A stretch of 64,000 bases of DNA, from contig CAWAMW010000016.1 of NCBI GenBank assembly GCA_963783305.1, positions 32,001-96,000 of the forward strand, in the 5' to 3' direction. This stretch comes from an uncultured Gemmatimonadales bacterium (GTDB lineage Bacteria > Gemmatimonadota > Gemmatimonadetes > Longimicrobiales > RSA9). The notes below the pieces were generated by a model. That model had not been told where the DNA came from. It ran no database searches and was given only the letters and a program-made list of their open reading frames with translations. Below are positions 1 through 64,000 of this stretch, in pieces (the stretch's first letter is position 1; the number at the start of each line of letters is the position of its first letter). The translations under genes and the position numbers were made by a program.

Positions 1-802
1 CGACCCCAAGGAGCGGGTAGAAGAGGAAGACCTCGCCGGCGGAGTGATAGCCGTACTCCATGGGAATCACGAGGGCCGGGTGGTCGCCGAAAACGGATCG
101 GGACACCATGGCCGCCACTACGCTCGCGATGACGATGGGCGCGAACGCGGCCACGGCGAACCCGCCGAGGATCTCCTCGAGGGCGAAGAAGGCGCCGGCG
201 AGGGGCGTGTTGAACGCGGCGGAGATGCCGGCTGCGGCGCCGGCGGCGACCAGCACCTTGACGCGGGAGGCGTCGAAGTGGAAGAGGCGGCCGAGGAAAG
301 ACCCGGTGGTGGAGCCGATGACCGCCAGTGGGCCCTCGCTGCCGGCCGCGCCCCCGCTCCCGAGGGTAACGATGCTGGCGGCGATACGGGCGAGGGTGGA
401 ACGGAACGGTAGCATGCCGCCGTTGCGCGCCACAGCCAGCTGGATGAGGGGGATGAGCTGAGTGGAGCGGGGCCGCTCGTCGCGCGCCGCGGCGTACCGG
501 CGGACGATGGCGGCGGAGGCTGCGAACCCGAGCGCGGTAAGGAGCGGCCGGTAGAAGGGGAAGTCGGGACTGGGCAACTCCTCCGCCAGCCAGCCGTACA
601 GGAGTCCGAACGCCAGGTCGATCAGGTAGAAGAAGACGATGACTCCCGCCGCCCCCGCGACGCCGATCACCACGCCGAACAGCAGAAGGATCGTGTCCTC
701 GCCCAGGCCCAGTCCCTCGAACCATTGGACGAAGCCGCGCCACCGTCCGCGGGTGCGGACGAGGGCACGACCCCGGTGGCGGTGGGTGCTCTGCTTGTTC
801 AT
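1..802 (-). CDS. CLC-family chloride channel/transporter, 3' end runs off the window
   Basis: Hand translation from the ATG at 802 (not in the ORF track): MNKQSTH...TLGSGGAAGSEGPLAVIG...AAGAAAGISAAFNTPLAGAFFALEE. Contains the CLC GxEGP and AAFNxPLAG motifs and several TM helices. Confidence 0.92.
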   Translation of the reverse strand, partial: MNKQSTHRHRGRALVRTRGRWRGFVQWFEGLGLGEDTILLLFGVVIGVAGAAGVIVFFYLIDLAFGLLYGWLAEELPSPDFPFYRPLLTALGFAASAAIVRRYAAARDERPRSTQLIPLIQLAVARNGGMLPFRSTLARIAASIVTLGSGGAAGSEGPLAVIGSTTGSFLGRLFHFDASRVKVLVAAGAAAGISAAFNTPLAGAFFALEEILGGFAVAAFAPIVIASVVAAMVSRSVFGDHPALVIPMEYGYHSAGEVFLFYPLLGV

Positions 803-917
803 TGCGCCGCAAGATGCGCCCATGTGCGCGGCGATTCAATCCCGGGCTCCAACGTTCCCGTGTGCCAGCGCGTCATTGACCCGTAACCCTGTCAACGGCT
901 CACACCGGAGTACTGCA

Positions 918-3900
918 ATGCAGCCGAACCGCCTTCCGCGCGTGCTGGCCCTCTCGATGGCCGCCGCGCTCGCACCCTTCAACGTGCCCGCCGTCCAGGC
1001 ACAGACCCCGGATTCGGCGCTGGTCGCCGGCCTGGAATGGCGTGCCATCGGTCCCACGAACATGTCGGGCCGCGTCACCGACGTCGAAGGTGTGCCCGGT
1101 ACGGGCACGTTCTACGTCGCCGCGGCCGCAGGCGGCATCTGGAAGACCATCAACCACGGGACGACGTTCCAGCCGGTCTTCGACGACCAGCGAGTGATCG
1201 CGATGGGCGATCTGGCGATCGCGCCGAGCGACCCGAGCGTGCTGTATGCCGGCACGGGCGAGGAGGACTCGCGCAATTCGATCTCGCCGGGTGCGGGCGT
1301 GTACGTTTCCCGCGACGGGGGCGAGAGCTGGACGTTCGCGGGGCTGAAGGAGACGCAGGTGATCGGCCGGATCGTGGTCCACCCGACGGACCCGAACACG
1401 GCGTGGGTCGCCGCCCTCGGCCACATCTGGGGGCAAAACGAGGAGCGGGGGCTCTACCGGACCCGTGATGGCGGGGCGAGCTGGCAGCGGGTGAAGTATA
1501 TCAGCGATCGGGCGGGCTTCGTGGACCTGGCCATGGATCCGCGGGATCCCGACGTGCTCTGGGCCTCGAGCTGGGAGCGGGTGCGTGGGCCGTGGTTCCT
1601 GGAGAGCGGTGGTCCCGGCAGCGGCCTGTGGAAGTCCACCGACGGCGGGGACAGCTGGGCAGAGGTGGCTGGTGGCGGGTTCCCGGCCACCGAGAAGGGG
1701 CGCATCGGCCTCGGCCTTGCCGCGTCCGATCCGGACGTGATGTACGCGCTGGTCGAGGCCAGGGCCGGCGACACGAAGGGGTTGAGCGATGAGGACGCGG
1801 CGGTCTCGGGCCAGAAGGGCTCCGGGCTCTACCGCTCCGACAATGGTGGTCGCACGTGGCGGTGGATGAACGACGAGAACACGCGGCCGTTCTATTACTC
1901 GCAGGTGCGCGTCGCCCCGGATGACCCGGACCTCGTGTTCTGGTCCTCCACGCCCGTGCGGTTCTCCAAGGATGGCGGGCAGACGGTGGGGCAGGCCACC
2001 CTCGGGATCCACGTCGACCATCACGCCATGTGGTGGGACCCGTCGAACCCGGACCATTTTATCGTCGGGAACGACGGTGGGATCGGCGTGACGTGGGATC
2101 GAGGCGGCACGTACGACTTCATCAACACGATCCCGCTGGGGCAGTTCTATCACGTCAGCTACAACATGGAAGCGCCGTATCGCGTGTGCGGCGGTCTGCA
2201 GGACAACGGCACGTGGTGCGGCCCGAGCCGGCGCGCCCGCGGCGGGATCGACCACCACATGTGGTACACGATCAGCGGTGGGGACGGCTTCTACTCACAG
2301 CAGGACCCGACGGACCCGGCCATCGTCTACGCCGAGTCGCAGGGCGGCAGCATGAGCCGGGTGAACCTGGCCACGGGGGAGCGCAGCCGTCTCGGCCGGC
2401 CGGACTGGCAGGAGGAGGCGCGGCCGCTGCTCGACTCCATCGCGGTGTACGAGGGGGTGGAGGAGCCGCGGGAAATGACGGATGAGGAGCGGGCGAAGGT
2501 CGACGCGTGGAAGGCGAGCGTCGCGGCGGACTCGGCCCGCCTGGACCTGCGGTACAACTGGTCGACTCCGATCCTGATGTCGCCGCACGACCCGAACACG
2601 ATCTACGCGGCCGGGAACCGGGTGCTCAAGTCGACGGACCGGGGCGACACCTTCGAGGTGATCTCACCGGACCTCACCACGGCTGACACCATGAAGATCC
2701 GGGTCAGCACCGAGGCGACGGGCGGCATCACCCCCGACGCGACCGGAGCCGAGACCCATTCCACGATCGTCATCCTGGCGGAGTCTCCGCTGGTTCAGGG
2801 GCTGCTGTTCGCCGGGACCGATGATGGCAACGTCTGGATGAGCCGGAACGACGGCGGCGACTGGGAGCAGATCGAGCACCGGCGGTTCGAGCGGCTCCCG
2901 CCCAACACGTGGGTCAGCCGGATCGAGCCGAGCCACCACGACGCCGACCGGTTCTTCGTCAGCTTCGACGGCCATCGCTCGGATGACTTCACCCCGTACG
3001 TCTACATGACCGACAACGGCGGTCGTCGATTCCGCAGCATCGCGAAGGGGCTCCCCACAGGCGCGCCCGACTTCGTCCACGTGATCCGGGAGGACGCGGT
3101 CAATCCGGACCTGCTCTTCGTCGGCACGGATGTGGGCGTCCAGGTATCCACCGACCGCGGGCGCAGCTGGCGGCCGTTCATGCAGGGGCTGCCCACGGTT
3201 CCGGTGCACGACCTCCAGATCCATCCGCGCGACAGCGAGCTGATCGCGGCGACGCACGGCCGCTCCATCTGGATCGTCGACATCGCGCCGCTCCAGCAGC
3301 TACCCGAGGTCCGACCCGCCCGGATGCCGGTGGTCTTCGCCCCGCGGCCGGCGCTGCAGTATGGCGACGTGGCGTCTGGCGGCGAGTCCGCCGGGCACCG
3401 CTACTTCGAGGGTCAGAGCCCCGATTTCGGGGCGGCGGTCACCTACTGGATCCCGCAGGGGTGGAAAGCCCCGCCCGCCGCGGACACAGCGGCGGAGAAC
3501 GAGGAGGAGGCCGGGGATCGCCCCCGCCGTGGCGGGCGCGGTGGGCCGCAGGTCCAGATGGCGGTGCTGAGTGCCGCCGGCGATACCGTGGCGAGCCTGA
3601 ACGGCCCGGCCCGGCCGGGGCTCCACCGGGTCTACTGGAACCTCCGCGAACGGTCGGAAGAAGCGGAGGCGAAATCGCCTTCGGAGCTCCGGGACAGCCT
3701 GGTGGCCGCGCGTGAGATGCTGGTCGTGGCCGACTCGCTGGTGGAGCACGAGGGCGTGGACCGCCGCGTGGCCGACCGCGCGGTCGAGATGCTCAAGAGT
3801 GGCGACCGCTCGGCCATGTGGGGCGGCCGCGGTGGTGGCGGCGACTCCGCACGACCGGGCGAGAGCTACCCGGCGGAGCCGGACCCGGCTCAGGGGGCGG

Positions 3901-4250
3901 AGGCGGAGGCGGCGGCAGAGCCCGCGGCAGAGCCCGAGGCAGAGCCCGCGGGCGAGGCGGTGGCCGGAGTGGCGGCTGGCGAGCAGGAGGCGCAGCCGTC
4001 GAGGGAGCAGATCGGCGAGGTGGTCCGTCAGATCTATTACGGCCTGCGGGACCGAGACATCCGCATGAGCTTCCGCGGCTGGGGCGGCGGCGGTCCGTCG
4101 TGGGTGGAGCCGGGCGCGTATACGGTGACGGTGAAGATCGGTGACGAGGAGATCACCCGCGATCTCACGGTGGTCCGCGCGGACGGCTTCGTGCCGGAGG
4201 AATCCGAGCGCAGCGGTCTGACCTTCCGCGACTGGTGGAAGGGCCGGTAG
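918..4250 (+). CDS. Secreted BNR/Asp-box repeat beta-propeller protein (VPS10/sortilin-like, 'glycosyl hydrolase' family)
   Basis: GGAG RBS at 907 and signal peptide (MQPNRLPRVLAL...AQ). Has WRAIGP-SGRV and repeated S-x-D-G-G-x-S/T-W Asp boxes, GGLQDNG and ATHGRSIW. Start trimmed from the 639 ORF call. Confidence 0.85.
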   Translation: MQPNRLPRVLALSMAAALAPFNVPAVQAQTPDSALVAGLEWRAIGPTNMSGRVTDVEGVPGTGTFYVAAAAGGIWKTINHGTTFQPVFDDQRVIAMGDLAIAPSDPSVLYAGTGEEDSRNSISPGAGVYVSRDGGESWTFAGLKETQVIGRIVVHPTDPNTAWVAALGHIWGQNEERGLYRTRDGGASWQRVKYISDRAGFVDLAMDPRDPDVLWASSWERVRGPWFLESGGPGSGLWKSTDGGDSWAEVAGGGFPATEKGRIGLGLAASDPDVMYALVEARAGDTKGLSDEDAAVSGQKGSGLYRSDNGGRTWRWMNDENTRPFYYSQVRVAPDDPDLVFWSSTPVRFSKDGGQTVGQATLGIHVDHHAMWWDPSNPDHFIVGNDGGIGVTWDRGGTYDFINTIPLGQFYHVSYNMEAPYRVCGGLQDNGTWCGPSRRARGGIDHHMWYTISGGDGFYSQQDPTDPAIVYAESQGGSMSRVNLATGERSRLGRPDWQEEARPLLDSIAVYEGVEEPREMTDEERAKVDAWKASVAADSARLDLRYNWSTPILMSPHDPNTIYAAGNRVLKSTDRGDTFEVISPDLTTADTMKIRVSTEATGGITPDATGAETHSTIVILAESPLVQGLLFAGTDDGNVWMSRNDGGDWEQIEHRRFERLPPNTWVSRIEPSHHDADRFFVSFDGHRSDDFTPYVYMTDNGGRRFRSIAKGLPTGAPDFVHVIREDAVNPDLLFVGTDVGVQVSTDRGRSWRPFMQGLPTVPVHDLQIHPRDSELIAATHGRSIWIVDIAPLQQLPEVRPARMPVVFAPRPALQYGDVASGGESAGHRYFEGQSPDFGAAVTYWIPQGWKAPPAADTAAENEEEAGDRPRRGGRGGPQVQMAVLSAAGDTVASLNGPARPGLHRVYWNLRERSEEAEAKSPSELRDSLVAAREMLVVADSLVEHEGVDRRVADRAVEMLKSGDRSAMWGGRGGGGDSARPGESYPAEPDPAQGAEAEAAAEPAAEPEAEPAGEAVAGVAAGEQEAQPSREQIGEVVRQIYYGLRDRDIRMSFRGWGGGGPSWVEPGAYTVTVKIGDEEITRDLTVVRADGFVPEESERSGLTFRDWWKGR

Positions 4251-4263
4251 CGGGCCTGCACCG

Positions 4264-4938
4264 ATGAACGTCGCCATCGCAGGCGCTTCTGGCGTCGTCG
4301 GCTCCCGGGTGCTGCATGACCTCCTGGCCCGCGGCGATGTCGGGCGCGTGCTGGCCGTCGGGCGTCGGGTGTTGCCGGCCACGCACGAGAAGCTCGACTC
4401 GGTGGTCGCCGACTTCGCCCATCCGCCCTCGGTGACATCGGCCCTCCCGGACGTTGTATCCGTGGCGTTCTGCTGCCTCGGGACGACGATGCGGCGGGCG
4501 GGGTCCAGGGAGGCGTTCCGGGCGGTGGATCACTACGCGGTGCTGGCGTTCGCCGAGGCGGCCCGGCTGCGGGGTGCGGAACGATTCGTCGTCGTCAGCT
4601 CCATCGGCGCGGACCCGGGCGCCCGGAGCTTCTATCTGCGGACCAAGGGTCAGACGGAGGAAGCGCTGGCGGGTGTGGGGTTCCGGCGGCTGATCGTCGT
4701 GCGTCCGTCGCTGCTGGACGACGAGGGGGCCCGCGACGAGTTCAGAATCGCGGAGCGGTTCACTCTCATTCTGGCCCGGCTCGCGTTCAGGGTGCTCGGC
4801 CGGACCCGACGCTACGCGCCGATCCGGGCGGACACCGTCGCCCGTGCGATGGTGCAGCTCGGGCTCGAGGAGGGGGAGGACGGGGTGCGGATCGTCGAGA
4901 GCGATCGGCTCCACGAAATCGCGGGCGCTGCCTCGTAG
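4264..4938 (+). CDS. NAD(P)-binding atypical SDR (TIP30/YraR-like)
   Basis: GASGVVG Rossmann motif, FCCLGTT, VSSIGAD, FYLRTKG, RPSLL. Confidence 0.88.
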   Translation: MNVAIAGASGVVGSRVLHDLLARGDVGRVLAVGRRVLPATHEKLDSVVADFAHPPSVTSALPDVVSVAFCCLGTTMRRAGSREAFRAVDHYAVLAFAEAARLRGAERFVVVSSIGADPGARSFYLRTKGQTEEALAGVGFRRLIVVRPSLLDDEGARDEFRIAERFTLILARLAFRVLGRTRRYAPIRADTVARAMVQLGLEEGEDGVRIVESDRLHEIAGAAS

Positions 4939-4978
4939 CGGGGTGCTGAAGGAGTCACAGGGGGGGGTCGAGGGTCGA

Positions 4979-5075
4979 TCCTCGGGGTCGCTTCGCTTCC
5001 CGAGGACCCCGCTGGCGCGGGGGGTCGATCGCCCGCGCTTCGCGCGAGGCGACCGCGCTGCGCGCGGCGTCGAAG
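4979..5075. repeat. REP-like hairpin cluster between convergent genes
   Basis: Stem tcctcggg/cccgagga around gtcgcttcgctt, plus a gcgcttcgcgc mini-hairpin. The core resembles the 26802 repeat unit. Confidence 0.5.
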
Positions 5076-5138
5076 CCATCGATCAGCGAGCGCAGCTCCC
5101 GCCCACCGCTTTTCAGCGACCTGCCAGGGCCGCGGTGA

Positions 5139-5954
5139 TCAGTACTGAACGCCGAGCTGACTGGTTGCGCCGCGTCCGCTGGCGATCAGCTCGACCGTCC
5201 AGTTGTAGGGATCGATGCCTTCGGCGTCCTGCTCCTGATACGAGCGGCTGTACCTCACCATCCCGCCCGGCACGTCATCCACCAGCCACCACTCGTAGGT
5301 GCCTGCATCCATTCCGCCGTAGCGGAGGTGTTGGGCCGTGTAGGAGCCGGCCGGCACCCGTACGGTCTCGCTGCCCACGATAGCGCCTTCCATGCTCTCC
5401 CGGGTCAGCCGCCGGGGCTCGACGTACCCGTAGGTCCCCTCCTCCACAGGCATCTCGCTCGCCTCTTCTTCGCCGGGCATCTGGCCGCGCATCCGGACGA
5501 ATTCGCCGGTGTCGGGTTCGAATAGCGCCTCGACGGTGATGCTGTCCCGGCCTTCCTCGGTGGCCGAGATGTACTTCACCCGCCACCACTCGCGCCCGTC
5601 CTCCCCGCGGTGCAGGAACGCCCGCTCCATCTCCGGCGCCTCGCCCCCGGCGTCGGCGTCCATCATGCGCCACCGCGTCCATTCGCCGGGCTCGTAGTCC
5701 GTGCCCGGGAAGGTGTATGACCCCGAGTGGAACGCCATGGTCAGCAGGTAGTTCATGTATATGCCTGTCAGGTTCGGCGACCAGAGGACGGGCATTCTCG
5801 CCGCCAGTGCGCTCCCGGCCGCCGCGCCCACTCTATCGCCGACCGCGTTGCCGACGCCGCGACCTGCCGCATCGAGCGCGCTGTCCAGCGTGGAGGCACA
5901 CCCGCCCAGAGTGAGAGCGGATGCGAGGATGAGAGATGTGCGCAATGACGTCAT
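5139..5954 (-). CDS. Hypothetical lipoprotein
   Basis: GGAGG RBS, then MTSLRTSLILASALTLGGC (lipobox). Glycine-zipper-like stretch followed by a beta-rich C-terminus (ETVRVPAGSY). Start trimmed from the 6413 call. Confidence 0.75.
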   Translation of the reverse strand: MTSLRTSLILASALTLGGCASTLDSALDAAGRGVGNAVGDRVGAAAGSALAARMPVLWSPNLTGIYMNYLLTMAFHSGSYTFPGTDYEPGEWTRWRMMDADAGGEAPEMERAFLHRGEDGREWWRVKYISATEEGRDSITVEALFEPDTGEFVRMRGQMPGEEEASEMPVEEGTYGYVEPRRLTRESMEGAIVGSETVRVPAGSYTAQHLRYGGMDAGTYEWWLVDDVPGGMVRYSRSYQEQDAEGIDPYNWTVELIASGRGATSQLGVQY

Positions 5955-6145
5955 GGTGATCCTCCGGCTGAGAACGCAGTACTGAAGGGGGCGACCGATC
6001 GGCCGTCGAGGCTGCAACACATTGAGTTTATACTGCGAGGCAGTCGCCTTCAAGGTTCTTGGCCCGGCGCCGGGCCGCGCCATTGCGCCCGGGGACACAA
6101 TGATTCGTGCTCCAGGAGGCCATGGGGGCAGGCAGCCCGGCCGTC

Positions 6146-7033
6146 TCATCGAACCACGAGCTGCGCGAGCAGCTCCTGGATTGCCGTGCGCCAGACCAGA
6201 GGCGCGCCGGGCAGATCGGAGCGAACGGCGGTCCGGACGGCGTGGACGTCGTGGTCCGAGATGAGCTCGTGGGCTCCCAGTGAGACGAGCACGATGTTCG
6301 TCCGCCGGGCGAGCAGCCCCTCGGCGCCGATCCGCTCGGCCCGGCCGGTGGCGTCCACGAGTGCGCCGGTGAGCTGGAGAACCTGGACGGGCTGGTCCAG
6401 CGCCGTCAGCCACGGGACCCGCGCGGTGTGATCGGTGCCGAGCCGCACCTCCTTGTCACCTCTGAAGTTCCGCTGGTGTGGCCAGTACTGCCCGACCTCC
6501 AGCGTGAGCACGAGGACCCGGTCCGCGCCCACCTCGGCGAGGGCCGCCGGAAGCGCCGCCGCCCATTCGGAAGACGGCCGCCCCACGGACAGTCGCAGCA
6601 GGGGCTCGCCATGACGGTTCTGAGCGGCGCTTTCGTGGGTGCATTCGTCCAGGGGGGCGAGATCGCAGCCGAACCGCACATCGGGTGCGACGCCGCGCAC
6701 GGGCGTGGTGAGCGGAGTGGTCACCGCGAGGGAGTCGAGGTACGCGTTCATCTCGGCCAGCAGTGCCATGATGGGGCTGTCCGGTTGAGCTTCCGGATCG
6801 AACAGCTCGGCCTGCGCCGCGCCGCGCTGGTAGGCAATGGGCACGTGCGCTACCCGGCCGGTGGGGTGCGATCCCTCTCCAGCGTAGTACGGCGGCTCTT
6901 CCAGCAGGGCGTCGCCCACGCCGCTCCGGAACGTGGAGCCCGCGGTGGCGCAGCCTGCGGCGGAGAGCATGGTCAGGAGGGGCGCGATGAGAAGCCGTGG
7001 GACTCTGCGGAATCGGGGCTGCGGATGTGTCAT
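6146..7033 (-). CDS. Hypothetical lipoprotein
   Basis: Signal peptide with lipobox AAGC and protein-like composition. Confidence 0.72.
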   Translation of the reverse strand: MTHPQPRFRRVPRLLIAPLLTMLSAAGCATAGSTFRSGVGDALLEEPPYYAGEGSHPTGRVAHVPIAYQRGAAQAELFDPEAQPDSPIMALLAEMNAYLDSLAVTTPLTTPVRGVAPDVRFGCDLAPLDECTHESAAQNRHGEPLLRLSVGRPSSEWAAALPAALAEVGADRVLVLTLEVGQYWPHQRNFRGDKEVRLGTDHTARVPWLTALDQPVQVLQLTGALVDATGRAERIGAEGLLARRTNIVLVSLGAHELISDHDVHAVRTAVRSDLPGAPLVWRTAIQELLAQLVVR

Positions 7034-7194
7034 GGGATCCAGCCTCTTCTGGAGGGGGCGTCGGCGGCGGCTACATCGCTCGACTACGGTGTCGCCTCCT
7101 ATCTAGCCCGACCCGATTATCGAGCGATTAAAACGTCCTGCGACCGGCGCGTTGCGCGTTCTCATGTGGCCCACCCCTCCAACAGGAGCCCTTC

Positions 7195-7992
7195 ATGCGC
7201 CCGACCGTGCTCAGCCTCTTCCTCCTGACCTTCACCGCCATTCATGCGGCCTTCGCCGCCCCCGCCCGGGCGCAGGAGCAGGCCCAGCAGCAGGAGCCCG
7301 ACCCGGAGCGGTGCCGCGAGCACGCGGAGTGGCGGCAGCTCGATTTCTGGATCGGGAGCTGGGACGTGATCCACCCGGAGGATGGCCGGCGGCTGGGCGT
7401 GAACGTGATCGAGCCCATGCTGAACGGGTGCGCCCTGATGGAGAACTGGACCTCGGTTCGTGGCGGCACCGGGAAGAGTCTGAACTTCTACGACCCGCAG
7501 CGGCGGACCTGGCGGCAGGTCTGGGTCGACGCGTTCGGCAGCGTGCTCGACTACCGGAGCGGGGAGTTCCGGGACGGCGCGATGCACTTCAACGGCATCA
7601 CCATCAGTCCGGCCGGAGACACCACGTTCCAGAGGCTGACCTTCCACCACGTATCCGCGGACACCGTGCGGCAGGTGTTCCATTCATCGCAGGACGGGGG
7701 CGCGACGTGGACGGAGGACTGGGAGGGGATCTATGTCCGACGTGCGGCGGGCTCGCAGGGTGGGGGGGCGGGACCCCTGGCCGAGGCAAGTCGCTCCCGG
7801 ACCTCCCCCAGGATGCGGGCGTGCCCGGCTTCCGCCTCCGCGCGGCTGGTCCAGTACCAGCTGCCCTGCGTGTCATCGGGGAGCCCGGTGACGTCCGTGG
7901 CGAATGGCGCCGCGAGGTCCCCAGCGCTTCGACCGTGGTTGATTCCATTGAAAGTAGTGGCGACGCAGACGGTCCGGCCAGGCGGCGTGTAG
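7195..7992 (+). CDS. Secreted beta-barrel-like hypothetical protein (DUF1579-like), with a probable read-through C-terminal tail
   Basis: AGGAG RBS, signal peptide, LDFWIGSWDV, WRQVWVD, SQDGGATW. The last ~80 aa are the antisense of the neighbouring gene. Confidence 0.7.
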   Translation: MRPTVLSLFLLTFTAIHAAFAAPARAQEQAQQQEPDPERCREHAEWRQLDFWIGSWDVIHPEDGRRLGVNVIEPMLNGCALMENWTSVRGGTGKSLNFYDPQRRTWRQVWVDAFGSVLDYRSGEFRDGAMHFNGITISPAGDTTFQRLTFHHVSADTVRQVFHSSQDGGATWTEDWEGIYVRRAAGSQGGGAGPLAEASRSRTSPRMRACPASASARLVQYQLPCVSSGSPVTSVANGAARSPALRPWLIPLKVVATQTVRPGGV

Positions 7993-8288
7993 CGGGATCC
8001 TTCCCAGCCGCTGACGACGGGCGGCGCCGAAAGCATTCGCCCCTGTGCGTCGAGCCACGTCGTGGCGATCTCCAGGCGCCCGGAGCAGACCGCCAGTCGG
8101 ATCCAGTGGGCCCAGGCGTTGTAGTCCGGCGCCGGCACAGTGGTACGGCCGTCCGCCAGCAGGATCCAGTAATAGGGCAGTCCATTGACCTCGGCGGAGC
8201 CCCGGCCCTGGTCGCAGCCCGCGCCGATCCGATGCGGCGCTCCCTCCGCGCGCCCTTCCGACCCTGGCACAGCTGGCCTTGGCTCCAT
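7731..8288 (-). CDS. Hypothetical protein (start uncertain)
   Basis: Protein-like core YWILLADGRTTVPAPDYNAWAHW...VATTFNGINH...WTSRAEAEAGHARILGEVR. From memory it resembles a small bacterial/phage hypothetical family ending in EAEAGH. Confidence 0.55.
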   Translation of the reverse strand: MEPRPAVPGSEGRAEGAPHRIGAGCDQGRGSAEVNGLPYYWILLADGRTTVPAPDYNAWAHWIRLAVCSGRLEIATTWLDAQGRMLSAPPVVSGWEGSRYTPPGRTVCVATTFNGINHGRSAGDLAAPFATDVTGLPDDTQGSWYWTSRAEAEAGHARILGEVRERLASARGPAPPPCEPAARRT

Positions 8289-8470
8289 GGCGTATACGGA
8301 TACCTCTCGCCCATCACCCGGGCGTCATTCCGGGCCGTGTGGCGTGCGAAGGCCGATCGGGCATGCGGTGGCTGGCCGGCCCCGTCCTGGCTCGGAGAAC
8401 AGGGGCGGGGGCGGGCAATTCGCTTCATTGCAGGGGCAGGGGTGGCACTGTACGTTGCCGCGGAGGAGTG

Positions 8471-10318
8471 ATGACGCTCATGAACCGACCCAAACTGCGC
8501 GTCGTGACGTTCGGGCAGCTCGACCTGGTGCTCGAAGGTGGCGAGCCCGCGGAGGCGCTCCTTGCGCAGCCGAAGCGGGCGGCGGTGCTGATCCACCTGG
8601 TGCTGACGTCCCAGGCCGGGATGAGGACCCGGGACCAGCTGCAGGCCATGTTCTGGCCGGAAGCGGAGCCCGCGCGGGCGCAGCACTCGTTGCGTCAGGC
8701 CCTACACGTCCTCCGCCAGCACCTCCCTCCGGACGTGATCTCGAGCCGGGGCGGACACGCCGTGGGTGTGAGAGCGGACGTCGTGCGCTGCGACGCCCAC
8801 GAGTTCCGCGAGCTGGTGGGCGCGGAGCGGCTGGAGGAGGCGCTCTCGCTCTACACGGGAGATCTTCTCCCGGGGCTCTTCCTGGGGGAGGGGGCGGGGT
8901 TCCACGAATGGCTGGAGGGGGAGCGTCGGCTCCTGCGGCAGCTGGCGGTGTCCGTGGCGCTGCGGCTTGCGCGCCGTCAGTCGAGCGATGGGCGCAGATC
9001 GGACGCGGTGGGCACGCTGCACCAGGCCCTCCGCCGCGCGCCGCTGGACGAGGTGGTGCTGCGGGACGTGCTGGAGCTCCTGCTGCTCATGGGGGACCGA
9101 GCGACGGCGTCGGAGATCTATCGTGACTTCGTCCAGCGGCTGGGTGTGGAGCTGGGGCTCGAGCCATCCCCCGAGACGGCGGCTCTCGGAGCGGCGGTGG
9201 AGCATGCGATCCCCCGGCCGTCCTCCGTTCCTGCCGGGTCCGTCACGTCCGGCGCGGAGCCGGCGCGATCGGGGGCCGGGAACGGTGCTGCGGCCGGGAA
9301 CGGTGTTGCGACGGGCGCGGTCTCGCCGGGTCTCCCGTCGAGCCCCGTGGCGCTGGACGTCTTCCACCTGTACCAGAAGGGGCGGATGCTGGTGGAGCAG
9401 CGGACGCCGGGCGCGGTCCGGCAGGCGATCCGTTCGTTCGAGCAGGCGGTGCGTCTGGAGCCGCGCTTCGCGGAGGCGCACGACGGGCTGGCCGAGGCGT
9501 GGATGGTGCTGCCGGTCTACGTGCGGATGCCGGCGGACGAGGCGCGAGCCCGCGTTCTCCATCACGCGGAGCAGGCGCTGCGCCTCGATCCGACCCTGGC
9601 ATCCGCGCACGCCCACCAGGCGTGGGCCCGTCTGGTCTTCGACTGGGACTGGGAGGCGGCGGAGTCCGGCTTCGTGCAATCTCTTGAACTGGATCCGCGC
9701 GCGGTGGAGCCCCGCCTCACCTATGCGGTGTACCTCCTCTCGAGCATGGGCCGGTTCGATGAAGCGGTCGCCGAGCTCGAGGCCGGCCGGGCCCTTCAGC
9801 CCACCGCGCCGCACCTGACCGCCTACCTGGGGCTGGTCCGCTATTTCGCACGGGACTACGAGCGGTCGCTGCAGGAGTGCTCGGCGGTCCTGGACCTGGC
9901 GCCCGACTTCCCGCTGGCGAACTGGGTGTGTACGTGGGCGGAGGGTGCCCTCGGCAATGGCGAAGCGGCGCTGACCGCCGCTCGAAAGGCCGTGGAGGCG
10001 ACGCAGCGGAACCCGCTCATGCTCTCGCACCAAGGCTACGCGGCGGCGGTGGCCGGGGATGCGGCGCAGGCGCGTGGCATCCTGTGCGAACTGGAGGGGG
10101 CGAGTCCGGTCGGCGACGCGATTCCCGAGTTCTTCACTGCGGCGATCCACGCCGCCCTCGGCGAGCCGGACGTCGCCCTCGAGCAACTCTATCGCGCGTA
10201 CCGAGAGCGATCCCCCCATATGGTGCTTGCTCCCATGATTCCCCTCTTCGACTCACTCCGTGAGCATCGTCGGTTCGGCGAGATCGCCAGCCGGATGGGA
10301 CTCGTCGCCGTGAGCTGA
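8471..10318 (+). CDS. SARP/AfsR-like BTAD-domain transcriptional activator with C-terminal TPRs
   Basis: GGAGG RBS; QPKR, RDQLQAMFWPE, SLRQALHVLR, LYTGDLLPG, WLEGER, LGLEPSPET; TPR block with LVFDWDWEAAE. Confidence 0.88.
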   Translation: MTLMNRPKLRVVTFGQLDLVLEGGEPAEALLAQPKRAAVLIHLVLTSQAGMRTRDQLQAMFWPEAEPARAQHSLRQALHVLRQHLPPDVISSRGGHAVGVRADVVRCDAHEFRELVGAERLEEALSLYTGDLLPGLFLGEGAGFHEWLEGERRLLRQLAVSVALRLARRQSSDGRRSDAVGTLHQALRRAPLDEVVLRDVLELLLLMGDRATASEIYRDFVQRLGVELGLEPSPETAALGAAVEHAIPRPSSVPAGSVTSGAEPARSGAGNGAAAGNGVATGAVSPGLPSSPVALDVFHLYQKGRMLVEQRTPGAVRQAIRSFEQAVRLEPRFAEAHDGLAEAWMVLPVYVRMPADEARARVLHHAEQALRLDPTLASAHAHQAWARLVFDWDWEAAESGFVQSLELDPRAVEPRLTYAVYLLSSMGRFDEAVAELEAGRALQPTAPHLTAYLGLVRYFARDYERSLQECSAVLDLAPDFPLANWVCTWAEGALGNGEAALTAARKAVEATQRNPLMLSHQGYAAAVAGDAAQARGILCELEGASPVGDAIPEFFTAAIHAALGEPDVALEQLYRAYRERSPHMVLAPMIPLFDSLREHRRFGEIASRMGLVAVS

Positions 10319-10403
10319 TGTACCGGAATTGACGCCGAGATGACGTTCCCGCCTCAGTGTTCCCGGAACGCTGGCAGATTCAGGCGGTCCGGGAGTATCC
10401 CAG

Positions 10404-12632
10404 ATGGAGTTCAGATTTCCTTTCGCCCACCGGCTGGTGGTGGGCTTCACGGCGGTTGTGGCCATTGTGGGTGTCGTGGCCGCGGCGCCATCCCCCGCCG
10501 CGCTCGCCCGTCCCGTCCAGGGGGCTGATGCAGAGCTGGAGCGGGTCTTCACGGCGGTGGCCGAAGGGGTTCGCTACGAGCCGTACCGTGGCATAGCCCG
10601 GGATGGCGCGACCACGGCGCTCATGGGGAGCGGGAACAGCTTCGACCAGTCGGTGCTGCTGGCCGAACGGCTCCGCTCCGAGGGGTATCAGGTCCGATTC
10701 GTACGCGGACACCTGGAGCCGGACAACCTCCGAGTCCTGCTGCGGGGGATGTACCCGCCTCGGCTGCCCGGGACGGTGGTGGGCGACGAGTACGCGCCGT
10801 TCTATCCGGAGAAGGACGCCGAGCTGCGCCATGCGGCCGAGGATCACGTCTGGGTGGAGGTCTTCCAGGGAGACGACTGGCTCCCCCTGGACCCCTCGTA
10901 TCCCCGGGCCAGGATCGGCGAGGCGTACGCACGGGCGCGGGAAACGTTCCCGGCGCCCGGTGAGGCGGACCATCAGAGGGTCACCCTCGTGCTGCACGAG
11001 AGTGACGGGCGGGGTCGGGAAAGGGAGCTGACGCGACTGAGCGGTCGCGTATCGGAGCTGGCGCTGGCGCCGATCACGCTGGTGGCGCGCGCGGTCCCGG
11101 TGACCGGTGAGCCGGAACCGGCGGCTGGCGGGAGCCCTGCCCGAAGCACGGGGATGTTCGGAGAGGCGCTGGCCGGCGAGGATGTGGTGGTGGAGGAGGA
11201 GCCGGGACGGCCCGAGGTGATCGGGACGGGGCTGGTCCGGACCCTCGACGCCAGCGGCGGGCTGGTGGATCTCCCCGGGACGGTCGTCCTGAAGGACGGC
11301 GGGGAAGCGCCGCGCCGGGAGTGGCTCACCGTGGAGATCGCCGTGCCGGGAGAGCCGCGGCGAGTCGTGGAGCGGGAGCTCCTGCCGGCGGCCGCTCCAA
11401 TGGCGACGTATCGCCGGCACACCGTGACGATCGTGAACGGGCCGGTGAGCGCGGATCTGGTGGAGCAGAGCCGCCGTTACGCTGGAGAGTCGGCCCGCCT
11501 CGATGAACGACGGGGACTGGTGCGGAAGGCCGGCCGGGTGCGCGGAGACGATGCCGGCGCGAACGCCGTGGCGCGGCGAGTGGGGCGGATGGGCGACGTG
11601 GCCGGAGCCGTCTCGGGCCACGTCCTGAACCTTCTGTTCACCCGGGACTCCGATGCGCTCACCCGTGCGGTGGCCGCGCGATCGGGCGCGGCCCTCTCAT
11701 GGCCGCGCCCGAGGGTGTTCATCACGACACTGGTGCTCCCGGACGCAGGAGGGAGCGAGACGGGGTCGCTGAGCCTGGACCTGCGGGTCAACGACATTGG
11801 TGTGCACCCGTATCCAGGGCTCCCGTCCCGTCTCGCACCCCTGCTCCAGACGGCCCGCGGTCTCCAGGACGCATCTCTCGAAGGCTCCATCGTGGCCCGC
11901 GCGGCGGGCGGTCGGGCGGTGTCCGCCGGCGCGGTGCTCGAGGCGGCGGTGCGGGAGGGGGTGCCGCTGCACGTGGTGCGTCCCGGCGGGACGACCGACG
12001 ATCGCGGTCTGCCGGCGGAGGTCGAGCGTCAGGTTCGGACGAGCCTGGCGGATGGCTACGAGGTCGTGCTGCCGGAGCGGGCGGTGGAGCTGGAGTCGGA
12101 GGAGCGCTGGGCGTGGCTCCGGGTGGACCCCGCGACGGGCGGTCTACTGGCCATCACGGAGGGTGGAGAGCACCAGGGCATGACGCAGTACACGCTGTCG
12201 GGGTCCAGCATCGGCCTGAACGACAAGATGGGGCTGGCCGTGGGGGCGATCGTCGGTGCGACCACGACGGAGTTCATGGTGGCGGGCGGCATCCTGAAGT
12301 ACGGGGGCGCCAGCGATGAGATGGTGGCGTACGTGGAGAAGCATTTGACGGCGCTGCTCTGCAACAGCTGCCGGACGGGCGCGGGCGCGTCCGCGGGCGT
12401 CAGTCTTGGAGGCGGCTCGGCCTCCATGGGCTGTTTCGAGGTGGAGAAGAAGGCGAGTGGAGAGGTGGGCGTCAAAGTCACCATCCCGTTCTGTGAGAGT
12501 TATCAGAAGGGATTCGAGTGCGCCTCCGGTCTGCTGCTGAGCGGGTTGAAGGAGGAGAGCGCGCTGAACGCGAGCGCGGAGGTCAGCGACGCCGCATGGT
12601 CGCCTCCCGAGGTCAGCCTTGGCTGTGAGTAA
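10404..12632 (+). CDS. Secreted transglutaminase-like domain protein (catalytic Cys absent)
   Basis: Signal peptide; VRYEPYRG..GNSFDQSVLL, DHVWVEV, WLPLDPS; Gly- and Cys-rich C-terminus. Confidence 0.72.
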   Translation: MEFRFPFAHRLVVGFTAVVAIVGVVAAAPSPAALARPVQGADAELERVFTAVAEGVRYEPYRGIARDGATTALMGSGNSFDQSVLLAERLRSEGYQVRFVRGHLEPDNLRVLLRGMYPPRLPGTVVGDEYAPFYPEKDAELRHAAEDHVWVEVFQGDDWLPLDPSYPRARIGEAYARARETFPAPGEADHQRVTLVLHESDGRGRERELTRLSGRVSELALAPITLVARAVPVTGEPEPAAGGSPARSTGMFGEALAGEDVVVEEEPGRPEVIGTGLVRTLDASGGLVDLPGTVVLKDGGEAPRREWLTVEIAVPGEPRRVVERELLPAAAPMATYRRHTVTIVNGPVSADLVEQSRRYAGESARLDERRGLVRKAGRVRGDDAGANAVARRVGRMGDVAGAVSGHVLNLLFTRDSDALTRAVAARSGAALSWPRPRVFITTLVLPDAGGSETGSLSLDLRVNDIGVHPYPGLPSRLAPLLQTARGLQDASLEGSIVARAAGGRAVSAGAVLEAAVREGVPLHVVRPGGTTDDRGLPAEVERQVRTSLADGYEVVLPERAVELESEERWAWLRVDPATGGLLAITEGGEHQGMTQYTLSGSSIGLNDKMGLAVGAIVGATTTEFMVAGGILKYGGASDEMVAYVEKHLTALLCNSCRTGAGASAGVSLGGGSASMGCFEVEKKASGEVGVKVTIPFCESYQKGFECASGLLLSGLKEESALNASAEVSDAAWSPPEVSLGCE

Positions 12633-12644
12633 GGGAGGAATCGG

Positions 12645-14258
12645 ATGAGTCGGCGAGTGGCGGAGCTGCCTGGCGCAAGGTTGGTGATGGCCTTGTGGGT
12701 CACCGCGCTCGCCGGGTGCGGCCGGGAGGAGGGATCGGCCGATGCGGGGCGGGAGTCGTCGGTTCCCGCGACCGCGGAAGAAGTCGTCACGGGTGATGGA
12801 GCGTCCGTGGCCGCGTCCACGGCGGAGGACTCGCTCCTGTCGAGCGGCGTGGCGTTCCCCGTGATGGCGTCGGATCTGCCGGGCCGGCTCGCGTTCTGGG
12901 GTGGCGGCTCGCCCGCCGACCTCGACGCGTATCCCGCCCCCGTCCCGGTGGCCCGAGTGACGCGTGTGACCGCGATTCCTCGGCTGAGGGCGGACCCTGG
13001 ATTCGCCGGGCCGACGGAGGGCGCGAACCGGGCCGTACGGGTGACGACAGCGGGGGTGTCCCGGCAGCGCGGACTGTTCGGCACGGAGGCGCCGGGCGGG
13101 TGGACCTTCCTGGTGGTGAGCACAGAGTGGGAGAACATCCATCCCCGCGAGCGCGTTCGGAAAGACCGTCGTCCTGACCGCACCATGGGCCTCGGCAATT
13201 TCGCGAACGCGTCACCCCCTCCTTCCTCGAGCGAGATGGTGGAGGCCGATGTCGCGTACCAGGTCCCCGCGTTCGTGGATCACGCCTATGTGGTTGTGGG
13301 AGGCAGGGCCCGTGCGCTGCACCCCGCGACGGAGGCGTTGGAGGACGGAGCGCGGCTGCGGGAGGAGTTCACGCTGCCACGGCTGGGGGACCGGCGGCGC
13401 GTCCGCTTCGCCTACCTCGTGCCGGAAGCCGCCACCGACATCGCGCTCCGCTACCTCGACTACAGTTATGGCCAGATCGAGCTCCCCCTCCTGGGGAGCC
13501 CGGAGTCGGCGGCGCGGGCGGACCGCACATCACGACCGCTCGACCGGCTGGAGCACCAGTCGCTGGAGCTGGCGGTGGACGCATTCGAGACTCTCGACTC
13601 GGGCTCGGAGCCCGGGCGGAGAACGGCCCGTGTAACCCTCGCCGGGAAGAGCCTGTCGCAGGTGCGTGAAGGGATCCGGGACATCGTCCAGCTGCCCCTG
13701 ATGGAGAGCGTCTGGCTCGAGCTCGATGGCGGCTACGTCATCGCGCCGGCGGAGTCCAGCAGCGACCCGCTGCGCTTCACACCCGAGCTGTTCCAGGAGC
13801 AGACGATCCTCTTCCATATCCCCGAGCGCGTCGACGGCGCTTCCCTCGGCGTCCGAATCGCCAACGACGTCTACCACCTGGAGCTCGGGCTCGCCCGCCC
13901 ACGGGGGCTGCCCCGTCCGCGATCGTCGCTTCGGGACGGCGATGTCCTGGAGGTGCGCTACTTCGGTCAACGCATCGACGGGGAGCACCTCATCCTGGAT
14001 CTCGGCCTAGTGCCCGTCGGTGAGGCGACCGGAGTGGATGTCCAGGTGGCTGCGCAGTTCCGGGTGAGAGCCGGGTCGGAGGACCTCCGGATCGATCGGA
14101 ATGCCACGCAGGCGCTGCCCCACGGCCGAGCGTACGACTTCGTGCTCGCTCCCGGCACGCCGATCCGTTTCGAGCTGGCCTACCGTGTACCGCCGGGTGG
14201 CGCCCCCACGGCCCTGCGGTACCGGGGCTTCACGCTGGAAGGCGAGCTGGAGCTGTGA
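12645..14258 (+). CDS. Lipoprotein with repeated Ig-like (DUF4352-like) domains
   Basis: Lipobox LAGC. Three units end in similar motifs: FAYLVPE..ALRY, LFHIPE..LGVR, LAYRVPP..ALRY. Confidence 0.62.
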   Translation: MSRRVAELPGARLVMALWVTALAGCGREEGSADAGRESSVPATAEEVVTGDGASVAASTAEDSLLSSGVAFPVMASDLPGRLAFWGGGSPADLDAYPAPVPVARVTRVTAIPRLRADPGFAGPTEGANRAVRVTTAGVSRQRGLFGTEAPGGWTFLVVSTEWENIHPRERVRKDRRPDRTMGLGNFANASPPPSSSEMVEADVAYQVPAFVDHAYVVVGGRARALHPATEALEDGARLREEFTLPRLGDRRRVRFAYLVPEAATDIALRYLDYSYGQIELPLLGSPESAARADRTSRPLDRLEHQSLELAVDAFETLDSGSEPGRRTARVTLAGKSLSQVREGIRDIVQLPLMESVWLELDGGYVIAPAESSSDPLRFTPELFQEQTILFHIPERVDGASLGVRIANDVYHLELGLARPRGLPRPRSSLRDGDVLEVRYFGQRIDGEHLILDLGLVPVGEATGVDVQVAAQFRVRAGSEDLRIDRNATQALPHGRAYDFVLAPGTPIRFELAYRVPPGGAPTALRYRGFTLEGELEL

Positions 14259-17200
14259 GGCACCCGTCCCAGTGGTGGGGGGAAGAGCCCCGTGCGCGGA
14301 TCCCCGTGCGGGCCCTGCCGCTCGCGCTGGTCGCGGGAAGCGTGCTCGGTGGCTGCGGGGAAGCCGCGGGCGAGCACGATCCGCCCGCACTCACGGGAGA
14401 CATCTACGCAGCGGTATCATCGGCGCTCCCGGACGGGTTCCTGGCAGCGTCCGCGCCGGCGCCCGGTCCCGTTCTGGTCCCTCCGGCGGACTGGTCCGAG
14501 GCGGTGGCAGAGCGGGAGCCGAACGATGCGGACTCGCTCGCGCAGCCCATGGGCCCGACCCTGACCGCGCGCGGCGAGCTGCTGGGAAGGGACAGCGACT
14601 ACTTCTCCTGGACGGTGGAAGGGGATCCGCAGTACTGGTACCTGGAGGCGATCGTCCCGGGTCGGGAGGAGGCGCTGTACGAGTCGCCGAACGGGAAAGA
14701 TCGGCTCCACCTGGCCAGCATCGGGGAAGAGGCGGACGGGTCGACCGTGCTGGCGCTGTCGGGGCTCTATCTGCTGCCTGGCGAGCACCGGCTCCGGCTC
14801 TGGAGTGGGGACGAGGAGGGGACCGCCGAATACCGGGTGCGTGCGGTGCCCATGGGGCCGGGAGATCCGCGTCTCGAGCGCGAGCCCAACGACGACGAGG
14901 ACCGCGCGCACTCCCTGACTCCGGGCGTGCCCCGGTTCGGCTACCTGCCGGGAAACGACCGCGACTCGTACCGGTACCGCCTCCGGCAGCCGGAGCGGGT
15001 TCGGATCGAGGTCACGAGCCCGGCGGCGCAGCGCCTCGAACTCACCGTGCGGTTTCCCGCGGGCGAGAACCGCACGCTGACGGCTCCGGAATCCGGCGCC
15101 CCGCTGGTGTACGAGGGGCTTAGCCCCGTGGGGGAATTGTCGCTGTCGGTCAGGAGCCTCCAGGGCGGCGGGAGCGACCCGTACCGAATCGCACTCGCCC
15201 GGCTCGACCCGTTCGAGCGGCCCGGGGACCTGGAGCCGAACGACGACGCGGGCCGGGCCGGGCCCCTCCCCGCGACCGGTGTCGCGGAAGGGGATGCCAG
15301 CGGATACGACAGGGACTGGTTCCGGCTGCCATCTACCCCCGCCGGCACGCGCGTGACGCTGGCGCATTCTCTGGAACGGGGTCGGGCTCGAGACGGACTG
15401 CGGCTCCACGTGAGCACCAATGGAGCCCGTCCGACCCGCATCCCATGGGAGCGGGACGACAATATTCTTACCGCCGTACTGCCGGATTCCGGGGTCCCCT
15501 TCCTCGAGGTGAACGTGGACACGGCGTACAGGGTGGAGGTGCGGCTCGACCCCGCGCAGGCCGAGAGGCTCCCACCGCCTGCGCCGCCTTCCGTGACTCT
15601 CTCCCTCTCCGCCCCGGTGCAGACGGTGGCCGCGTTCTGGAGCCGGGCGCAGCGGCTCCGCGTGCCCGTGCGGATCGATAACACGGGTGACGTGGAAGAG
15701 ACGCTCGATTTCGACGCGCTGGTATCCGACCCCCGATGGTCAGCCGTGCTGGAGCCGCAGCGGGTGTCGGTGCCGGCGGGTGGGAGCGCTGGGGCCATGG
15801 CCGTGGTCCTGATCCCGCCCATGGCCGCCAGTGCGGCGCCGGTGCAGCTCGCGGTGGCCGCGTTCGGGTCCGGCCGGGGACACGTGGGCGCCGCCGTCCA
15901 GATCCTCGGCGTGTGCGGCGCGCCGGCGGTGGGGGAGGAGGACTGGTGGCCGGTCCCGGAGGTGATGCTGGGCGGGCTGAACGTGGCGGCTCTGGCCCTC
16001 GGTGCCGGACCCGTCGATGAGGGCTCCGCTTCCTGGACGAGCGAGGAAACGCTCCTCCACGACGAGATGATGCCCGTCCGCTCCGGTTGGGCCGCGGACA
16101 ACGCGGCGCTCCCTGTCGAGCACGACGTACGACTGGCGGGGCCCGGGCTGAGCGAGGTGGTGGGCGTGGTGCTGATGGCCGCGCCGGAGCCGTGGCAGGT
16201 TCCGCCCCGTCGCTTCGAAGTGCTCCTGTCCATTGACGGCGAGCGCTGGGAGCGGGCTCTGGTGGCGGAGCTGCGGGACGTATCGGAAGCGCAGTCGTTC
16301 GTCCTTCCGAATCCCACCACCGCGGCGTTCGCGAAGCTCCGGATCGTGGACGCGCACCGCAAGCAGCCCCACGAGAGCGGGCAGGTCCAGCTGGGCGAAT
16401 TCCAGGTGATCGCGCGGCCGGCCACGCACGCGCTGGAGCGGCGCGAGCTCGACCTGGCCGATCCGCGGCTCGGAGGCCACGTGGTCCGCAGCAGCCCGCA
16501 CGTGCGCTACGCCACCCGGAACATCCTCGGCGAGGGGCGGCGCCCCGTCTTCCGCCCCGACCCCGCCGAGCCCTCGGCCCTAGTGCTCGGTTTCCAGCAC
16601 GACCGCGCGGCCCAGCTGCGGAGGATCGAGTGGGTCCAGCCGTCGGATCCCCAGGCGGACCTGTACGAGAGCGTCCGGATCGCGGCCAGCACCGAGAGTC
16701 CGCTGGGCCCGTGGGTCGCGCTGGGTGAGCTCCACCTCGATGCGACTCATGGCGGCACCAGCACCCTGGAGTTCGGGAGCCCGATCTGGGCGCGGTTCCT
16801 CCGCTTCACTCCGGCGGAGGCAGGGGGCGGCCCGGAGGTCCGCTACCGCCATTTTCCGGACCGGTTGCGCGTGATCGAGCGTGTGCCGGACGAGGAGTAC
16901 CGGTCGATCCTCGGCGCCTGGGGCCTCTACGACCGGAACGCGATCTATGAGAAGCTGACCGCGCGCCGCCGCCCTTCTTCGTCCGCGCCCGGAAACACCG
17001 ACCGTGCCCGTGCGCTGGCCCTCGAACCCGGGCACCCGGTGGCCGGAGTGGTGGAGGCGCAGGGGCGGGAAGCGTGGTACAGGATCGAGGTGCCTCGTGG
17101 GGAGAACCACCTGGAGATCGCCATCGCGCAGGATCCGGGTGTGGTGGTGCAGGTGAGCGTGCTGACTGAAACCGGGGGTGTGGTGCCGGTGGAACGGGCG

Positions 17201-18565
17201 CCGGCACCCGGCCGCTCAGCGCTTTGGAGCGCGGCGGTGGAAGGGGGCGCGACCTACTACGTACGGGTGGCGGAGCCGTGGCGGAACATCACGATCGCGT
17301 GGGACCAGAGCGGCAGCGTGGGCCCGTTCCGGGGGGCGCTGGACCGGGCCCTCACCCGGTTCGTCGAGCAGGTGAAGCCGGGGGTGGAGCGGCTCAACCT
17401 GCTGCCCTTCCGGGATGAGCCCGACGGGCGGTTCGTTCTCGACGAGTTCACCGACCAGGCGGTGCTGCTCCAGGCGGGCCTCGCCTGGAACGGCGAAGGG
17501 GACGGCAGCAGCGAAGCCGAACGCAACCTGCTGGCGGCGAGCCGGGGCATGACCGACCTCGCGGGGACCCGGGCGATCCTGCTCATGACCGACGCGGAAA
17601 GCGATGACAGCGACGTGGTCCCGGAGCTGTGGCGATCCCTCGAGCAGGACCGGCCGCGCATCTTCGCCGTTGAGCTCCAGAGCGGCCAACCGGATCTGCA
17701 GGATGTGATGCAGGACTGGGCGGCCGCGGGCGGCGGTCGCTACGACTACTTCTCCAGCGCCGACGAGCTGGACGCCGCGTTCGAGCGCATGTCGTGCGTA
17801 CTCCGGCAGCCCTCGCTCTTCACGATCTCCGCCACCACCCGCTATCGGGAGCCGCCGGGCCCCGCGCGGATCCGCGTCCTGATGGACAGCAGCCGGGTGC
17901 CTCAGGGGGCCATCGAGCTGGTGCTCAATGCCTCAGGGAGCATGCTGCAGCGGTTGGATGGGACGCGCCGAATCGACATCGCACGGGGGGTCCTCGAGCA
18001 CCTCATAGCCGAGGATCTGCCCGCCGGGACCCCGCTGGCCCTGCGCGTCTTCGGTCACCGGGAAGCGAACGCCTGCCGCACCGACCTGGAGGCCCCGCTG
18101 GCGCCCCTGGACCGCGACGCAATGCGCCAGCGGATCCGTGGCATCGAGGCCATGAACCTCGCGAGGACCCCCATCGGCGCCTCGCTGCTGGAGGTCCGAA
18201 CGGACCTGCGGGGCGCAGCCGGGCGCAAGATCGTGGTGCTGATCACCGACGGGGAAGAGACCTGTGACGGCGACCCGGCCGCGGCCATCGACTCGCTCAA
18301 GGCGTGGGGGGTCGACCCCCGGCTGAGCGTGATCGGGTTCGCCGTGGACGATGAGGGGCTGAAGGCGGAGTTCCAGCGGTGGGCCCGGGCTGGCGGCGGG
18401 CAGTACTTCGAGGCCTGGGGCGCGGCCGAGCTCGGCGAAGCCCTCCGCAAGGCCCTGCGGCCGAAGTACCAGATCGTGAGCGAAACCGGTGAGATCGTCG
18501 CGGAAGGAAGCGCCGGGGATGGGGGGCAGAGGTGCCCCCCGGCCGTTACGGCGTGCGGCTGTTGA
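14255..18565 (+). CDS. Large lipoprotein with PPC-like repeats, discoidin-like domains and two VWA domains; true C-terminus probably extends to 18648 (frameshift)
   Basis: Lipobox LGGC; three (E/D)xEPND repeats; AWDQSGS and VLNASGSM MIDAS-like motifs, LMTDAE, LITDGEETCDGDP. Confidence 0.8.
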   Translation: MRHPSQWWGEEPRARIPVRALPLALVAGSVLGGCGEAAGEHDPPALTGDIYAAVSSALPDGFLAASAPAPGPVLVPPADWSEAVAEREPNDADSLAQPMGPTLTARGELLGRDSDYFSWTVEGDPQYWYLEAIVPGREEALYESPNGKDRLHLASIGEEADGSTVLALSGLYLLPGEHRLRLWSGDEEGTAEYRVRAVPMGPGDPRLEREPNDDEDRAHSLTPGVPRFGYLPGNDRDSYRYRLRQPERVRIEVTSPAAQRLELTVRFPAGENRTLTAPESGAPLVYEGLSPVGELSLSVRSLQGGGSDPYRIALARLDPFERPGDLEPNDDAGRAGPLPATGVAEGDASGYDRDWFRLPSTPAGTRVTLAHSLERGRARDGLRLHVSTNGARPTRIPWERDDNILTAVLPDSGVPFLEVNVDTAYRVEVRLDPAQAERLPPPAPPSVTLSLSAPVQTVAAFWSRAQRLRVPVRIDNTGDVEETLDFDALVSDPRWSAVLEPQRVSVPAGGSAGAMAVVLIPPMAASAAPVQLAVAAFGSGRGHVGAAVQILGVCGAPAVGEEDWWPVPEVMLGGLNVAALALGAGPVDEGSASWTSEETLLHDEMMPVRSGWAADNAALPVEHDVRLAGPGLSEVVGVVLMAAPEPWQVPPRRFEVLLSIDGERWERALVAELRDVSEAQSFVLPNPTTAAFAKLRIVDAHRKQPHESGQVQLGEFQVIARPATHALERRELDLADPRLGGHVVRSSPHVRYATRNILGEGRRPVFRPDPAEPSALVLGFQHDRAAQLRRIEWVQPSDPQADLYESVRIAASTESPLGPWVALGELHLDATHGGTSTLEFGSPIWARFLRFTPAEAGGGPEVRYRHFPDRLRVIERVPDEEYRSILGAWGLYDRNAIYEKLTARRRPSSSAPGNTDRARALALEPGHPVAGVVEAQGREAWYRIEVPRGENHLEIAIAQDPGVVVQVSVLTETGGVVPVERAPAPGRSALWSAAVEGGATYYVRVAEPWRNITIAWDQSGSVGPFRGALDRALTRFVEQVKPGVERLNLLPFRDEPDGRFVLDEFTDQAVLLQAGLAWNGEGDGSSEAERNLLAASRGMTDLAGTRAILLMTDAESDDSDVVPELWRSLEQDRPRIFAVELQSGQPDLQDVMQDWAAAGGGRYDYFSSADELDAAFERMSCVLRQPSLFTISATTRYREPPGPARIRVLMDSSRVPQGAIELVLNASGSMLQRLDGTRRIDIARGVLEHLIAEDLPAGTPLALRVFGHREANACRTDLEAPLAPLDRDAMRQRIRGIEAMNLARTPIGASLLEVRTDLRGAAGRKIVVLITDGEETCDGDPAAAIDSLKAWGVDPRLSVIGFAVDDEGLKAEFQRWARAGGGQYFEAWGAAELGEALRKALRPKYQIVSETGEIVAEGSAGDGGQRCPPAVTACGC

Positions 18566-18679
18566 TCTCGCCGGTCGCTGCATCGCCCACCCTAGAGGTC
18601 AGCGGGGACCAGCAGGTCGTCGTAACCCTACCGGAAACACCCAGGTGAGATTGTCCACGTCAAACCTCAAGGAGACATC

Positions 18680-19207
18680 ATGCATCAGACACGTGAGCAG
18701 GTAGATACGCAGGCGACCGCGACCGGCGGCTCGGGACAGGATCCGCGCACGGCCGGAGTTCCCGACACAACCCAGCCGGCGGGCCCCGTCCCGGCCGATC
18801 TGGGGACACGGATCATCGCCGGTTTGATCGACACAGGTCTGGCCATCGTGGTCGGCTTCATCCCCCTGATCGGCGGACTGGCGGCCACGGCGTACTGGCT
18901 GGTACGGGACGGCCTCGAGGTCAATGGGCTGCGGCATCGCTCGCTGGGCAAGAAGCTCATGGGCCTGAAGCCGGTGCGGCTGGACGGGGCGTCCATGGAC
19001 CTTGCCACCTCGGCCCGTCGCAACTGGCCGTTCGCGTTCGGCGGCGTCGTTCAGATCCTGATGTTCATCCCGTTCGTCGGCTGGCTCCTCATGGTGCCTG
19101 TGGCGCTGGTGGCGCTGGTCGTGGGGATCACGGAGATCGTGCTGATCCTGACCGGTGGCCGTCGGCTCGGGGATCGCACGGCCGGCACGCAGGTGGTGAA
19201 GGCATGA
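18680..19207 (+). CDS. RDD family membrane protein
   Basis: AAGGAG RBS; RIIAGLID, SLGKKLMGL, RRN, RRLGDRTAGTQV. Confidence 0.9.
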   Translation: MHQTREQVDTQATATGGSGQDPRTAGVPDTTQPAGPVPADLGTRIIAGLIDTGLAIVVGFIPLIGGLAATAYWLVRDGLEVNGLRHRSLGKKLMGLKPVRLDGASMDLATSARRNWPFAFGGVVQILMFIPFVGWLLMVPVALVALVVGITEIVLILTGGRRLGDRTAGTQVVKA

Positions 19208-20100
19208 TGAGGGGGACGATCGCCGCTGTCGCAGCGCTCATGATCGCTGCCCCCCTCACCGGGCAGGCTGTGCGCTGGGTCGCACCCGTGTACCCGGGAG
19301 CGGTGGAAGCCGGGGACAAGGGGATATTCCTGTCCCGCGACGGGGCGGAGAAGGTGGTCGCTTTCTACCAGGGCCGGCTCGGTGCGGGAAAGACGGCCGG
19401 GAAGACCGACCGGTGGGTGGCGCCGTACGCCTATACCGATGAGGGCGACACCTACTGGCTGGTGGTTTCCTTCGACGAGGCCCGGGCCATTACCGGGGAG
19501 ACCCTGAACGAGAACATGAGCACCACGGCCGCCGGGGTGCTGGTGAGAGGGCTGTACCCTGAGGCCCGGGTCGATCCGGAGAGCCCGGGCGACCTGCGGG
19601 CGGTCGGCAGCTATTACGACCGGATCGAAACCATGGTGCGGCTCGGCTCCCTCGAGCGGGCCCCGGCTCGCGCGCTCATGGAGAAGTACAGACACCTCGC
19701 CCGTCGCCACTATCCCCGTGTGGATCGGAGGGGGCAGCGGGTGCCGCTGTACGAGGTGCAGGAGGCCCGCTGTGGCGACCAGATCCTGACGGGAGTCGTC
19801 GCGACTACGGCCGCACCGCCCACCGAGGAGACCCTCGAAGCGATGACGGCGCGGATGGAGTCGCTGATTGCCGAGGGGAAGGTACAGGAGGCGCTGCAGC
19901 TCCAGCAGCGGGTGATGGAGCTGGCCATGGGTGGCGCCATGGCGGAGGCGGCGGCGGACGCAGAAGAGGATGGTCTCCCCACAATGAAGTCCGGGGAGAT
20001 CCTGCAGCGATTCGAGGCGTGCCTCCAGGAACTGGAGACGCAGTCGTACGCCACGCTCATCACCATCAGTACCCACCCCTCACAATGGCCCAGACACTGA
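19204..20100 (+). CDS. Secreted hypothetical protein
   Basis: ATGA overlap with the RDD gene; signal peptide; PVYPGA...DGAEKVVAFY motif. Confidence 0.7.
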   Translation: MMRGTIAAVAALMIAAPLTGQAVRWVAPVYPGAVEAGDKGIFLSRDGAEKVVAFYQGRLGAGKTAGKTDRWVAPYAYTDEGDTYWLVVSFDEARAITGETLNENMSTTAAGVLVRGLYPEARVDPESPGDLRAVGSYYDRIETMVRLGSLERAPARALMEKYRHLARRHYPRVDRRGQRVPLYEVQEARCGDQILTGVVATTAAPPTEETLEAMTARMESLIAEGKVQEALQLQQRVMELAMGGAMAEAAADAEEDGLPTMKSGEILQRFEACLQELETQSYATLITISTHPSQWPRH

Positions 20101-20134
20101 CCCCGATCCGCGTCCGCGCGGAGGAAGGTGCATC

Positions 20135-21196
20135 ATGAAGACAATCCACTGGATCGCGGTGGCGATCATCGCGGGCGCGGTCGTGCAGCCGCTCTCTGCC
20201 CAGGACGTCCGGTTCCGGACCCAGAGCGAGTTCAAGACCAGCGGTGCGCTGGGCAAGCTCATGTCCATGGCCAGCCGGGCTCAGGGCGACGACGCCCAGA
20301 TCCGCACGGAGTACGTGAGCGGCCGACGGATGCGGACGGACGAGGGCCCGGCCTCGTCCACGATCATCGACCTGGAGCAGAACCGGATGTACATGCTCCA
20401 GCACGAGGAGAAGACGTATTTCGCGATGTCGCTCGACAGCATGGTCGCGGGGATGGCGGCCGTGGGCGAGGCCATGGCCGGGGCCGAGGTCCAGCCGCAG
20501 CCGGGGGTGGAGGAGGCACCGAGTCTGGAGTTCAAGGTGGACGTGGACCGGACCGGCGAGCGGTCGGAGATCTCCGGGCATCGGGCCGAGCGGGTGCTCC
20601 TGACTCTGGAAGCGGAGCGCACGGAGTCGGCCCCCGACCCAGGCGCCGACGAGGACGGGCCGCCCACCCGCCTGGTCCTGCTCATGGACCTGTGGCTGAG
20701 CGATGACGTGCCGGGGTACGGCACGCTCCAGGCGTTCCAGCAGGAGCTCGCCACGAACATGCAGGCGGCCGCTCCGGGTGCAGCCGGCGCCGCCGGCATG
20801 ATGCTCGACATGATCACACAGACACCGGGAACCCAGCAGGCGCTGGAGAAGGCCGCCGAAGAAATGCGGAAGCTGCCCGGGATGCCCGTACGTACGTCCA
20901 CGTACATCGTGACCGTCCCGGTCGCGGAGAAGTTCCAGCGCGACCCGGTGCTGAACCCCGAAAGCCCGAGCGCGGGGAGCGCCGCCAAGTCAGCGGCGCG
21001 CAGCGCCATCGGTGGGCTCTTCGGTCGGAAGAAGCAGGCCCCCGATGAGGAGACGGCCGAGCCGACGCAGAGCACGGTGCTCACCCTGATCGACACTCTC
21101 CTGGAGGCGGATACCGCCACGCTCTCTCCCGATCTCTTCCGGGTCCCGGCGGACTACACGGAGATCGAGGCAGCGACGGACCCGGAGGAGATGTGA
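20135..21196 (+). CDS. Secreted hypothetical protein (DUF4412/GLPGLI-like)
   Basis: Signal peptide; RMRTD..STIIDL, TGERSEISGH, DLWLSDDVPG, LFRVPADYTE. Confidence 0.68.
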   Translation: MKTIHWIAVAIIAGAVVQPLSAQDVRFRTQSEFKTSGALGKLMSMASRAQGDDAQIRTEYVSGRRMRTDEGPASSTIIDLEQNRMYMLQHEEKTYFAMSLDSMVAGMAAVGEAMAGAEVQPQPGVEEAPSLEFKVDVDRTGERSEISGHRAERVLLTLEAERTESAPDPGADEDGPPTRLVLLMDLWLSDDVPGYGTLQAFQQELATNMQAAAPGAAGAAGMMLDMITQTPGTQQALEKAAEEMRKLPGMPVRTSTYIVTVPVAEKFQRDPVLNPESPSAGSAAKSAARSAIGGLFGRKKQAPDEETAEPTQSTVLTLIDTLLEADTATLSPDLFRVPADYTEIEAATDPEEM

Positions 21197-21876
21197 GCGA
21201 TCCACTCAGGCCATCACGGAGGCGCGCAACGGAGCAGGGAGGACGGACGCGGACAGCGGCCGCTATCGGGCTGGCGCTGCTCTCCAGCATCCTGCTGGGC
21301 GCGTGTATGGGCGAGCCGGAAGCGGGGGACGCGGAGGGAGCGGAGCCCGCGGACGTCGCGGAGGTGGCAGAGGTGGCAGAGGTGGCAGAGGTGGCGGAAG
21401 CCGACGCGGATGGAGGGGAGACGCTCGACGATCTTTGGGCGGAGATCGAGGCAAAGGAGGCGGAGATCCGGGAGCAGACGAATGCGCCGGATCTGGACGT
21501 GTGTGGTGCGCTGGATACCGATGCGCTCATCGCCGTCATGCCGGCCACGGACTACAACCCGGTTACCGCGGAATCCGACCAGAACATGTTCGGACCGCTG
21601 TGCAGGTTCAGCGGCGGCAAGCCCGCCTATAACCTGACCGCAAGAGTGGAGGCGAGCTCACTCTCGGTGGAGGAGGTGCTCGCGACCTACCAGGGGGCGC
21701 CGGAGCTGCCCGAAGTCGGGTCCGGGGTTCGGTACTACTTCAATCCGAACGCCCCGGATCACCGCAGCTACGTGTTCGAAGCCCGGGGTCTCACGTTCAA
21801 GGTGATGACCATGTACTCCGACGAGACCTCGTCCCGGGAATTCGCCCGGCGAGCCGTTTCCATGATACGGGGATAG
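21193..21876 (+). CDS. Hypothetical lipoprotein with (AEV)n linker
   Basis: GTGA overlap; lipobox LGAC; acidic linker; two Cys (DVCGAL..LCRFS). Confidence 0.7.
   Translation: MSDPLRPSRRRATEQGGRTRTAAAIGLALLSSILLGACMGEPEAGDAEGAEPADVAEVAEVAEVAEVAEADADGGETLDDLWAEIEAKEAEIREQTNAPDLDVCGALDTDALIAVMPATDYNPVTAESDQNMFGPLCRFSGGKPAYNLTARVEASSLSVEEVLATYQGAPELPEVGSGVRYYFNPNAPDHRSYVFEARGLTFKVMTMYSDETSSREFARRAVSMIRG
21358..21399 (+). repeat. In-frame 9-bp tandem repeat (gcagaggtg, ~4.5 copies)
   Basis: gcggaggtg gcagaggtg gcagaggtg gcagaggtg gcggaa, encoding AEV x4. Confidence 0.85.
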
Positions 21877-21885
21877 GAAGCAGAA

Positions 21886-22629
21886 ATGCGGAATATGAAG
21901 CGAGTGTCGTACTGCGCGTTGGTCGCGCTGCTGTCGAGCGTGGCGTGCTCACCGGCCTCGGCCGGTGAGGAAGGGGCCGAGGAGGGCGCAACCCGGGGAG
22001 GGCGTAGCGCCCGGGCGGAGTCGATCCGGGAGCCGGACGCGGCGGACCTTCTGGTCGCGCCACCATCGGGGGCCCAGTTCCAGGCGGAGGCTTCGGAAGC
22101 GGAGAATGAGAGTGGCAACAGCGGGTCCACACGGTACGGTACGACCGGCGGCTTCCGGGCGGAACGTGCCGTGGACTACGTGTATCTCACGGATGGCTCG
22201 CTGGAGGAGGTCGCGCGGTACTACGAGGACGCAACGGCGGACAGCCCGCACAACGTGGACATGGAAGACATGTTCACCGATTACAACCGCGATGAGCTGG
22301 ACGTGCAGGAGGAGTCGCCCGCCGGACTGCCGCCGGACGAGATGGAGGCCATGCTCCGGCAGTACGGTGAGCAGGGGGTCCTGGACGAGGCGGAGCTGGA
22401 GGAATCGCTGGAGAATATGAAGACGTACCGCAAGATCTACCCGAAGATCAAGGACGTCACCCTGCACACGCTCGAGTTCGGGATGGAGGAGGAGTTCGAA
22501 GGGCGGGACGAGTACCGCAAGGTCGATGTCCACCTGATTCGGCCGTACGTCGATCTGGCCGCCCTGGAGGTACGCGACCGCACGGCCATCATCTACACCG
22601 TGCACTACATGAAGCGGCAAGCTCCCTGA
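21886..22629 (+). CDS. Hypothetical acidic lipoprotein
   Basis: Lipobox VAC; PPSGA...YLTDGSLEEVARYY motif. Confidence 0.7.
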   Translation: MRNMKRVSYCALVALLSSVACSPASAGEEGAEEGATRGGRSARAESIREPDAADLLVAPPSGAQFQAEASEAENESGNSGSTRYGTTGGFRAERAVDYVYLTDGSLEEVARYYEDATADSPHNVDMEDMFTDYNRDELDVQEESPAGLPPDEMEAMLRQYGEQGVLDEAELEESLENMKTYRKIYPKIKDVTLHTLEFGMEEEFEGRDEYRKVDVHLIRPYVDLAALEVRDRTAIIYTVHYMKRQAP

Positions 22630-22699
22630 GCCGCACCCGGGTGGGAAGGAGGGGACCGCCAGAGAGACGCTTCGTGGCGACCCTGTTCGACAGCGACAG

Positions 22700-23242
22700 C
22701 TACGGCTGGACGGTGCCCTCCTTCTCGACCACGGTGAGGACCGCATCCACGAACGTCTCCAGGTACGCTTCCAGCTGGTCGGCGGAAATGGCGGCGTAGC
22801 TGGCGCGGCCGTAGACATGGAAGAGGCCGCTCCGGATGATCCTCACCACCTGCGCGATGGCGGCATCGACCTCGAGCCGGTTGCCGTCGCCGGCGGCGGC
22901 CACGAGGGCGGTGGCGAACATCCGCAGGTGGGAGCGAAGCTCGTCCGCTTCCCTGTCCTCGAACCCCGTGTCCGAGGTGGGGGGGACCACGCCCCTGCCG
23001 ATGGTCTGCACGACCGCATCGATGGAGGCGTCCACTCCGGCTTCCGCGTCCGACCGGGCGGCGCGCATGACCCGCGCGGCGAACTCGCGCAGGCGGTCCC
23101 GGAGCACCTCGGCCTGCCCCGCATCGAAGCCGTCGCTCCCGTCGGCGTGGGTGACCCCGTTCTGGATGGCGAGGACGAGCTCATCCACCACGTTCTCGAC
23201 CTCGGCGCGAGCTTTACTGGCGACAGCGCCGGCATTGTTCAT
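22700..23242 (-). CDS. Hypothetical protein built from three 55-aa helical repeats
   Basis: Starts 2 nt after the pyk stop; ungapped internal triplication. Confidence 0.72.
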   Translation of the reverse strand: MNNAGAVASKARAEVENVVDELVLAIQNGVTHADGSDGFDAGQAEVLRDRLREFAARVMRAARSDAEAGVDASIDAVVQTIGRGVVPPTSDTGFEDREADELRSHLRMFATALVAAAGDGNRLEVDAAIAQVVRIIRSGLFHVYGRASYAAISADQLEAYLETFVDAVLTVVEKEGTVQP

Positions 23243-23244
23243 GG

Positions 23245-24669
23245 CTACAGCTCCTCCACCCGCATGGTGTTCGTGGCGCCGCTGATCCCGGCGGGGAGCC
23301 CGGCGGTGACGATGATGCGCTGACCCATGTGGCCGAGCCCGCGCTCAATGACCTGGCGCTGGCCGATGGCAATCATGGTGTCGTTGTTGGTACCATCGCT
23401 GACGTGGACGGCCTGGACGCCCCAGACGAGGGCGAGGGCGCGGTAGGTCCCGAGCTTCCGGGTGATGGCGAGGATGGGGACCTGGGGTCGGAAGCTGGAT
23501 ACGAGCCGGGCCGTAACGCCGTTCTCGGTAAGGGTGACGATGGCGGCGGCGTCCACCGTCCGGGCGGTATCCACCACGGCGGATCCCACGGCGGTGCCGG
23601 TCTCGAATCCGCCGGGGGTGTGGCGGCGCTCTGCGGGTCGCCCGGGGAACTCCTTCTCGTTGTCCAGGAACCACTGCTCCGTGGCCACCACGATGTCGTG
23701 CATGGCGCGGACGGCTTCCACCGGGTACTCGCCCACGGCGGTCTCTCCGGAAAGCATCACGGCGTCGGTGCCATCGTAGACGGCGTTGGCCACGTCACTG
23801 GCCTCCGCGCGGGTGGGGCGGGAGCTGTGGATCATGGACTCGAGCATCTGGGTGGCGGTGATGACCGGCTTCCCCATCTCCTGCGCCCTGTGGATGATGT
23901 GTTTCTGCGCGGCGGGCACGTCCTGGAACGGCAGCTCCACGCCCAGGTCGCCGCGGGCGACCATGACGCCATCGGCGGCCTCCAGGATAGCGTCGAGGGA
24001 CTGGAGCGCGGTGTCCTTTTCGATCTTGGCGATGATCCGGGGCGCGAGCCCGTCGTGCGGGAGGAGGCGGCGCAGCTCCCGGACGTCCTCGGCCCGCCGG
24101 ACGAAGGAGAGGCCGAGATAGGTGACCTGGTGCTGGACGGCGAAGCGGGCGTCCGCGCGGTCCTTTTCGGTCAGGGCGGGCGCGCTCACCTGCACGCCCG
24201 GCAGGTTGATCCCCTTGTTGGACTTGAGCACGCCGCCGACGGCGACGCGGGCGACCACCTTCCCAGCGAGGATCTCCGAGACCTCGAGGGCCATGGCCCC
24301 GTCATCGAGGAGGATGCGGGTGCCAGGGACCACGTCCTCGGCCAGCTCCGCGTAGGTGGTGGGGAGCTCACCGGGCGCGGTGGTCTCCCGGGGCGAGAGG
24401 ATGACGTCGTCGCCCTCGTGCAGGGTGACGGGCTCGGGGAGGGAGCCGATGCGGATCTTCGGACCGGCGAGGTCGCCGAGCATGGCGATGTTGGCGTTCC
24501 GATCGCGCGCCAGCCGCCGGATGTCACGGATGACCGGGACCAGGTCCTCGTGGCGGCTGTGGGCGAAATTCAGCCTGAAGACGTTGACGCCGGCGTCCAT
24601 CAGCGCAGCGAGTCGGTCGGGCGGCGTGGAGGCCGGTCCGAGCGTCGCCACGATTTTCGTTCTACGCAT
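23245..24669 (-). CDS. pyk: Pyruvate kinase
   Basis: RRTKIVATLGPAS, DLAGPKIR, IIAKIE, MVARGDLGVE, TATQMLESM, DGTDAVMLSGETA. Confidence 0.98.
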   Translation of the reverse strand: MRRTKIVATLGPASTPPDRLAALMDAGVNVFRLNFAHSRHEDLVPVIRDIRRLARDRNANIAMLGDLAGPKIRIGSLPEPVTLHEGDDVILSPRETTAPGELPTTYAELAEDVVPGTRILLDDGAMALEVSEILAGKVVARVAVGGVLKSNKGINLPGVQVSAPALTEKDRADARFAVQHQVTYLGLSFVRRAEDVRELRRLLPHDGLAPRIIAKIEKDTALQSLDAILEAADGVMVARGDLGVELPFQDVPAAQKHIIHRAQEMGKPVITATQMLESMIHSSRPTRAEASDVANAVYDGTDAVMLSGETAVGEYPVEAVRAMHDIVVATEQWFLDNEKEFPGRPAERRHTPGGFETGTAVGSAVVDTARTVDAAAIVTLTENGVTARLVSSFRPQVPILAITRKLGTYRALALVWGVQAVHVSDGTNNDTMIAIGQRQVIERGLGHMGQRIIVTAGLPAGISGATNTMRVEEL

Positions 24670-24779
24670 TCAACCGCTGCTCTTTCGTATTCGGATTCGC
24701 GAGCGCGCGAAGGTCGGGTCGCGCCCCGCTGAAGCTGAGTAGAGGAATCGGACGGGGCAACACCGGCCGCCCCGGTGCG

Positions 24780-24995
24780 TCAGCCGGCCTGCTGGCGCTG
24801 CTGGGCCGCCGCGTAGCATTCGGCTGCGCGGGCTGAGAGGTTCTTGGCGGTCTCGAGGTCATCGGCCTGGACGGCCTGCGACGCGTACTGGTCGCATTCC
24901 AGCTTCGGATTCCTCTCGGGGTCTTCCTCGCCGCCCCCGGGCAGGAGCGCGCAGCCGGACAGGAGCAGAGCGGAAGCAAGGGCGAAGGGTCTCAT
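24780..24995 (-). CDS. Small lipoprotein
   Basis: GAGG RBS; lipobox LSGC; two further Cys in a helical hairpin. Confidence 0.65.
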   Translation of the reverse strand: MRPFALASALLLSGCALLPGGGEEDPERNPKLECDQYASQAVQADDLETAKNLSARAAECYAAAQQRQQAG

Positions 24996-25169
24996 AAGTC
25001 CTCTCTGAACGGTTTCGGTTGGTCACAGGCGATGCGAGATTCGCTCCACCGTGGTCCGGGAATGTGGAATGTGGAACCTGGTCCGGCTTGCGCGCCGGCT
25101 TGCGCGCTCGCGACTCGCCGCCGACCGTAACGGGGTCGTTCACGACCACTCCAGCCCAGGTCAGGTGCC

Positions 25170-26804
25170 ATGCTCCAGATCCGCAACAGCGCAGCGCTGG
25201 CTCTGCTCGTCCTCGCCGGGGGGTGCTCCCACGAGCCGCCCGCGGCGTCCACACCTGCGCCCGCGCCGGCAGCCGCGCCGGCACCCGCGGCAGCCGCGCC
25301 ATTCGCGCTGGAGGAGGTGACGGTGGCGGAGCTCGGGTCGGCCATGGAGTCGGGGCGGCTGACGTCGCGGGACATCGTGGAGGCGTACCTGGCGCGGATC
25401 GACGCGCTGGACCGCCGGGGCCCGGAGCTCCGGGCGATGCTGGACCTGAACCCGGACGCGCTGATGATCGCGGACTCGCTGGACGCGGAGCGCCGAGCGG
25501 GTCGGGTGCGGGGACCGATGCACGGGATCCCGGTGGTGGTGAAGGACAACGTTGCCACGGCGGACGGCATGACCACGACGGCGGGCGCGCTGGCGCTCGA
25601 GGGTTCGATCGCGCCGCGGGACGCCTTCATCGTGGAGCGGCTCCGAGCGGAGGGCGCGGTGATCCTGGGGAAGACGAACCTCAGCGAGTGGGCGAACTTC
25701 CGGTCGACGATGTCGTCGAGCGGCTGGAGCGGTCGCGGCGGGCAGGTGCGGAACCCGTACGCGCTGGACCGGTCGCCGTGCGGGTCGAGCTCGGGGTCGG
25801 CGGTGGCCGTGGCGGCGAACCTGGCGCCGGTGTCGGTCGGTACGGAGACAGACGGCTCGATCGTCTGCCCGGCTTCGGTGAACGGGCTGGTGGGTGTAAA
25901 GCCGACGATCGGGCTGGTGAGCCGCTCGGGGATCATCCCCATCGCCCACAGCCAGGACATCGCCGGCCCGCTGGCCCGTACTGTCACCGACGCGGCGACG
26001 CTGCTGAACGCGCTGGTGGGGGAGGATCCTCGGGATGTGAGCACCCGGGGCGTACGGCCGGCGGAGGACTACCGGAGGTTCCTGGACGACATGGCGCTGC
26101 GGGGCGCCCGGATCGGCGTGATCCGCGAGGGTTTCACGGGCTACCACGAGCCCACCGACCGGCTGCTGGAAGCAGCGCTGGACGACCTGCGGGCCGAGGG
26201 CGCGACGGTGGTGGATTCGCTGTCGCTGTCACACCAGAACGAGTACGGCGATGCCGAGTGGACCATCCTGCTGTACGAGTTCAGGCACGACCTGAACGAG
26301 TACCTGGCCGCACTCGGGCCGGACGCGCCCGTGCGGTCGCTGGCGGACGTCATCGCCTACAACCAGCGGGAGCGCGCGCGCTCCATGCCGTACTTCGAGC
26401 AGGAGATCCTGGAGCTGGCGGAGGGGAAGGGCGGGCTGGAGGAGCCGGAGTACCTGGAGGCGCTGGAGCAGGCGAAGCTGGCAGCGGCGGGAATCGACTC
26501 CATCATGCGACTGCACTCCCTCGACGCGCTCGTGGCGCCCACCACCTCACCGGCGTGGGCCATCGACCTGGTGACTGGCGACCACTTCCTGGGCGCCAGC
26601 TCCTCACCCGCGGCGGTGGCGGGCTATCCGAACATCACGGTGCCCATGGGCGACGTGCTCGGACTGCCTGTGGGCCTCTCCTTCTTCGGGCGCGCGTGGA
26701 GTGAGGGCACCCTCCTCGGGATCGCCTACGACTACGAGCAGGCGACGAAGCACCGGCGGCCGCCGACGTTCCGGCCCACCGCCACGCCGTTCGCGCCGCG
26801 GTAG
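25170..26804 (+). CDS. Amidase signature family protein (lipoprotein)
   Basis: Lipobox AGGC; HGIPVVVKDN, GKTNLSEW, GSSSGS, GTETDGSIVCP. Confidence 0.95.
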   Translation: MLQIRNSAALALLVLAGGCSHEPPAASTPAPAPAAAPAPAAAAPFALEEVTVAELGSAMESGRLTSRDIVEAYLARIDALDRRGPELRAMLDLNPDALMIADSLDAERRAGRVRGPMHGIPVVVKDNVATADGMTTTAGALALEGSIAPRDAFIVERLRAEGAVILGKTNLSEWANFRSTMSSSGWSGRGGQVRNPYALDRSPCGSSSGSAVAVAANLAPVSVGTETDGSIVCPASVNGLVGVKPTIGLVSRSGIIPIAHSQDIAGPLARTVTDAATLLNALVGEDPRDVSTRGVRPAEDYRRFLDDMALRGARIGVIREGFTGYHEPTDRLLEAALDDLRAEGATVVDSLSLSHQNEYGDAEWTILLYEFRHDLNEYLAALGPDAPVRSLADVIAYNQRERARSMPYFEQEILELAEGKGGLEEPEYLEALEQAKLAAAGIDSIMRLHSLDALVAPTTSPAWAIDLVTGDHFLGASSSPAAVAGYPNITVPMGDVLGLPVGLSFFGRAWSEGTLLGIAYDYEQATKHRRPPTFRPTATPFAPR

Positions 26805-26879
26805 CGAACGGTCGCTGCGCTCCCTAGCGAACGGTCGCTGCGCTCCCTAGCGAACGGTCGCTGCGCTCCCTAGCGAACG
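26802..26879. repeat. Perfect 23-bp tandem repeat, 3.4 copies (REP-like)
   Basis: tagcgaacggtcgctgcgctccc at 26802, 26825 and 26848, partial copy at 26871; no spacers. Confidence 0.92.
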
Positions 26880-27130
26880 CTTCGGCCTTCGGCCTCGCTA
26901 TCGAGCTGCTCGAGGGCCAGGTCGCGGGTGCCGTCCTCGGCCATGGCGATCGCCATGGCGTGCCGGGAGAATGCGCGATCGCCTCGCCGGAGGCCGTCAA
27001 GGATCCGGCGCCAGAGGCCCCTCGCCGGCCGCTCGCCGGAGCCAGGGCGCGGATCGCCGGGACCACCGCCCGGGTGGGCGTGGCGGTCGGCGTTCGGCTT
27101 CTCTCGCGACGACTCGTGTGGACCTGGCAA
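26870..27130 (-). CDS. Microprotein homologous to the linker of the tandem response regulator
   Basis: TTG start with GGGAG RBS. Its 40-aa segment at 26894-27013 is 23/40 identical to the segment at 39364-39480. Confidence 0.72.
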   Translation of the reverse strand: MPGPHESSREKPNADRHAHPGGGPGDPRPGSGERPARGLWRRILDGLRRGDRAFSRHAMAIAMAEDGTRDLALEQLDSEAEGRSVR

Positions 27131-27331
27131 CGTGACTCCCTACGGCGGCTGAACTGGCGCGTGTACGCGCCCCAAGTCTCCACGCAATCGCCGTACGAGT
27201 CAAGCGCCCCGGCCGCTGCGGCGGACAACCCGACGGGGGGCCTGCGGGACGGGGCGCGGAATCCCTCACCGGGGGTTAAACTGTTCGGTGCCGGAGTGAG
27301 CGGCCACAAACGAACCGACGAGGGGATCGTG

Positions 27332-28513
27332 ATGGATACGAAGAGGCGGGGCATCAACAGCAAGCTGGTCCACGGGAGCTATCACCCGGACGGCACGGGC
27401 GCGGTGAACGTGCCGATCTACCAGAGCTCGACGTTCGAGTTCCGGGACGCGGCGCACGGTGCGGCGCTCTTCGCGGGTGAAGGGGACGGCTACATCTACA
27501 CGCGGCTGGGCAATCCGACGATCCGTGTGCTGGAAGAGACGGTGGCGGATCTGGAGGGCGGGGCGGGCGGCATCGCCACGAGCTCGGGGATGGGGGCGGT
27601 GAGCACGCTGTACATGGCGCTGCTCGGGGGGGACGCGCACCTGGTGAGCACGGCGTCGGTGTATGGTCCGAGCCGGGGCGTGATCGAGAAGCACTTTTCG
27701 CGCTTCGGGGTGCAGGCGTCGTTCGTGAACACGTCGGATCTGGCGAAGCTGGAATCGGCGATGCGGCCGGAAACGGAGCTGGTGTACGTGGAGTCGCCGT
27801 CGAACCCGACGATGCAGGTGACGGACATCGCGGGGGCGGCGGAGATCGCGCACGCGCACGGTGCGCTGCTGGCGGTGGACAACACGTTCGCGAGCCCGTA
27901 CCTGCAGCGGCCGCTGGAGCTGGGCGCGGACGTGGTGCTGCACTCGGTGACGAAGTTCATCAACGGTCACGCCGACGTGGTGGGCGGTCTGCTGGTGGCG
28001 AAGGACCCGGAGGTCGTGGGGCGGCTCAAGGACGTGATGGTGAGCCTCGGGTGCAACATGGACCCGCACCAGGCATTCCTGGTGATCCGGGGTCTGAAGA
28101 CGCTGGGGATCCGGATCGAGCGGGCGCAGGAGAGCGCGCTCGAGCTGGCCCGGTGGCTGGAGGCGCACCCGAAAGTGGAGTGGGTCCGGTACGTGGGGCT
28201 GCCATCGCACCCGCAGCACGAGCTGGCGGCGCGGCAGATGTCGGGGTTCGGGTCGATGATCGCGTTCGAGCTGAAGGGCGGCATGGCCGCGGGCCGCAAG
28301 CTCATGGACGCGGTGGAGCTGGCGACGCTGGCGGTGTCGCTGGGGGGAGTGGAGACACTCATCGAGCACCCGGCGTCCATGACCCACGCATCCATGGCGC
28401 GGGAGGCGCGGGAAGCGGCGGGATTCACCGACGGTCTGGTCCGCTACGCGGTGGGGATCGAGGACGTGGCGGACCTCATCGCCGACCTGGAGCGGGCGCT
28501 GGAGAAGGTCTAG
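27332..28513 (+). CDS. PLP-dependent trans-sulfuration enzyme (methionine gamma-lyase/cystathionine lyase family)
   Basis: PIYQSSTF, YTRLGNPT, SGMGA, DNTFASP, HSVTKFINGH, AVSLGGVETLIEHPASMTH; 393 aa from the ATG at 27332. Confidence 0.92.
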   Translation: MDTKRRGINSKLVHGSYHPDGTGAVNVPIYQSSTFEFRDAAHGAALFAGEGDGYIYTRLGNPTIRVLEETVADLEGGAGGIATSSGMGAVSTLYMALLGGDAHLVSTASVYGPSRGVIEKHFSRFGVQASFVNTSDLAKLESAMRPETELVYVESPSNPTMQVTDIAGAAEIAHAHGALLAVDNTFASPYLQRPLELGADVVLHSVTKFINGHADVVGGLLVAKDPEVVGRLKDVMVSLGCNMDPHQAFLVIRGLKTLGIRIERAQESALELARWLEAHPKVEWVRYVGLPSHPQHELAARQMSGFGSMIAFELKGGMAAGRKLMDAVELATLAVSLGGVETLIEHPASMTHASMAREAREAAGFTDGLVRYAVGIEDVADLIADLERALEKV

Positions 28514-28519
28514 GAGGGT

Positions 28520-29245
28520 GTGATGACCGAGGGAGGTCGCGGCGCCCGGTCGGCGGCCGGGCCGTGGCCGGCGCGGACGCGCCTCACAGGGCGCGCTCTC
28601 CGCACTGCGCTGCGGGGGCTGCTGGCGGACGGTGAGCTGGCGGGTATCGGCGAGCTCGCGACCGGGGACCGGAGGGTGCTTCCGGGGCTGATCCCGCTGA
28701 CGTACGACTCGGATCCTGAGATCGCCCACCGCGCCGTGGAGGCCATGGGCGTCGTGGCGGACCGCACAGGGGACGGGGACCCGGAGACCGTGCGGGAGGC
28801 GCTGCGGCGCTTGAACTGGCTGATCACGGAGGAGTCGGGTGGCATCTGCTGGCGTGCGCCGGAAGCCATGGCGGAGATCGCGCGGCGGCGACCGGAGCGC
28901 TTCTCCGCGTACATCCGGATCGTGCTGAGCCTGCTCCGGGAAATGGCCGAGGAGGACCTGGCGCATTTCCGACCGGGCGTGCTGCGGGCGATCGGGCGGC
29001 TGGGTGGGCTGGGTGGCGAGGACCTGGAGGCGGCGATCCCGGCGGTCGTGGCGGCGTTGTCACATCCCGACCCGCAGACGCGGGGGATGGCGGTCTGGGC
29101 GCTGGTGGAAGTGGGGTGGGCAGGGGCGGTCCGGGATCGGGCGGAGCTTGCCGAGGATCAGGGTCCGGTCATGGTCTACGAGAACGGTGCGCTGCGCAGG
29201 ACGACCGTGGCGGAGCTCATCGCCGAAAGGGTGAAGACGCTTTAG
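28520..29245 (+). CDS. HEAT-repeat protein, DVU0298-like family
   Basis: RRLNWLITEESGGICWRAPEAMAEI motif; HEAT/PBS-like repeats. Confidence 0.7.
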   Translation: MMTEGGRGARSAAGPWPARTRLTGRALRTALRGLLADGELAGIGELATGDRRVLPGLIPLTYDSDPEIAHRAVEAMGVVADRTGDGDPETVREALRRLNWLITEESGGICWRAPEAMAEIARRRPERFSAYIRIVLSLLREMAEEDLAHFRPGVLRAIGRLGGLGGEDLEAAIPAVVAALSHPDPQTRGMAVWALVEVGWAGAVRDRAELAEDQGPVMVYENGALRRTTVAELIAERVKTL

Positions 29246-29246
29246 A

Positions 29247-30848
29247 TCACAGGCCGGGAACCGGGGCGCCGGTGACCGGTGCCCTGGTATCCCGGGGGAT
29301 CACGTCCTCGTCCTCGTCGTGTACGCGGGCGGGGACCTTGGCCACGGGGAGGGAGACGGTGAAGCGCGCCCCTTCGCCGGGCCGGCTCTCGGCCCGAAGG
29401 TCGCCTCCGTGCTGCTTGATGATGCCCAGCGAGACGCTCAGCCCCAGTCCCGTCCCCTTGCCGTGCTTCTTGGTGCTGAAGAACGGGTCGAAGATGCTGC
29501 CGAGCTGGTGGGGTGGGATGCCGGCCCCCGTGTCGGAGAAGGCGATCTCGACGAAGTTCCGGTCCGCCGACTTCTGGACGCTGATCGTGAGCACGCCGCC
29601 CGCGCCCATGGCGTCGAGGGCGTTCAGAACGAGGTTCAGGAACACCTGGGTCAGCTGCTGCCGGTCCCCGTGAACGGCGGGGAGGTTTTCTTCCACGTCC
29701 CCCTGGACCCGGACGCGAGCGAGCTTCACCTGGTTGCTGGCCAGCTGGAGCGTATCGGTGATGAGCTGCTCGACGTCCAGCGGCTGGAGATCGATATCGC
29801 TCTTGCGGGCGAAGTCCAGCAGGTTGCGCACAATGTCGCGGGCCCGCTCCGACTCGTGCACCATGTCCGCGACCATGTCGAGCCGCTCGGTGTCGTCGAG
29901 CTCGGCGTAATCCTCCTGCAGGCTTTCGGCGGTCAGCATGAGGTTGTTGACCGGGTTGTTCAGCTCGTGGGCGACTCCCGCCGTGAGAGTGCCGATGGCC
30001 TGCAGCTTGTGGGTCTGGACCAGCAGCTGCTGCCGCCGCACCAGCTCCCGCAGCATGTAATTGATGCCGGCGGCCAGCTCCGAGAACTCGTCGTGGTAGC
30101 GCCGCCGTGGGAATATGGGCGTCAGGTCCCCCTCGGCGATGCGCCGTGTGGAGAGCATGATGCGGTTCAGTGGCGCCAGGATCTGGCGAGCCACGAACGC
30201 CGCCAGGAGCACCATCAGCATGACGAGGGCGGCGAGGAACGCCAGGGCCATGCGCTGCGACGCCACCAGCATCCCCTGGACATCCCGACGCTCGCGGGTG
30301 GCGAGGTCCTCGGCCACGCTCACCATTTCCGCGCCGTGCACCCGCAGCTCCGACTCGATCGCGTCCGCTCGCGCCGCGTCCGCTCGCGCCGCGTCCTGGC
30401 CGCCCGAGGGCGTCTGGAGCTCCGAGAGCAGCTCCTCGTAACGGCGGACGTGACCCCGCATCGTGTGGACGGCGGCGAGGCCGATGACCGCCGCCATGTG
30501 CTCGCTCTCCTGCTCCAGGATGACCCGTGCGCCATGGACCACGGCGAGGGCATCGTTCAGATTGGTGCCATAGAGGAAGTAGTTCTTTTCGAATCTGCGC
30601 GCCTGCTGGATCTCGAACGTATAGCGGTCCACGGCCCCCAGGATGTGGAGCTTCTCCTGGACCCCCGTGACGAGGAGCACGGACGCCACCGTCACTGCGA
30701 GGCTCAGGACGAACCAGAGCACGAGTCCACCCGCGAGCCGTGCGCGGATCGACAACCGCGGGCGGGCCCGAAGAGCGCGTTGGGCCTCGGCGGCGGCCGC
30801 GTCCAGGGGTGCGCTGCCGCCGACCTCTGTAGAGCCCGGCGAGTTCAT
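29247..30848 (-). CDS. Membrane sensor histidine kinase (helical periplasmic domain, HAMP, HisKA, HATPase)
   Basis: Two TM helices; RRFEKNYFLY; AGVAHELNNP; QVFLNLVLNA; DTGAGI; PFFSTK; GTGLGL. Confidence 0.95.
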   Translation of the reverse strand: MNSPGSTEVGGSAPLDAAAAEAQRALRARPRLSIRARLAGGLVLWFVLSLAVTVASVLLVTGVQEKLHILGAVDRYTFEIQQARRFEKNYFLYGTNLNDALAVVHGARVILEQESEHMAAVIGLAAVHTMRGHVRRYEELLSELQTPSGGQDAARADAARADAIESELRVHGAEMVSVAEDLATRERRDVQGMLVASQRMALAFLAALVMLMVLLAAFVARQILAPLNRIMLSTRRIAEGDLTPIFPRRRYHDEFSELAAGINYMLRELVRRQQLLVQTHKLQAIGTLTAGVAHELNNPVNNLMLTAESLQEDYAELDDTERLDMVADMVHESERARDIVRNLLDFARKSDIDLQPLDVEQLITDTLQLASNQVKLARVRVQGDVEENLPAVHGDRQQLTQVFLNLVLNALDAMGAGGVLTISVQKSADRNFVEIAFSDTGAGIPPHQLGSIFDPFFSTKKHGKGTGLGLSVSLGIIKQHGGDLRAESRPGEGARFTVSLPVAKVPARVHDEDEDVIPRDTRAPVTGAPVPGL

Positions 30849-30855
30849 GTCGTCC

Positions 30856-31455
30856 TCAGCCGATGGCCTGGTGTCCCAGGGACAGGGCTGCCTTGTTGAT
30901 CACGGCTTTCAGGTCCCGGGGCTTGAACGGCTTGGAAATGAAGTCGAACGCCCCTTTCACCAGCGCCTCCCGCGCGACTTCCACCGTGGCGTAGCCGGTA
31001 ATGAGGATCACCCGTGTCCGCTCGCAATGGGCCATGACGTGCTCGAGGATCTGGATCCCGTCCAGCTCCTCCATCCGCAGGTCCGTCACGATGATGTCGA
31101 ACTCCTTCTCCGACAGCCGTGCCAGCGCCTCTGCGGGGCGCTCGAACACCTCCACGGCGAACCCGGACTTCTCCAGTGCCGGCTTCAACCGCTTGCCCAC
31201 GATGGGCTCATCGTCCAGGATCATCACGTTCAGGTCCCCGCCCACACGGCGGGGCGGTGCAATCGTCTCCATGTTCCCCTCCATTCGCTCGCCGGGGCCA
31301 AGCTCGCTTCGCACGATGCGAAGCCGGTCCAGCGCCAGCCTGGTCTTCCTTTCCACCTGCTCGCCCGTGACGCGGAACCCCTCCTGGTCCGCGTCGACCT
31401 CCGCAAACGAGATCCGGACCATCCAGTCGTCGATCTTCTTCTTCATGTCGGCCAT
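30856..31455 (-). CDS. Receiver-domain response regulator with ~70-aa N-terminal extension
   Basis: ATG at 31455 after GGGTGAG; ILDDEP, VTDLRM, ITGYAT, ISKPF; no output domain. Confidence 0.85.
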   Translation of the reverse strand: MADMKKKIDDWMVRISFAEVDADQEGFRVTGEQVERKTRLALDRLRIVRSELGPGERMEGNMETIAPPRRVGGDLNVMILDDEPIVGKRLKPALEKSGFAVEVFERPAEALARLSEKEFDIIVTDLRMEELDGIQILEHVMAHCERTRVILITGYATVEVAREALVKGAFDFISKPFKPRDLKAVINKAALSLGHQAIG

Positions 31456-31487
31456 CTCACCCCCTTCTCCCGAGGGACGCCGCCGGA

Positions 31488-32585
31488 TCAGGCGGCCGTG
31501 CGGACCTGTGCCAGTCGGTGCTGCAGGCGCAGCCGCTGCAGGTACGAGCGGATTACATGGAACAGGATCAGCCCGCAGCCGGAGATTCCGGCCACGAACA
31601 GCATCACCTTGCTCGCCAGATTGAAGTAGGCGTCCCACGCCGGATCGAACGCGATCCATCCCAGCTGCCGCATGTACGCGGGCGCCGCGATGGCGCGACT
31701 CACAACGCACAGCAGGATCACCACCGCGGTCACCATCCGGATCAGCCGCTCCTTCACCACCTTCGTCCCGTACACCCCGATGTAGATCCCCACCAGCGAG
31801 CCGAGATAGAGCAGCATGGTGAGTCGGATGTCCACCATTCCCTGGAACGCGTAGTTCAGCGCCCCCCACGCGCCCATGAACATAGCCAGGTAGAGCTCCG
31901 TCCCCGCCGCCACGGCCGTGGGCACCCCGAAGACGTAGATCATCGCGGGCACGCCGATGAACCCCCCCACCCCGATGGTCCCCGCCAGGTACCCGGTGGC
32001 CAGACCGACAACCCCGAGAATCCAGAGCGATACCCGCACGTCCGCCGTCTTGAAGTAGAAGTAGGGAGGGAGGTGAAGGCCGGCGAGGAAGTTGGCGATC
32101 CGACGCGACGGCCCCGCGTCGTCGTCCCCGCTCGCGGAGCGCAGCGTGTCCCGCAGCATCGAGAGCGCCACCAGCGAGAGGATGAACACGAACACCGCAC
32201 TGATGTACAGGTCCGCGGCGGCCGAGCCGCCCGAGCCGTGACCATCCCCGCCGCTCGCGAACAGTGCGCTGTTGATCCACACCGCCACCCGGATCCCGAT
32301 GAACGAGGTCAGGATCAGGAAGGCGCCCAGGCGCTTGTCCACGTTGCCCAGCTCGCCGTGCTTCCGCGAGCCCATCATCGCCTTGCCGAACTTGTGGGCG
32401 ATGTTGCTCCCCACCGCCACCACACCCGGCACCCCGAGGTTCATCATCCCAGGGGTCATGAAGAAGGCGCCGCCGCTCCCTATGAAGCCGGACAGAATGC
32501 CGCCGATGAGCCCCAGGACCATGACCTGAATGGCGCTGGACAGGTCCAGGGTAACGAAGTTCGAAACCAGGAATGAGCTTTCCAT
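31488..32585 (-). CDS. TSUP (TauE/SafE) family sulfur-compound transporter
   Basis: SGFIGSGGAFFMTP and GTIGVGGFIGVP repeats, AAGTEL, multiple TMs. Confidence 0.9.
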   Translation of the reverse strand: MESSFLVSNFVTLDLSSAIQVMVLGLIGGILSGFIGSGGAFFMTPGMMNLGVPGVVAVGSNIAHKFGKAMMGSRKHGELGNVDKRLGAFLILTSFIGIRVAVWINSALFASGGDGHGSGGSAAADLYISAVFVFILSLVALSMLRDTLRSASGDDDAGPSRRIANFLAGLHLPPYFYFKTADVRVSLWILGVVGLATGYLAGTIGVGGFIGVPAMIYVFGVPTAVAAGTELYLAMFMGAWGALNYAFQGMVDIRLTMLLYLGSLVGIYIGVYGTKVVKERLIRMVTAVVILLCVVSRAIAAPAYMRQLGWIAFDPAWDAYFNLASKVMLFVAGISGCGLILFHVIRSYLQRLRLQHRLAQVRTAA

Positions 32586-32588
32586 GAT

Positions 32589-34094
32589 CTACTCCATCTT
32601 GATCAGCTTCATGACCGACCGGGTCACGGTCCCGTAGGACCAGGCGATGACCGGGATGAAGGCGAAGACGGTGAGGGCGACGAGGAGGCGGCTGATGGCT
32701 CCGCCCCTGGCGGCGAGGAACTCGAGTACGGGGACCTGATTGAAGAAGACGGCGAGGTAGAGGATCACGACAACGACCAGGTATCCCACGAGTCGCACGG
32801 TGTCGCGCCGGCCGAAGAGGAACTCGGCGCGGAGCTCGTCGACGGTGACGACGGGGACGCGCATCCGGCTGGAGATGGACTCCTGGACCTCGCGGCGCAG
32901 CCGCATGCGGGCGGCGGGGTTCTTGTCCAGGAACATGTCGCCCATCACCACGAGGGAATGGGGTACGCCGCTGCAGCAGGTGGAGACCAGGCTCCTGCGC
33001 TGGCCGGTGACCAGGCGGGCGCCTCCGGACTTGCCCAGGCGGGCCAGCTCGGTGAGCGTGGCATCCAGCCCCGGGTCGACCGCGGCGTCCTCCACGTCCT
33101 CCTCGATGCCGCCCGGAGCCGCGAGTATCGAAGGCGCGGCCACAGCGCCGGCCAGCGCGGGCTCCGGTGTGGGCGACGCGACGCCGGAGGCTACGAACCG
33201 GACGAGCTCGACGGCGGCGTTCCATTTCTGGGCGATCTCCACCACGCTGCGGAAGGCTTCGCCGCCCGGATCGAAGCTCTCCTGGATCCAGAGGATGGTG
33301 GTGGAGGCCATGGTGACCGCGATGTTTCTGGCGTCGGGGAGGGTCGCCAGCACGGGCTCGATGTGCGGCGCGACTTCCGCGTCGTGGGGCAGGTAGGTGA
33401 CCGTGAGAGCGCGGTTGTGGGCCGTGGCGGTGAAGCTGAAGCGCCGGGTCCGTGGGTCCTCCGCCAGCAGCAGGCGCGCGCGCGCCGACAGCCGCAGGTC
33501 CTCGAGGGTGCGGCGGGAGGCCGGCGTCATCTGGAACTCGGGGAGCTGGCACATGCCGAGGAGCGACGCCGCCGCGTTGCGGACGTTCATCCGCTCCACA
33601 TTCACCACCACATCGTATTCCGCGGCCTCCTCACCGGACACGCCGTACATGCCGCGGGCCCAGTTCCGCCGGTCTTCCTCGACGGCCTCGAGGTAGCGGC
33701 GGGCCTTTTCGTGGTCGAGGCCGAGGTCGCGCATGGTGGCGGAGATGCGCCCCTCCTCGTCGGCCACCAGCCGCACGCGGAGCACGTGATTGACGCCGCG
33801 TAGCAGGAGGTGCCCGGTCCGGCCGTGATAGACGATCGGACCCTCGAGGGCCCTGTCGCAGAGGTAGGCGGTGCAGAACGCCAGGTAGTGGTCGCGCTCC
33901 CGGGCCAGCCGCTCGGTGAACATCTGCGGCTTCACGATGCTCGTCTCGAGCTTGCTCACCTGGACGCCGGCGAGGATCGCCTCCTCGATCAGCTTCTCAC
34001 GGCTGATCACCGCATAGCCGAGCTTCTCGGCCAGGGTCTCGGCCAGCTCCTTGCCCCGGGACAGCGAGCCTCTGGAAACACAGATAATCTGCAT
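32589..34094 (-). CDS. Cytidylate-kinase-like protein with extra C-terminal domains and two terminal TM helices
   Basis: MQIICVSRGSLSRGKELAETLAEKLGY, IVYHGR, VRLVAD, YDVVVN; hydrophobic C-terminus. Start trimmed from the 34604 call. Confidence 0.8.
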   Translation of the reverse strand: MQIICVSRGSLSRGKELAETLAEKLGYAVISREKLIEEAILAGVQVSKLETSIVKPQMFTERLARERDHYLAFCTAYLCDRALEGPIVYHGRTGHLLLRGVNHVLRVRLVADEEGRISATMRDLGLDHEKARRYLEAVEEDRRNWARGMYGVSGEEAAEYDVVVNVERMNVRNAAASLLGMCQLPEFQMTPASRRTLEDLRLSARARLLLAEDPRTRRFSFTATAHNRALTVTYLPHDAEVAPHIEPVLATLPDARNIAVTMASTTILWIQESFDPGGEAFRSVVEIAQKWNAAVELVRFVASGVASPTPEPALAGAVAAPSILAAPGGIEEDVEDAAVDPGLDATLTELARLGKSGGARLVTGQRRSLVSTCCSGVPHSLVVMGDMFLDKNPAARMRLRREVQESISSRMRVPVVTVDELRAEFLFGRRDTVRLVGYLVVVVILYLAVFFNQVPVLEFLAARGGAISRLLVALTVFAFIPVIAWSYGTVTRSVMKLIKME

Positions 34095-34138
34095 GGTACC
34101 ACTCCTCCCCGGTTCCCGGGGACTCGGAGTTGAAGAGC

Positions 34139-35740
34139 TCACGGGGGACCGCCGAGCACTGGCATGCCCATGGCCGGCCAGACGAAGCACACGAAGAGCG
34201 CCAGGACGGCCATCAGGAGGAGGCTGGCGGGGACACCGGCGATGAAGAACTCCTTCGTCGTGAACTGGTTGCTGGTGTAGGCGATGGCGTTGGGCGCAGC
34301 GCCGATCAGGAGGAGGAAGGGCATCCCGGCGGTGACGAGACACGCGAAGAGGACAACCTCCGGGGCTACGCCCAGGTAGGGTGCCATGACGAGGGCCACC
34401 GGCATGGTGATGGCGATGGCAGCGACGTTCATGATGAAGTTGGTCATGACCAGCACGAACGCCGCGATGCCGAGGACGAAGACGACCCAGTGGGCGTTCA
34501 CGAAGAGGGACAGCCAGTGGATGGCCAGCCAGGAGGCGGCACCGGTCTCCCACAGGCAGAAGCCGAGGCTCATGGCCCCGCCGAAGAGCAGGATGATGTT
34601 CCACGACGTCTTCTCGAGATCCTCGAGGGAGACGATCCGGAGCACGAAGAAGAGGACGGTGGCGGTGAGGATGATGGCGCTCTTGTCCACCTCGGCCATG
34701 GCCGGCACGAAGTTGCGCACGCTGAGGAGCGTGATGGCCATGAGCACGAGAACGAGAGCCAGCACCTCCTCGCGGGTGATGGGGCCGAGGTTCTCGTGGA
34801 GACGCCGGACCCGGTCGCGGAGCCCCGGGATCGTCTTCCGCTCGGGTGGATACCAGAGCATCATGTACCCCCAGATCAGGAGGGTCATCAGGATGCCCAC
34901 CGGGAACATGAAGAAGGACAGCTCGAAGAAGCCGATGGACCCGCCGGTGATCTGGTTGTAGAAGCCGAGGGCCACGGCACCGCGGGCGGCGCCCAGGAGG
35001 GTGATAATGCTCCCGGCCCCCGCCACGAAGGCCATCCCCATGAACAGCCCTTTCCCGAAGCGGGTGGGCTCGGTGTCATCGGAGTAGAGGGCGTAGACGG
35101 CGAGCAGCAGCGGGAACACGGTGGCCGCCACGGCGGTGTGGGCCATGATGAGGGTGAGGGCGGCGGTGAGGGCGAAGCAGCCGAGATAGATCATGCTGGT
35201 CCGCTCGCCCACGATGCTGAGCATGCGGTAGGCGAGGCGTCGGGTCAGGCCGGTCTTGGTGAAGACCATGCCGAACATGAGGGACCCGAAGATGAACCAG
35301 ACGGACGGGTCCATGAAGTCGGTGAACGCGGTGCGGGCCGGTCGGATGAGGAAGAGCGCCTGCAGGACGCCCACCGCGATGCTGGTCACGCCGATGGGGA
35401 CCACCTCGCTGATCCACCAGGTGGCGGCGAAGAGGAAGAGTCCGAGGGCCGCCTTCCCCTGCGGCGTGAGGGGGAAGGCCTCTCCCCGCGGATCCATGGC
35501 GGGGCCCGGGGTGGGAGCGAAGTAGAGGAGCGCGAACAGCGCCACGCCCAGTATGACGAATACGACCCGTCGCCGCTGCGCGGCCGGGGTGAGCTGGGGC
35601 GCGGAGGGCGGCGGTCCATCGCCGTCCCCGGCCACGCGTTTGGCGATGCGGACGGACCCCGGCCGCTCGGCAACCGTCGCGTGGCCGACACCCTTCTCCT
35701 CCATCCCCCCCTTCGCGGGGGCCACCACCGGACTGGACAT
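34139..35740 (-). CDS. SLC13/DASS family anion permease (candidate sulfate uptake)
   Basis: WWISEVVPIGVT, MAHTAVAA, WNIILLFGGAMSLG, GAAPNAIAY. Confidence 0.9.
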   Translation of the reverse strand: MSSPVVAPAKGGMEEKGVGHATVAERPGSVRIAKRVAGDGDGPPPSAPQLTPAAQRRRVVFVILGVALFALLYFAPTPGPAMDPRGEAFPLTPQGKAALGLFLFAATWWISEVVPIGVTSIAVGVLQALFLIRPARTAFTDFMDPSVWFIFGSLMFGMVFTKTGLTRRLAYRMLSIVGERTSMIYLGCFALTAALTLIMAHTAVAATVFPLLLAVYALYSDDTEPTRFGKGLFMGMAFVAGAGSIITLLGAARGAVALGFYNQITGGSIGFFELSFFMFPVGILMTLLIWGYMMLWYPPERKTIPGLRDRVRRLHENLGPITREEVLALVLVLMAITLLSVRNFVPAMAEVDKSAIILTATVLFFVLRIVSLEDLEKTSWNIILLFGGAMSLGFCLWETGAASWLAIHWLSLFVNAHWVVFVLGIAAFVLVMTNFIMNVAAIAITMPVALVMAPYLGVAPEVVLFACLVTAGMPFLLLIGAAPNAIAYTSNQFTTKEFFIAGVPASLLLMAVLALFVCFVWPAMGMPVLGGPP

Positions 35741-35769
35741 CTATCTCTCCGTGCGGGGCTCTACGGCCC

Positions 35770-36297
35770 TCACTCGAGCAGCATTGCCAGCTCATTGAAC
35801 ACGTCCACGGACCGCACCACCCCCACGAGGTCACCGCCATCCACGACGGGGATCAGGCTGAGGTCGAGGGAGACCATGGTGGAGAGCGCCTTCATGATGT
35901 GGTCATCCGCGGACAGGACGGCCTCGATGGGGCGCATGACATCGCTGACCGGGCGGGCACCCTGTTTCCGGATCCCGCTCACCATCCGGTCGAAGGGGAG
36001 CTCGGCCAGGTTGGGGTCGATGGCGATGTCGAAAGGCTTGTTGCGGTATTCCAGCGGGCGACTGAGGAGGAAGCGCGGCTCGAGCCCCCTCAGGATGTCG
36101 CGGCGGCGGACGTAGCCGACCAGGACCTCGATCCCGTCGAAGACGAGGACGCAGCGGGGCAGGGACTTGCGGAGCGCGACCTCGAGCTGTGCCGAGGTGA
36201 AGACCGCCATGGCGTCGCGGAGCGAGGCCGTGTCCCTCACCGATGGGTACCGATCGATGGGGATCAGGATATCCTTGAGGTGTGTCATCGAGTCCAC
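35770..36297 (-). CDS. CBS-domain protein (alternative ATG at 36288)
   Basis: LKDILIPIDRYP, VSDVMRP, IPVVDGGDLVGVVRSVDVF. Confidence 0.88.
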   Translation of the reverse strand: MDSMTHLKDILIPIDRYPSVRDTASLRDAMAVFTSAQLEVALRKSLPRCVLVFDGIEVLVGYVRRRDILRGLEPRFLLSRPLEYRNKPFDIAIDPNLAELPFDRMVSGIRKQGARPVSDVMRPIEAVLSADDHIMKALSTMVSLDLSLIPVVDGGDLVGVVRSVDVFNELAMLLE

Positions 36298-36301
36298 GCT
36301 C

Positions 36302-36739
36302 CTACCACCCCCTCTTGCGCGTGATGTCGTTGATGCGCCGCTGGATCCTCTGGTCGTCGAGCGTGGCGCGACGGTGGGCCGCGTCCTCGATGAGGTCCAC
36401 CAGCTCGGCGAGCTCGGCCGGCTTCTCCACCAGGTCGAGTGCTCCGGCCTTCATGGCCTCCACCGCCTGCGCGACGGTGGCGCGGCCGGTGAGGATGATC
36501 ACCTGGAGGTCGGGGTAAAGGGCGCGGAGGCCGCGCATCGTCTGGAGCCCGTCGAGCCCGGGCATGGCCATGTCGAGGAGCACCGCGTCATAGCCGCGGT
36601 CGCGGCCGCGGGCGCTCGCGAGGGCGTCGGCGCCGCTCGTGGCCACGTCGACCTCGAGGCCGCGCGCCGCGAGTCGTGCGCCCAGCACCGCCACGAAGTC
36701 TTCCTCATCGTCGATCAGCAGAACCCGTATATCGCTCAT
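36302..36739 (-). CDS. Stand-alone receiver response regulator
   Basis: VLLIDDEEDF, LLDMAMPGLDG, ILTG, EKP. Confidence 0.92.
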   Translation of the reverse strand: MSDIRVLLIDDEEDFVAVLGARLAARGLEVDVATSGADALASARGRDRGYDAVLLDMAMPGLDGLQTMRGLRALYPDLQVIILTGRATVAQAVEAMKAGALDLVEKPAELAELVDLIEDAAHRRATLDDQRIQRRINDITRKRGW

Positions 36740-37137
36740 GATTCGACCCTCCGATCCGCGGCGTCCTTCAGGACCTGCTCCAGCACCTCGATGGCGACCG
36801 GCTTGGACAGGAGCGTGCGGGCACCAACGGCGTGCGCCGCCTCGTCGTCCTCGGGTGCGGTTCGCCCGGTGAGCAGGACGACCTCCGTCTCCGGATGGTC
36901 GGCGCGGATCCGGGCGGTCAGCTCGAGACCGCCGATCCCGGGCATCCGGATATCCACCAGCACCACGTCCCACGACTCCCGCGCCATGCGGTCCAGCGCC
37001 GCCACGCCGTGCGTGACGCCCGCGGCGATGAAGCCCCGGAGCTGGAGGCGCTCGGTGAGCGCGCTCACCAGCTCCTCCTCGTCATCCACGATCAGCACGC
37101 GCACGGTTTCCATAGGGTGCTCCGGCTCAGAGTTCAT
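36736..37137 (-). CDS. Stand-alone receiver response regulator
   Basis: VLIVDDEEEL, LVDIRMPGIGG, LLTG, SKP. Confidence 0.92.
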   Translation of the reverse strand: MNSEPEHPMETVRVLIVDDEEELVSALTERLQLRGFIAAGVTHGVAALDRMARESWDVVLVDIRMPGIGGLELTARIRADHPETEVVLLTGRTAPEDDEAAHAVGARTLLSKPVAIEVLEQVLKDAADRRVES

Positions 37138-38884
37138 CCACGGGAAGGGTGACGGTGAATCGCGTCCCCTCTCCCACCGTGCTCTCGACGGTTATGTCCC
37201 CGCCGAGCTTCTGGACGATGCCATATGTGATGGACAGCCCCAGGCCGGTCCCCGCCCCCTTCTTGGTCGTGAAGAACGGATCGAAGATCCGGGGCAGGTT
37301 TTCCTCGCTGATGCCCACGCCGTCATCGAAAATGGTCACGGCCACCGCCCCGCGGCTCGACGGGCCCACCTCGAGCTCTATGTGCCCGCCGTCCTCCACC
37401 GCCGCGAAGGCGTTGTTGATGATGTTCAGGAACACCTGCTGGAGCTGACCGCGGTCGCTGACGACGGGGGGCGTGTCCTCGGCGTGACGCAGCTCGATCT
37501 CGATCTCGCGATAGCGGGCCTCCTGCTCCAGGAACCCCAGGACCTCATGCAGCAGCACGTCCAGGTGGATCGTCTCGCGCTGCACGTCCATGTGCTTCGC
37601 GAAGCCGAGGAGGCGGTGGGTGATCCCGCCGCAGCGCTCCGCCGACTTCAGGACCGAGTCCAGGATCTCCAGCATCTTCTCGCGTGGGGGCGGCTCGGAG
37701 GAGCGGGTGAGGAGGTCGTGCAGCAGCCCGGCCTTCTGACTGATGATGGACAGCGGATTGTTGATCTCGTGCGCGACCCCGGCCCCGAGGCGGCCGATGG
37801 CCGCCAGCTTGTTGGTGTACTCGATCTCGTGGAAGAGCGCGGCGCGTCGGCGGTCGGCCTCGCGAGCGGTGCGGACGGCGTAGATCGCGCCGCCGATGAC
37901 GAGAGCCAGGATGATGATCCCGCTGACGAGGGGCAGCAGCACGAGGTCTCGGCGGAGCGAGGCCCAGCCGGCGTGGAACTCGTCGCGGGGGCTGAGCAGG
38001 ACCAGCGTGAAGGGGGAGCGCTGGAGGCGCGCGAAGGCCGCCACCACGGGCGTGCCGAGCCCGTCCGTGGTGGAGATGAAGGTGGTCTCCTCGGTGTAGG
38101 GCAGCGGGGGCAGGGGCGCGGTGTCGAGCACGGCGCCGTAGAGCCGTGAGGGTGTCTGGAGCACGCCGTGGTCGTTGACGATGAACGCGTCGCTGAAGGT
38201 GGGGACGCCCAGGGCGTGGCAGCGCCCGCAGGCGGAGCCGCGCTCGGGCCGTCGGCTGCCCCGATCGCGTACCAGCCAGTGGAAGACGTCAGTGTCGATG
38301 GTCGCCCGCAGCGCGAACCAGCGGCCACCGCCGCGGTCCCCATGGATGGCGACCACGATGTGGGGGAGGTTTCGGTACCCCAGGAATACGTCGCTGACGT
38401 GGGACCCGCGCGTGGCGACCTCCCGGAACCACTCCTGCTCGCTGTAGTCGCGTCCCTCCAGCGCGTACGGGCCCGCGTAGGCGACCTGCAGCCCGCTGTC
38501 ATCGATGAGCCCGAGGTCCACCACACCGCTGAACGTCTGCTCCAGGTCGCGGAGCACCGCCTCCAGCCGGGCCGGTTCCGTCAGCGACTCGTACGAGTTG
38601 CTCCGGACCACGAGGTGGAGCGCCGACAGCCGCTCGTCCAGGTACGCTTCCAGCGAGTGCCTGCCCGCTTCCGCGAACCGGAGCATCGGTCGGGTCTGCT
38701 GTGATCGGAACGCCTCCCGGTATTCCCGGTAGCTGATCCAGGACATGACGCCGAGAGGGAGCAGTGAGATGGCCGAGACGACCAGCACGAACGTGATGAG
38801 CATCCGGCGGTAGCGGCCGCCGGAGATCAGTCGCTCGACATCCGGTCGTTCCGTGGGGGGTGGACCCCGACCCTTGGTGCGCAT
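37127..38884 (-). CDS. Sensor histidine kinase with Cache-like periplasmic domain containing CxxCH
   Basis: TM-AYAGPY..SDVFLGYRNLPH..CGRCH-TM; AGVAHEINNP; NIINNA; DDGVG; GTGLGL. Confidence 0.95.
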   Translation of the reverse strand: MRTKGRGPPPTERPDVERLISGGRYRRMLITFVLVVSAISLLPLGVMSWISYREYREAFRSQQTRPMLRFAEAGRHSLEAYLDERLSALHLVVRSNSYESLTEPARLEAVLRDLEQTFSGVVDLGLIDDSGLQVAYAGPYALEGRDYSEQEWFREVATRGSHVSDVFLGYRNLPHIVVAIHGDRGGGRWFALRATIDTDVFHWLVRDRGSRRPERGSACGRCHALGVPTFSDAFIVNDHGVLQTPSRLYGAVLDTAPLPPLPYTEETTFISTTDGLGTPVVAAFARLQRSPFTLVLLSPRDEFHAGWASLRRDLVLLPLVSGIIILALVIGGAIYAVRTAREADRRRAALFHEIEYTNKLAAIGRLGAGVAHEINNPLSIISQKAGLLHDLLTRSSEPPPREKMLEILDSVLKSAERCGGITHRLLGFAKHMDVQRETIHLDVLLHEVLGFLEQEARYREIEIELRHAEDTPPVVSDRGQLQQVFLNIINNAFAAVEDGGHIELEVGPSSRGAVAVTIFDDGVGISEENLPRIFDPFFTTKKGAGTGLGLSITYGIVQKLGGDITVESTVGEGTRFTVTLPVDEL

Positions 38885-38892
38885 GCCCCGCC

Positions 38893-39834
38893 TCAGCCGC
38901 CGGTGCCGGCAGCGGACGGGTCCGGCGGAGCGGTCGCTCCCGACCGCCCCGCGCGCCGGATGGTGTCCATCAGGATCTCGATGTCCACCGGCTTCTGCAG
39001 GTAGTCGAGCGCGCCCAGGCGTCGAGCCTCCTTCTCATCGCGTTCCGAGCCGTGGCCCGTGAGGATGACGACGGGCAGCTCCGGGTAAAGCTTCTTCACC
39101 CGCCGGAGCACCTCCAGGCCATCGAGGTCCGGCATGCGGAGATCGAGGACCATGACGTCCGGCCGCTCCCCCTCCAGAAGCTCCAGTGCCTGCGCCCCCC
39201 CCAGCGCCACGTCGCCGCCCATCTCCCGCATCCGCATCCGCTCCTCCAGCGTGCGGACGAAGTCCTCCTCATCGTCGACGAAGAGCACCTTGAGCGACCC
39301 CGGGGCCGCGTGTGCGCTCGGCTCGACCGGCGATGCGGGCGCAGGGGCGCGGGCCTCGGCTCGCTCGGACTCCAGGTACTCCACGGCGAGGTCGGTGCCC
39401 CCCTCCGCGAGTGCGGCGGCGGTCATGGACCGGCTGAACTCGCGTCCGGACTCCTTCAGCGCGTCCAGCGCCCGTCTCCACGCAGAGCGGATGGAGTCCA
39501 GCAGCTCCCCGGTGTCCGCCGGCTTCTCCAGATAGCGATAGGCACCCAGCCGCCGTGCCTCCTCCTCGGCCTCCGGGGAGCCGCGGCCCGTGAGGACGAT
39601 GACCTGGATATGGGGGTGCTCGCGCTTTACGCGCTCCAGCACCGTCATCCCGTCGATCCCCGGCATGCGGAGGTCGAGGACCACGACGTGAGGGGCGTCG
39701 GCCGCCACCGCCTCGAGCGCCTCTTCACCGCTGAGGGCGACCCGGGCGGCGACATCGCGCAGAGCCAGGCGCCCGGCCATCGCGCGGACATAGTCCTCCT
39801 CGTCGTCCACGAGGAGCAGCTTGAGCGGGCTCAT
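38893..39834 (-). CDS. Tandem double-receiver response regulator
   Basis: Two receivers (LVDDEEDY/LDLRMP/EKP and FVDDEEDF/LDLRMP/QKP) joined by a helical linker. Confidence 0.92.
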   Translation of the reverse strand: MSPLKLLLVDDEEDYVRAMAGRLALRDVAARVALSGEEALEAVAADAPHVVVLDLRMPGIDGMTVLERVKREHPHIQVIVLTGRGSPEAEEEARRLGAYRYLEKPADTGELLDSIRSAWRRALDALKESGREFSRSMTAAALAEGGTDLAVEYLESERAEARAPAPASPVEPSAHAAPGSLKVLFVDDEEDFVRTLEERMRMREMGGDVALGGAQALELLEGERPDVMVLDLRMPDLDGLEVLRRVKKLYPELPVVILTGHGSERDEKEARRLGALDYLQKPVDIEILMDTIRRAGRSGATAPPDPSAAGTGG

Positions 39835-40520
39835 GATTCGACCTCCGGGAGCAGCAGGATCACCCCGCGGCTGTCGCGCTCCAGGGTCGCCGACAGCGCG
39901 GCGAGGATGGGCCGGAGCGCGTCGTGGGACCCGCCCATGGCGTCGTCCGGGCCGGGGTCGTCGGCGGGGAGGCCGAAAACGACCGCGGCGCCGCCCTTCC
40001 GTGTCTCGGGCTGCACCACGAGGGTCGCACCGTCCGCGCTCCTTTCCAGGGACCATTCCATGAGGGCCACCAGCGCCATGTACAGGTCCAGGGCTACGGC
40101 GGTGGTGTGCACATCATTGGCGGCGGGCTGGATCTCGATCCGGCGGCCGCCCTGCTGTGCGAAGCGGCGAGTCAGGGCGACGGTGAGGGCCACGGCGTCG
40201 GCGAGCGACAGGCGCTCGCTGCCCTGGTCGAGGCCGTGCATGATGCGGTTCAGTGAAGTGGAGAGGTCGGCGCCCCGCGCGACCTGGATCCGGATCCGCT
40301 CCAGCGACCACCGCACTCGCCCGGCATCCGGGGCGACGCCCGGGCCGGCCAGGTCCGTCAGATCCCCGATGAGCCCCGCCGACTCCTTCACGATCGCCAG
40401 CACGTTGCGGATCTCGTGGGTCGCGCTCGCGGTGAGCCGCGCAATGAACGCGGCTCGGCGAGCATCCTGCCCCGGGAGCGTCAGCCAGGCCGGTGCCGGA
40501 GTCGTCGTCGCGGCGGTCAT
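39831..40520 (-). CDS. Degenerate histidine kinase-like protein (putative His phosphotransferase)
   Basis: H-box ASATHEIRN intact; no N, G1 or G2 boxes; no TM or sensor domain. Confidence 0.7.
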   Translation of the reverse strand: MTAATTTPAPAWLTLPGQDARRAAFIARLTASATHEIRNVLAIVKESAGLIGDLTDLAGPGVAPDAGRVRWSLERIRIQVARGADLSTSLNRIMHGLDQGSERLSLADAVALTVALTRRFAQQGGRRIEIQPAANDVHTTAVALDLYMALVALMEWSLERSADGATLVVQPETRKGGAAVVFGLPADDPGPDDAMGGSHDALRPILAALSATLERDSRGVILLLPEVES

Positions 40521-42088
40521 GTCGAGTCGCTCGCGGCGAAGCTCTCGTCGGGTGCGATGGCGAAGTTCGTCGCGGTAGTGATGGCGTCCACGAGCCCCGC
40601 CACGGTGTGGGGCGATGCCTCCGCCGCCGGCTCGATCCCCAGTTCCCGGAGCGCGCGGGTGGTCATGGGGCTGATGGAGGCGATGCGGGCGTTCGAGAGC
40701 GTGTTCCCGTAGAGCCGGGCCAGGGAGCGGGCGGTGGCCGCGCTGGTGACCGCGATCCAGTCGACTTCCCTCTCGACCAGCGCGAGGGCCACGTCCGGGT
40801 CCGCCGCCTCCACGTCCGCCGTTTCGTACACGACGACCTCGTGGACGCGGGCGCCGCGAGCATCCAGCTCCGCGGCCAGCGCAGGCACATCGGCACCGCC
40901 ACGGGCGAGGAGGAACTGTCCGGCCCCGCCGTCGCCCATCAGGTGGTCGGCCAGCTCTCGGGGACGGAAGGCGCCGGGTACCAGGTCGGGACGGAGGCGG
41001 TAGGCCGCGAGCCGCTCGGCGGTGCCGGCGCCCACGGCCGCGATCCGCACGCCGCCCAGCTTCCGGGCGTCCTCGGAGCGCTCGGAGAGGCGGCCCATGA
41101 GGCCGTCCACGCCGTTGGGGCTGGAGAAGACGAGCCAGTCGTAGTGCCACATGTGGTCGATGGCGTGGTCCACCGCGGTCCAGCTCGATGGCGGGACCAC
41201 ACGGATGGCGGGCTGCACGACCACCTCCGCACCGCGCTCGGCGAGCCCCTCGCGGACCCGGTTGGCGGTGCCGACGGAGCCGGCCACCACCACCGTGGCG
41301 CCAAAGAGCGGTCGCGACTCGAACCACGAGATGGACGGGCTGTGGGCCACCACCTCCCCCACCACGAAGAGGGCGGGAGGTCGGACGTTACGGCCCTGCA
41401 CCACCTCCGCGACCGTGCCGAGGGTGCAGCGGACGGTCTGCTGGCGGGCGCGGCTGCACCAGCGCACGATGGCCACCGGCGTTTCGGGTGAACGCCCGTG
41501 GTCCATGAGCGCGCCGCTCCACTGCTCCACGCCCTTCACGGCCATGTAGAACACGAGCGTGCCAGGGAAGGCGGCCAGCGCCCCGTAGTCCAGGTTCGTC
41601 CGGCCCTTGCCGGAGCGCTCGCGGCCGGTGACCAGCGCCACCGCGGAGGCGTCCTCGTGGTGCGTGAGGGGGATCTCGGCGAACGCGGCGATCGAGAGGC
41701 CGGAGGTGACGCCGGGGACCACCTCGAAGGGAATCCCGAGCTGTCGGAGCGCCGCAGTCTCATCGATGAGCCGGCCGAAGATGCCGGGGTCGCCGCCCTT
41801 GAGCCGGACCACGCAACGCCCCGCGAGAGCGGCCTCGATCATGGTCGCGGTGATCTCGTCGGGCGTGAGGCGCGGGCCGCCGTTGTGATGCCCCAGGCGG
41901 ACCCGTTCGGCGCCGGGTCGGGCGTGCTCCACCAGGCTGGGGTTGGCCAGGTAGTCGTAGAGCACCAGGTCCGCCTTGCCGAGGCACTCGGCTCCCCGCA
42001 GCGTGAGGAGGCCCGGATGGCCGGGCCCCGCGCCCACGAGGTAAACGGTGCCACATCCGCTCCGTGAAAAACCGCGAACCGCTGTCAT
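40517..42088 (-). CDS. cobA: Fused uroporphyrinogen-III C-methyltransferase / uroporphyrinogen-III synthase (CobA-HemD)
   Basis: VYLVGAGPG, RLKGGDP, VVPGVTS; C-terminal WLVFSSPNGV, VVYET, VTSAA. Confidence 0.93.
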   Translation of the reverse strand: MTAVRGFSRSGCGTVYLVGAGPGHPGLLTLRGAECLGKADLVLYDYLANPSLVEHARPGAERVRLGHHNGGPRLTPDEITATMIEAALAGRCVVRLKGGDPGIFGRLIDETAALRQLGIPFEVVPGVTSGLSIAAFAEIPLTHHEDASAVALVTGRERSGKGRTNLDYGALAAFPGTLVFYMAVKGVEQWSGALMDHGRSPETPVAIVRWCSRARQQTVRCTLGTVAEVVQGRNVRPPALFVVGEVVAHSPSISWFESRPLFGATVVVAGSVGTANRVREGLAERGAEVVVQPAIRVVPPSSWTAVDHAIDHMWHYDWLVFSSPNGVDGLMGRLSERSEDARKLGGVRIAAVGAGTAERLAAYRLRPDLVPGAFRPRELADHLMGDGGAGQFLLARGGADVPALAAELDARGARVHEVVVYETADVEAADPDVALALVEREVDWIAVTSAATARSLARLYGNTLSNARIASISPMTTRALRELGIEPAAEASPHTVAGLVDAITTATNFAIAPDESFAASDST

Positions 42089-42930
42089 CGTGATACCTCC
42101 CTGGCCAGCTCGAGCAGGAGAATTCGGAATGCGGGGAGCTCTCCCACCGGCGGGAGGAGCTCGATGTCGGTGTCCTCGTGGGCGCGTCCGAGCGCCTCGA
42201 TCACGGGACGGATGTCACGCTCCACGTGACCGCCGGCGGTCATGAAGAGGGGGAGCACGCGGATCCGGCGGTGGCCGTTGGCGGCGGCGTCCTTGACGGC
42301 CTCCTCCAGCGAGGGCGAGGCGAACTGCGAGTATGCGAGTTGGACGGAGTCGGGGCCGGTGCGAACGCTCAGGGAGCGGGCGAGCGCTTCCAGCGGTGCG
42401 CCCCACGCTGGATCGCGGCTGCCGTGCGCCACGAGGATGAGGAGCGAGTCGTCCGCGGTCCCCGTTCCGGTGGTCCGCGCGTCGGCCGACAACCACTCCG
42501 CGATCTCGTCGCGGACGCGGCGAGCGCGGCCGGGTTCCTGCCCATCGGTGAAGGTGGCGACGGTGAGCCCGTCGTCCTCGAAGACCGCGCCGAAGATGAC
42601 CTCGGAGCGCTCGCCGCAGGTGGCATCGCACAGGAGGATGCCGCGCTCGCGGGCGAGCCCCGCCACGACGGCGTTGGTCTCCGGGTCGTCGGTGGCGACC
42701 ACGACGAGCTGGACGCCCTCGAGGTGGGCGGGCTCGAAGCGTGCCTTCCGCCATTGCACGCCCCGGTGGCCGAGCTCGGCGGCGATGGCATCGGTCACGG
42801 CGGGGGCGATGACGGTGACGCGGGCACCGGCGTCGGCGAGGCGAAGGGCCTTGCGCGCGCCCACCGCGCCGCCACCCACGACCGTGCACGGCCGCTCTCG
42901 AAGGTCGAGTCCCACGGGGAGGAATCGCAT
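42085..42930 (-). CDS. Fused precorrin-2 dehydrogenase (SirC-like) / CbiX-SirB chelatase
   Basis: VVGGGAVGARK, ATDDPETN; C-terminal LVAHGSRD, PLFMTAGGHVERDI. Confidence 0.85.
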   Translation of the reverse strand: MRFLPVGLDLRERPCTVVGGGAVGARKALRLADAGARVTVIAPAVTDAIAAELGHRGVQWRKARFEPAHLEGVQLVVVATDDPETNAVVAGLARERGILLCDATCGERSEVIFGAVFEDDGLTVATFTDGQEPGRARRVRDEIAEWLSADARTTGTGTADDSLLILVAHGSRDPAWGAPLEALARSLSVRTGPDSVQLAYSQFASPSLEEAVKDAAANGHRRIRVLPLFMTAGGHVERDIRPVIEALGRAHEDTDIELLPPVGELPAFRILLLELAREVSR

Positions 42931-43376
42931 CAGTGGCCCGTGGTGAGCAGGCCGCTCGCCGCGGCCAGCAGCACGCCGATCTCCAGGATGGCGATGGCGG
43001 CATAGACGCGATCGCCATTCCGGATCAGCGTCGGGAGGATGACGGCGAAGCAGAGGATGGTGATGCCCGCGAGGATGGCGATGCCCACGAAATTCAGGTA
43101 GTCGCCTTTGCCGAGGGCCGAGAGCCACCACCAGCCCGTGAGGTGCTGGTCCCGGTGGAGGTAGTCGTGATTGATGGCTTCCAGGTACTCGCCCACGGGC
43201 AGGCTCCAGTACTCCGGCAGGTCATGGATGGGCACCGCCGGCTCCACCAGCCCGGTGATATAGACGAGGAAGGTGAGGAGCAGGATGGCGAGCCCGGAGT
43301 ACATCCCCGCGGACAGCACGTTCGCGTAGATCCGCTGCTCTTCGGTGATCCCTGGACTGGTTCCGGATTCCGTCAT
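42930..43376 (-). CDS. DUF1634-like membrane protein (TSUP partner)
   Basis: EQRIYANVL, TGWWWL, GDYLNFVGI; three TMs; directly downstream of a TSUP gene. Confidence 0.75.
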   Translation of the reverse strand: MTESGTSPGITEEQRIYANVLSAGMYSGLAILLLTFLVYITGLVEPAVPIHDLPEYWSLPVGEYLEAINHDYLHRDQHLTGWWWLSALGKGDYLNFVGIAILAGITILCFAVILPTLIRNGDRVYAAIAILEIGVLLAAASGLLTTGH

Positions 43377-43398
43377 TCCGTGCCTCGTTCCGTCCTGG

Positions 43399-44481
43399 TC
43401 ACACGATGAAGGGGAGTCCCAGCCCCTTCGTGATGGCCTTGGCTCCCGCGAACAGGAGGATCAGGATCACCATCCAGCGGATGAACGCCGGCTTGGCGAC
43501 CTTGAGCAGCCTCACCCCCACCAGCGACCCGAGCATGATGCCCACCAGCGAGGGGACCACCAGCAGCGGGATGATGCAGCCCTGGTTCATGTAGACCCAC
43601 GCGGCCGACGTGTCGGTGATGGAGAGGAGGAACTTGCTCGTTCCCACGCTGACCTTGAGTGGCGCGCCGAACACCAGATTCAGCACCGGCACGTTGGCCC
43701 ACCCGGCGCCCAGCCCGAACATCCCGGCCATGAAGCCAATGACAATGAAGAGGAGGAGCCCCATGGGAGTCCGGTGGATCTTCCAGTCCACCTCCTGCCC
43801 CATGCTCGCCTCCATGTACACGCCGCTGATGCCCAGAGCCGTGGAGAGTCGGTCGGCGCGGGGCACCACGGGGAAGGTGGATTTCTTCGCCCGGAGCATG
43901 ATCGCCACGATCCCGAGGATCGCGACGCCGAGCGAGGTCTGGATCACGTTCGTCGGGAGCGCCAGCCCGACCATGGCGCCGAACACGGCGCACGTCGACG
44001 CGATGAGCGCCACGGGCATGGCCAGCCGGAGGTTCGCCAGGTTCATCCGCAGGAACCCGGGGCCGGCCGCGAGCGCGCCCGACATGGCCACCAGCAGACC
44101 GGTGCCGCGCACGAAGTCGAGGTGGAACGGGCAGAACCCGCTCACGATCGGCACGAAGAGCACGCCGCCGCCCACACCGGCCATGGCGGCCAGGATCCCC
44201 ATGACGAACGTCATGACGAAGAGTGTGGCCGGCCAGAACCACCACGCGGCGGAGATGCCGGTCGCGGCGGCGCCGTCCGTGGCGGCACCGAGCCCTGTGG
44301 CGGCGGCCTCCTGCGCGTGGAGCGACGCGGGCGGGCTGGCGAGCAGGAGGGCGATCACGACCGCGAGCAGGAGCGCGAGCCCGAGGAGAGCGGTACCCGG
44401 CGCGATGGCGGAGCGGGCGCTGGGCACGCGGCTGCCAGCGTTACGCCGGAGAGCGATCGGGGTCGGATGAAATCTCGTCAT
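43399..44481 (-). CDS. TSUP (TauE/SafE) family transporter
   Basis: AGVGGGVLFVP, PFHLDFVRG, GMFGLGAGWANVP, VGTSKF. Confidence 0.9.
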   Translation of the reverse strand: MTRFHPTPIALRRNAGSRVPSARSAIAPGTALLGLALLLAVVIALLLASPPASLHAQEAAATGLGAATDGAAATGISAAWWFWPATLFVMTFVMGILAAMAGVGGGVLFVPIVSGFCPFHLDFVRGTGLLVAMSGALAAGPGFLRMNLANLRLAMPVALIASTCAVFGAMVGLALPTNVIQTSLGVAILGIVAIMLRAKKSTFPVVPRADRLSTALGISGVYMEASMGQEVDWKIHRTPMGLLLFIVIGFMAGMFGLGAGWANVPVLNLVFGAPLKVSVGTSKFLLSITDTSAAWVYMNQGCIIPLLVVPSLVGIMLGSLVGVRLLKVAKPAFIRWMVILILLFAGAKAITKGLGLPFIV

Positions 44482-44493
44482 GGTCCGCTCCGA

Positions 44494-45312
44494 TCAGGGG
44501 TACGGATCGAACCAGTCGATCTTGAGGTGGACCTCATCCACGCCGGGCACGCCGCGGGCGAGGCGGGCGAGCCGGTCGCCCATCTGGCCGCTGCTGTGGA
44601 GCGGTGCACGGCCGGTTATATCGACGCGCCCGCCCTCCGCGGTGGCGTCGAGCTCGAGGCCCCGGAGCGCCTCGTCCTCCACGAGCGCGACCTTGACCCG
44701 GCACGCGGTGCGGAAGTCCTCGAGGCGGTGGCGGACCGCGGGCGTGATCTCGAACTCGGGCTGCCGGATCATGCGGGCGATCATGCCGCAGGCGGCATCG
44801 ACCTCGACGTGGGCGAGGTTGATCATGACGTCGTAGAGGGCGGGGTCCCCGACATCGGAGTCGTGGAGCGCGCGGACCCAGTGGCTGCGCGCCTCGTCCA
44901 GGTCCCGGATGTAGGACGCGGCGGTGTCGGCGTCCATGTCGGATTCGCCCATGACGGCCTGCACGCGCATGCCCATGGGCGCGATGCAGCGGACGGTCAG
45001 GGTGGCGGGAAGGCCATTGAGCAACAGTCCGCCGGTGAGGCCGTGATAGACCAGGTTTCCCTCCACCACCCGCTCCGCCAGCGCGGCCTGGAGTGCCAGG
45101 ACGTGCACCCGGCGCATGGTGGAGAATGGCTCCCACAGGGTGGGCCGTCCGGTCAGCCGCTCTTCCAGTCGTTCCGCAGACACGCCCAGCCGCTCGGCCG
45201 CGTCCTGCACCACCTCCTCGCCGACGATGGGGTACTCCAGCCCGCGGGCGAGGCATTCCGCCAGCTGGGTTCCGAACGTCTTCGTGCCCCGGCAGATTGC
45301 GAAGATCGCCAC
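44494..45312 (-). CDS. Cytidylate-kinase-like protein with C-terminal BON domain
   Basis: GTG start after GGAGG; AICRGTKTFG, LVYHG, YDVMIN; BON-like GRVDITG..ARGVPGVDEV. Confidence 0.8.
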   Translation of the reverse strand: MAIFAICRGTKTFGTQLAECLARGLEYPIVGEEVVQDAAERLGVSAERLEERLTGRPTLWEPFSTMRRVHVLALQAALAERVVEGNLVYHGLTGGLLLNGLPATLTVRCIAPMGMRVQAVMGESDMDADTAASYIRDLDEARSHWVRALHDSDVGDPALYDVMINLAHVEVDAACGMIARMIRQPEFEITPAVRHRLEDFRTACRVKVALVEDEALRGLELDATAEGGRVDITGRAPLHSSGQMGDRLARLARGVPGVDEVHLKIDWFDPYP

Positions 45313-45313
45313 G

Positions 45314-45970
45314 TCACACCTCCGTCCGGCGCAGCCGCGCGTCGAGTTGCTCGTGGCAGCGGTCCGCGAAGGCCTCGAGCTGGGCACGTCGAGCGGGAGT
45401 CATGGCGTAGGCGGGGTGGGCCGCGAGATCGGCGATCCCGACGCAGGCGGTGTCCACGGTGAGCCAGCGCTGGTTGATCGTGATGTCGTAGAGGAACGGG
45501 TCGTTCACGTCGGCATCGAACTGCACCTTCACCCACCGCTGCCGCTCCCGATCGACGTTCTCGATGAAGGAGGAGGCGGCCGCCCGGGTCATGCGGTGGT
45601 GCGCCTTCGTGAGATAGCCGATGCGCTTTTCCAGTGGTGCGATGAGCCGAACGCGCAGCACGCCCGGGAGCCCGGCCAGCAGGAACTGGCCGCCGATACC
45701 GTGATAGACGAGGCGGCCCTCCAGGCAGCGGTCGGCCAGCGCGGTCCGCACCGCCAGGAGGTAGATCTGGCGGTCGTTGTTGATCCGTGACCAGAGGCCG
45801 GGGGTGGTCTCGAACTTCTCCCGCACCACGTCGGGAGGGAGCCCCAGCTCCAGCGCGGCCTCGTGCAGGATCTCGCTGGCGACGCACGGATAGTCGAGCA
45901 TGCCGGCGAGGCAATCGGCGACGATGCGTCCGCCGCTCATGGTCCCGCGCGAGATGGTGATGATGGCCAT
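45314..45970 (-). CDS. Cytidylate-kinase-like protein
   Basis: IITISRGTMSGG, LVYHG, VRLIAPLEKR, YDITIN. Confidence 0.85.
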   Translation of the reverse strand: MAIITISRGTMSGGRIVADCLAGMLDYPCVASEILHEAALELGLPPDVVREKFETTPGLWSRINNDRQIYLLAVRTALADRCLEGRLVYHGIGGQFLLAGLPGVLRVRLIAPLEKRIGYLTKAHHRMTRAAASSFIENVDRERQRWVKVQFDADVNDPFLYDITINQRWLTVDTACVGIADLAAHPAYAMTPARRAQLEAFADRCHEQLDARLRRTEV

Positions 45971-45979
45971 GGCTCCTCC

Positions 45980-47392
45980 TCACCCGGGAACGCCCGCGGC
46001 GGTGCGGGCGCGGAATCGGAGCGCGGCGCGCACGAGCCCGGGCGCCCACGTGGCCGCGGCGAGGGCGTGAACGTGGGTGTAGGAGGCGAGAACCTGCCTG
46101 CGCATGAGGCCGTCGCGGGCGCCGTCGAAGCCGTAGCCGCGACGCACGGCGAACGCAAAGCTCAGCTCGTCCTCCGTGGCCCGCAGATACGTGTGGTGGA
46201 ACTCGTGGCCCCGGAGCGTTTCGCCCAGCGGGATGAACGGGTTCTCGGCCACCGTCTCCAGGATGGTGTAGCCGTGACCACGCGGCCGCTCCTGGAAATC
46301 GAACGCAGCGGGGAGGACGCCGGCCATGGGGTAGCGCCGGCCGCGGATGTCGAGCTCCATCCCGAGGAACACCGCGCCGCCGCACTCGGCGTACATGGGC
46401 ATGCCCGCCTCGGCGGCCGCGCGGACGTCCTCGCGGAACCAGTGGTTCTCGGCCAGGGTGGCGGCCATGGTCTCGGGGAACCCGCCGCCGATGTAGAGGG
46501 CGTCGACCCGGGGAAGGACACGGTCGGTGAGGGGCGAGACAGCCACCACCTCCGCGCCTTCCCGGGCCAACGCTTCGAGATTCTCCGGATAGTAGAACTG
46601 GAACGCCGCGTCCTGGAACACGCCGATCCGGACGGGCTCGGCGCCCCGGACGATCGCCTGCCTCGGTCCGGCCGGCATGCAGAGCGTGCTCGAGGAGAGA
46701 TCCGGCGCACGTCGAGCGATGGCGGTGATGGCGGGCAGGTCCAGGTGCCGACGGGCCAGCTCACCGGCCGCCCGGATCGCGGCCCCCCGCCCACCGTGCT
46801 CCGCGGGTGGGATCAGGCCCAGGTGTCGCTCCGGGAAGATGGGCTGGTCCAGGCGTGGCAGGGCCCCCACTACGGGGAGCCCCGTGGCCTCCGTGATGGA
46901 GTCCCGGATCACCGTCTCGTGGCGGCAGCCGGAGACACGGTTCAGCACCACGGCGGCCAGCGGCACCTCGGGGTCCAGCCGCTGACAGCCGAGCACCGAG
47001 GCGGCCACGGTCCGCGTCGCCTTGGTGCAGTCCACGACCAGGAGGACCGGGACACCCAGCATCTTGGCGAGCTCCGCGGAGCTGAACGAGCCGCGCGCGT
47101 CGGCGCCGTCGTAGAGGCCGCGGTTGCCCTCGATGACGGCCACATCGGCGTCGCAGGCGTGCTCGATGAACGAACGCCGGATCGCGTCCGGGGTGAGGAG
47201 AAAGAGATCCAGGTTCCTGCACGGCCGTCCGGCCGCCGATGCCGACCAGGCGGCGTCGATGTAGTCCGGCCCCTTCTTGAACGGCGCGACGCTCAACCCC
47301 TCCGCGCGCCAGGCCGCCTGGAGCCCCACGCTCAGCAGCGTCTTGCCACCACCGCCGCTGAGCCCGGCCACCAGCACCCGCGGGATCTCCAT
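45980..47392 (-). CDS. dsrN: DsrN, CobB/CbiA-like siroheme amidase
   Basis: GGGGKT, FKKGPDYID, EGNRGLYDG, ERHLGL, AECGG, GHEFH; position directly after dsrL. Confidence 0.88.
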   Translation of the reverse strand: MEIPRVLVAGLSGGGGKTLLSVGLQAAWRAEGLSVAPFKKGPDYIDAAWSASAAGRPCRNLDLFLLTPDAIRRSFIEHACDADVAVIEGNRGLYDGADARGSFSSAELAKMLGVPVLLVVDCTKATRTVAASVLGCQRLDPEVPLAAVVLNRVSGCRHETVIRDSITEATGLPVVGALPRLDQPIFPERHLGLIPPAEHGGRGAAIRAAGELARRHLDLPAITAIARRAPDLSSSTLCMPAGPRQAIVRGAEPVRIGVFQDAAFQFYYPENLEALAREGAEVVAVSPLTDRVLPRVDALYIGGGFPETMAATLAENHWFREDVRAAAEAGMPMYAECGGAVFLGMELDIRGRRYPMAGVLPAAFDFQERPRGHGYTILETVAENPFIPLGETLRGHEFHHTYLRATEDELSFAFAVRRGYGFDGARDGLMRRQVLASYTHVHALAAATWAPGLVRAALRFRARTAAGVPG

Positions 47393-47396
47393 GGCG

Positions 47397-49082
47397 TCAC
47401 GCCATCTCGATGAACCCGCAGGGGCAGATCTCGGCGCACTTCGCGCACCCGGTGCAGTTGCCGAGGTTGAAGCCGTACAGCTCCCCCCCCTTCATGGGTT
47501 TGGCGATGGCGCTGTCCTGGCAGTACATCCAGCACTTCTCGCAGTCGAAGCAGTGGCCGCAGCTCATGCAGCGGTCCGCCTCGTCGAGCAGCTGCTCGGC
47601 CGTGAACCCCAGGTTCACCTCGGTCTCCAGGTCCGTCAGCCGATCCTCGAGCGGCAGCACCGCCGCCTCGTTCCGGGCCTTCGTCACGTAGTGGTCCAGG
47701 CGCATCCGGTCCGTGCGGACCACCGGGCGCTCGTCCGGCTGCGCCGCTGTGCCCCTGAACTTCCGGTCCATGGCCTCCGCCGCGCGGCGGCCGTGACCGA
47801 TGGCGTCGGTCACCAGGGCGAGACGCGTCACGTCCCCACCGGCCCAGACGCCGTCCACCTTCGTCGTGCCATCCGCGTCCGTCCGGACCCAGTCGTTCCC
47901 GTCGATCAGCGACTCGAAGCCCGCGAAGTCCGGGGCCTGGCTCACCGCCGAGATCACCGCGCTCGCCGGGATCTCGAACTCCGACCCCTCGATGGGCACC
48001 GGCCGGCGGCGGCCCGAGGCGTCGGGCTCGCCCAGCTCCATGCGGATCGCGCGCATGGCGGTGACCCGTCCGTTCTCCTTCCGGAACCCGGCGGGAGCCG
48101 CGAGGAACTCGACGTTCACGCCCTCGGCGATGGCCTCCTCGACCTCCTCCCTGATGGCCGGCATCTCCTGGAGCGTGCGGCGGTAGAGGACGGTTACATT
48201 GGCGCCCAGACGCTTGCAGATCCGGGCCGCGTCAATGGCCGTGTCCCCGCCACCCACCACGATGGCCACCACGTCGTCGCCCAGGTCCAGCTGCTCGCCG
48301 TGATGGAAGCGGTTGAGGAAGTCCACACCCGAGAACACGTTCGGCGCGTCCTCCCCCTCCAGGCCGAGTCGGACCCCCTGCTGCGCCCCCAGCGCGACAT
48401 AGACCGCGTCGTACTCGCGGAGCAGGCCGTCGATCCCGGGCTCGCCGCCCACCTTCACCCCCGTCCTGAGCTCCACGCCCAGGTCCAGGATCCGCTGGAC
48501 CTCCTCATCGAGCACCCGCTCCGGCAGACGGTACCCGGGGATCCCGTAGCGCAGCATGCCCCCGGCCTTCTCCATGCCCTCGAAGACCGTCACGCCGTAG
48601 CCGCGGCGGGCCAGCTGGTAGGCACACGAGAGGCCGCTCGGCCCCGCGCCCACGATGGCCACCGTCTCCGGCCGTCGCTCCTCCGTGAGACGCCGGAGCC
48701 CCAGGGCGTTTTCGCGGCCGTAATCGCCAATGGCGCGCTCGACCTTGTTGATGCTCACCGCGCCCTCGAGCTCACGGCGGTTGCACTCCGTCTCGCACGG
48801 CGCGGGACAGACCCGGCCGCAGACGGACGGGAAGGGGCTCGTGTCGGTGTAGATGTCCCACGCCTCCCGCATGGCCTGGTCCCGATCCTTCCCCAGCTTC
48901 GTGGCCTGCGCGATCGTCGTGAGGAACTCCCGGATCCGGTTCCCGCTCGGGCACCGGTCCGTGCACGGCGGTCGCTTCTCAATGTGACGCGGCCGGAGCG
49001 GGGACTGCTCGCGTCCGCCGCCACCCCCGTAGGAGCGCTTGTCGAACGACTTCTTGACCTTCTTCACCTTCTTGACAGCCAT
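47397..49082 (-). CDS. dsrL: DsrL, NAD(P)H-dependent iron-sulfur flavoprotein
   Basis: PPCTDRCP, GRVCPAPCETECNR, GAGPSG, GGGDTA, YRR; C-terminal CMSCGHCFDCEKC...CTGCAKCAEICPCG; follows dsrABD. Confidence 0.92.
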   Translation of the reverse strand: MAVKKVKKVKKSFDKRSYGGGGGREQSPLRPRHIEKRPPCTDRCPSGNRIREFLTTIAQATKLGKDRDQAMREAWDIYTDTSPFPSVCGRVCPAPCETECNRRELEGAVSINKVERAIGDYGRENALGLRRLTEERRPETVAIVGAGPSGLSCAYQLARRGYGVTVFEGMEKAGGMLRYGIPGYRLPERVLDEEVQRILDLGVELRTGVKVGGEPGIDGLLREYDAVYVALGAQQGVRLGLEGEDAPNVFSGVDFLNRFHHGEQLDLGDDVVAIVVGGGDTAIDAARICKRLGANVTVLYRRTLQEMPAIREEVEEAIAEGVNVEFLAAPAGFRKENGRVTAMRAIRMELGEPDASGRRRPVPIEGSEFEIPASAVISAVSQAPDFAGFESLIDGNDWVRTDADGTTKVDGVWAGGDVTRLALVTDAIGHGRRAAEAMDRKFRGTAAQPDERPVVRTDRMRLDHYVTKARNEAAVLPLEDRLTDLETEVNLGFTAEQLLDEADRCMSCGHCFDCEKCWMYCQDSAIAKPMKGGELYGFNLGNCTGCAKCAEICPCGFIEMA

Positions 49083-49114
49083 GGCCCCACCTCCCGCGAC
49101 ACGCGCGCGATCGA

Positions 49115-49136
49115 CGTTGTTACCGCGTTGTTACCG
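49115..49136. promoter_or_regulatory. 11-bp direct repeat upstream of dsrL (candidate operator)
   Basis: cgttgttaccg twice in tandem. Confidence 0.4.
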
Positions 49137-49140
49137 CTTC

Positions 49141-49171
49141 CCTCCGCCCCCCATGATGCCGGGGGCGGAGG
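49141..49171 (-). terminator. Strong hairpin downstream of dsrD (stabiliser or partial terminator; no U tract)
   Basis: Perfect 11-bp stem cctccgccccc/gggggcggagg with a 9-nt loop. Confidence 0.55.
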
Positions 49172-49207
49172 AGGAAGACGCTGCAGTCGTGACCCCCTGC
49201 GTTGGGT

Positions 49208-49456
49208 TCAGCTACCTTCCGCAGCGCCCTCCTTGTGCGGTACCTCGATGAAGCTGCCGCCGAAGTACGTGTACACACACCGCCCGGAGTCCATCAGGGT
49301 CCGGATGGCGGCCTTGCACGTCGTCCGATCGGCCTCCTCCCCATATTTCTCCTTCATCGCCTTGGTCAGGTCCAGGGCCTTGAACTTCTTCTTCCCCTGG
49401 TACTGGGCGACCATGTCGTACATGGCGTCTGCGACCTGCTCCGTTGTGACGGCCAT
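49208..49456 (-). CDS. dsrD: DsrD (divergent)
   Basis: 82 aa immediately after dsrB with GGAGG RBS; winged-helix pattern KKKFKALD..KAAIRTLMDSGRCVYTYFGGS. Confidence 0.8.
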   Translation of the reverse strand: MAVTTEQVADAMYDMVAQYQGKKKFKALDLTKAMKEKYGEEADRTTCKAAIRTLMDSGRCVYTYFGGSFIEVPHKEGAAEGS

Positions 49457-49467
49457 GGTGCTCCTCC

Positions 49468-50550
49468 TTAGTGTCTGAGGTGCGTGGACCGCTTGAATGT
49501 CAGCCCGGCGTACCTGTAGTCATCAATGTGCTCCTTCTGGAACTCGATGCCCGTCAGCTGGAAGAACTTCGGCCAGCCGATCCGCTCGATGAACTCGCCC
49601 ATCCGCTCGTGCTTCCGGGCGCCGTCCACCCACACGTCCACGATCTTCCGAACCGTGTTCACCACGGTCGGCCAGCGCGGCGGCTCGTTCTCGATGAACG
49701 GGACGGCCAGCTTCGAGAACATGGGCTCGTGACGGGCGTTGGAGACCTTGCCCCCCACCCACAGCGAGATCCCGTCGTTCAGCGCGTCCGCCATCGGCAG
49801 CGCCGGACAGACCGAGAAGCAGTTCGCGCAGTACATGCACAGCTCCTCGTCGATCACCACCGACGGGTTGCCATCCACCGTGGTCGGCCGGATCGCCGCC
49901 GTGGGGCACGCCGCCACCACGTTCGGGATCTCGCACAGCTTGTTCAGGTTGCCCTGCACCTTCGGCGGCCGCCGATGCACGCCCAGGATCGCGATGTCCG
50001 AACAGTGCACTGCGCCGCACATGTTCAGGCAGCACGCGAGCGCGATCCTCAGCTTGCCCGGGATCGGACGCGTGCCGTCGAAGTGCTCGTGCAGGTCGTC
50101 CATGACCGCCTTCACCAGACCGGACGCGTCCGTGGCCGCCGAGTGGCAGTGGACCCAGCCCTGGGTGTGCACGATGTTCGACACCGCGTGGCCGATCCCG
50201 CCCACCGGGTGCCCCAGATCCGCGAGCTCCGCGATGAGCGGCTCGATCTTCGACTCCTCCGTGAGGAGGAACTCCACGTTGTGCCGGCTGGTGAAGCGCA
50301 GGTAGCCGTCGCAGTACTTGTCGGCCAGCTCCGCGTACTTCCGGATGCGCTTCGTGCCCAGCAGCCGGGGCGAGGCGGCGCGCACCGTGAAGAGCATGTC
50401 GCCCGACTCTCCCACGTGGACCATGACGCCCGGCCTGATGATCCGGTGGAACTTCCAGGTCCCGTAGTTCTTCTTGACCATCGGGTGCAGGAAGCGCTTG
50501 TAGTCCGGGGGGCCGATGTCGGTCCTTCTTTCCTCCATTGCCGTTGCCAT
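49468..50550 (-). CDS. dsrB: Dissimilatory sulfite reductase beta subunit
   Basis: [49 protein letters not shown]. Confidence 0.98.
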
Positions 50551-50614
50551 CGTCTATCTCCCGATTGTCCGTTCGTTCGTTGGTTATCCGCTCCAGGTCC
50601 GCCCTCGGGCGGCG

Positions 50615-51847
50615 CTACGCCTTCACCGTTTCGACCTCTTCCTCCTCGACCTCTTCCTCCTCCTCCTCGTAGTATTCCTCGAAGAAGATGTAGGGGTTGT
50701 CGCGGGGGGCGTTGACCATTTCGGGGATGGGCTCGAGGCCGATGGCCTCGATGAAGTTGCCGAGCCCGACGCGCTGCATGAGCTCGCCGACGCGTTCGCG
50801 GTTCTTGCCGTGCTCACCCCAGAAGTCCCAGATCCGCTCGGCGAGGTCCTTCAGCTCCTCGTAGGGCGGCTCCATCTTCATGAACGGCACGATCACCGAC
50901 GAGAGCTGGGCGCCCTCCACGATGGGCGCCTTGGCCCCGAGGAGGATGGTCGCGCCGCGGTCGGTGCCCGGGCGCAGCGCCTCGGGCATCGCGTTGATGC
51001 AGTGCATGCACTTCACGCAGTTGCTGTTGTCGATCGTGAGCGTCTCGCCGTCCCACTCCATGCACTTCGTGGGGCAGTTGCTCACGACCTCGCGCTGGAT
51101 GTCGAGCCCCTCGGCGGCGTACCGCGTGACGCGCTCCTCGTCCATCCGGATGTCGTCCCGCCACGTCCCGATGATGGACATGTCCGCGCGGGCGATGGCC
51201 GCGACGCAGTCGTTGGGGCAGCCGGAGGCCTTGAACTTGAACTTGTACGGGAACGCCGGACGGTGGAGCTCGTCCTGGAAGGTGTTGGTGATGTCGTGGG
51301 TGAAGTCGAGCGTGTCGAAGCACGCCCACTCACACCGCGCCGGCCCGACGCAGCAGCTCGGGGTCCGCACATCGGAGCCGGAGCCGCCCAGGTCGAAGTC
51401 GTTGTCCGTCAGCTCCTTGAACGTGGGCTCCAGCTCGTCCGTGGACGTGCCCAGGAAGATGATGTCGCCCGTGGAGCCGTGCATGTTGGTGAGGCCGGAG
51501 CCGTGCCGGTCCCAGATGTCGCACAGGGTCCGCAGCGCGTCGGACGTGTAGAACCACCCCGCCGGCTGGTTGACCCGGAGCGTGTGGAAATGGGCGATGG
51601 CCGGGTACTCCTCCGGCCGGTCGTTGTAGCGGCCGATGACGCCGCCGCCGTACCCCATGACGCCCACGATCCCGCCGTGCTTCCAGTGGCCGACCTTCTC
51701 CTCGTAGGAACGCTCCAGCAGCTGCAGGAGCTGCTTGCAGGACTCCTTCTCGCTGGCCATCTCCTTGATCTGTGTGACGAAGCTGGGCCATGCTCCCTTT
51801 TCCAGCTCGTCCAAGAGCGGAGTGCCTTTACCGTTACCGTCTGCCAT
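50615..51847 (-). CDS. dsrA: Dissimilatory sulfite reductase alpha subunit
   Basis: [53 protein letters not shown]. Confidence 0.98.
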
Positions 51848-51896
51848 CCTGATCTCCTTTCAACGGTTGCTCTGGCGTCTGCGCCAGCACTGCGAA

Positions 51897-53060
51897 TCAC
51901 ACCGACTCGAGCTGCTTCTCCCTCACATTCACCACGATCCTGCTCAGGGCCGTGAGGATCGCGAAGCCAAACGCATACACCCCCACGGTTACGGCGACCT
52001 CCACGAGCGTCGGCGCGTACTCGGTCACCTCGCCCAGCGGCGAGGGGATGAACCCACCTACGACCAGCCCCATCCCCTTCTCGATCCAGATGGCGATGAT
52101 CACGGCCACGGCGGTCGTTGCGAGCAGCCCCTCCCGCCGGCGCGTGGCCGGTGTGACGAGGAGGGCGACGCAGACGACGGTCAGAACGGCGTTGGTCCAC
52201 ATCCACGGGACGAGGTTGGTGTGCCCCTCGAGCCCGATGTAGAGGTACTGGAAGGTCTGGACGTGGTGCGGCATGTCGCTGTAGAGGCCGGTGAAGAGCT
52301 CCACCCCCACGAAGAACAGGTTCAGCGCCATGGCGTAGGCGACGATCACCGCCAGCTTCCGGATGGCCGTCCAGCCCACGTCGAAGCGGGTGGTGTGGCG
52401 CAGCAGCAGGGCGAGCAGGATCAGGAGGCTGGGCCCCGAGGCGAACGCCGACGCCAGGAACCGGGGCGCCAGGATCGCGGTCATCCAGAAGCTGCGCGCT
52501 TCCAGGCCGGAATAGAGGAACGCGGTGACCGTGTGGATGCTCACCGCCCACGGGATCGACAGGTAGATGAGCGGCTTTATCCAGGCGGGGGGCGGCCCGT
52601 CCTTCCGCTCGGCGTCGAAGGTGACGGACCCGATCACCAGGTTCAGGATCAGGTAGCCGAAGAGGACGACGCTGTCCCAGAACATGACCGAGTTGAGCGT
52701 GGGGTGCAGGAACATGTTCAGCACGCGTTCCGGGCGGCCCATGTCCACGAAGATGAAGACCATGCACATGAGGACGGCGGAGACCGCCAGGAACTCGCCG
52801 AGGATCACCAGCCTGCCGAAGGCCTTGTAGTCGTGGAGGTAGTAGGGCAGCACCACCATGACGGCGGACGCGGCCACGCCCACGAGGAAGGTGAACTGGG
52901 CGATATAGAGGCCCCAGGTGACGTCGCGGTTCATGCCGGTGACGCCGAGCCCCTCCGTGAACTGCTGGCCGTAGGCCAGCGCGCCCATGGCCATGAGGAT
53001 CGCCCAGACCCCCATGAGGGCCCAGTACCTCTTGCCGCCTCTGAACGCCGCTTCCAGCAT
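51897..53060 (-). CDS. dsrP: DsrP (NrfD family membrane subunit)
   Basis: WGLYIAQFTFLVGVAASAV, SIHTVTAFLY, APRFLASAF. Confidence 0.95.
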   Translation of the reverse strand: MLEAAFRGGKRYWALMGVWAILMAMGALAYGQQFTEGLGVTGMNRDVTWGLYIAQFTFLVGVAASAVMVVLPYYLHDYKAFGRLVILGEFLAVSAVLMCMVFIFVDMGRPERVLNMFLHPTLNSVMFWDSVVLFGYLILNLVIGSVTFDAERKDGPPPAWIKPLIYLSIPWAVSIHTVTAFLYSGLEARSFWMTAILAPRFLASAFASGPSLLILLALLLRHTTRFDVGWTAIRKLAVIVAYAMALNLFFVGVELFTGLYSDMPHHVQTFQYLYIGLEGHTNLVPWMWTNAVLTVVCVALLVTPATRRREGLLATTAVAVIIAIWIEKGMGLVVGGFIPSPLGEVTEYAPTLVEVAVTVGVYAFGFAILTALSRIVVNVREKQLESV

Positions 53061-53093
53061 GTCACTCCCTCACTCGCCGCCGATCGGCGGGAT

Positions 53094-53954
53094 TCACACG
53101 ACGTAGTAGACCTTCGGTCCGGTCCCCAGCTCGGGGCGTCGGACCATGGACGACCGCTCCCTCAGGATCCGGCTCACCTCCGACTCCGGGTCCCCCAGGT
53201 CACCGAACACCAGCGCACCCGCACCGCCCTCCACTCCGGCGGCGGCCTCTACGCACGCCGGCTGAAGCCCGTCCCGAAGCCGCTCCGCGCAGAAGTTGCA
53301 CTTCTCCACCACGCCCCGGGTGCGGGTGGGGAAGTCGGAGAGGAGCGCGCCCGCGTCGTCGGTCTCGATGAAGGGGCGCGGGTCGCGCCAGTTGAAGCTC
53401 CGGGAGCCGTAGGGGCAGGCGGCCATGCAGTAGCGGCAGCCGATGCACCGGTGCATGTCCATCATCACAATGCCGTCCGACGCGCGCTTCCAGGTGGCCT
53501 GGGTGGGACACACCCGGACGCACGGCGGGCTCTCGCAGTGGTTGCACATCACGAGGACCGGCGCGGTGCGGGTCTCCTCGGGGGTGCGATCGTGTACCCG
53601 CTCGGGGAAGACGTGGCCGTACTCCGCGCTCCACACCCACTTCACCTCGTCCTGCGGGTCGGGGACGCGGGGGATGTTGTGCGCGCGCCGGCAGGCGTCG
53701 ATCACCGTCGTCCGGACCGGCTCGGCCGAGCACTTGTCGACGTCCACGACCATGGCCAGCTGCCGCCCGGCGCCCGGCGCCGCGGCCGCTCCGCCCGCGG
53801 CGCCCGCGGCGTCCGCGTGCGCCTGGAGCGCCTCGGCCCCGTCGCACGCCGTGAGCAGCGGGAGCGCCCAGCCGGCGCCCAGGGCGACGCCCGACTCCTT
53901 CAGGAAACGCCGGCGGCTCCGGCCGCCCCCGCTCGTGGCGTCAGGGCTCGACAT
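53094..53954 (-). CDS. dsrO: DsrO, Tat-exported 4Fe-4S protein
   Basis: SRRRFLK; CRRAHNIP; CNHCESPPCVRVCP; CIGCRYCMAACP; EKCNFC. Confidence 0.93.
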   Translation of the reverse strand: MSSPDATSGGGRSRRRFLKESGVALGAGWALPLLTACDGAEALQAHADAAGAAGGAAAAPGAGRQLAMVVDVDKCSAEPVRTTVIDACRRAHNIPRVPDPQDEVKWVWSAEYGHVFPERVHDRTPEETRTAPVLVMCNHCESPPCVRVCPTQATWKRASDGIVMMDMHRCIGCRYCMAACPYGSRSFNWRDPRPFIETDDAGALLSDFPTRTRGVVEKCNFCAERLRDGLQPACVEAAAGVEGGAGALVFGDLGDPESEVSRILRERSSMVRRPELGTGPKVYYVV

Positions 53955-54312
53955 GGCACTCCCAGCAGGTGGGGCCCACATCCGCGTACTCGTGGCAGCG
54001 GACGCAGAACGTCTGGCGATCGTTGTGGCACCCCATGCAGGTGCCGGTGAGGCTGATGGCGTGCACGGCTCCGGTGGACGACGTGTACTCCGTCGCACCC
54101 TCCCGGACGGCGGCCTGGCGCCAGGCGCCCAGGAGCGCGGGGTGGTGGGCACGCATGTACTCCGCGCTCTCCACGCACTCCGTCTCGGCGGCGGGATAGA
54201 CCAGCTCGGGGGCCGCGCCCTCCGCGCGGGTCAGCGTGCCGTACCACGCGGGGAAGAGGGCGAGCGCGACGAAGACGCCGAGGCCCGTGTAGATCCAGGT
54301 GCGGTCGCTCAT
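53941..54312 (-). CDS. dsrJ: DsrJ triheme cytochrome c
   Basis: N-terminal TM; CMGCH, CVRCH, CWECH; CVES..YMR..H. Confidence 0.93.
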   Translation of the reverse strand: MSDRTWIYTGLGVFVALALFPAWYGTLTRAEGAAPELVYPAAETECVESAEYMRAHHPALLGAWRQAAVREGATEYTSSTGAVHAISLTGTCMGCHNDRQTFCVRCHEYADVGPTCWECHVEP

Positions 54313-56030
54313 GAGAGCCCTCCCGCCGGTACCGGCTCGGCTTCGGTGGTGGCGGGCACCGGCGGGCTCGCGGGCGGGCTCGTGGGCGGGCTCTCGGCGG
54401 GCAGCTCTTCCGGCGCCTCCCGCCCCGGGATCGGCTCGAGCCGGAGGTCGTGCGTCCGCGGCCCCTCGCCCTTCAGCACCAGTGCGTTGGCCACCAGCTC
54501 GCTGATGCCCGTCACCTCGACGCCGGGCGCCCAGTAGTCACAGACCGTGACGAGGGTCGCGCGGTCGATGGCGCACATGGCCGCCAGCCGGTTCACGTCG
54601 TGCTTCTCCTGGACGTGCTTGACCGCGAGACCGCGGGGCATGCCGCCGCGGAGCCGCACCTCCATGTTCTCGTCGGTGCCGAGACCGGCGCCGCCGCCGC
54701 AGCAGAAGGTCTGCTCCCGGATCGTGTTCTCGGGCATCTCGTGGAAGTGGTTGCAGACCGCGTTCAGCACGTAGCGCGGCTCCTCGAAGATCCCCATGGC
54801 CCGGGCGGGGTTGCAGGAGTCGTGGAACGTCACGCGGAGGTGGTCGTTCCGCGACGGCTCCAGCTCGAGCTTGTCGTGGCGGATGGCGTCGGCCAGGAAC
54901 TCCATGAGGTGGACCATCTTGGTGGAGCGCGCGTTCTCGAAGACGGTCCCCGTGAGGGGCGACGTGGGGACCTCGAGGAAGTCGGCGGGTCCGTTCACCG
55001 TGTCCATGTACTGGTTCACGACGCGCCACATGTGGCCGCACTCGCCGCCCAGGATCCACTTCACCTTCAGCCGCTTCGCCTCCGTGTACATCTTCGCGTT
55101 GAGGCGCTTGATCATCTCGTGGGAGGTGAAGAGGCCGAAGTTGCCGCCCTCGCTGGCGTAGGTGCTCCAGGTGTAGTCGATCCCCAGCTCGTGGAAGAGG
55201 ACCATGTACGCCATGCAGGTATAGATGCCGGGGGCCGCCACGTAGTCGCCGGAGGGGGTGACGAAGAGGATCTCGGCGCCCTTCCTGTTGATGGGCAGGT
55301 CCACGCGGATGCCGGTGGCCTCCTCAATGTCGTCCACCATGAACTCCAGGGTGTCCACCAGACCGTGCGGCTGGATCCCCAGGTGGTTTCCCGTGCGGAA
55401 GCAGTTGGCCGCCGGCTCGATGATCCAGTTCACGTAGAGCCCGAGCAGACCCAGCAGCTCCCGGCCCATCATGGTGATCTCGGCCGTGTCAATGCCGTAG
55501 GGGCAGAACACGCTGCAGCGACGGCACTCCGTGCACTGGTAGAAGTAGTAGAACCACTCCTTGATCACGTCCTCCGTCAGCGTGCGGCCGCCCGCCAGCT
55601 CCCCGAAGATCTTCCCCATGGCGGTGAAGTCCTTCCGGTAGATGGAGCGGAGCAGCTCGGCGCGGACCACGGGCATGTTCTTCGGGTCCCCGCTGCCGAG
55701 GAAGAAGTGGCACTTGTCGGCGCACGCGCCGCAGCGGACGCAGGTGTCCATGAAGAGCTTGAAGCTGCGGTACTTCTTCAGCCGCTCGGCCATCCCGTCG
55801 AGGATGATCCGCTGCCAGTCGTGGGGCAGCTGCCAGTCGACGTCCGTAACCGCCCACTCCCGCGGGTTCGGCAGACCCAGATACTCCAGGTGACGGGGCT
55901 TGCCGGGGTAGATGAAGGTCCCGGGCCGCAGGTCCGTGGGCGTCTCCTGCCACGGCGTGGCCGGCGGGCGCCAGTCCACGCCCAGCAGCGCCTGCTTGTC
56001 GTAGTAGTCGGGCTCGTCGAAGCGTGCCAT
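54309..56030 (-). CDS. dsrK: DsrK (HdrD-like)
   Basis: CVRCGACADKC, CTECRRCSVFCP, GECGHMWR, HDSCN, FCCGGG, CAID. Confidence 0.96.
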   Translation of the reverse strand: MARFDEPDYYDKQALLGVDWRPPATPWQETPTDLRPGTFIYPGKPRHLEYLGLPNPREWAVTDVDWQLPHDWQRIILDGMAERLKKYRSFKLFMDTCVRCGACADKCHFFLGSGDPKNMPVVRAELLRSIYRKDFTAMGKIFGELAGGRTLTEDVIKEWFYYFYQCTECRRCSVFCPYGIDTAEITMMGRELLGLLGLYVNWIIEPAANCFRTGNHLGIQPHGLVDTLEFMVDDIEEATGIRVDLPINRKGAEILFVTPSGDYVAAPGIYTCMAYMVLFHELGIDYTWSTYASEGGNFGLFTSHEMIKRLNAKMYTEAKRLKVKWILGGECGHMWRVVNQYMDTVNGPADFLEVPTSPLTGTVFENARSTKMVHLMEFLADAIRHDKLELEPSRNDHLRVTFHDSCNPARAMGIFEEPRYVLNAVCNHFHEMPENTIREQTFCCGGGAGLGTDENMEVRLRGGMPRGLAVKHVQEKHDVNRLAAMCAIDRATLVTVCDYWAPGVEVTGISELVANALVLKGEGPRTHDLRLEPIPGREAPEELPAESPPTSPPASPPVPATTEAEPVPAGGLS

Positions 56031-56032
56031 GG

Positions 56033-57040
56033 CTATTCCTTCTCCACCGGGAGGCCGGCGCCGACCATCTTGTCCCTGAACTCCTCCTCGTACTCTTCGT
56101 AGCCGTGCACGTGGACCGGGTGGTCCCACGGGTTCACGTGCCGCACCGCGCGGTTGTTGTTCGGGAGGTTGCGCGTGGGACTGAGGAAGACGCCCGCCAT
56201 GTGGACGAGCTTGCTGAACGGGAAGTAGGCCAGGAGCACGGACGCCAGGAACAGGTGTCCGAAGAAGAGGGGCGCGATCCCGTCCGGCACCACGGGGTCG
56301 AAGTGCACGAGCCCGAGTGCCAGCTCCTTGATCGCCACCACGTCCGTGTGCGCCAGGTGCCGGAGCCAGAACCCGCTGAGCCCGATCCCCAGGAGCAGGA
56401 AGAGGGGGAAGTAGTCGTTCGGGAGCGAGATGTAGCGCACCTGGGCGTGGGCGAGCCGCCGGTAGAGCAGGTAGCTGGTGCCGAGCAGGAAGAGCACGGT
56501 CGTGATGTAGACTGTGGGCAGCCCCACCTGGACGAAGCCGTCCACGGCGGCCACGCCGGTGACGAGCGCCGGCACGGGTTCGGTGAAGAAGCGGAGGTGC
56601 CGGATCAGGATGAAGAGGAGCGACCAGTGCATGGCCATGGCGGCCGCCCAGAGCGTGAGCGAGGTGCCGTAGACCAGTCGGTCCCCGTTCACCATCGCCG
56701 CGCGGGTGTTCTTGAGGAGCGATCGGAAGACCAGCACCTCGAGCGCCACCCGGCCCGCCGCGCCCAGACGGCTGTGCGGGTTGTCGAGGCGGGCGTGCCG
56801 GATCCACGGCAGCGACTTCTGCTGACCGCTGGTCGTGGTGATCCGGAACGGCACGGGCACCCGCGCCCAGCCGAGCACCCGGTGGACCAGCCCCGCCAGG
56901 AAGAGGAAAATGGCGAGGTACGGGATCACGACGCCCAGGAGGAACCCCAGGCCGAGGGAAGCGCCCACCAGGGCGATCCCGAACAGCGTCGAGACGACCA
57001 CCAGGGGAAGCAGGACCTTCGTGAGCGGGCCGGCCGTCAT
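56033..57040 (-). CDS. dsrM: DsrM (NarI-like membrane cytochrome b)
   Basis: PVPFRITTTSGQQKSL, FRSLLKNT, RHLRFF, YFPFSKLVH, SPTRN. Confidence 0.95.
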   Translation of the reverse strand: MTAGPLTKVLLPLVVVSTLFGIALVGASLGLGFLLGVVIPYLAIFLFLAGLVHRVLGWARVPVPFRITTTSGQQKSLPWIRHARLDNPHSRLGAAGRVALEVLVFRSLLKNTRAAMVNGDRLVYGTSLTLWAAAMAMHWSLLFILIRHLRFFTEPVPALVTGVAAVDGFVQVGLPTVYITTVLFLLGTSYLLYRRLAHAQVRYISLPNDYFPLFLLLGIGLSGFWLRHLAHTDVVAIKELALGLVHFDPVVPDGIAPLFFGHLFLASVLLAYFPFSKLVHMAGVFLSPTRNLPNNNRAVRHVNPWDHPVHVHGYEEYEEEFRDKMVGAGLPVEKE

Positions 57041-57633
57041 CGGGAATCCTCCATTCGCGCGTGCGTGCGTGCACGCGATCCCTGGATCTGCACGGGCACC
57101 TGCCCTGGCTCGCTCGCGGAGTCCGTGGAGGCCGCGACCCCGTTCAGCCGGTCCACGATCCAGCCGACGTGTCGCCGCATCTCGCTCACCCTGAGCTGCG
57201 CCAGCTCCTCGCGGAGCGAGACATAGACGTCGAACGCCACGAGGGCGAGGTGATCGACCCGGTCCTCGAACGCGCGGAGCTCGCCGGGGTCGACGTCGGT
57301 GCCATCGTCCGCGGCCAGACGGGCGCGAACAATGGACTTCAGCTCGAGGACGAAGCCCACTGCGGTGGACGGTGCGATCTGCTGCACGGCCCGGATCCGG
57401 AGCATCTCGGAGAGCGGTGCGGCCAACGCCGGTGTGATTGGGTCGCCCGCGGCGAGAGAGCGGAAGAGCGCGCGGGTACCCTGCCGTACGGAATGTCCAA
57501 TCGGGTTGGCGAACCGGTCGGTGGGTCGGCGGAGCAGCGCGCCGCCCTCGGCCGGGTAGGCCGCCAGGACGCGGTCGAGCCAGAGCTCGACCATCGTGTC
57601 CTCCCGTTCCTCCAGTAGCTGTCGCAGCATCAT
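57037..57633 (-). CDS. dsrT: DsrT (RsbRD N-terminal-like)
   Basis: DRFANPIG, IRAVQQIAPSTAVGFV, LALVAFDVY; immediately upstream of dsrM. Confidence 0.88.
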   Translation of the reverse strand: MMLRQLLEEREDTMVELWLDRVLAAYPAEGGALLRRPTDRFANPIGHSVRQGTRALFRSLAAGDPITPALAAPLSEMLRIRAVQQIAPSTAVGFVLELKSIVRARLAADDGTDVDPGELRAFEDRVDHLALVAFDVYVSLREELAQLRVSEMRRHVGWIVDRLNGVAASTDSASEPGQVPVQIQGSRARTHARMEDSR

Positions 57634-57710
57634 GACCTCGGCGCGCCGCTTGTCGAGCGCGCATCCTTCGTTCGGCCGGCTCCCGCGCCGGCATGGGAAC
57701 ACCAGCGCCG

Positions 57711-57750
57711 TGGCCGGCCGGCCGCGCGTCGAGGCGCGGTCGGCCGGCTA
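57711..57750 (-). terminator. Long imperfect hairpin just after the dsrC stop
   Basis: tggccggccggccgcgc-gtcgag-gcgcggtcggccggcta, a ~17-bp stem with 2 mismatches. Confidence 0.5.
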
Positions 57751-57755
57751 TGGCG

Positions 57756-58073
57756 TCAGACGCAGCCCGTGGGCTTCGGCAGGCCCGCCACCTTGCAGGC
57801 GCCCTTCGCCGGTCCACTGGGGAAGAGGTCGTAGATCTCCTTGAGCTTGAAGTCCGTCTCCTTGCAGAGCTTGCGGACCATGGGAGCCATGTTGTACTCG
57901 AGGTAGTAGTTCCGGAGGTAGTTCACGACCCTCCAGTGCTGCTCGGTCAGCACCTCGACCGCCTCGGTCTTCGCCAGGTCCGCTGCGACGGCCTCGTCCC
58001 AGCCGGCCGGGTCCTGGATGAACCCGTCCTCGTCGATGTCGAGTAGCTTCCCACCCAATTGCACCTGTGCCAT
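57756..58073 (-). CDS. dsrC: DsrC with both C-terminal cysteines
   Basis: 105 aa; DEDGF, HWRVVNYLR, LFPSGPAKGACKVAGLPKPTGCV (C-X10-C). Confidence 0.97.
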   Translation of the reverse strand: MAQVQLGGKLLDIDEDGFIQDPAGWDEAVAADLAKTEAVEVLTEQHWRVVNYLRNYYLEYNMAPMVRKLCKETDFKLKEIYDLFPSGPAKGACKVAGLPKPTGCV

Positions 58074-58144
58074 CGATCCCTCCGTTGCTGAGCCGCTCGC
58101 GCGACTCCTGAGTTCCCGGCTGCTGCACGCAGCCGCGGCTGCCT

Positions 58145-58537
58145 TCAGGCGAACTCCAGCTCCACACGCGGGCCGCACTGGAGCGTCGCGGGAACGGGGA
58201 ACCGCGAGGCCAGGCCTCGCAGCTCCTCCCGCGCCGACTCCGGCACATCCTCCGGGAGCTCCACGTCCACGACGAAGCTCGACACCCGCTTCGGGTCCTG
58301 GACCAGCTCCGCGGTGAGGCTCACACCCACGTCCCCCCGGGTGTAGCCGTGCTCGGTGCAGTACTTCTGGACCATGATGGCCAGGCAGCCGCCCAGCGCG
58401 GCCGCCAGCAGCTCCACCGGGTTCAACCCGCCATCCGCGCCCCCCTCCGCCGCCGACATGTCGGTGACGATCCGGTGGTCGCGGAGCCCGATGGTGAAGG
58501 CCAGACCTTCCCGCCTCGTTACGGTCAACAGGTCCAT
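58145..58537 (-). CDS. OsmC/YhfA family protein
   Basis: GGADGGLNPVELLAAALGGC. Confidence 0.85.
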   Translation of the reverse strand: MDLLTVTRREGLAFTIGLRDHRIVTDMSAAEGGADGGLNPVELLAAALGGCLAIMVQKYCTEHGYTRGDVGVSLTAELVQDPKRVSSFVVDVELPEDVPESAREELRGLASRFPVPATLQCGPRVELEFA

Positions 58538-58553
58538 GATTCGATCCCTTCCG

Positions 58554-59816
58554 CTACTTCGCCGCCGTCCCCGTGGCGGCGCCGTGAAGCTTGACTTCCA
58601 CCTTCTCCTCCAGCGTGTCGTAGAACGCACGCAGGTGCTCGATCACCTCCGGCTTGCTGAACTGCGTTGGCACCGGCTTGCCCTCGGACATGAGCTTCCG
58701 GAGCATGGTGCCGGAGAGGAGGAGACGGGCGCCGGAGACGTAGTTCCCGTCGTCGTCGATGATGGCCTTGGACTCGTGCGGGCACGTCTTCATGGAGGCC
58801 ATCTCGCCGCACTCGTAGCAGTAGAACGTCCAGTCCATCTTCAGCGGCTGGGTCAACAGCCCGCCCTCCGGGATCTCGTTGAAGATCTCCTGGGCGTCGA
58901 ACGGGCCGTAGTAGTCGCCCACACCGGCGTGGTCGCGGCCCACGATCAGGTGCGAGCAGCCGTAGTTCTGGCGGAAGAGCGCGTGCAGCAGCGCCTCACG
59001 CGGCCCCGCGTACCGCATATCGAGCGGATAGCCGCCCTGCACGACGCGCTCGGGCCGGAAGTAGTTCTGGACCAGCGCGTCGATGCACTTCACCCGCGTC
59101 TCGGCCGGGATGTCGCCGGGCTTGAGCGCGCCCAGCAGCTGGTGGATGTACACGCCGTCGGTCACCTCGATGGCGACCTTGGCCAGGTACGCGTGGGACT
59201 GGTGCATGGGGTTGCGAAGCTGCAGCGCCGCCACCGTGTGCCAGCCCCGCTCCTCGAAGATCGCCCGCGCGTCGGCCGGCCTCTGGTAGATCCCCGCGAA
59301 CTCCGTGGGGAAGTTGCCCTCGCTCAGAACCTGGATCGGCCCGCCAATGTTCACGTCGCGCTGGGCCATGACCTGCGCCACACCGGGGTGCTCGGTGTCC
59401 GTGGTGCGGAAGACCTCCCGGCACTCCAGCTCCCGGTCGATGGTGTACTTCTCCCGTACCGTCATGATCGCCATGACGACGCCCGTCTCCTCGTCGAAGA
59501 GGGTGACCTCCTCGCCATCCTGGAGCTGGTCGGCGACCTCCTTCGTGACCGACATGGTCACCGGGATCGGCCAGAACGTGCCGTCCGCCAGCCGCATCTC
59601 GGTGACGGCGCCCTTCCAGTCGTCGTGGCCCATGAATCCGTAGAGAGGCGTGAAGCCGCCGATCCCCATCATGATCGCGTCCCCGACCTCGCGGGACGTC
59701 ATGGGGATCTTCCGCAGCATCTCCGCCCGGTTCTGCGCGTCGCGCAGCTCGTCGCCCTCCAGCATCAGGGGCTTGAGCACCCCGTCCTTGCCGTGTGGCT
59801 TCACCAGCTGAGACAT
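58554..59816 (-). CDS. sat: Sulfate adenylyltransferase
   Basis: [34 protein letters not shown], Zn site CYEC..CPH. Confidence 0.97.
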
Positions 59817-59890
59817 GAATCCGTTCCTCTCTCGGGCCTCGATCGGCCCGTGCAGTGTCGGGGGCCGCGGCGCGGCCCCGGTCTAGCGCA

Positions 59891-61108
59891 TCACCCGTTC
59901 GCCCCCGCGAGCCGCACCGGCCGCGCGTGCGCGACACGGTCGGTCTGCACGGCGTACGTCATGGCCAGCGTGCGGTACCACATGTGGGCGAACTTCGAGT
60001 ACGGCAGGTACACCAACAGCCCGAACACCAGGACGAGGTGCGCGAAGTAGACGACGTAGGCCGTGTACTCCACGGTGCCCATGGTTTCCGGGGTCACCAC
60101 GAACCGGAACACCTGGGTGGCGAAGCCCGTCACGCCGACCCAGAAGAGGAGCCCGATGAAGGTCCAGTCGAACGGCGTGCTCCGGTGCTTTCCGTCCGTC
60201 GGGGCATTCAGGCGGTCCAGAATCGCCTTGCCCGTTCCCACGATCAGGATGACCCCGCCGATATTGGCGAGGATCTTCATGGGGTGGAGGAGGTCGAACG
60301 GGTACAGGCTCGCGACCCCCACCATGGGCATGAAGTACAGGTCCACCACGGCCCACACCGTGACCACGAAGAGGGCGAGGAACCCGTAGAACGCGAGCAT
60401 GTGGGCGAGCTTCCGCTGCTTCTGGTCCCCGCAGTTCCCGAAGCGCCGGTGGAGGAAGATGTCCCCCAGCGCGACGGCAAGGCTCGGCAGGAAGCTCCCT
60501 TGGGCTGCCGCCCTCCCGGCGACCGCGTCCTGCGCCTTCATCCCCGACCAGAAGCGGGTAAGACCGCCGATCAGCCCGACGAACGCCAGGAGCGTGAACG
60601 AGGTGTAGAACCCGATGAGCAGCCAGTGCGGGAACAGTTGAGCGTAAAACGCCTCGTGGCCGCCGTGCAGTCCCAGCGCGTTGGCCAGCGGGTCCCGCAC
60701 CAGGAGCGCGGCCGCGAGCAGCAGCGCGGGAACGAGCAGCAGCATGAAGGGCGTGGCACGAACGGAGTTCACCCACCGCGCGACGGCCTGCGGGATCGCA
60801 TAATGCTCGATGGTCTGCTGCCGGATCGCCGCGAGCACGTCCCCCGGCCGCGCACCCCGGGGACAGCGCATCGAGCAGTCGTTGCACTGGTGGCAGAGCC
60901 AAATGTCGGGGTCCGCCACCAGCTTCTCCTTCAGACCCCACTGCGCCCAGAGCATCTCCTTGCGGGGGAACGCGTTAGTCTCGCACGCCAGCTCGCAGAC
61001 CACCGAGCAGGTGGCGCACTGGAAGCACTTCTTCAGGTCGCCCCCGCCCGACGCCATCACCGCTTCGACGAACTCCCGATCCGGACGCATCGCCACAGCC
61101 TGGGACAT
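59891..61108 (-). CDS. qmoC: QmoC
   Basis: CFQCATCSVVC, FPRKEM, WLCHQCNDCSMRCPRGARPGDV; TM region ending PYSKFAH. Confidence 0.95.
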   Translation of the reverse strand: MSQAVAMRPDREFVEAVMASGGGDLKKCFQCATCSVVCELACETNAFPRKEMLWAQWGLKEKLVADPDIWLCHQCNDCSMRCPRGARPGDVLAAIRQQTIEHYAIPQAVARWVNSVRATPFMLLLVPALLLAAALLVRDPLANALGLHGGHEAFYAQLFPHWLLIGFYTSFTLLAFVGLIGGLTRFWSGMKAQDAVAGRAAAQGSFLPSLAVALGDIFLHRRFGNCGDQKQRKLAHMLAFYGFLALFVVTVWAVVDLYFMPMVGVASLYPFDLLHPMKILANIGGVILIVGTGKAILDRLNAPTDGKHRSTPFDWTFIGLLFWVGVTGFATQVFRFVVTPETMGTVEYTAYVVYFAHLVLVFGLLVYLPYSKFAHMWYRTLAMTYAVQTDRVAHARPVRLAGANG

Positions 61109-61120
61109 GGATCCCCTCCT

Positions 61121-63370
61121 CTACATGCCCTTGAAGGGATTGAGGCCGACGGCGTCCACCTCCGCGGCGAACTCGTCGATGATCTCCGGCAGGCGGCGGA
61201 ACTGGTCGATGGGGAGCTGGACCAGCCGCACCCGCTCCTCCTCCAGCGCCAGCTGCTGGAGCTTCTCCCGGACGTTCTTGCTCCGGGTCTCCATCAGCTC
61301 GCTGCCCCGGATGTAGTGGCACTGGTAATCCTCACCGGAACGGCAGCCCACGAGCAGCACGCCGTCGAAGCCGCGCGCCAGCGCGTCGGCCACCCAGACC
61401 ACGTTCACCGAGCCCAGGCAGCGCACCGGGATGAACCGGATGAACGCCGAGTGGCGGATGCGGTTGAGGCCGGCGGCGTCCAGGGCCGGGTAGCCGTCGT
61501 TCTCGCAGAGGAATCCCAGCAGACGCGGCTTCTCATCCCATTCGTCCGGGATGTTCACCGCCTTGATCATCGAAGACACGATCTCCGGTGAGTAATCGTC
61601 GAAGGAGATGATCCGCTCGGGGCATGCCCCCATGCAGATGCCGCAGCGGCGGCACCGGAGCGGGTTCGGCTGCGGCGTGCCCTTGGCGTCCTCGTTGAGC
61701 GTGCCGAACGGGCACTCCTCCGTGCAGCGCTTGCACTGGGTGCACCGCTGGAGCGCGAACTCCGGGTGCGACATGTCGCCCCAGCGCGGGTGCACCGTCT
61801 CGCCCTTCGCCGCCAGCACCACCGTCTGGATCGCCTTGAGCGCTGCGCCCGAGCCGTCCTCCCGCGCCATCATGGAGTCCTGCGGCGCCCGGACCGCGCC
61901 CGCCGCGTAGATGCCCGTCCGGCGGGTTTCGTACGGGAAGCAGATGAAGTGGGAGTCCGGGAAGTCGTACTTCAGCACCGGCAGGTCCGGCCCCTGGCGG
62001 TAGCCGAGGCCCAGGACCGACTCGCCCTCCAGGTGGGCGAGCGACTCCACGGTGGCCTTGGCCGCCTCGAGCTGTGCGCCCTGCTCGTCCTTGCCGACGA
62101 TCGCCTTCGCATCCGTGTAGCGGCGGAGCGCCTCTCCGTCCACGGAGCGCGGCACCATCCCCGTGGCGAGGACGACCAGGTCGGCCTCGATGTCGATGGC
62201 GTCGCCCAGGAGGGAGTGCTCGCCGTGGACCACGAGCGCGTCGCCCGACGGCTCCACGCCCGTCACATCGGCCTTGGTGAAGAAGATGCCGCTGTCCTCC
62301 TGCGCCCGGCGGTAGAGCTCCTCGTACTGCCCCGGGGTGCGGATATCCTTGTAGAGGACGTAGACCTCGGCCCGGGGGTCGAGCTCGCGGGCGACGAGCG
62401 CCTGCTTGATGCTCACCCGGCAGCAGACCGCGGAGCAGTAGGGCAGGTGATCGGCGTCGCGGGACCCGGCGCACTGGATGAACGCGATGCGGCGCGGCGG
62501 AGCGTCGTCGCCCGGCCGATGGATCCGGCCCGCGGCGATCATCTCCTCCATCTGCACGTTGGTGATCACGTTCGGGGAGTGGCCGTAGCCGAGGTGCCCG
62601 AGGCGAGACGCGTCGTACGGCTTCCAGCCGGTGGCCTGGACGATGGACCCGGCGCGCACAGCCGTGGCGCCGTCGTTGGACCGGAGCGAGACATCGAACT
62701 GCCCCGGCTGGCCCGTGATCTCCTCGATGGTCGTGCCCGTGTGGACCGTGATACGGGGGTCCGCCTCCACCTGCATGACCTGGTCGGCGACCCTGGAGAC
62801 CTCTACGTCCCGATAAGGCGGGCGGTGCTGAAGCTGACGGGCGAACCGGCCCATCCAGCCGCCGAGCCGATCCTCCTTCTCCACCAGGACCACCGCGTGG
62901 CCGGCACGTGCGCCATCCAGCGCAGCGCTCATCCCCGCCACACCGCCACCCACCACCAGGATCGTTTGGTCCACCTCCTCCTGGACGGGGTGCGGGACGT
63001 GGGCCTTCGTCACGCGCACGATGCCCATCCGCAGATAATCCTCGGCGAGCATCTGGGTGTCCTCGTCGTTCGGCTCGTGGCTCCACACCACGTGCTCGCG
63101 CAGGTTCACCCGCTCCGTCTGGACGCCCTCGAACGTGAACGCGTCCGCCATCACCCGCGGGGAGCACCCGGCCACCACGATGGCGGTCACGCCCTCCTCA
63201 CGGATGTCCCGCCCGATCTGCTCCCGCCCCTCGTCCCCGCACAGACACGCGTGCTCCCGGCACGTACCAATCCCCTGCTCGCCCGTGGCCACCCCGGCCA
63301 GCGCCGTGAGGTCCAGGGAGTCGCCGATTCCGCACCCGCTGCAGACGTATACCGCCGTGTTCTTATCCAT
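61121..63370 (-). CDS. qmoB: QmoB (HdrA-like fused to MvhD)
   Basis: YRQGPDLP, DSHFICFPYETRRTGIY, CTQCKRCTEECP, CENDGYPALD, PVRCLGS. Confidence 0.95.
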   Translation of the reverse strand: MDKNTAVYVCSGCGIGDSLDLTALAGVATGEQGIGTCREHACLCGDEGREQIGRDIREEGVTAIVVAGCSPRVMADAFTFEGVQTERVNLREHVVWSHEPNDEDTQMLAEDYLRMGIVRVTKAHVPHPVQEEVDQTILVVGGGVAGMSAALDGARAGHAVVLVEKEDRLGGWMGRFARQLQHRPPYRDVEVSRVADQVMQVEADPRITVHTGTTIEEITGQPGQFDVSLRSNDGATAVRAGSIVQATGWKPYDASRLGHLGYGHSPNVITNVQMEEMIAAGRIHRPGDDAPPRRIAFIQCAGSRDADHLPYCSAVCCRVSIKQALVARELDPRAEVYVLYKDIRTPGQYEELYRRAQEDSGIFFTKADVTGVEPSGDALVVHGEHSLLGDAIDIEADLVVLATGMVPRSVDGEALRRYTDAKAIVGKDEQGAQLEAAKATVESLAHLEGESVLGLGYRQGPDLPVLKYDFPDSHFICFPYETRRTGIYAAGAVRAPQDSMMAREDGSGAALKAIQTVVLAAKGETVHPRWGDMSHPEFALQRCTQCKRCTEECPFGTLNEDAKGTPQPNPLRCRRCGICMGACPERIISFDDYSPEIVSSMIKAVNIPDEWDEKPRLLGFLCENDGYPALDAAGLNRIRHSAFIRFIPVRCLGSVNVVWVADALARGFDGVLLVGCRSGEDYQCHYIRGSELMETRSKNVREKLQQLALEEERVRLVQLPIDQFRRLPEIIDEFAAEVDAVGLNPFKGM

Positions 63371-64000
63371 GGCTCTGTCCCCCCGCCATGGCCGGGACGG
63401 GCTCGTCCGCGGCCGGTTCCATCGTACCGATCGCGTCCGGCGCGGCCCCGGCGACCCCGAGGGCGCGGATCGCTCCCGCCGTGGCGTCGCGCACACACGC
63501 AGCCACGTCGATGGGGCGCTTGGCGCAGCCCACGGGCAACATCCCGGGTAGCGGCTGGTCCGGCGCCAGGAACCCGAAGTCGTCGGTCTCCATCCCGCCC
63601 TCCAGGCGCGCGCCGCCGATCCCCGCGGGGATCATCCCCGTAGCCAGGACCACCAGGTCCACCACGCGGCGGACCCGCTCGCCCGTGAGCGTGTCCTCGG
63701 CCTCCACCTCGAGCCCGTCTCCCTCAGGCGTCACCCGCCCGACCTTGCCTTTGATGAGCGTGAGCTTCTCGTCCGTCTGCGATGCGGCGTAGAAGTCCTC
63801 GAGGCGTCCGGGTGCCCGGATGTCGATGTAGAAGACGTAGATCTCGGCGTCCGGATAGCGGGCGCGGACGTAGCGCGCCTGCTTGAGCGAGGCCAGGCAG
63901 CAGACGCCCGAGCAGTGCCGGTAGTGGTTTTCGTCCCTCGACCCGGCGCACTGGACGAACGCCACGGAGCGGATGGGATCGCCGTTCGAGGGCCTCACGA
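63363..64000 (-). CDS. qmoA: QmoA, 5' part outside the window
   Basis: FVQCAGSRDEN, CSGVCCLASLKQ, YIDIRAPG, GCAKRPIDV; directly upstream of qmoB. Confidence 0.9.
   Translation of the reverse strand, partial: VRPSNGDPIRSVAFVQCAGSRDENHYRHCSGVCCLASLKQARYVRARYPDAEIYVFYIDIRAPGRLEDFYAASQTDEKLTLIKGKVGRVTPEGDGLEVEAEDTLTGERVRRVVDLVVLATGMIPAGIGGARLEGGMETDDFGFLAPDQPLPGMLPVGCAKRPIDVAACVRDATAGAIRALGVAGAAPDAIGTMEPAADEPVPAMAGGQSHG

Follow-up and report, generated by a model that had tools for sequence, protein, structure and literature searches.

Among the described systems closest to the one analysed here are the plant microProteins, presented in the sections of the account that we draw on as competitive-inhibitor peptides, for example MIF against ZHD5 and RADIALIS against DIVARICATA (PMC3794426). 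A second point of reference is sulfate uptake in bacteria. According to the available portions of one account, the importers of dissimilatory sulfate reducers and their affinity switching are not yet settled, and TSUP and DASS proteins are poorly characterised candidates for sulfate transport; the terms "response regulator" and "histidine kinase" have no occurrence in those portions (PMC5840216). Excerpts of other studies describe sigma54-controlled TSUP operons in Desulfovibrio vulgaris (PMC4641369), leave the DVU0145-0150 cluster unannotated (PMC4265775), and report sulfate reducers from the Gemmatimonadota (PMC11316326).

Here, we analyse a small gene in a 64,000-nucleotide stretch of DNA (the window) that also carries a dsr island. 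An earlier note on the window had taken the encoded microprotein for a free-standing copy of a linker peculiar to a double receiver of that island. Judged by its sequence, the peptide common to the two proteins is instead a lineage variant of an unnamed helix-Gly-helix motif and not a special linker. What appears to be new is a portable motif in the transporter operons of sulfate reducers, one copy of which stands free and would fit microProtein logic.

The small gene, its island and its origin

The microprotein ORF (26870..27130, minus strand) runs for 86 amino acids from a TTG start. A low-complexity N-tail of ~39 residues is followed by a helical lead-in, one copy of the motif (copy 1; 26903..26971, minus strand), in which position -7 is Ala and not the large hydrophobic residue of the family, and a repeat-derived end. 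A Shine-Dalgarno-like GGGAG (27136..27140, minus strand) stands 5 nt before the TTG, and the gene is divergent from that of a Cys/Met PLP lyase (27332..28513, plus strand), which is nearest to methionine gamma-lyase models, under their cut-offs. TTG, GGGAG and divergence were all found where the earlier note had placed them. Farther upstream lies a promoter-like site, TTGAC(N)-17 nt-GAGACT (27175..27203, minus strand), whose pattern occurs at 5 sites genome-wide. The same pattern and spacing are found in the congeners G004 and G006 and not in a third, G002; a scan for consensus promoters and terminators at the microprotein gene found none, the promoter-like site falling under the scanner's threshold. 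The TTG is the sole in-frame start in the window and in G002 and aligns with the TTG of G004 and G006, and TTG and promoter-like site together are kept in three of the four genomes with a free copy (window, G004 and G006).

In all four genomes, the motif frame has the top codon score of the six frames. The N-tail (37-55 codons) is without a coding signature in all four, and it is homologous among them and in frame with the motif despite its differing length. The free-standing motif is under purifying selection: over 20-30 motif codons, pN/pS is 0.03/0.33 for G004-G006 and 0.08/0.48 and 0.14/0.50 for the pairs with G002. Pairs including the window copy, the most diverged or relaxed of the set, give 0.21-0.26/0.40-0.50, and this copy may be relaxing. 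The small gene is real and conserved, and the sequence evidence makes it probable that the ORF is translated.

A search with the ORF matched 5 of 41 related genomes, and free-standing copies are present in three of the six congeners (G002, G004 and G006). A genus-wide profile search returned the same three, a fused copy only in G005, and neither a free nor a fused copy in G001 and G003 (74% and 89% complete). These orthologs and the purifying selection on the motif contradict, as far as conservation goes, the idea that the ORF is a decaying, unconserved fragment, which the earlier note had named as the finding that would overturn its reading. Five further free-standing relatives (P0005, P0007, P0008, P0009 and P0011) were found in a protein library. 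The receiver-fused copy accompanies the free copy in four of four genomes, and at least five relatives (G005, G014, G023, G039, G089, G099) have a fused motif and no free copy; since they do without it, the free copy is dispensable. Searches farther afield gave less: a single-sequence search with the ORF yielded 6 candidates, none at E<=0.01, and one with the linker region 3 hits. For the free-standing subfamily in metagenome contigs, none of 598 + 596 pattern matches was confirmed; a plasmid collection held no motif match, and in viral contigs one of 171 stretches was confirmed (L133:3001-3204; two-copy profile, E 1e-6), in which no clear ORF was found. In the ESM Atlas, the best value for the ORF core was an uninformative 0.78, and a relative with two copies gave no more than a lead, matching Thermodesulfobacteriota clusters without a name at 0.83-0.85.

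A gene for a DVU0298-family HEAT-repeat protein (28520..29245, plus strand) is no more than 1.5 kb away from the microprotein gene in all four genomes that have the latter. Among relatives (loci L002, L004, L006, L119 and L121) this gene shifts within or off the dsr island, always beside the microprotein gene where that is present; in G004 the microprotein gene is itself away from the island. The HEAT protein was rejected as a general partner, having no BLAST match in the 80 motif loci described below.

The remainder of the island lies on the minus strand. It comprises a HAMP-HisKA-HATPase sensor kinase (29247..30848), a receiver with a conserved N-extension of ~60 residues (30856..31455), a TauE/TSUP transporter (31488..32585), a DASS transporter of the Na-sulfate symporter family whose start is uncertain (34139..35740), a CBS protein, two single receivers and a Cache-HisKA-HATPase kinase (together 35770..38884), the double receiver (38893..39834), a kinase-like protein with an H-box-like N-terminus and no Pfam or NCBIfam match (39831..40520), a second TauE/TSUP transporter (43399..44481), and a run of dsrB, dsrA, NrfD-type and Fe-S genes, an RsbRD_N (DsrT-like) gene, dsrC and sat (49468..59816), which provides the dissimilatory sulfur setting; dsrA and dsrB score over their cut-offs. 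The double receiver reads REC, motif, spacer, REC, with motif copy 2 (39373..39438) forming the C-terminal extension of its first receiver. Three cytidylate-kinase-like paralogs (32589-34094, 44494-45387 and 45314-45970), one with C-terminal membrane segments and one with a BON domain, are kept beside TSUP genes in relatives. Between dsrB and a DsrL-like gene is an 82-aa ORF (49208-49456) with no Pfam match, which we take to resemble DsrD.

A third, truncated variant of the motif opens the N-extension of the 31455 regulator (about 31396-31434, minus strand), where the earlier note had seen a weak echo. Taken alone, the window copy is not significant (11.6 bits, E 0.5). The extension is kept in four of four relatives retrieved, with FAEAG in three of them and FAEVD in the window, and these orthologs score 13.8-20.9 bits on a single-motif profile, against 9.3 bits for the best unrelated genome frame. 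Because the orthologs match better, we consider the echo a real truncated variant.

The alignment of microprotein and double-receiver linker with 23 identities in 40 positions was reproduced, both peptides translating as quoted. In tblastn against the whole 4.35-Mb genome the two match each other at E 3e-8 to 4e-8, and the next-best genomic match to the linker is at E 0.16; the genome thus has only two strong copies. The codons at 26870-26904, which specify the last ~10 residues and stop of the ORF, are inside a REP-like array of 23-bp repeats (26802..26904) between the ORF and a convergent amidase gene. The repeat's core 15-mer is found at 19 places in the genome, and other copies end at the same letters. 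As the repeat supplies them, the last two identities are not protein homology, leaving 21/37; without repeat-derived residues the local score is 92, compared with a shuffle mean of 31.7 (sd 4.9, max 57; 2000 shuffles). Repeats of this type often stand in tandem at gene ends; other copies lie, for example, at G000 C17:377745, C15:268999 and C7:178892.

The free copy could be a relic, untranslated or recently relaxed, left behind when a receiver tail was duplicated in part, with only the fused copies at work. In the window microprotein the lead-in of receiver helix 5, with its Trp, is retained, as would fit an origin by partial duplication; its copy is diverged and truncated by the repeat, the N-tail has no codon bias, the TTG is a weak start, and several dsr relatives have no free copy. 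We nevertheless consider a relic unlikely, given that pN is far under pS among the orthologs, that start and promoter-like site are conserved and that free-standing motif genes are normal elsewhere (73 small ORFs in 80 kept loci). A midpoint-rooted tree of low resolution, built on segments of 36 residues from 9 free, 9 fused and 6 related copies and from 30 canonical copies chosen at random, also argues against it, as the free copies form one clade (support 0.95), sister to the fused copies (0.745), with free and fused copies jointly at 0.895. These clades, together with a third-position identity of just 48% between the two window copies, make free and fused copies an old lineage-specific pair and not a fresh duplicate. 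Identity between free and fused copies of the lineage is 0.57, versus 0.37 and 0.46 to canonical copies. Homologs of the kinase-like protein at 39831-40520 occur in 11 of 80 loci, usually adjoining motif genes, and in several loci of other phyla a small two-copy motif gene lies between the kinase-like gene and tagged receivers. That slot is empty in the window, so the microprotein may be its replacement.

An unnamed motif of transporter operons

The motif spans ~25 residues with the consensus h-[ED]-x-x-[MF]-x-A-h-[TA]-[FLM]-A-E-[AEG]-G-x-x-[ED]-x-A-x-E-h-[LM]. The order of hydrophobic, small and aromatic positions, A-E-x-G and another amphipathic turn points to a helical hairpin spaced much like a TPR. 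An eight-copy profile run against 1.84 billion representatives returned 29 proteins, 28 of them with the motif and mostly small with 2-3 copies; the long TPR protein P0023 was left out of motif building. The window-lineage profile aligns with the canonical two-copy profile over 30 columns (hhalign probability 96.1%, E 2.8e-9), and the latter collects 2,435 clusters of 50-226 residues, every name among the 120 clusters listed being "hypothetical protein". The earlier note's description of the peptide as uncharacterised holds: the motif matches no family of Pfam, NCBIfam or the PDB above cut-off (best PDB profile match, E 0.85), and searches of the literature, mainly openly readable main texts, on the motif letters and the TSUP, USP and regulator context returned no description. 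A metal site formed by Glu and His was dismissed, as His is present in only 42% and absent in the window copy.

A pattern scan of species genomes gave at least 608 stretches, of which 170 were confirmed and 80 loci kept, with titles, among the matches listed, mostly of Desulfobacterales, Desulfobulbales, Syntrophobacterales, Deltaproteobacteria and Nitrospirae; because the loci were picked by a motif-core pattern, conservation of the core is inflated in this set. Among the matches listed, the kept loci hold 180 motif ORFs (73 small, 31 receivers and 76 medium-sized), and 65 of the 80 have at least two motif genes. The medium class is called USP-like on the strength of clustering and of Usp matches in 4 of 12 proteins tested, 2 over the Pfam cut-off. 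The motif sits at N-termini, at C-termini and inside USP-like folds, alone or in 2-3 tandem copies; in other phyla it ends single receivers and is found on USP-like and free proteins. This portability speaks against the claim that the microprotein copies a linker special to the double receiver. Many two-copy small proteins (L038, L047, L082 and others) end in an L-G-L-x-G-h-R-h-x-Y-G-like strand, occasionally duplicated, which is a second unnamed module.

Attachment at any position, together with the hydrophobic face and often basic N-terminus of the first helix, is what would be expected if the motif were a non-specific address, either a membrane-binding amphipathic helix or a protease or chaperone recognition tag of the operon's soluble proteins. 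Yet Ala, Glu and Gly positions that hardly vary are better suited to a packing surface of specific shape, and a gene consisting of the tag only would be of little use; we judge this reading improbable.

Usually several neighbouring genes carry the motif, and they precede a TSUP or DASS/CitMHS transporter gene; in the recurring arrangement the small gene comes first, then the USP-like gene and then the transporter, often behind a pair made up of a kinase and an activator. In the 41 long loci (>=10 kb), clustering places a TSUP or IT-superfamily transporter in 37 (TSUP only in 23, IT-superfamily only in 11, both in 3), and BLAST to window proteins finds one in 39; the nearest motif gene is at a median of 318 bp. 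A kinase is present in 35, at a median of 1223 bp from a motif gene, and the kinase plus activator context in 31-35. The motif/TSUP operons of L070 and L077 each include a PEP-synthase-like (PPDK_N) gene of 860 aa.

The motif is also nearly confined to genomes with dsrA. Among 301 genomes of the window's own phylum there were 6 matches, of which G295 (E 7.9e-5) was rejected as a chance match in a frame without a start, in a genome without dsrA; the other 5 all fall among the 7 genomes with dsrA. In the phylum of G326, the motif is present in 28 of 151 genomes, and 26 of these have dsrA (74 with dsrA overall); in the phylum of G327 it is present in 33 of 101, all 33 with dsrA (54 overall). As kin are not independent and a short profile can be missed, these figures are counts and not a test. 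They bear on the co-occurrence check that had been proposed for a motif profile and, with the transporter neighbours, bear out the earlier note's link of FAEAGE peptides to TSUP genes in sulfate reducers. The window genome, with dsrA and a TSUP/DASS plus kinase module, conforms to the family. The motif occurs in only a third to two thirds of dsrA genomes and therefore tracks the transporter-signalling module, not the core pathway.

This context favours the shared-target idea of the earlier note. In the form weighed here, the tag would bind a common third protein, either the transporter at its cytoplasmic face or the sensor kinase; proteins with several copies would bind the partner's oligomer multivalently, and the microprotein would titrate the site. 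Transporter and kinase are frequent neighbours, and the two own-phylum dsrA genomes without the motif are also without orthologs of the island's DASS and kinase. There is a precedent in TeaD of Halomonas elongata, reportedly a USP that regulates the TeaABC transporter. Nevertheless, a single uniform motif would need to recognise two transporter folds that are unrelated, a transporter occurs without a kinase in 5 long loci and a kinase without a transporter within 6 kb in 3, and the motif shows no locus-specific drift, its alikeness being 0.492 within loci versus 0.481 +/- 0.006 between them (p 0.04, kinship uncorrected). We regard a shared third target as rather unlikely. The more specific proposal that CMK-like and CBS proteins are the targets lost ground, as these are in just 3 and 10 of the 80 loci; any partner of the USP, sigma54-activator, CMK-like or CBS type is lacking in many loci or in the window island, which leaves the tag itself, the transporter and the kinase as candidates.

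Receivers and a candidate docking role

The earlier note had proposed that receivers expose the peptide on phosphorylation, and in its strongest form the motif would be an output helix rigidly coupled to receiver helix 5, with the microprotein as a constitutive mimic. The motif does follow helix 5 directly in 31 receivers of the 80 kept loci and in all double receivers, and of 8 double receivers of the own phylum that were aligned, 6 have a spacing of 25. Across the family, however, the spacing ranges from 15 to 33 residues and keeps no constant register, 9 of the 33 receivers aligned with their motif are pseudo-receivers without the phosphorylation signature, 149 of the 180 motif ORFs (among the matches listed in the 80 kept loci) are not labelled receivers, and the motif is N-terminal in the 31455 regulator. 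The rigid output helix is very improbable, marginally more so than a non-specific address, and exposure by phosphorylation is unlikely as a general rule; the motif would rather be a tethered docking element than a phospho-switch. In L041, L046, L047, L084, L097 and L107, a pseudo-receiver stands in tandem with a canonical receiver and both carry the tag; the double receiver of the window may be a fused analogue of such pairs.

The docking role suggested in the earlier note is compatible with the anatomy of the motif. In the reading that we prefer, at a probability of about 0.4, the only functional part of the microprotein would be one portable helix-Gly-turn-helix tag, and the tag would be a tethered protein-protein docking element that packs on other tags. 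Within one operon, tagged receivers, pseudo-receivers, USP-like proteins and small proteins with several copies would thereby form a regulatory complex serving a sulfur-anion transporter (TSUP or DASS/CitMHS). A microprotein consisting of the tag only would cap this assembly or compete in it (a predicted direction of effect), setting the share of the double receiver and the N-tagged receiver that is engaged. As a modulator of this kind, the small protein probably tunes the assembly of tagged regulators; for a single-copy tag, an adaptor role is less likely than that of cap or competitor.

We favour tag-tag packing over a shared third target because the tag does not differ between loci whose transporter folds are unrelated, and shows little likeness peculiar to a locus. 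Self-association is further favoured because tandem copies occur 34-47 residues apart and because the free and fused copies of the window's lineage have shifted together from the family consensus, although duplication or a shared third partner would explain this joint shift equally well. Covariation between tandem copies in 90 two-copy proteins (Neff 52) gave no interpretable contact. A bolder version, possible though on balance doubtful, is that sulfate reducers have a dedicated peptide-tag system, in which the hairpin would zip tagged proteins together in trans, as a split, TPR-like stack at sulfur-anion importers, with microproteins as caps or scaffolds that set sulfate-uptake capacity post-translationally.

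Comparison with described systems

The tag resembles the TPR in the spacing of small, aromatic, Gly, Ala and hydrophobic residues, the corresponding TPR positions being 8, 11, 15, 20 and 24, and several members give weak Pfam matches to TPR_4, TPR_6 and TPR_12, all sub-cut-off. Membership of the TPR family was rejected, since the ORF has no Pfam match, its relatives remain sub-cut-off and hhalign against a real TPR array gave 3.7% over 10 columns. Unlike TPRs, the tag occurs in 1-3 copies split by charged, non-conserved linkers and not in contiguous arrays of at least three 34-residue units, even though the copy spacing is 34 in 62 of 88 two-copy proteins (35-47 in the rest).

As with TeaD, USP-like genes stand directly beside transporter genes in motif operons, but here these proteins bear the motif and are degenerate, 2 of 12 passing the Pfam cut-off, and the window island has none of them. 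The sigma54-controlled TSUP operons of D. vulgaris and the TSUP/DASS candidates for sulfate uptake share the transporter families and the kinase plus activator context, and the portions of their accounts drawn on here mention neither the motif nor the small genes (PMC4641369, PMC5840216). Presence of the motif upstream of particular TSUP and DASS/CitMHS genes marks a candidate subset of sulfate transporters and their likely accessory regulators, and its profile could be applied to thousands of hypothetical proteins.

The closest parallel is with the plant microProteins. The small protein has 86 residues with one conserved segment, and its module is homologous to part of a larger protein of the same genome. 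As in plants, one short segment is shared with larger multidomain regulators, probably by domain loss, and plant microProteins are predicted, in the sections of the account considered here, to compete in complexes of larger regulators (PMC3794426). The present case differs in being bacterial, in that the shared segment is no known interaction domain, in that the partners would be receivers and USP-like proteins and not transcription factors, and in that inhibition is hypothetical here. The microprotein can serve to test, in bacteria, whether two-component proteins are regulated in the manner of microProteins.
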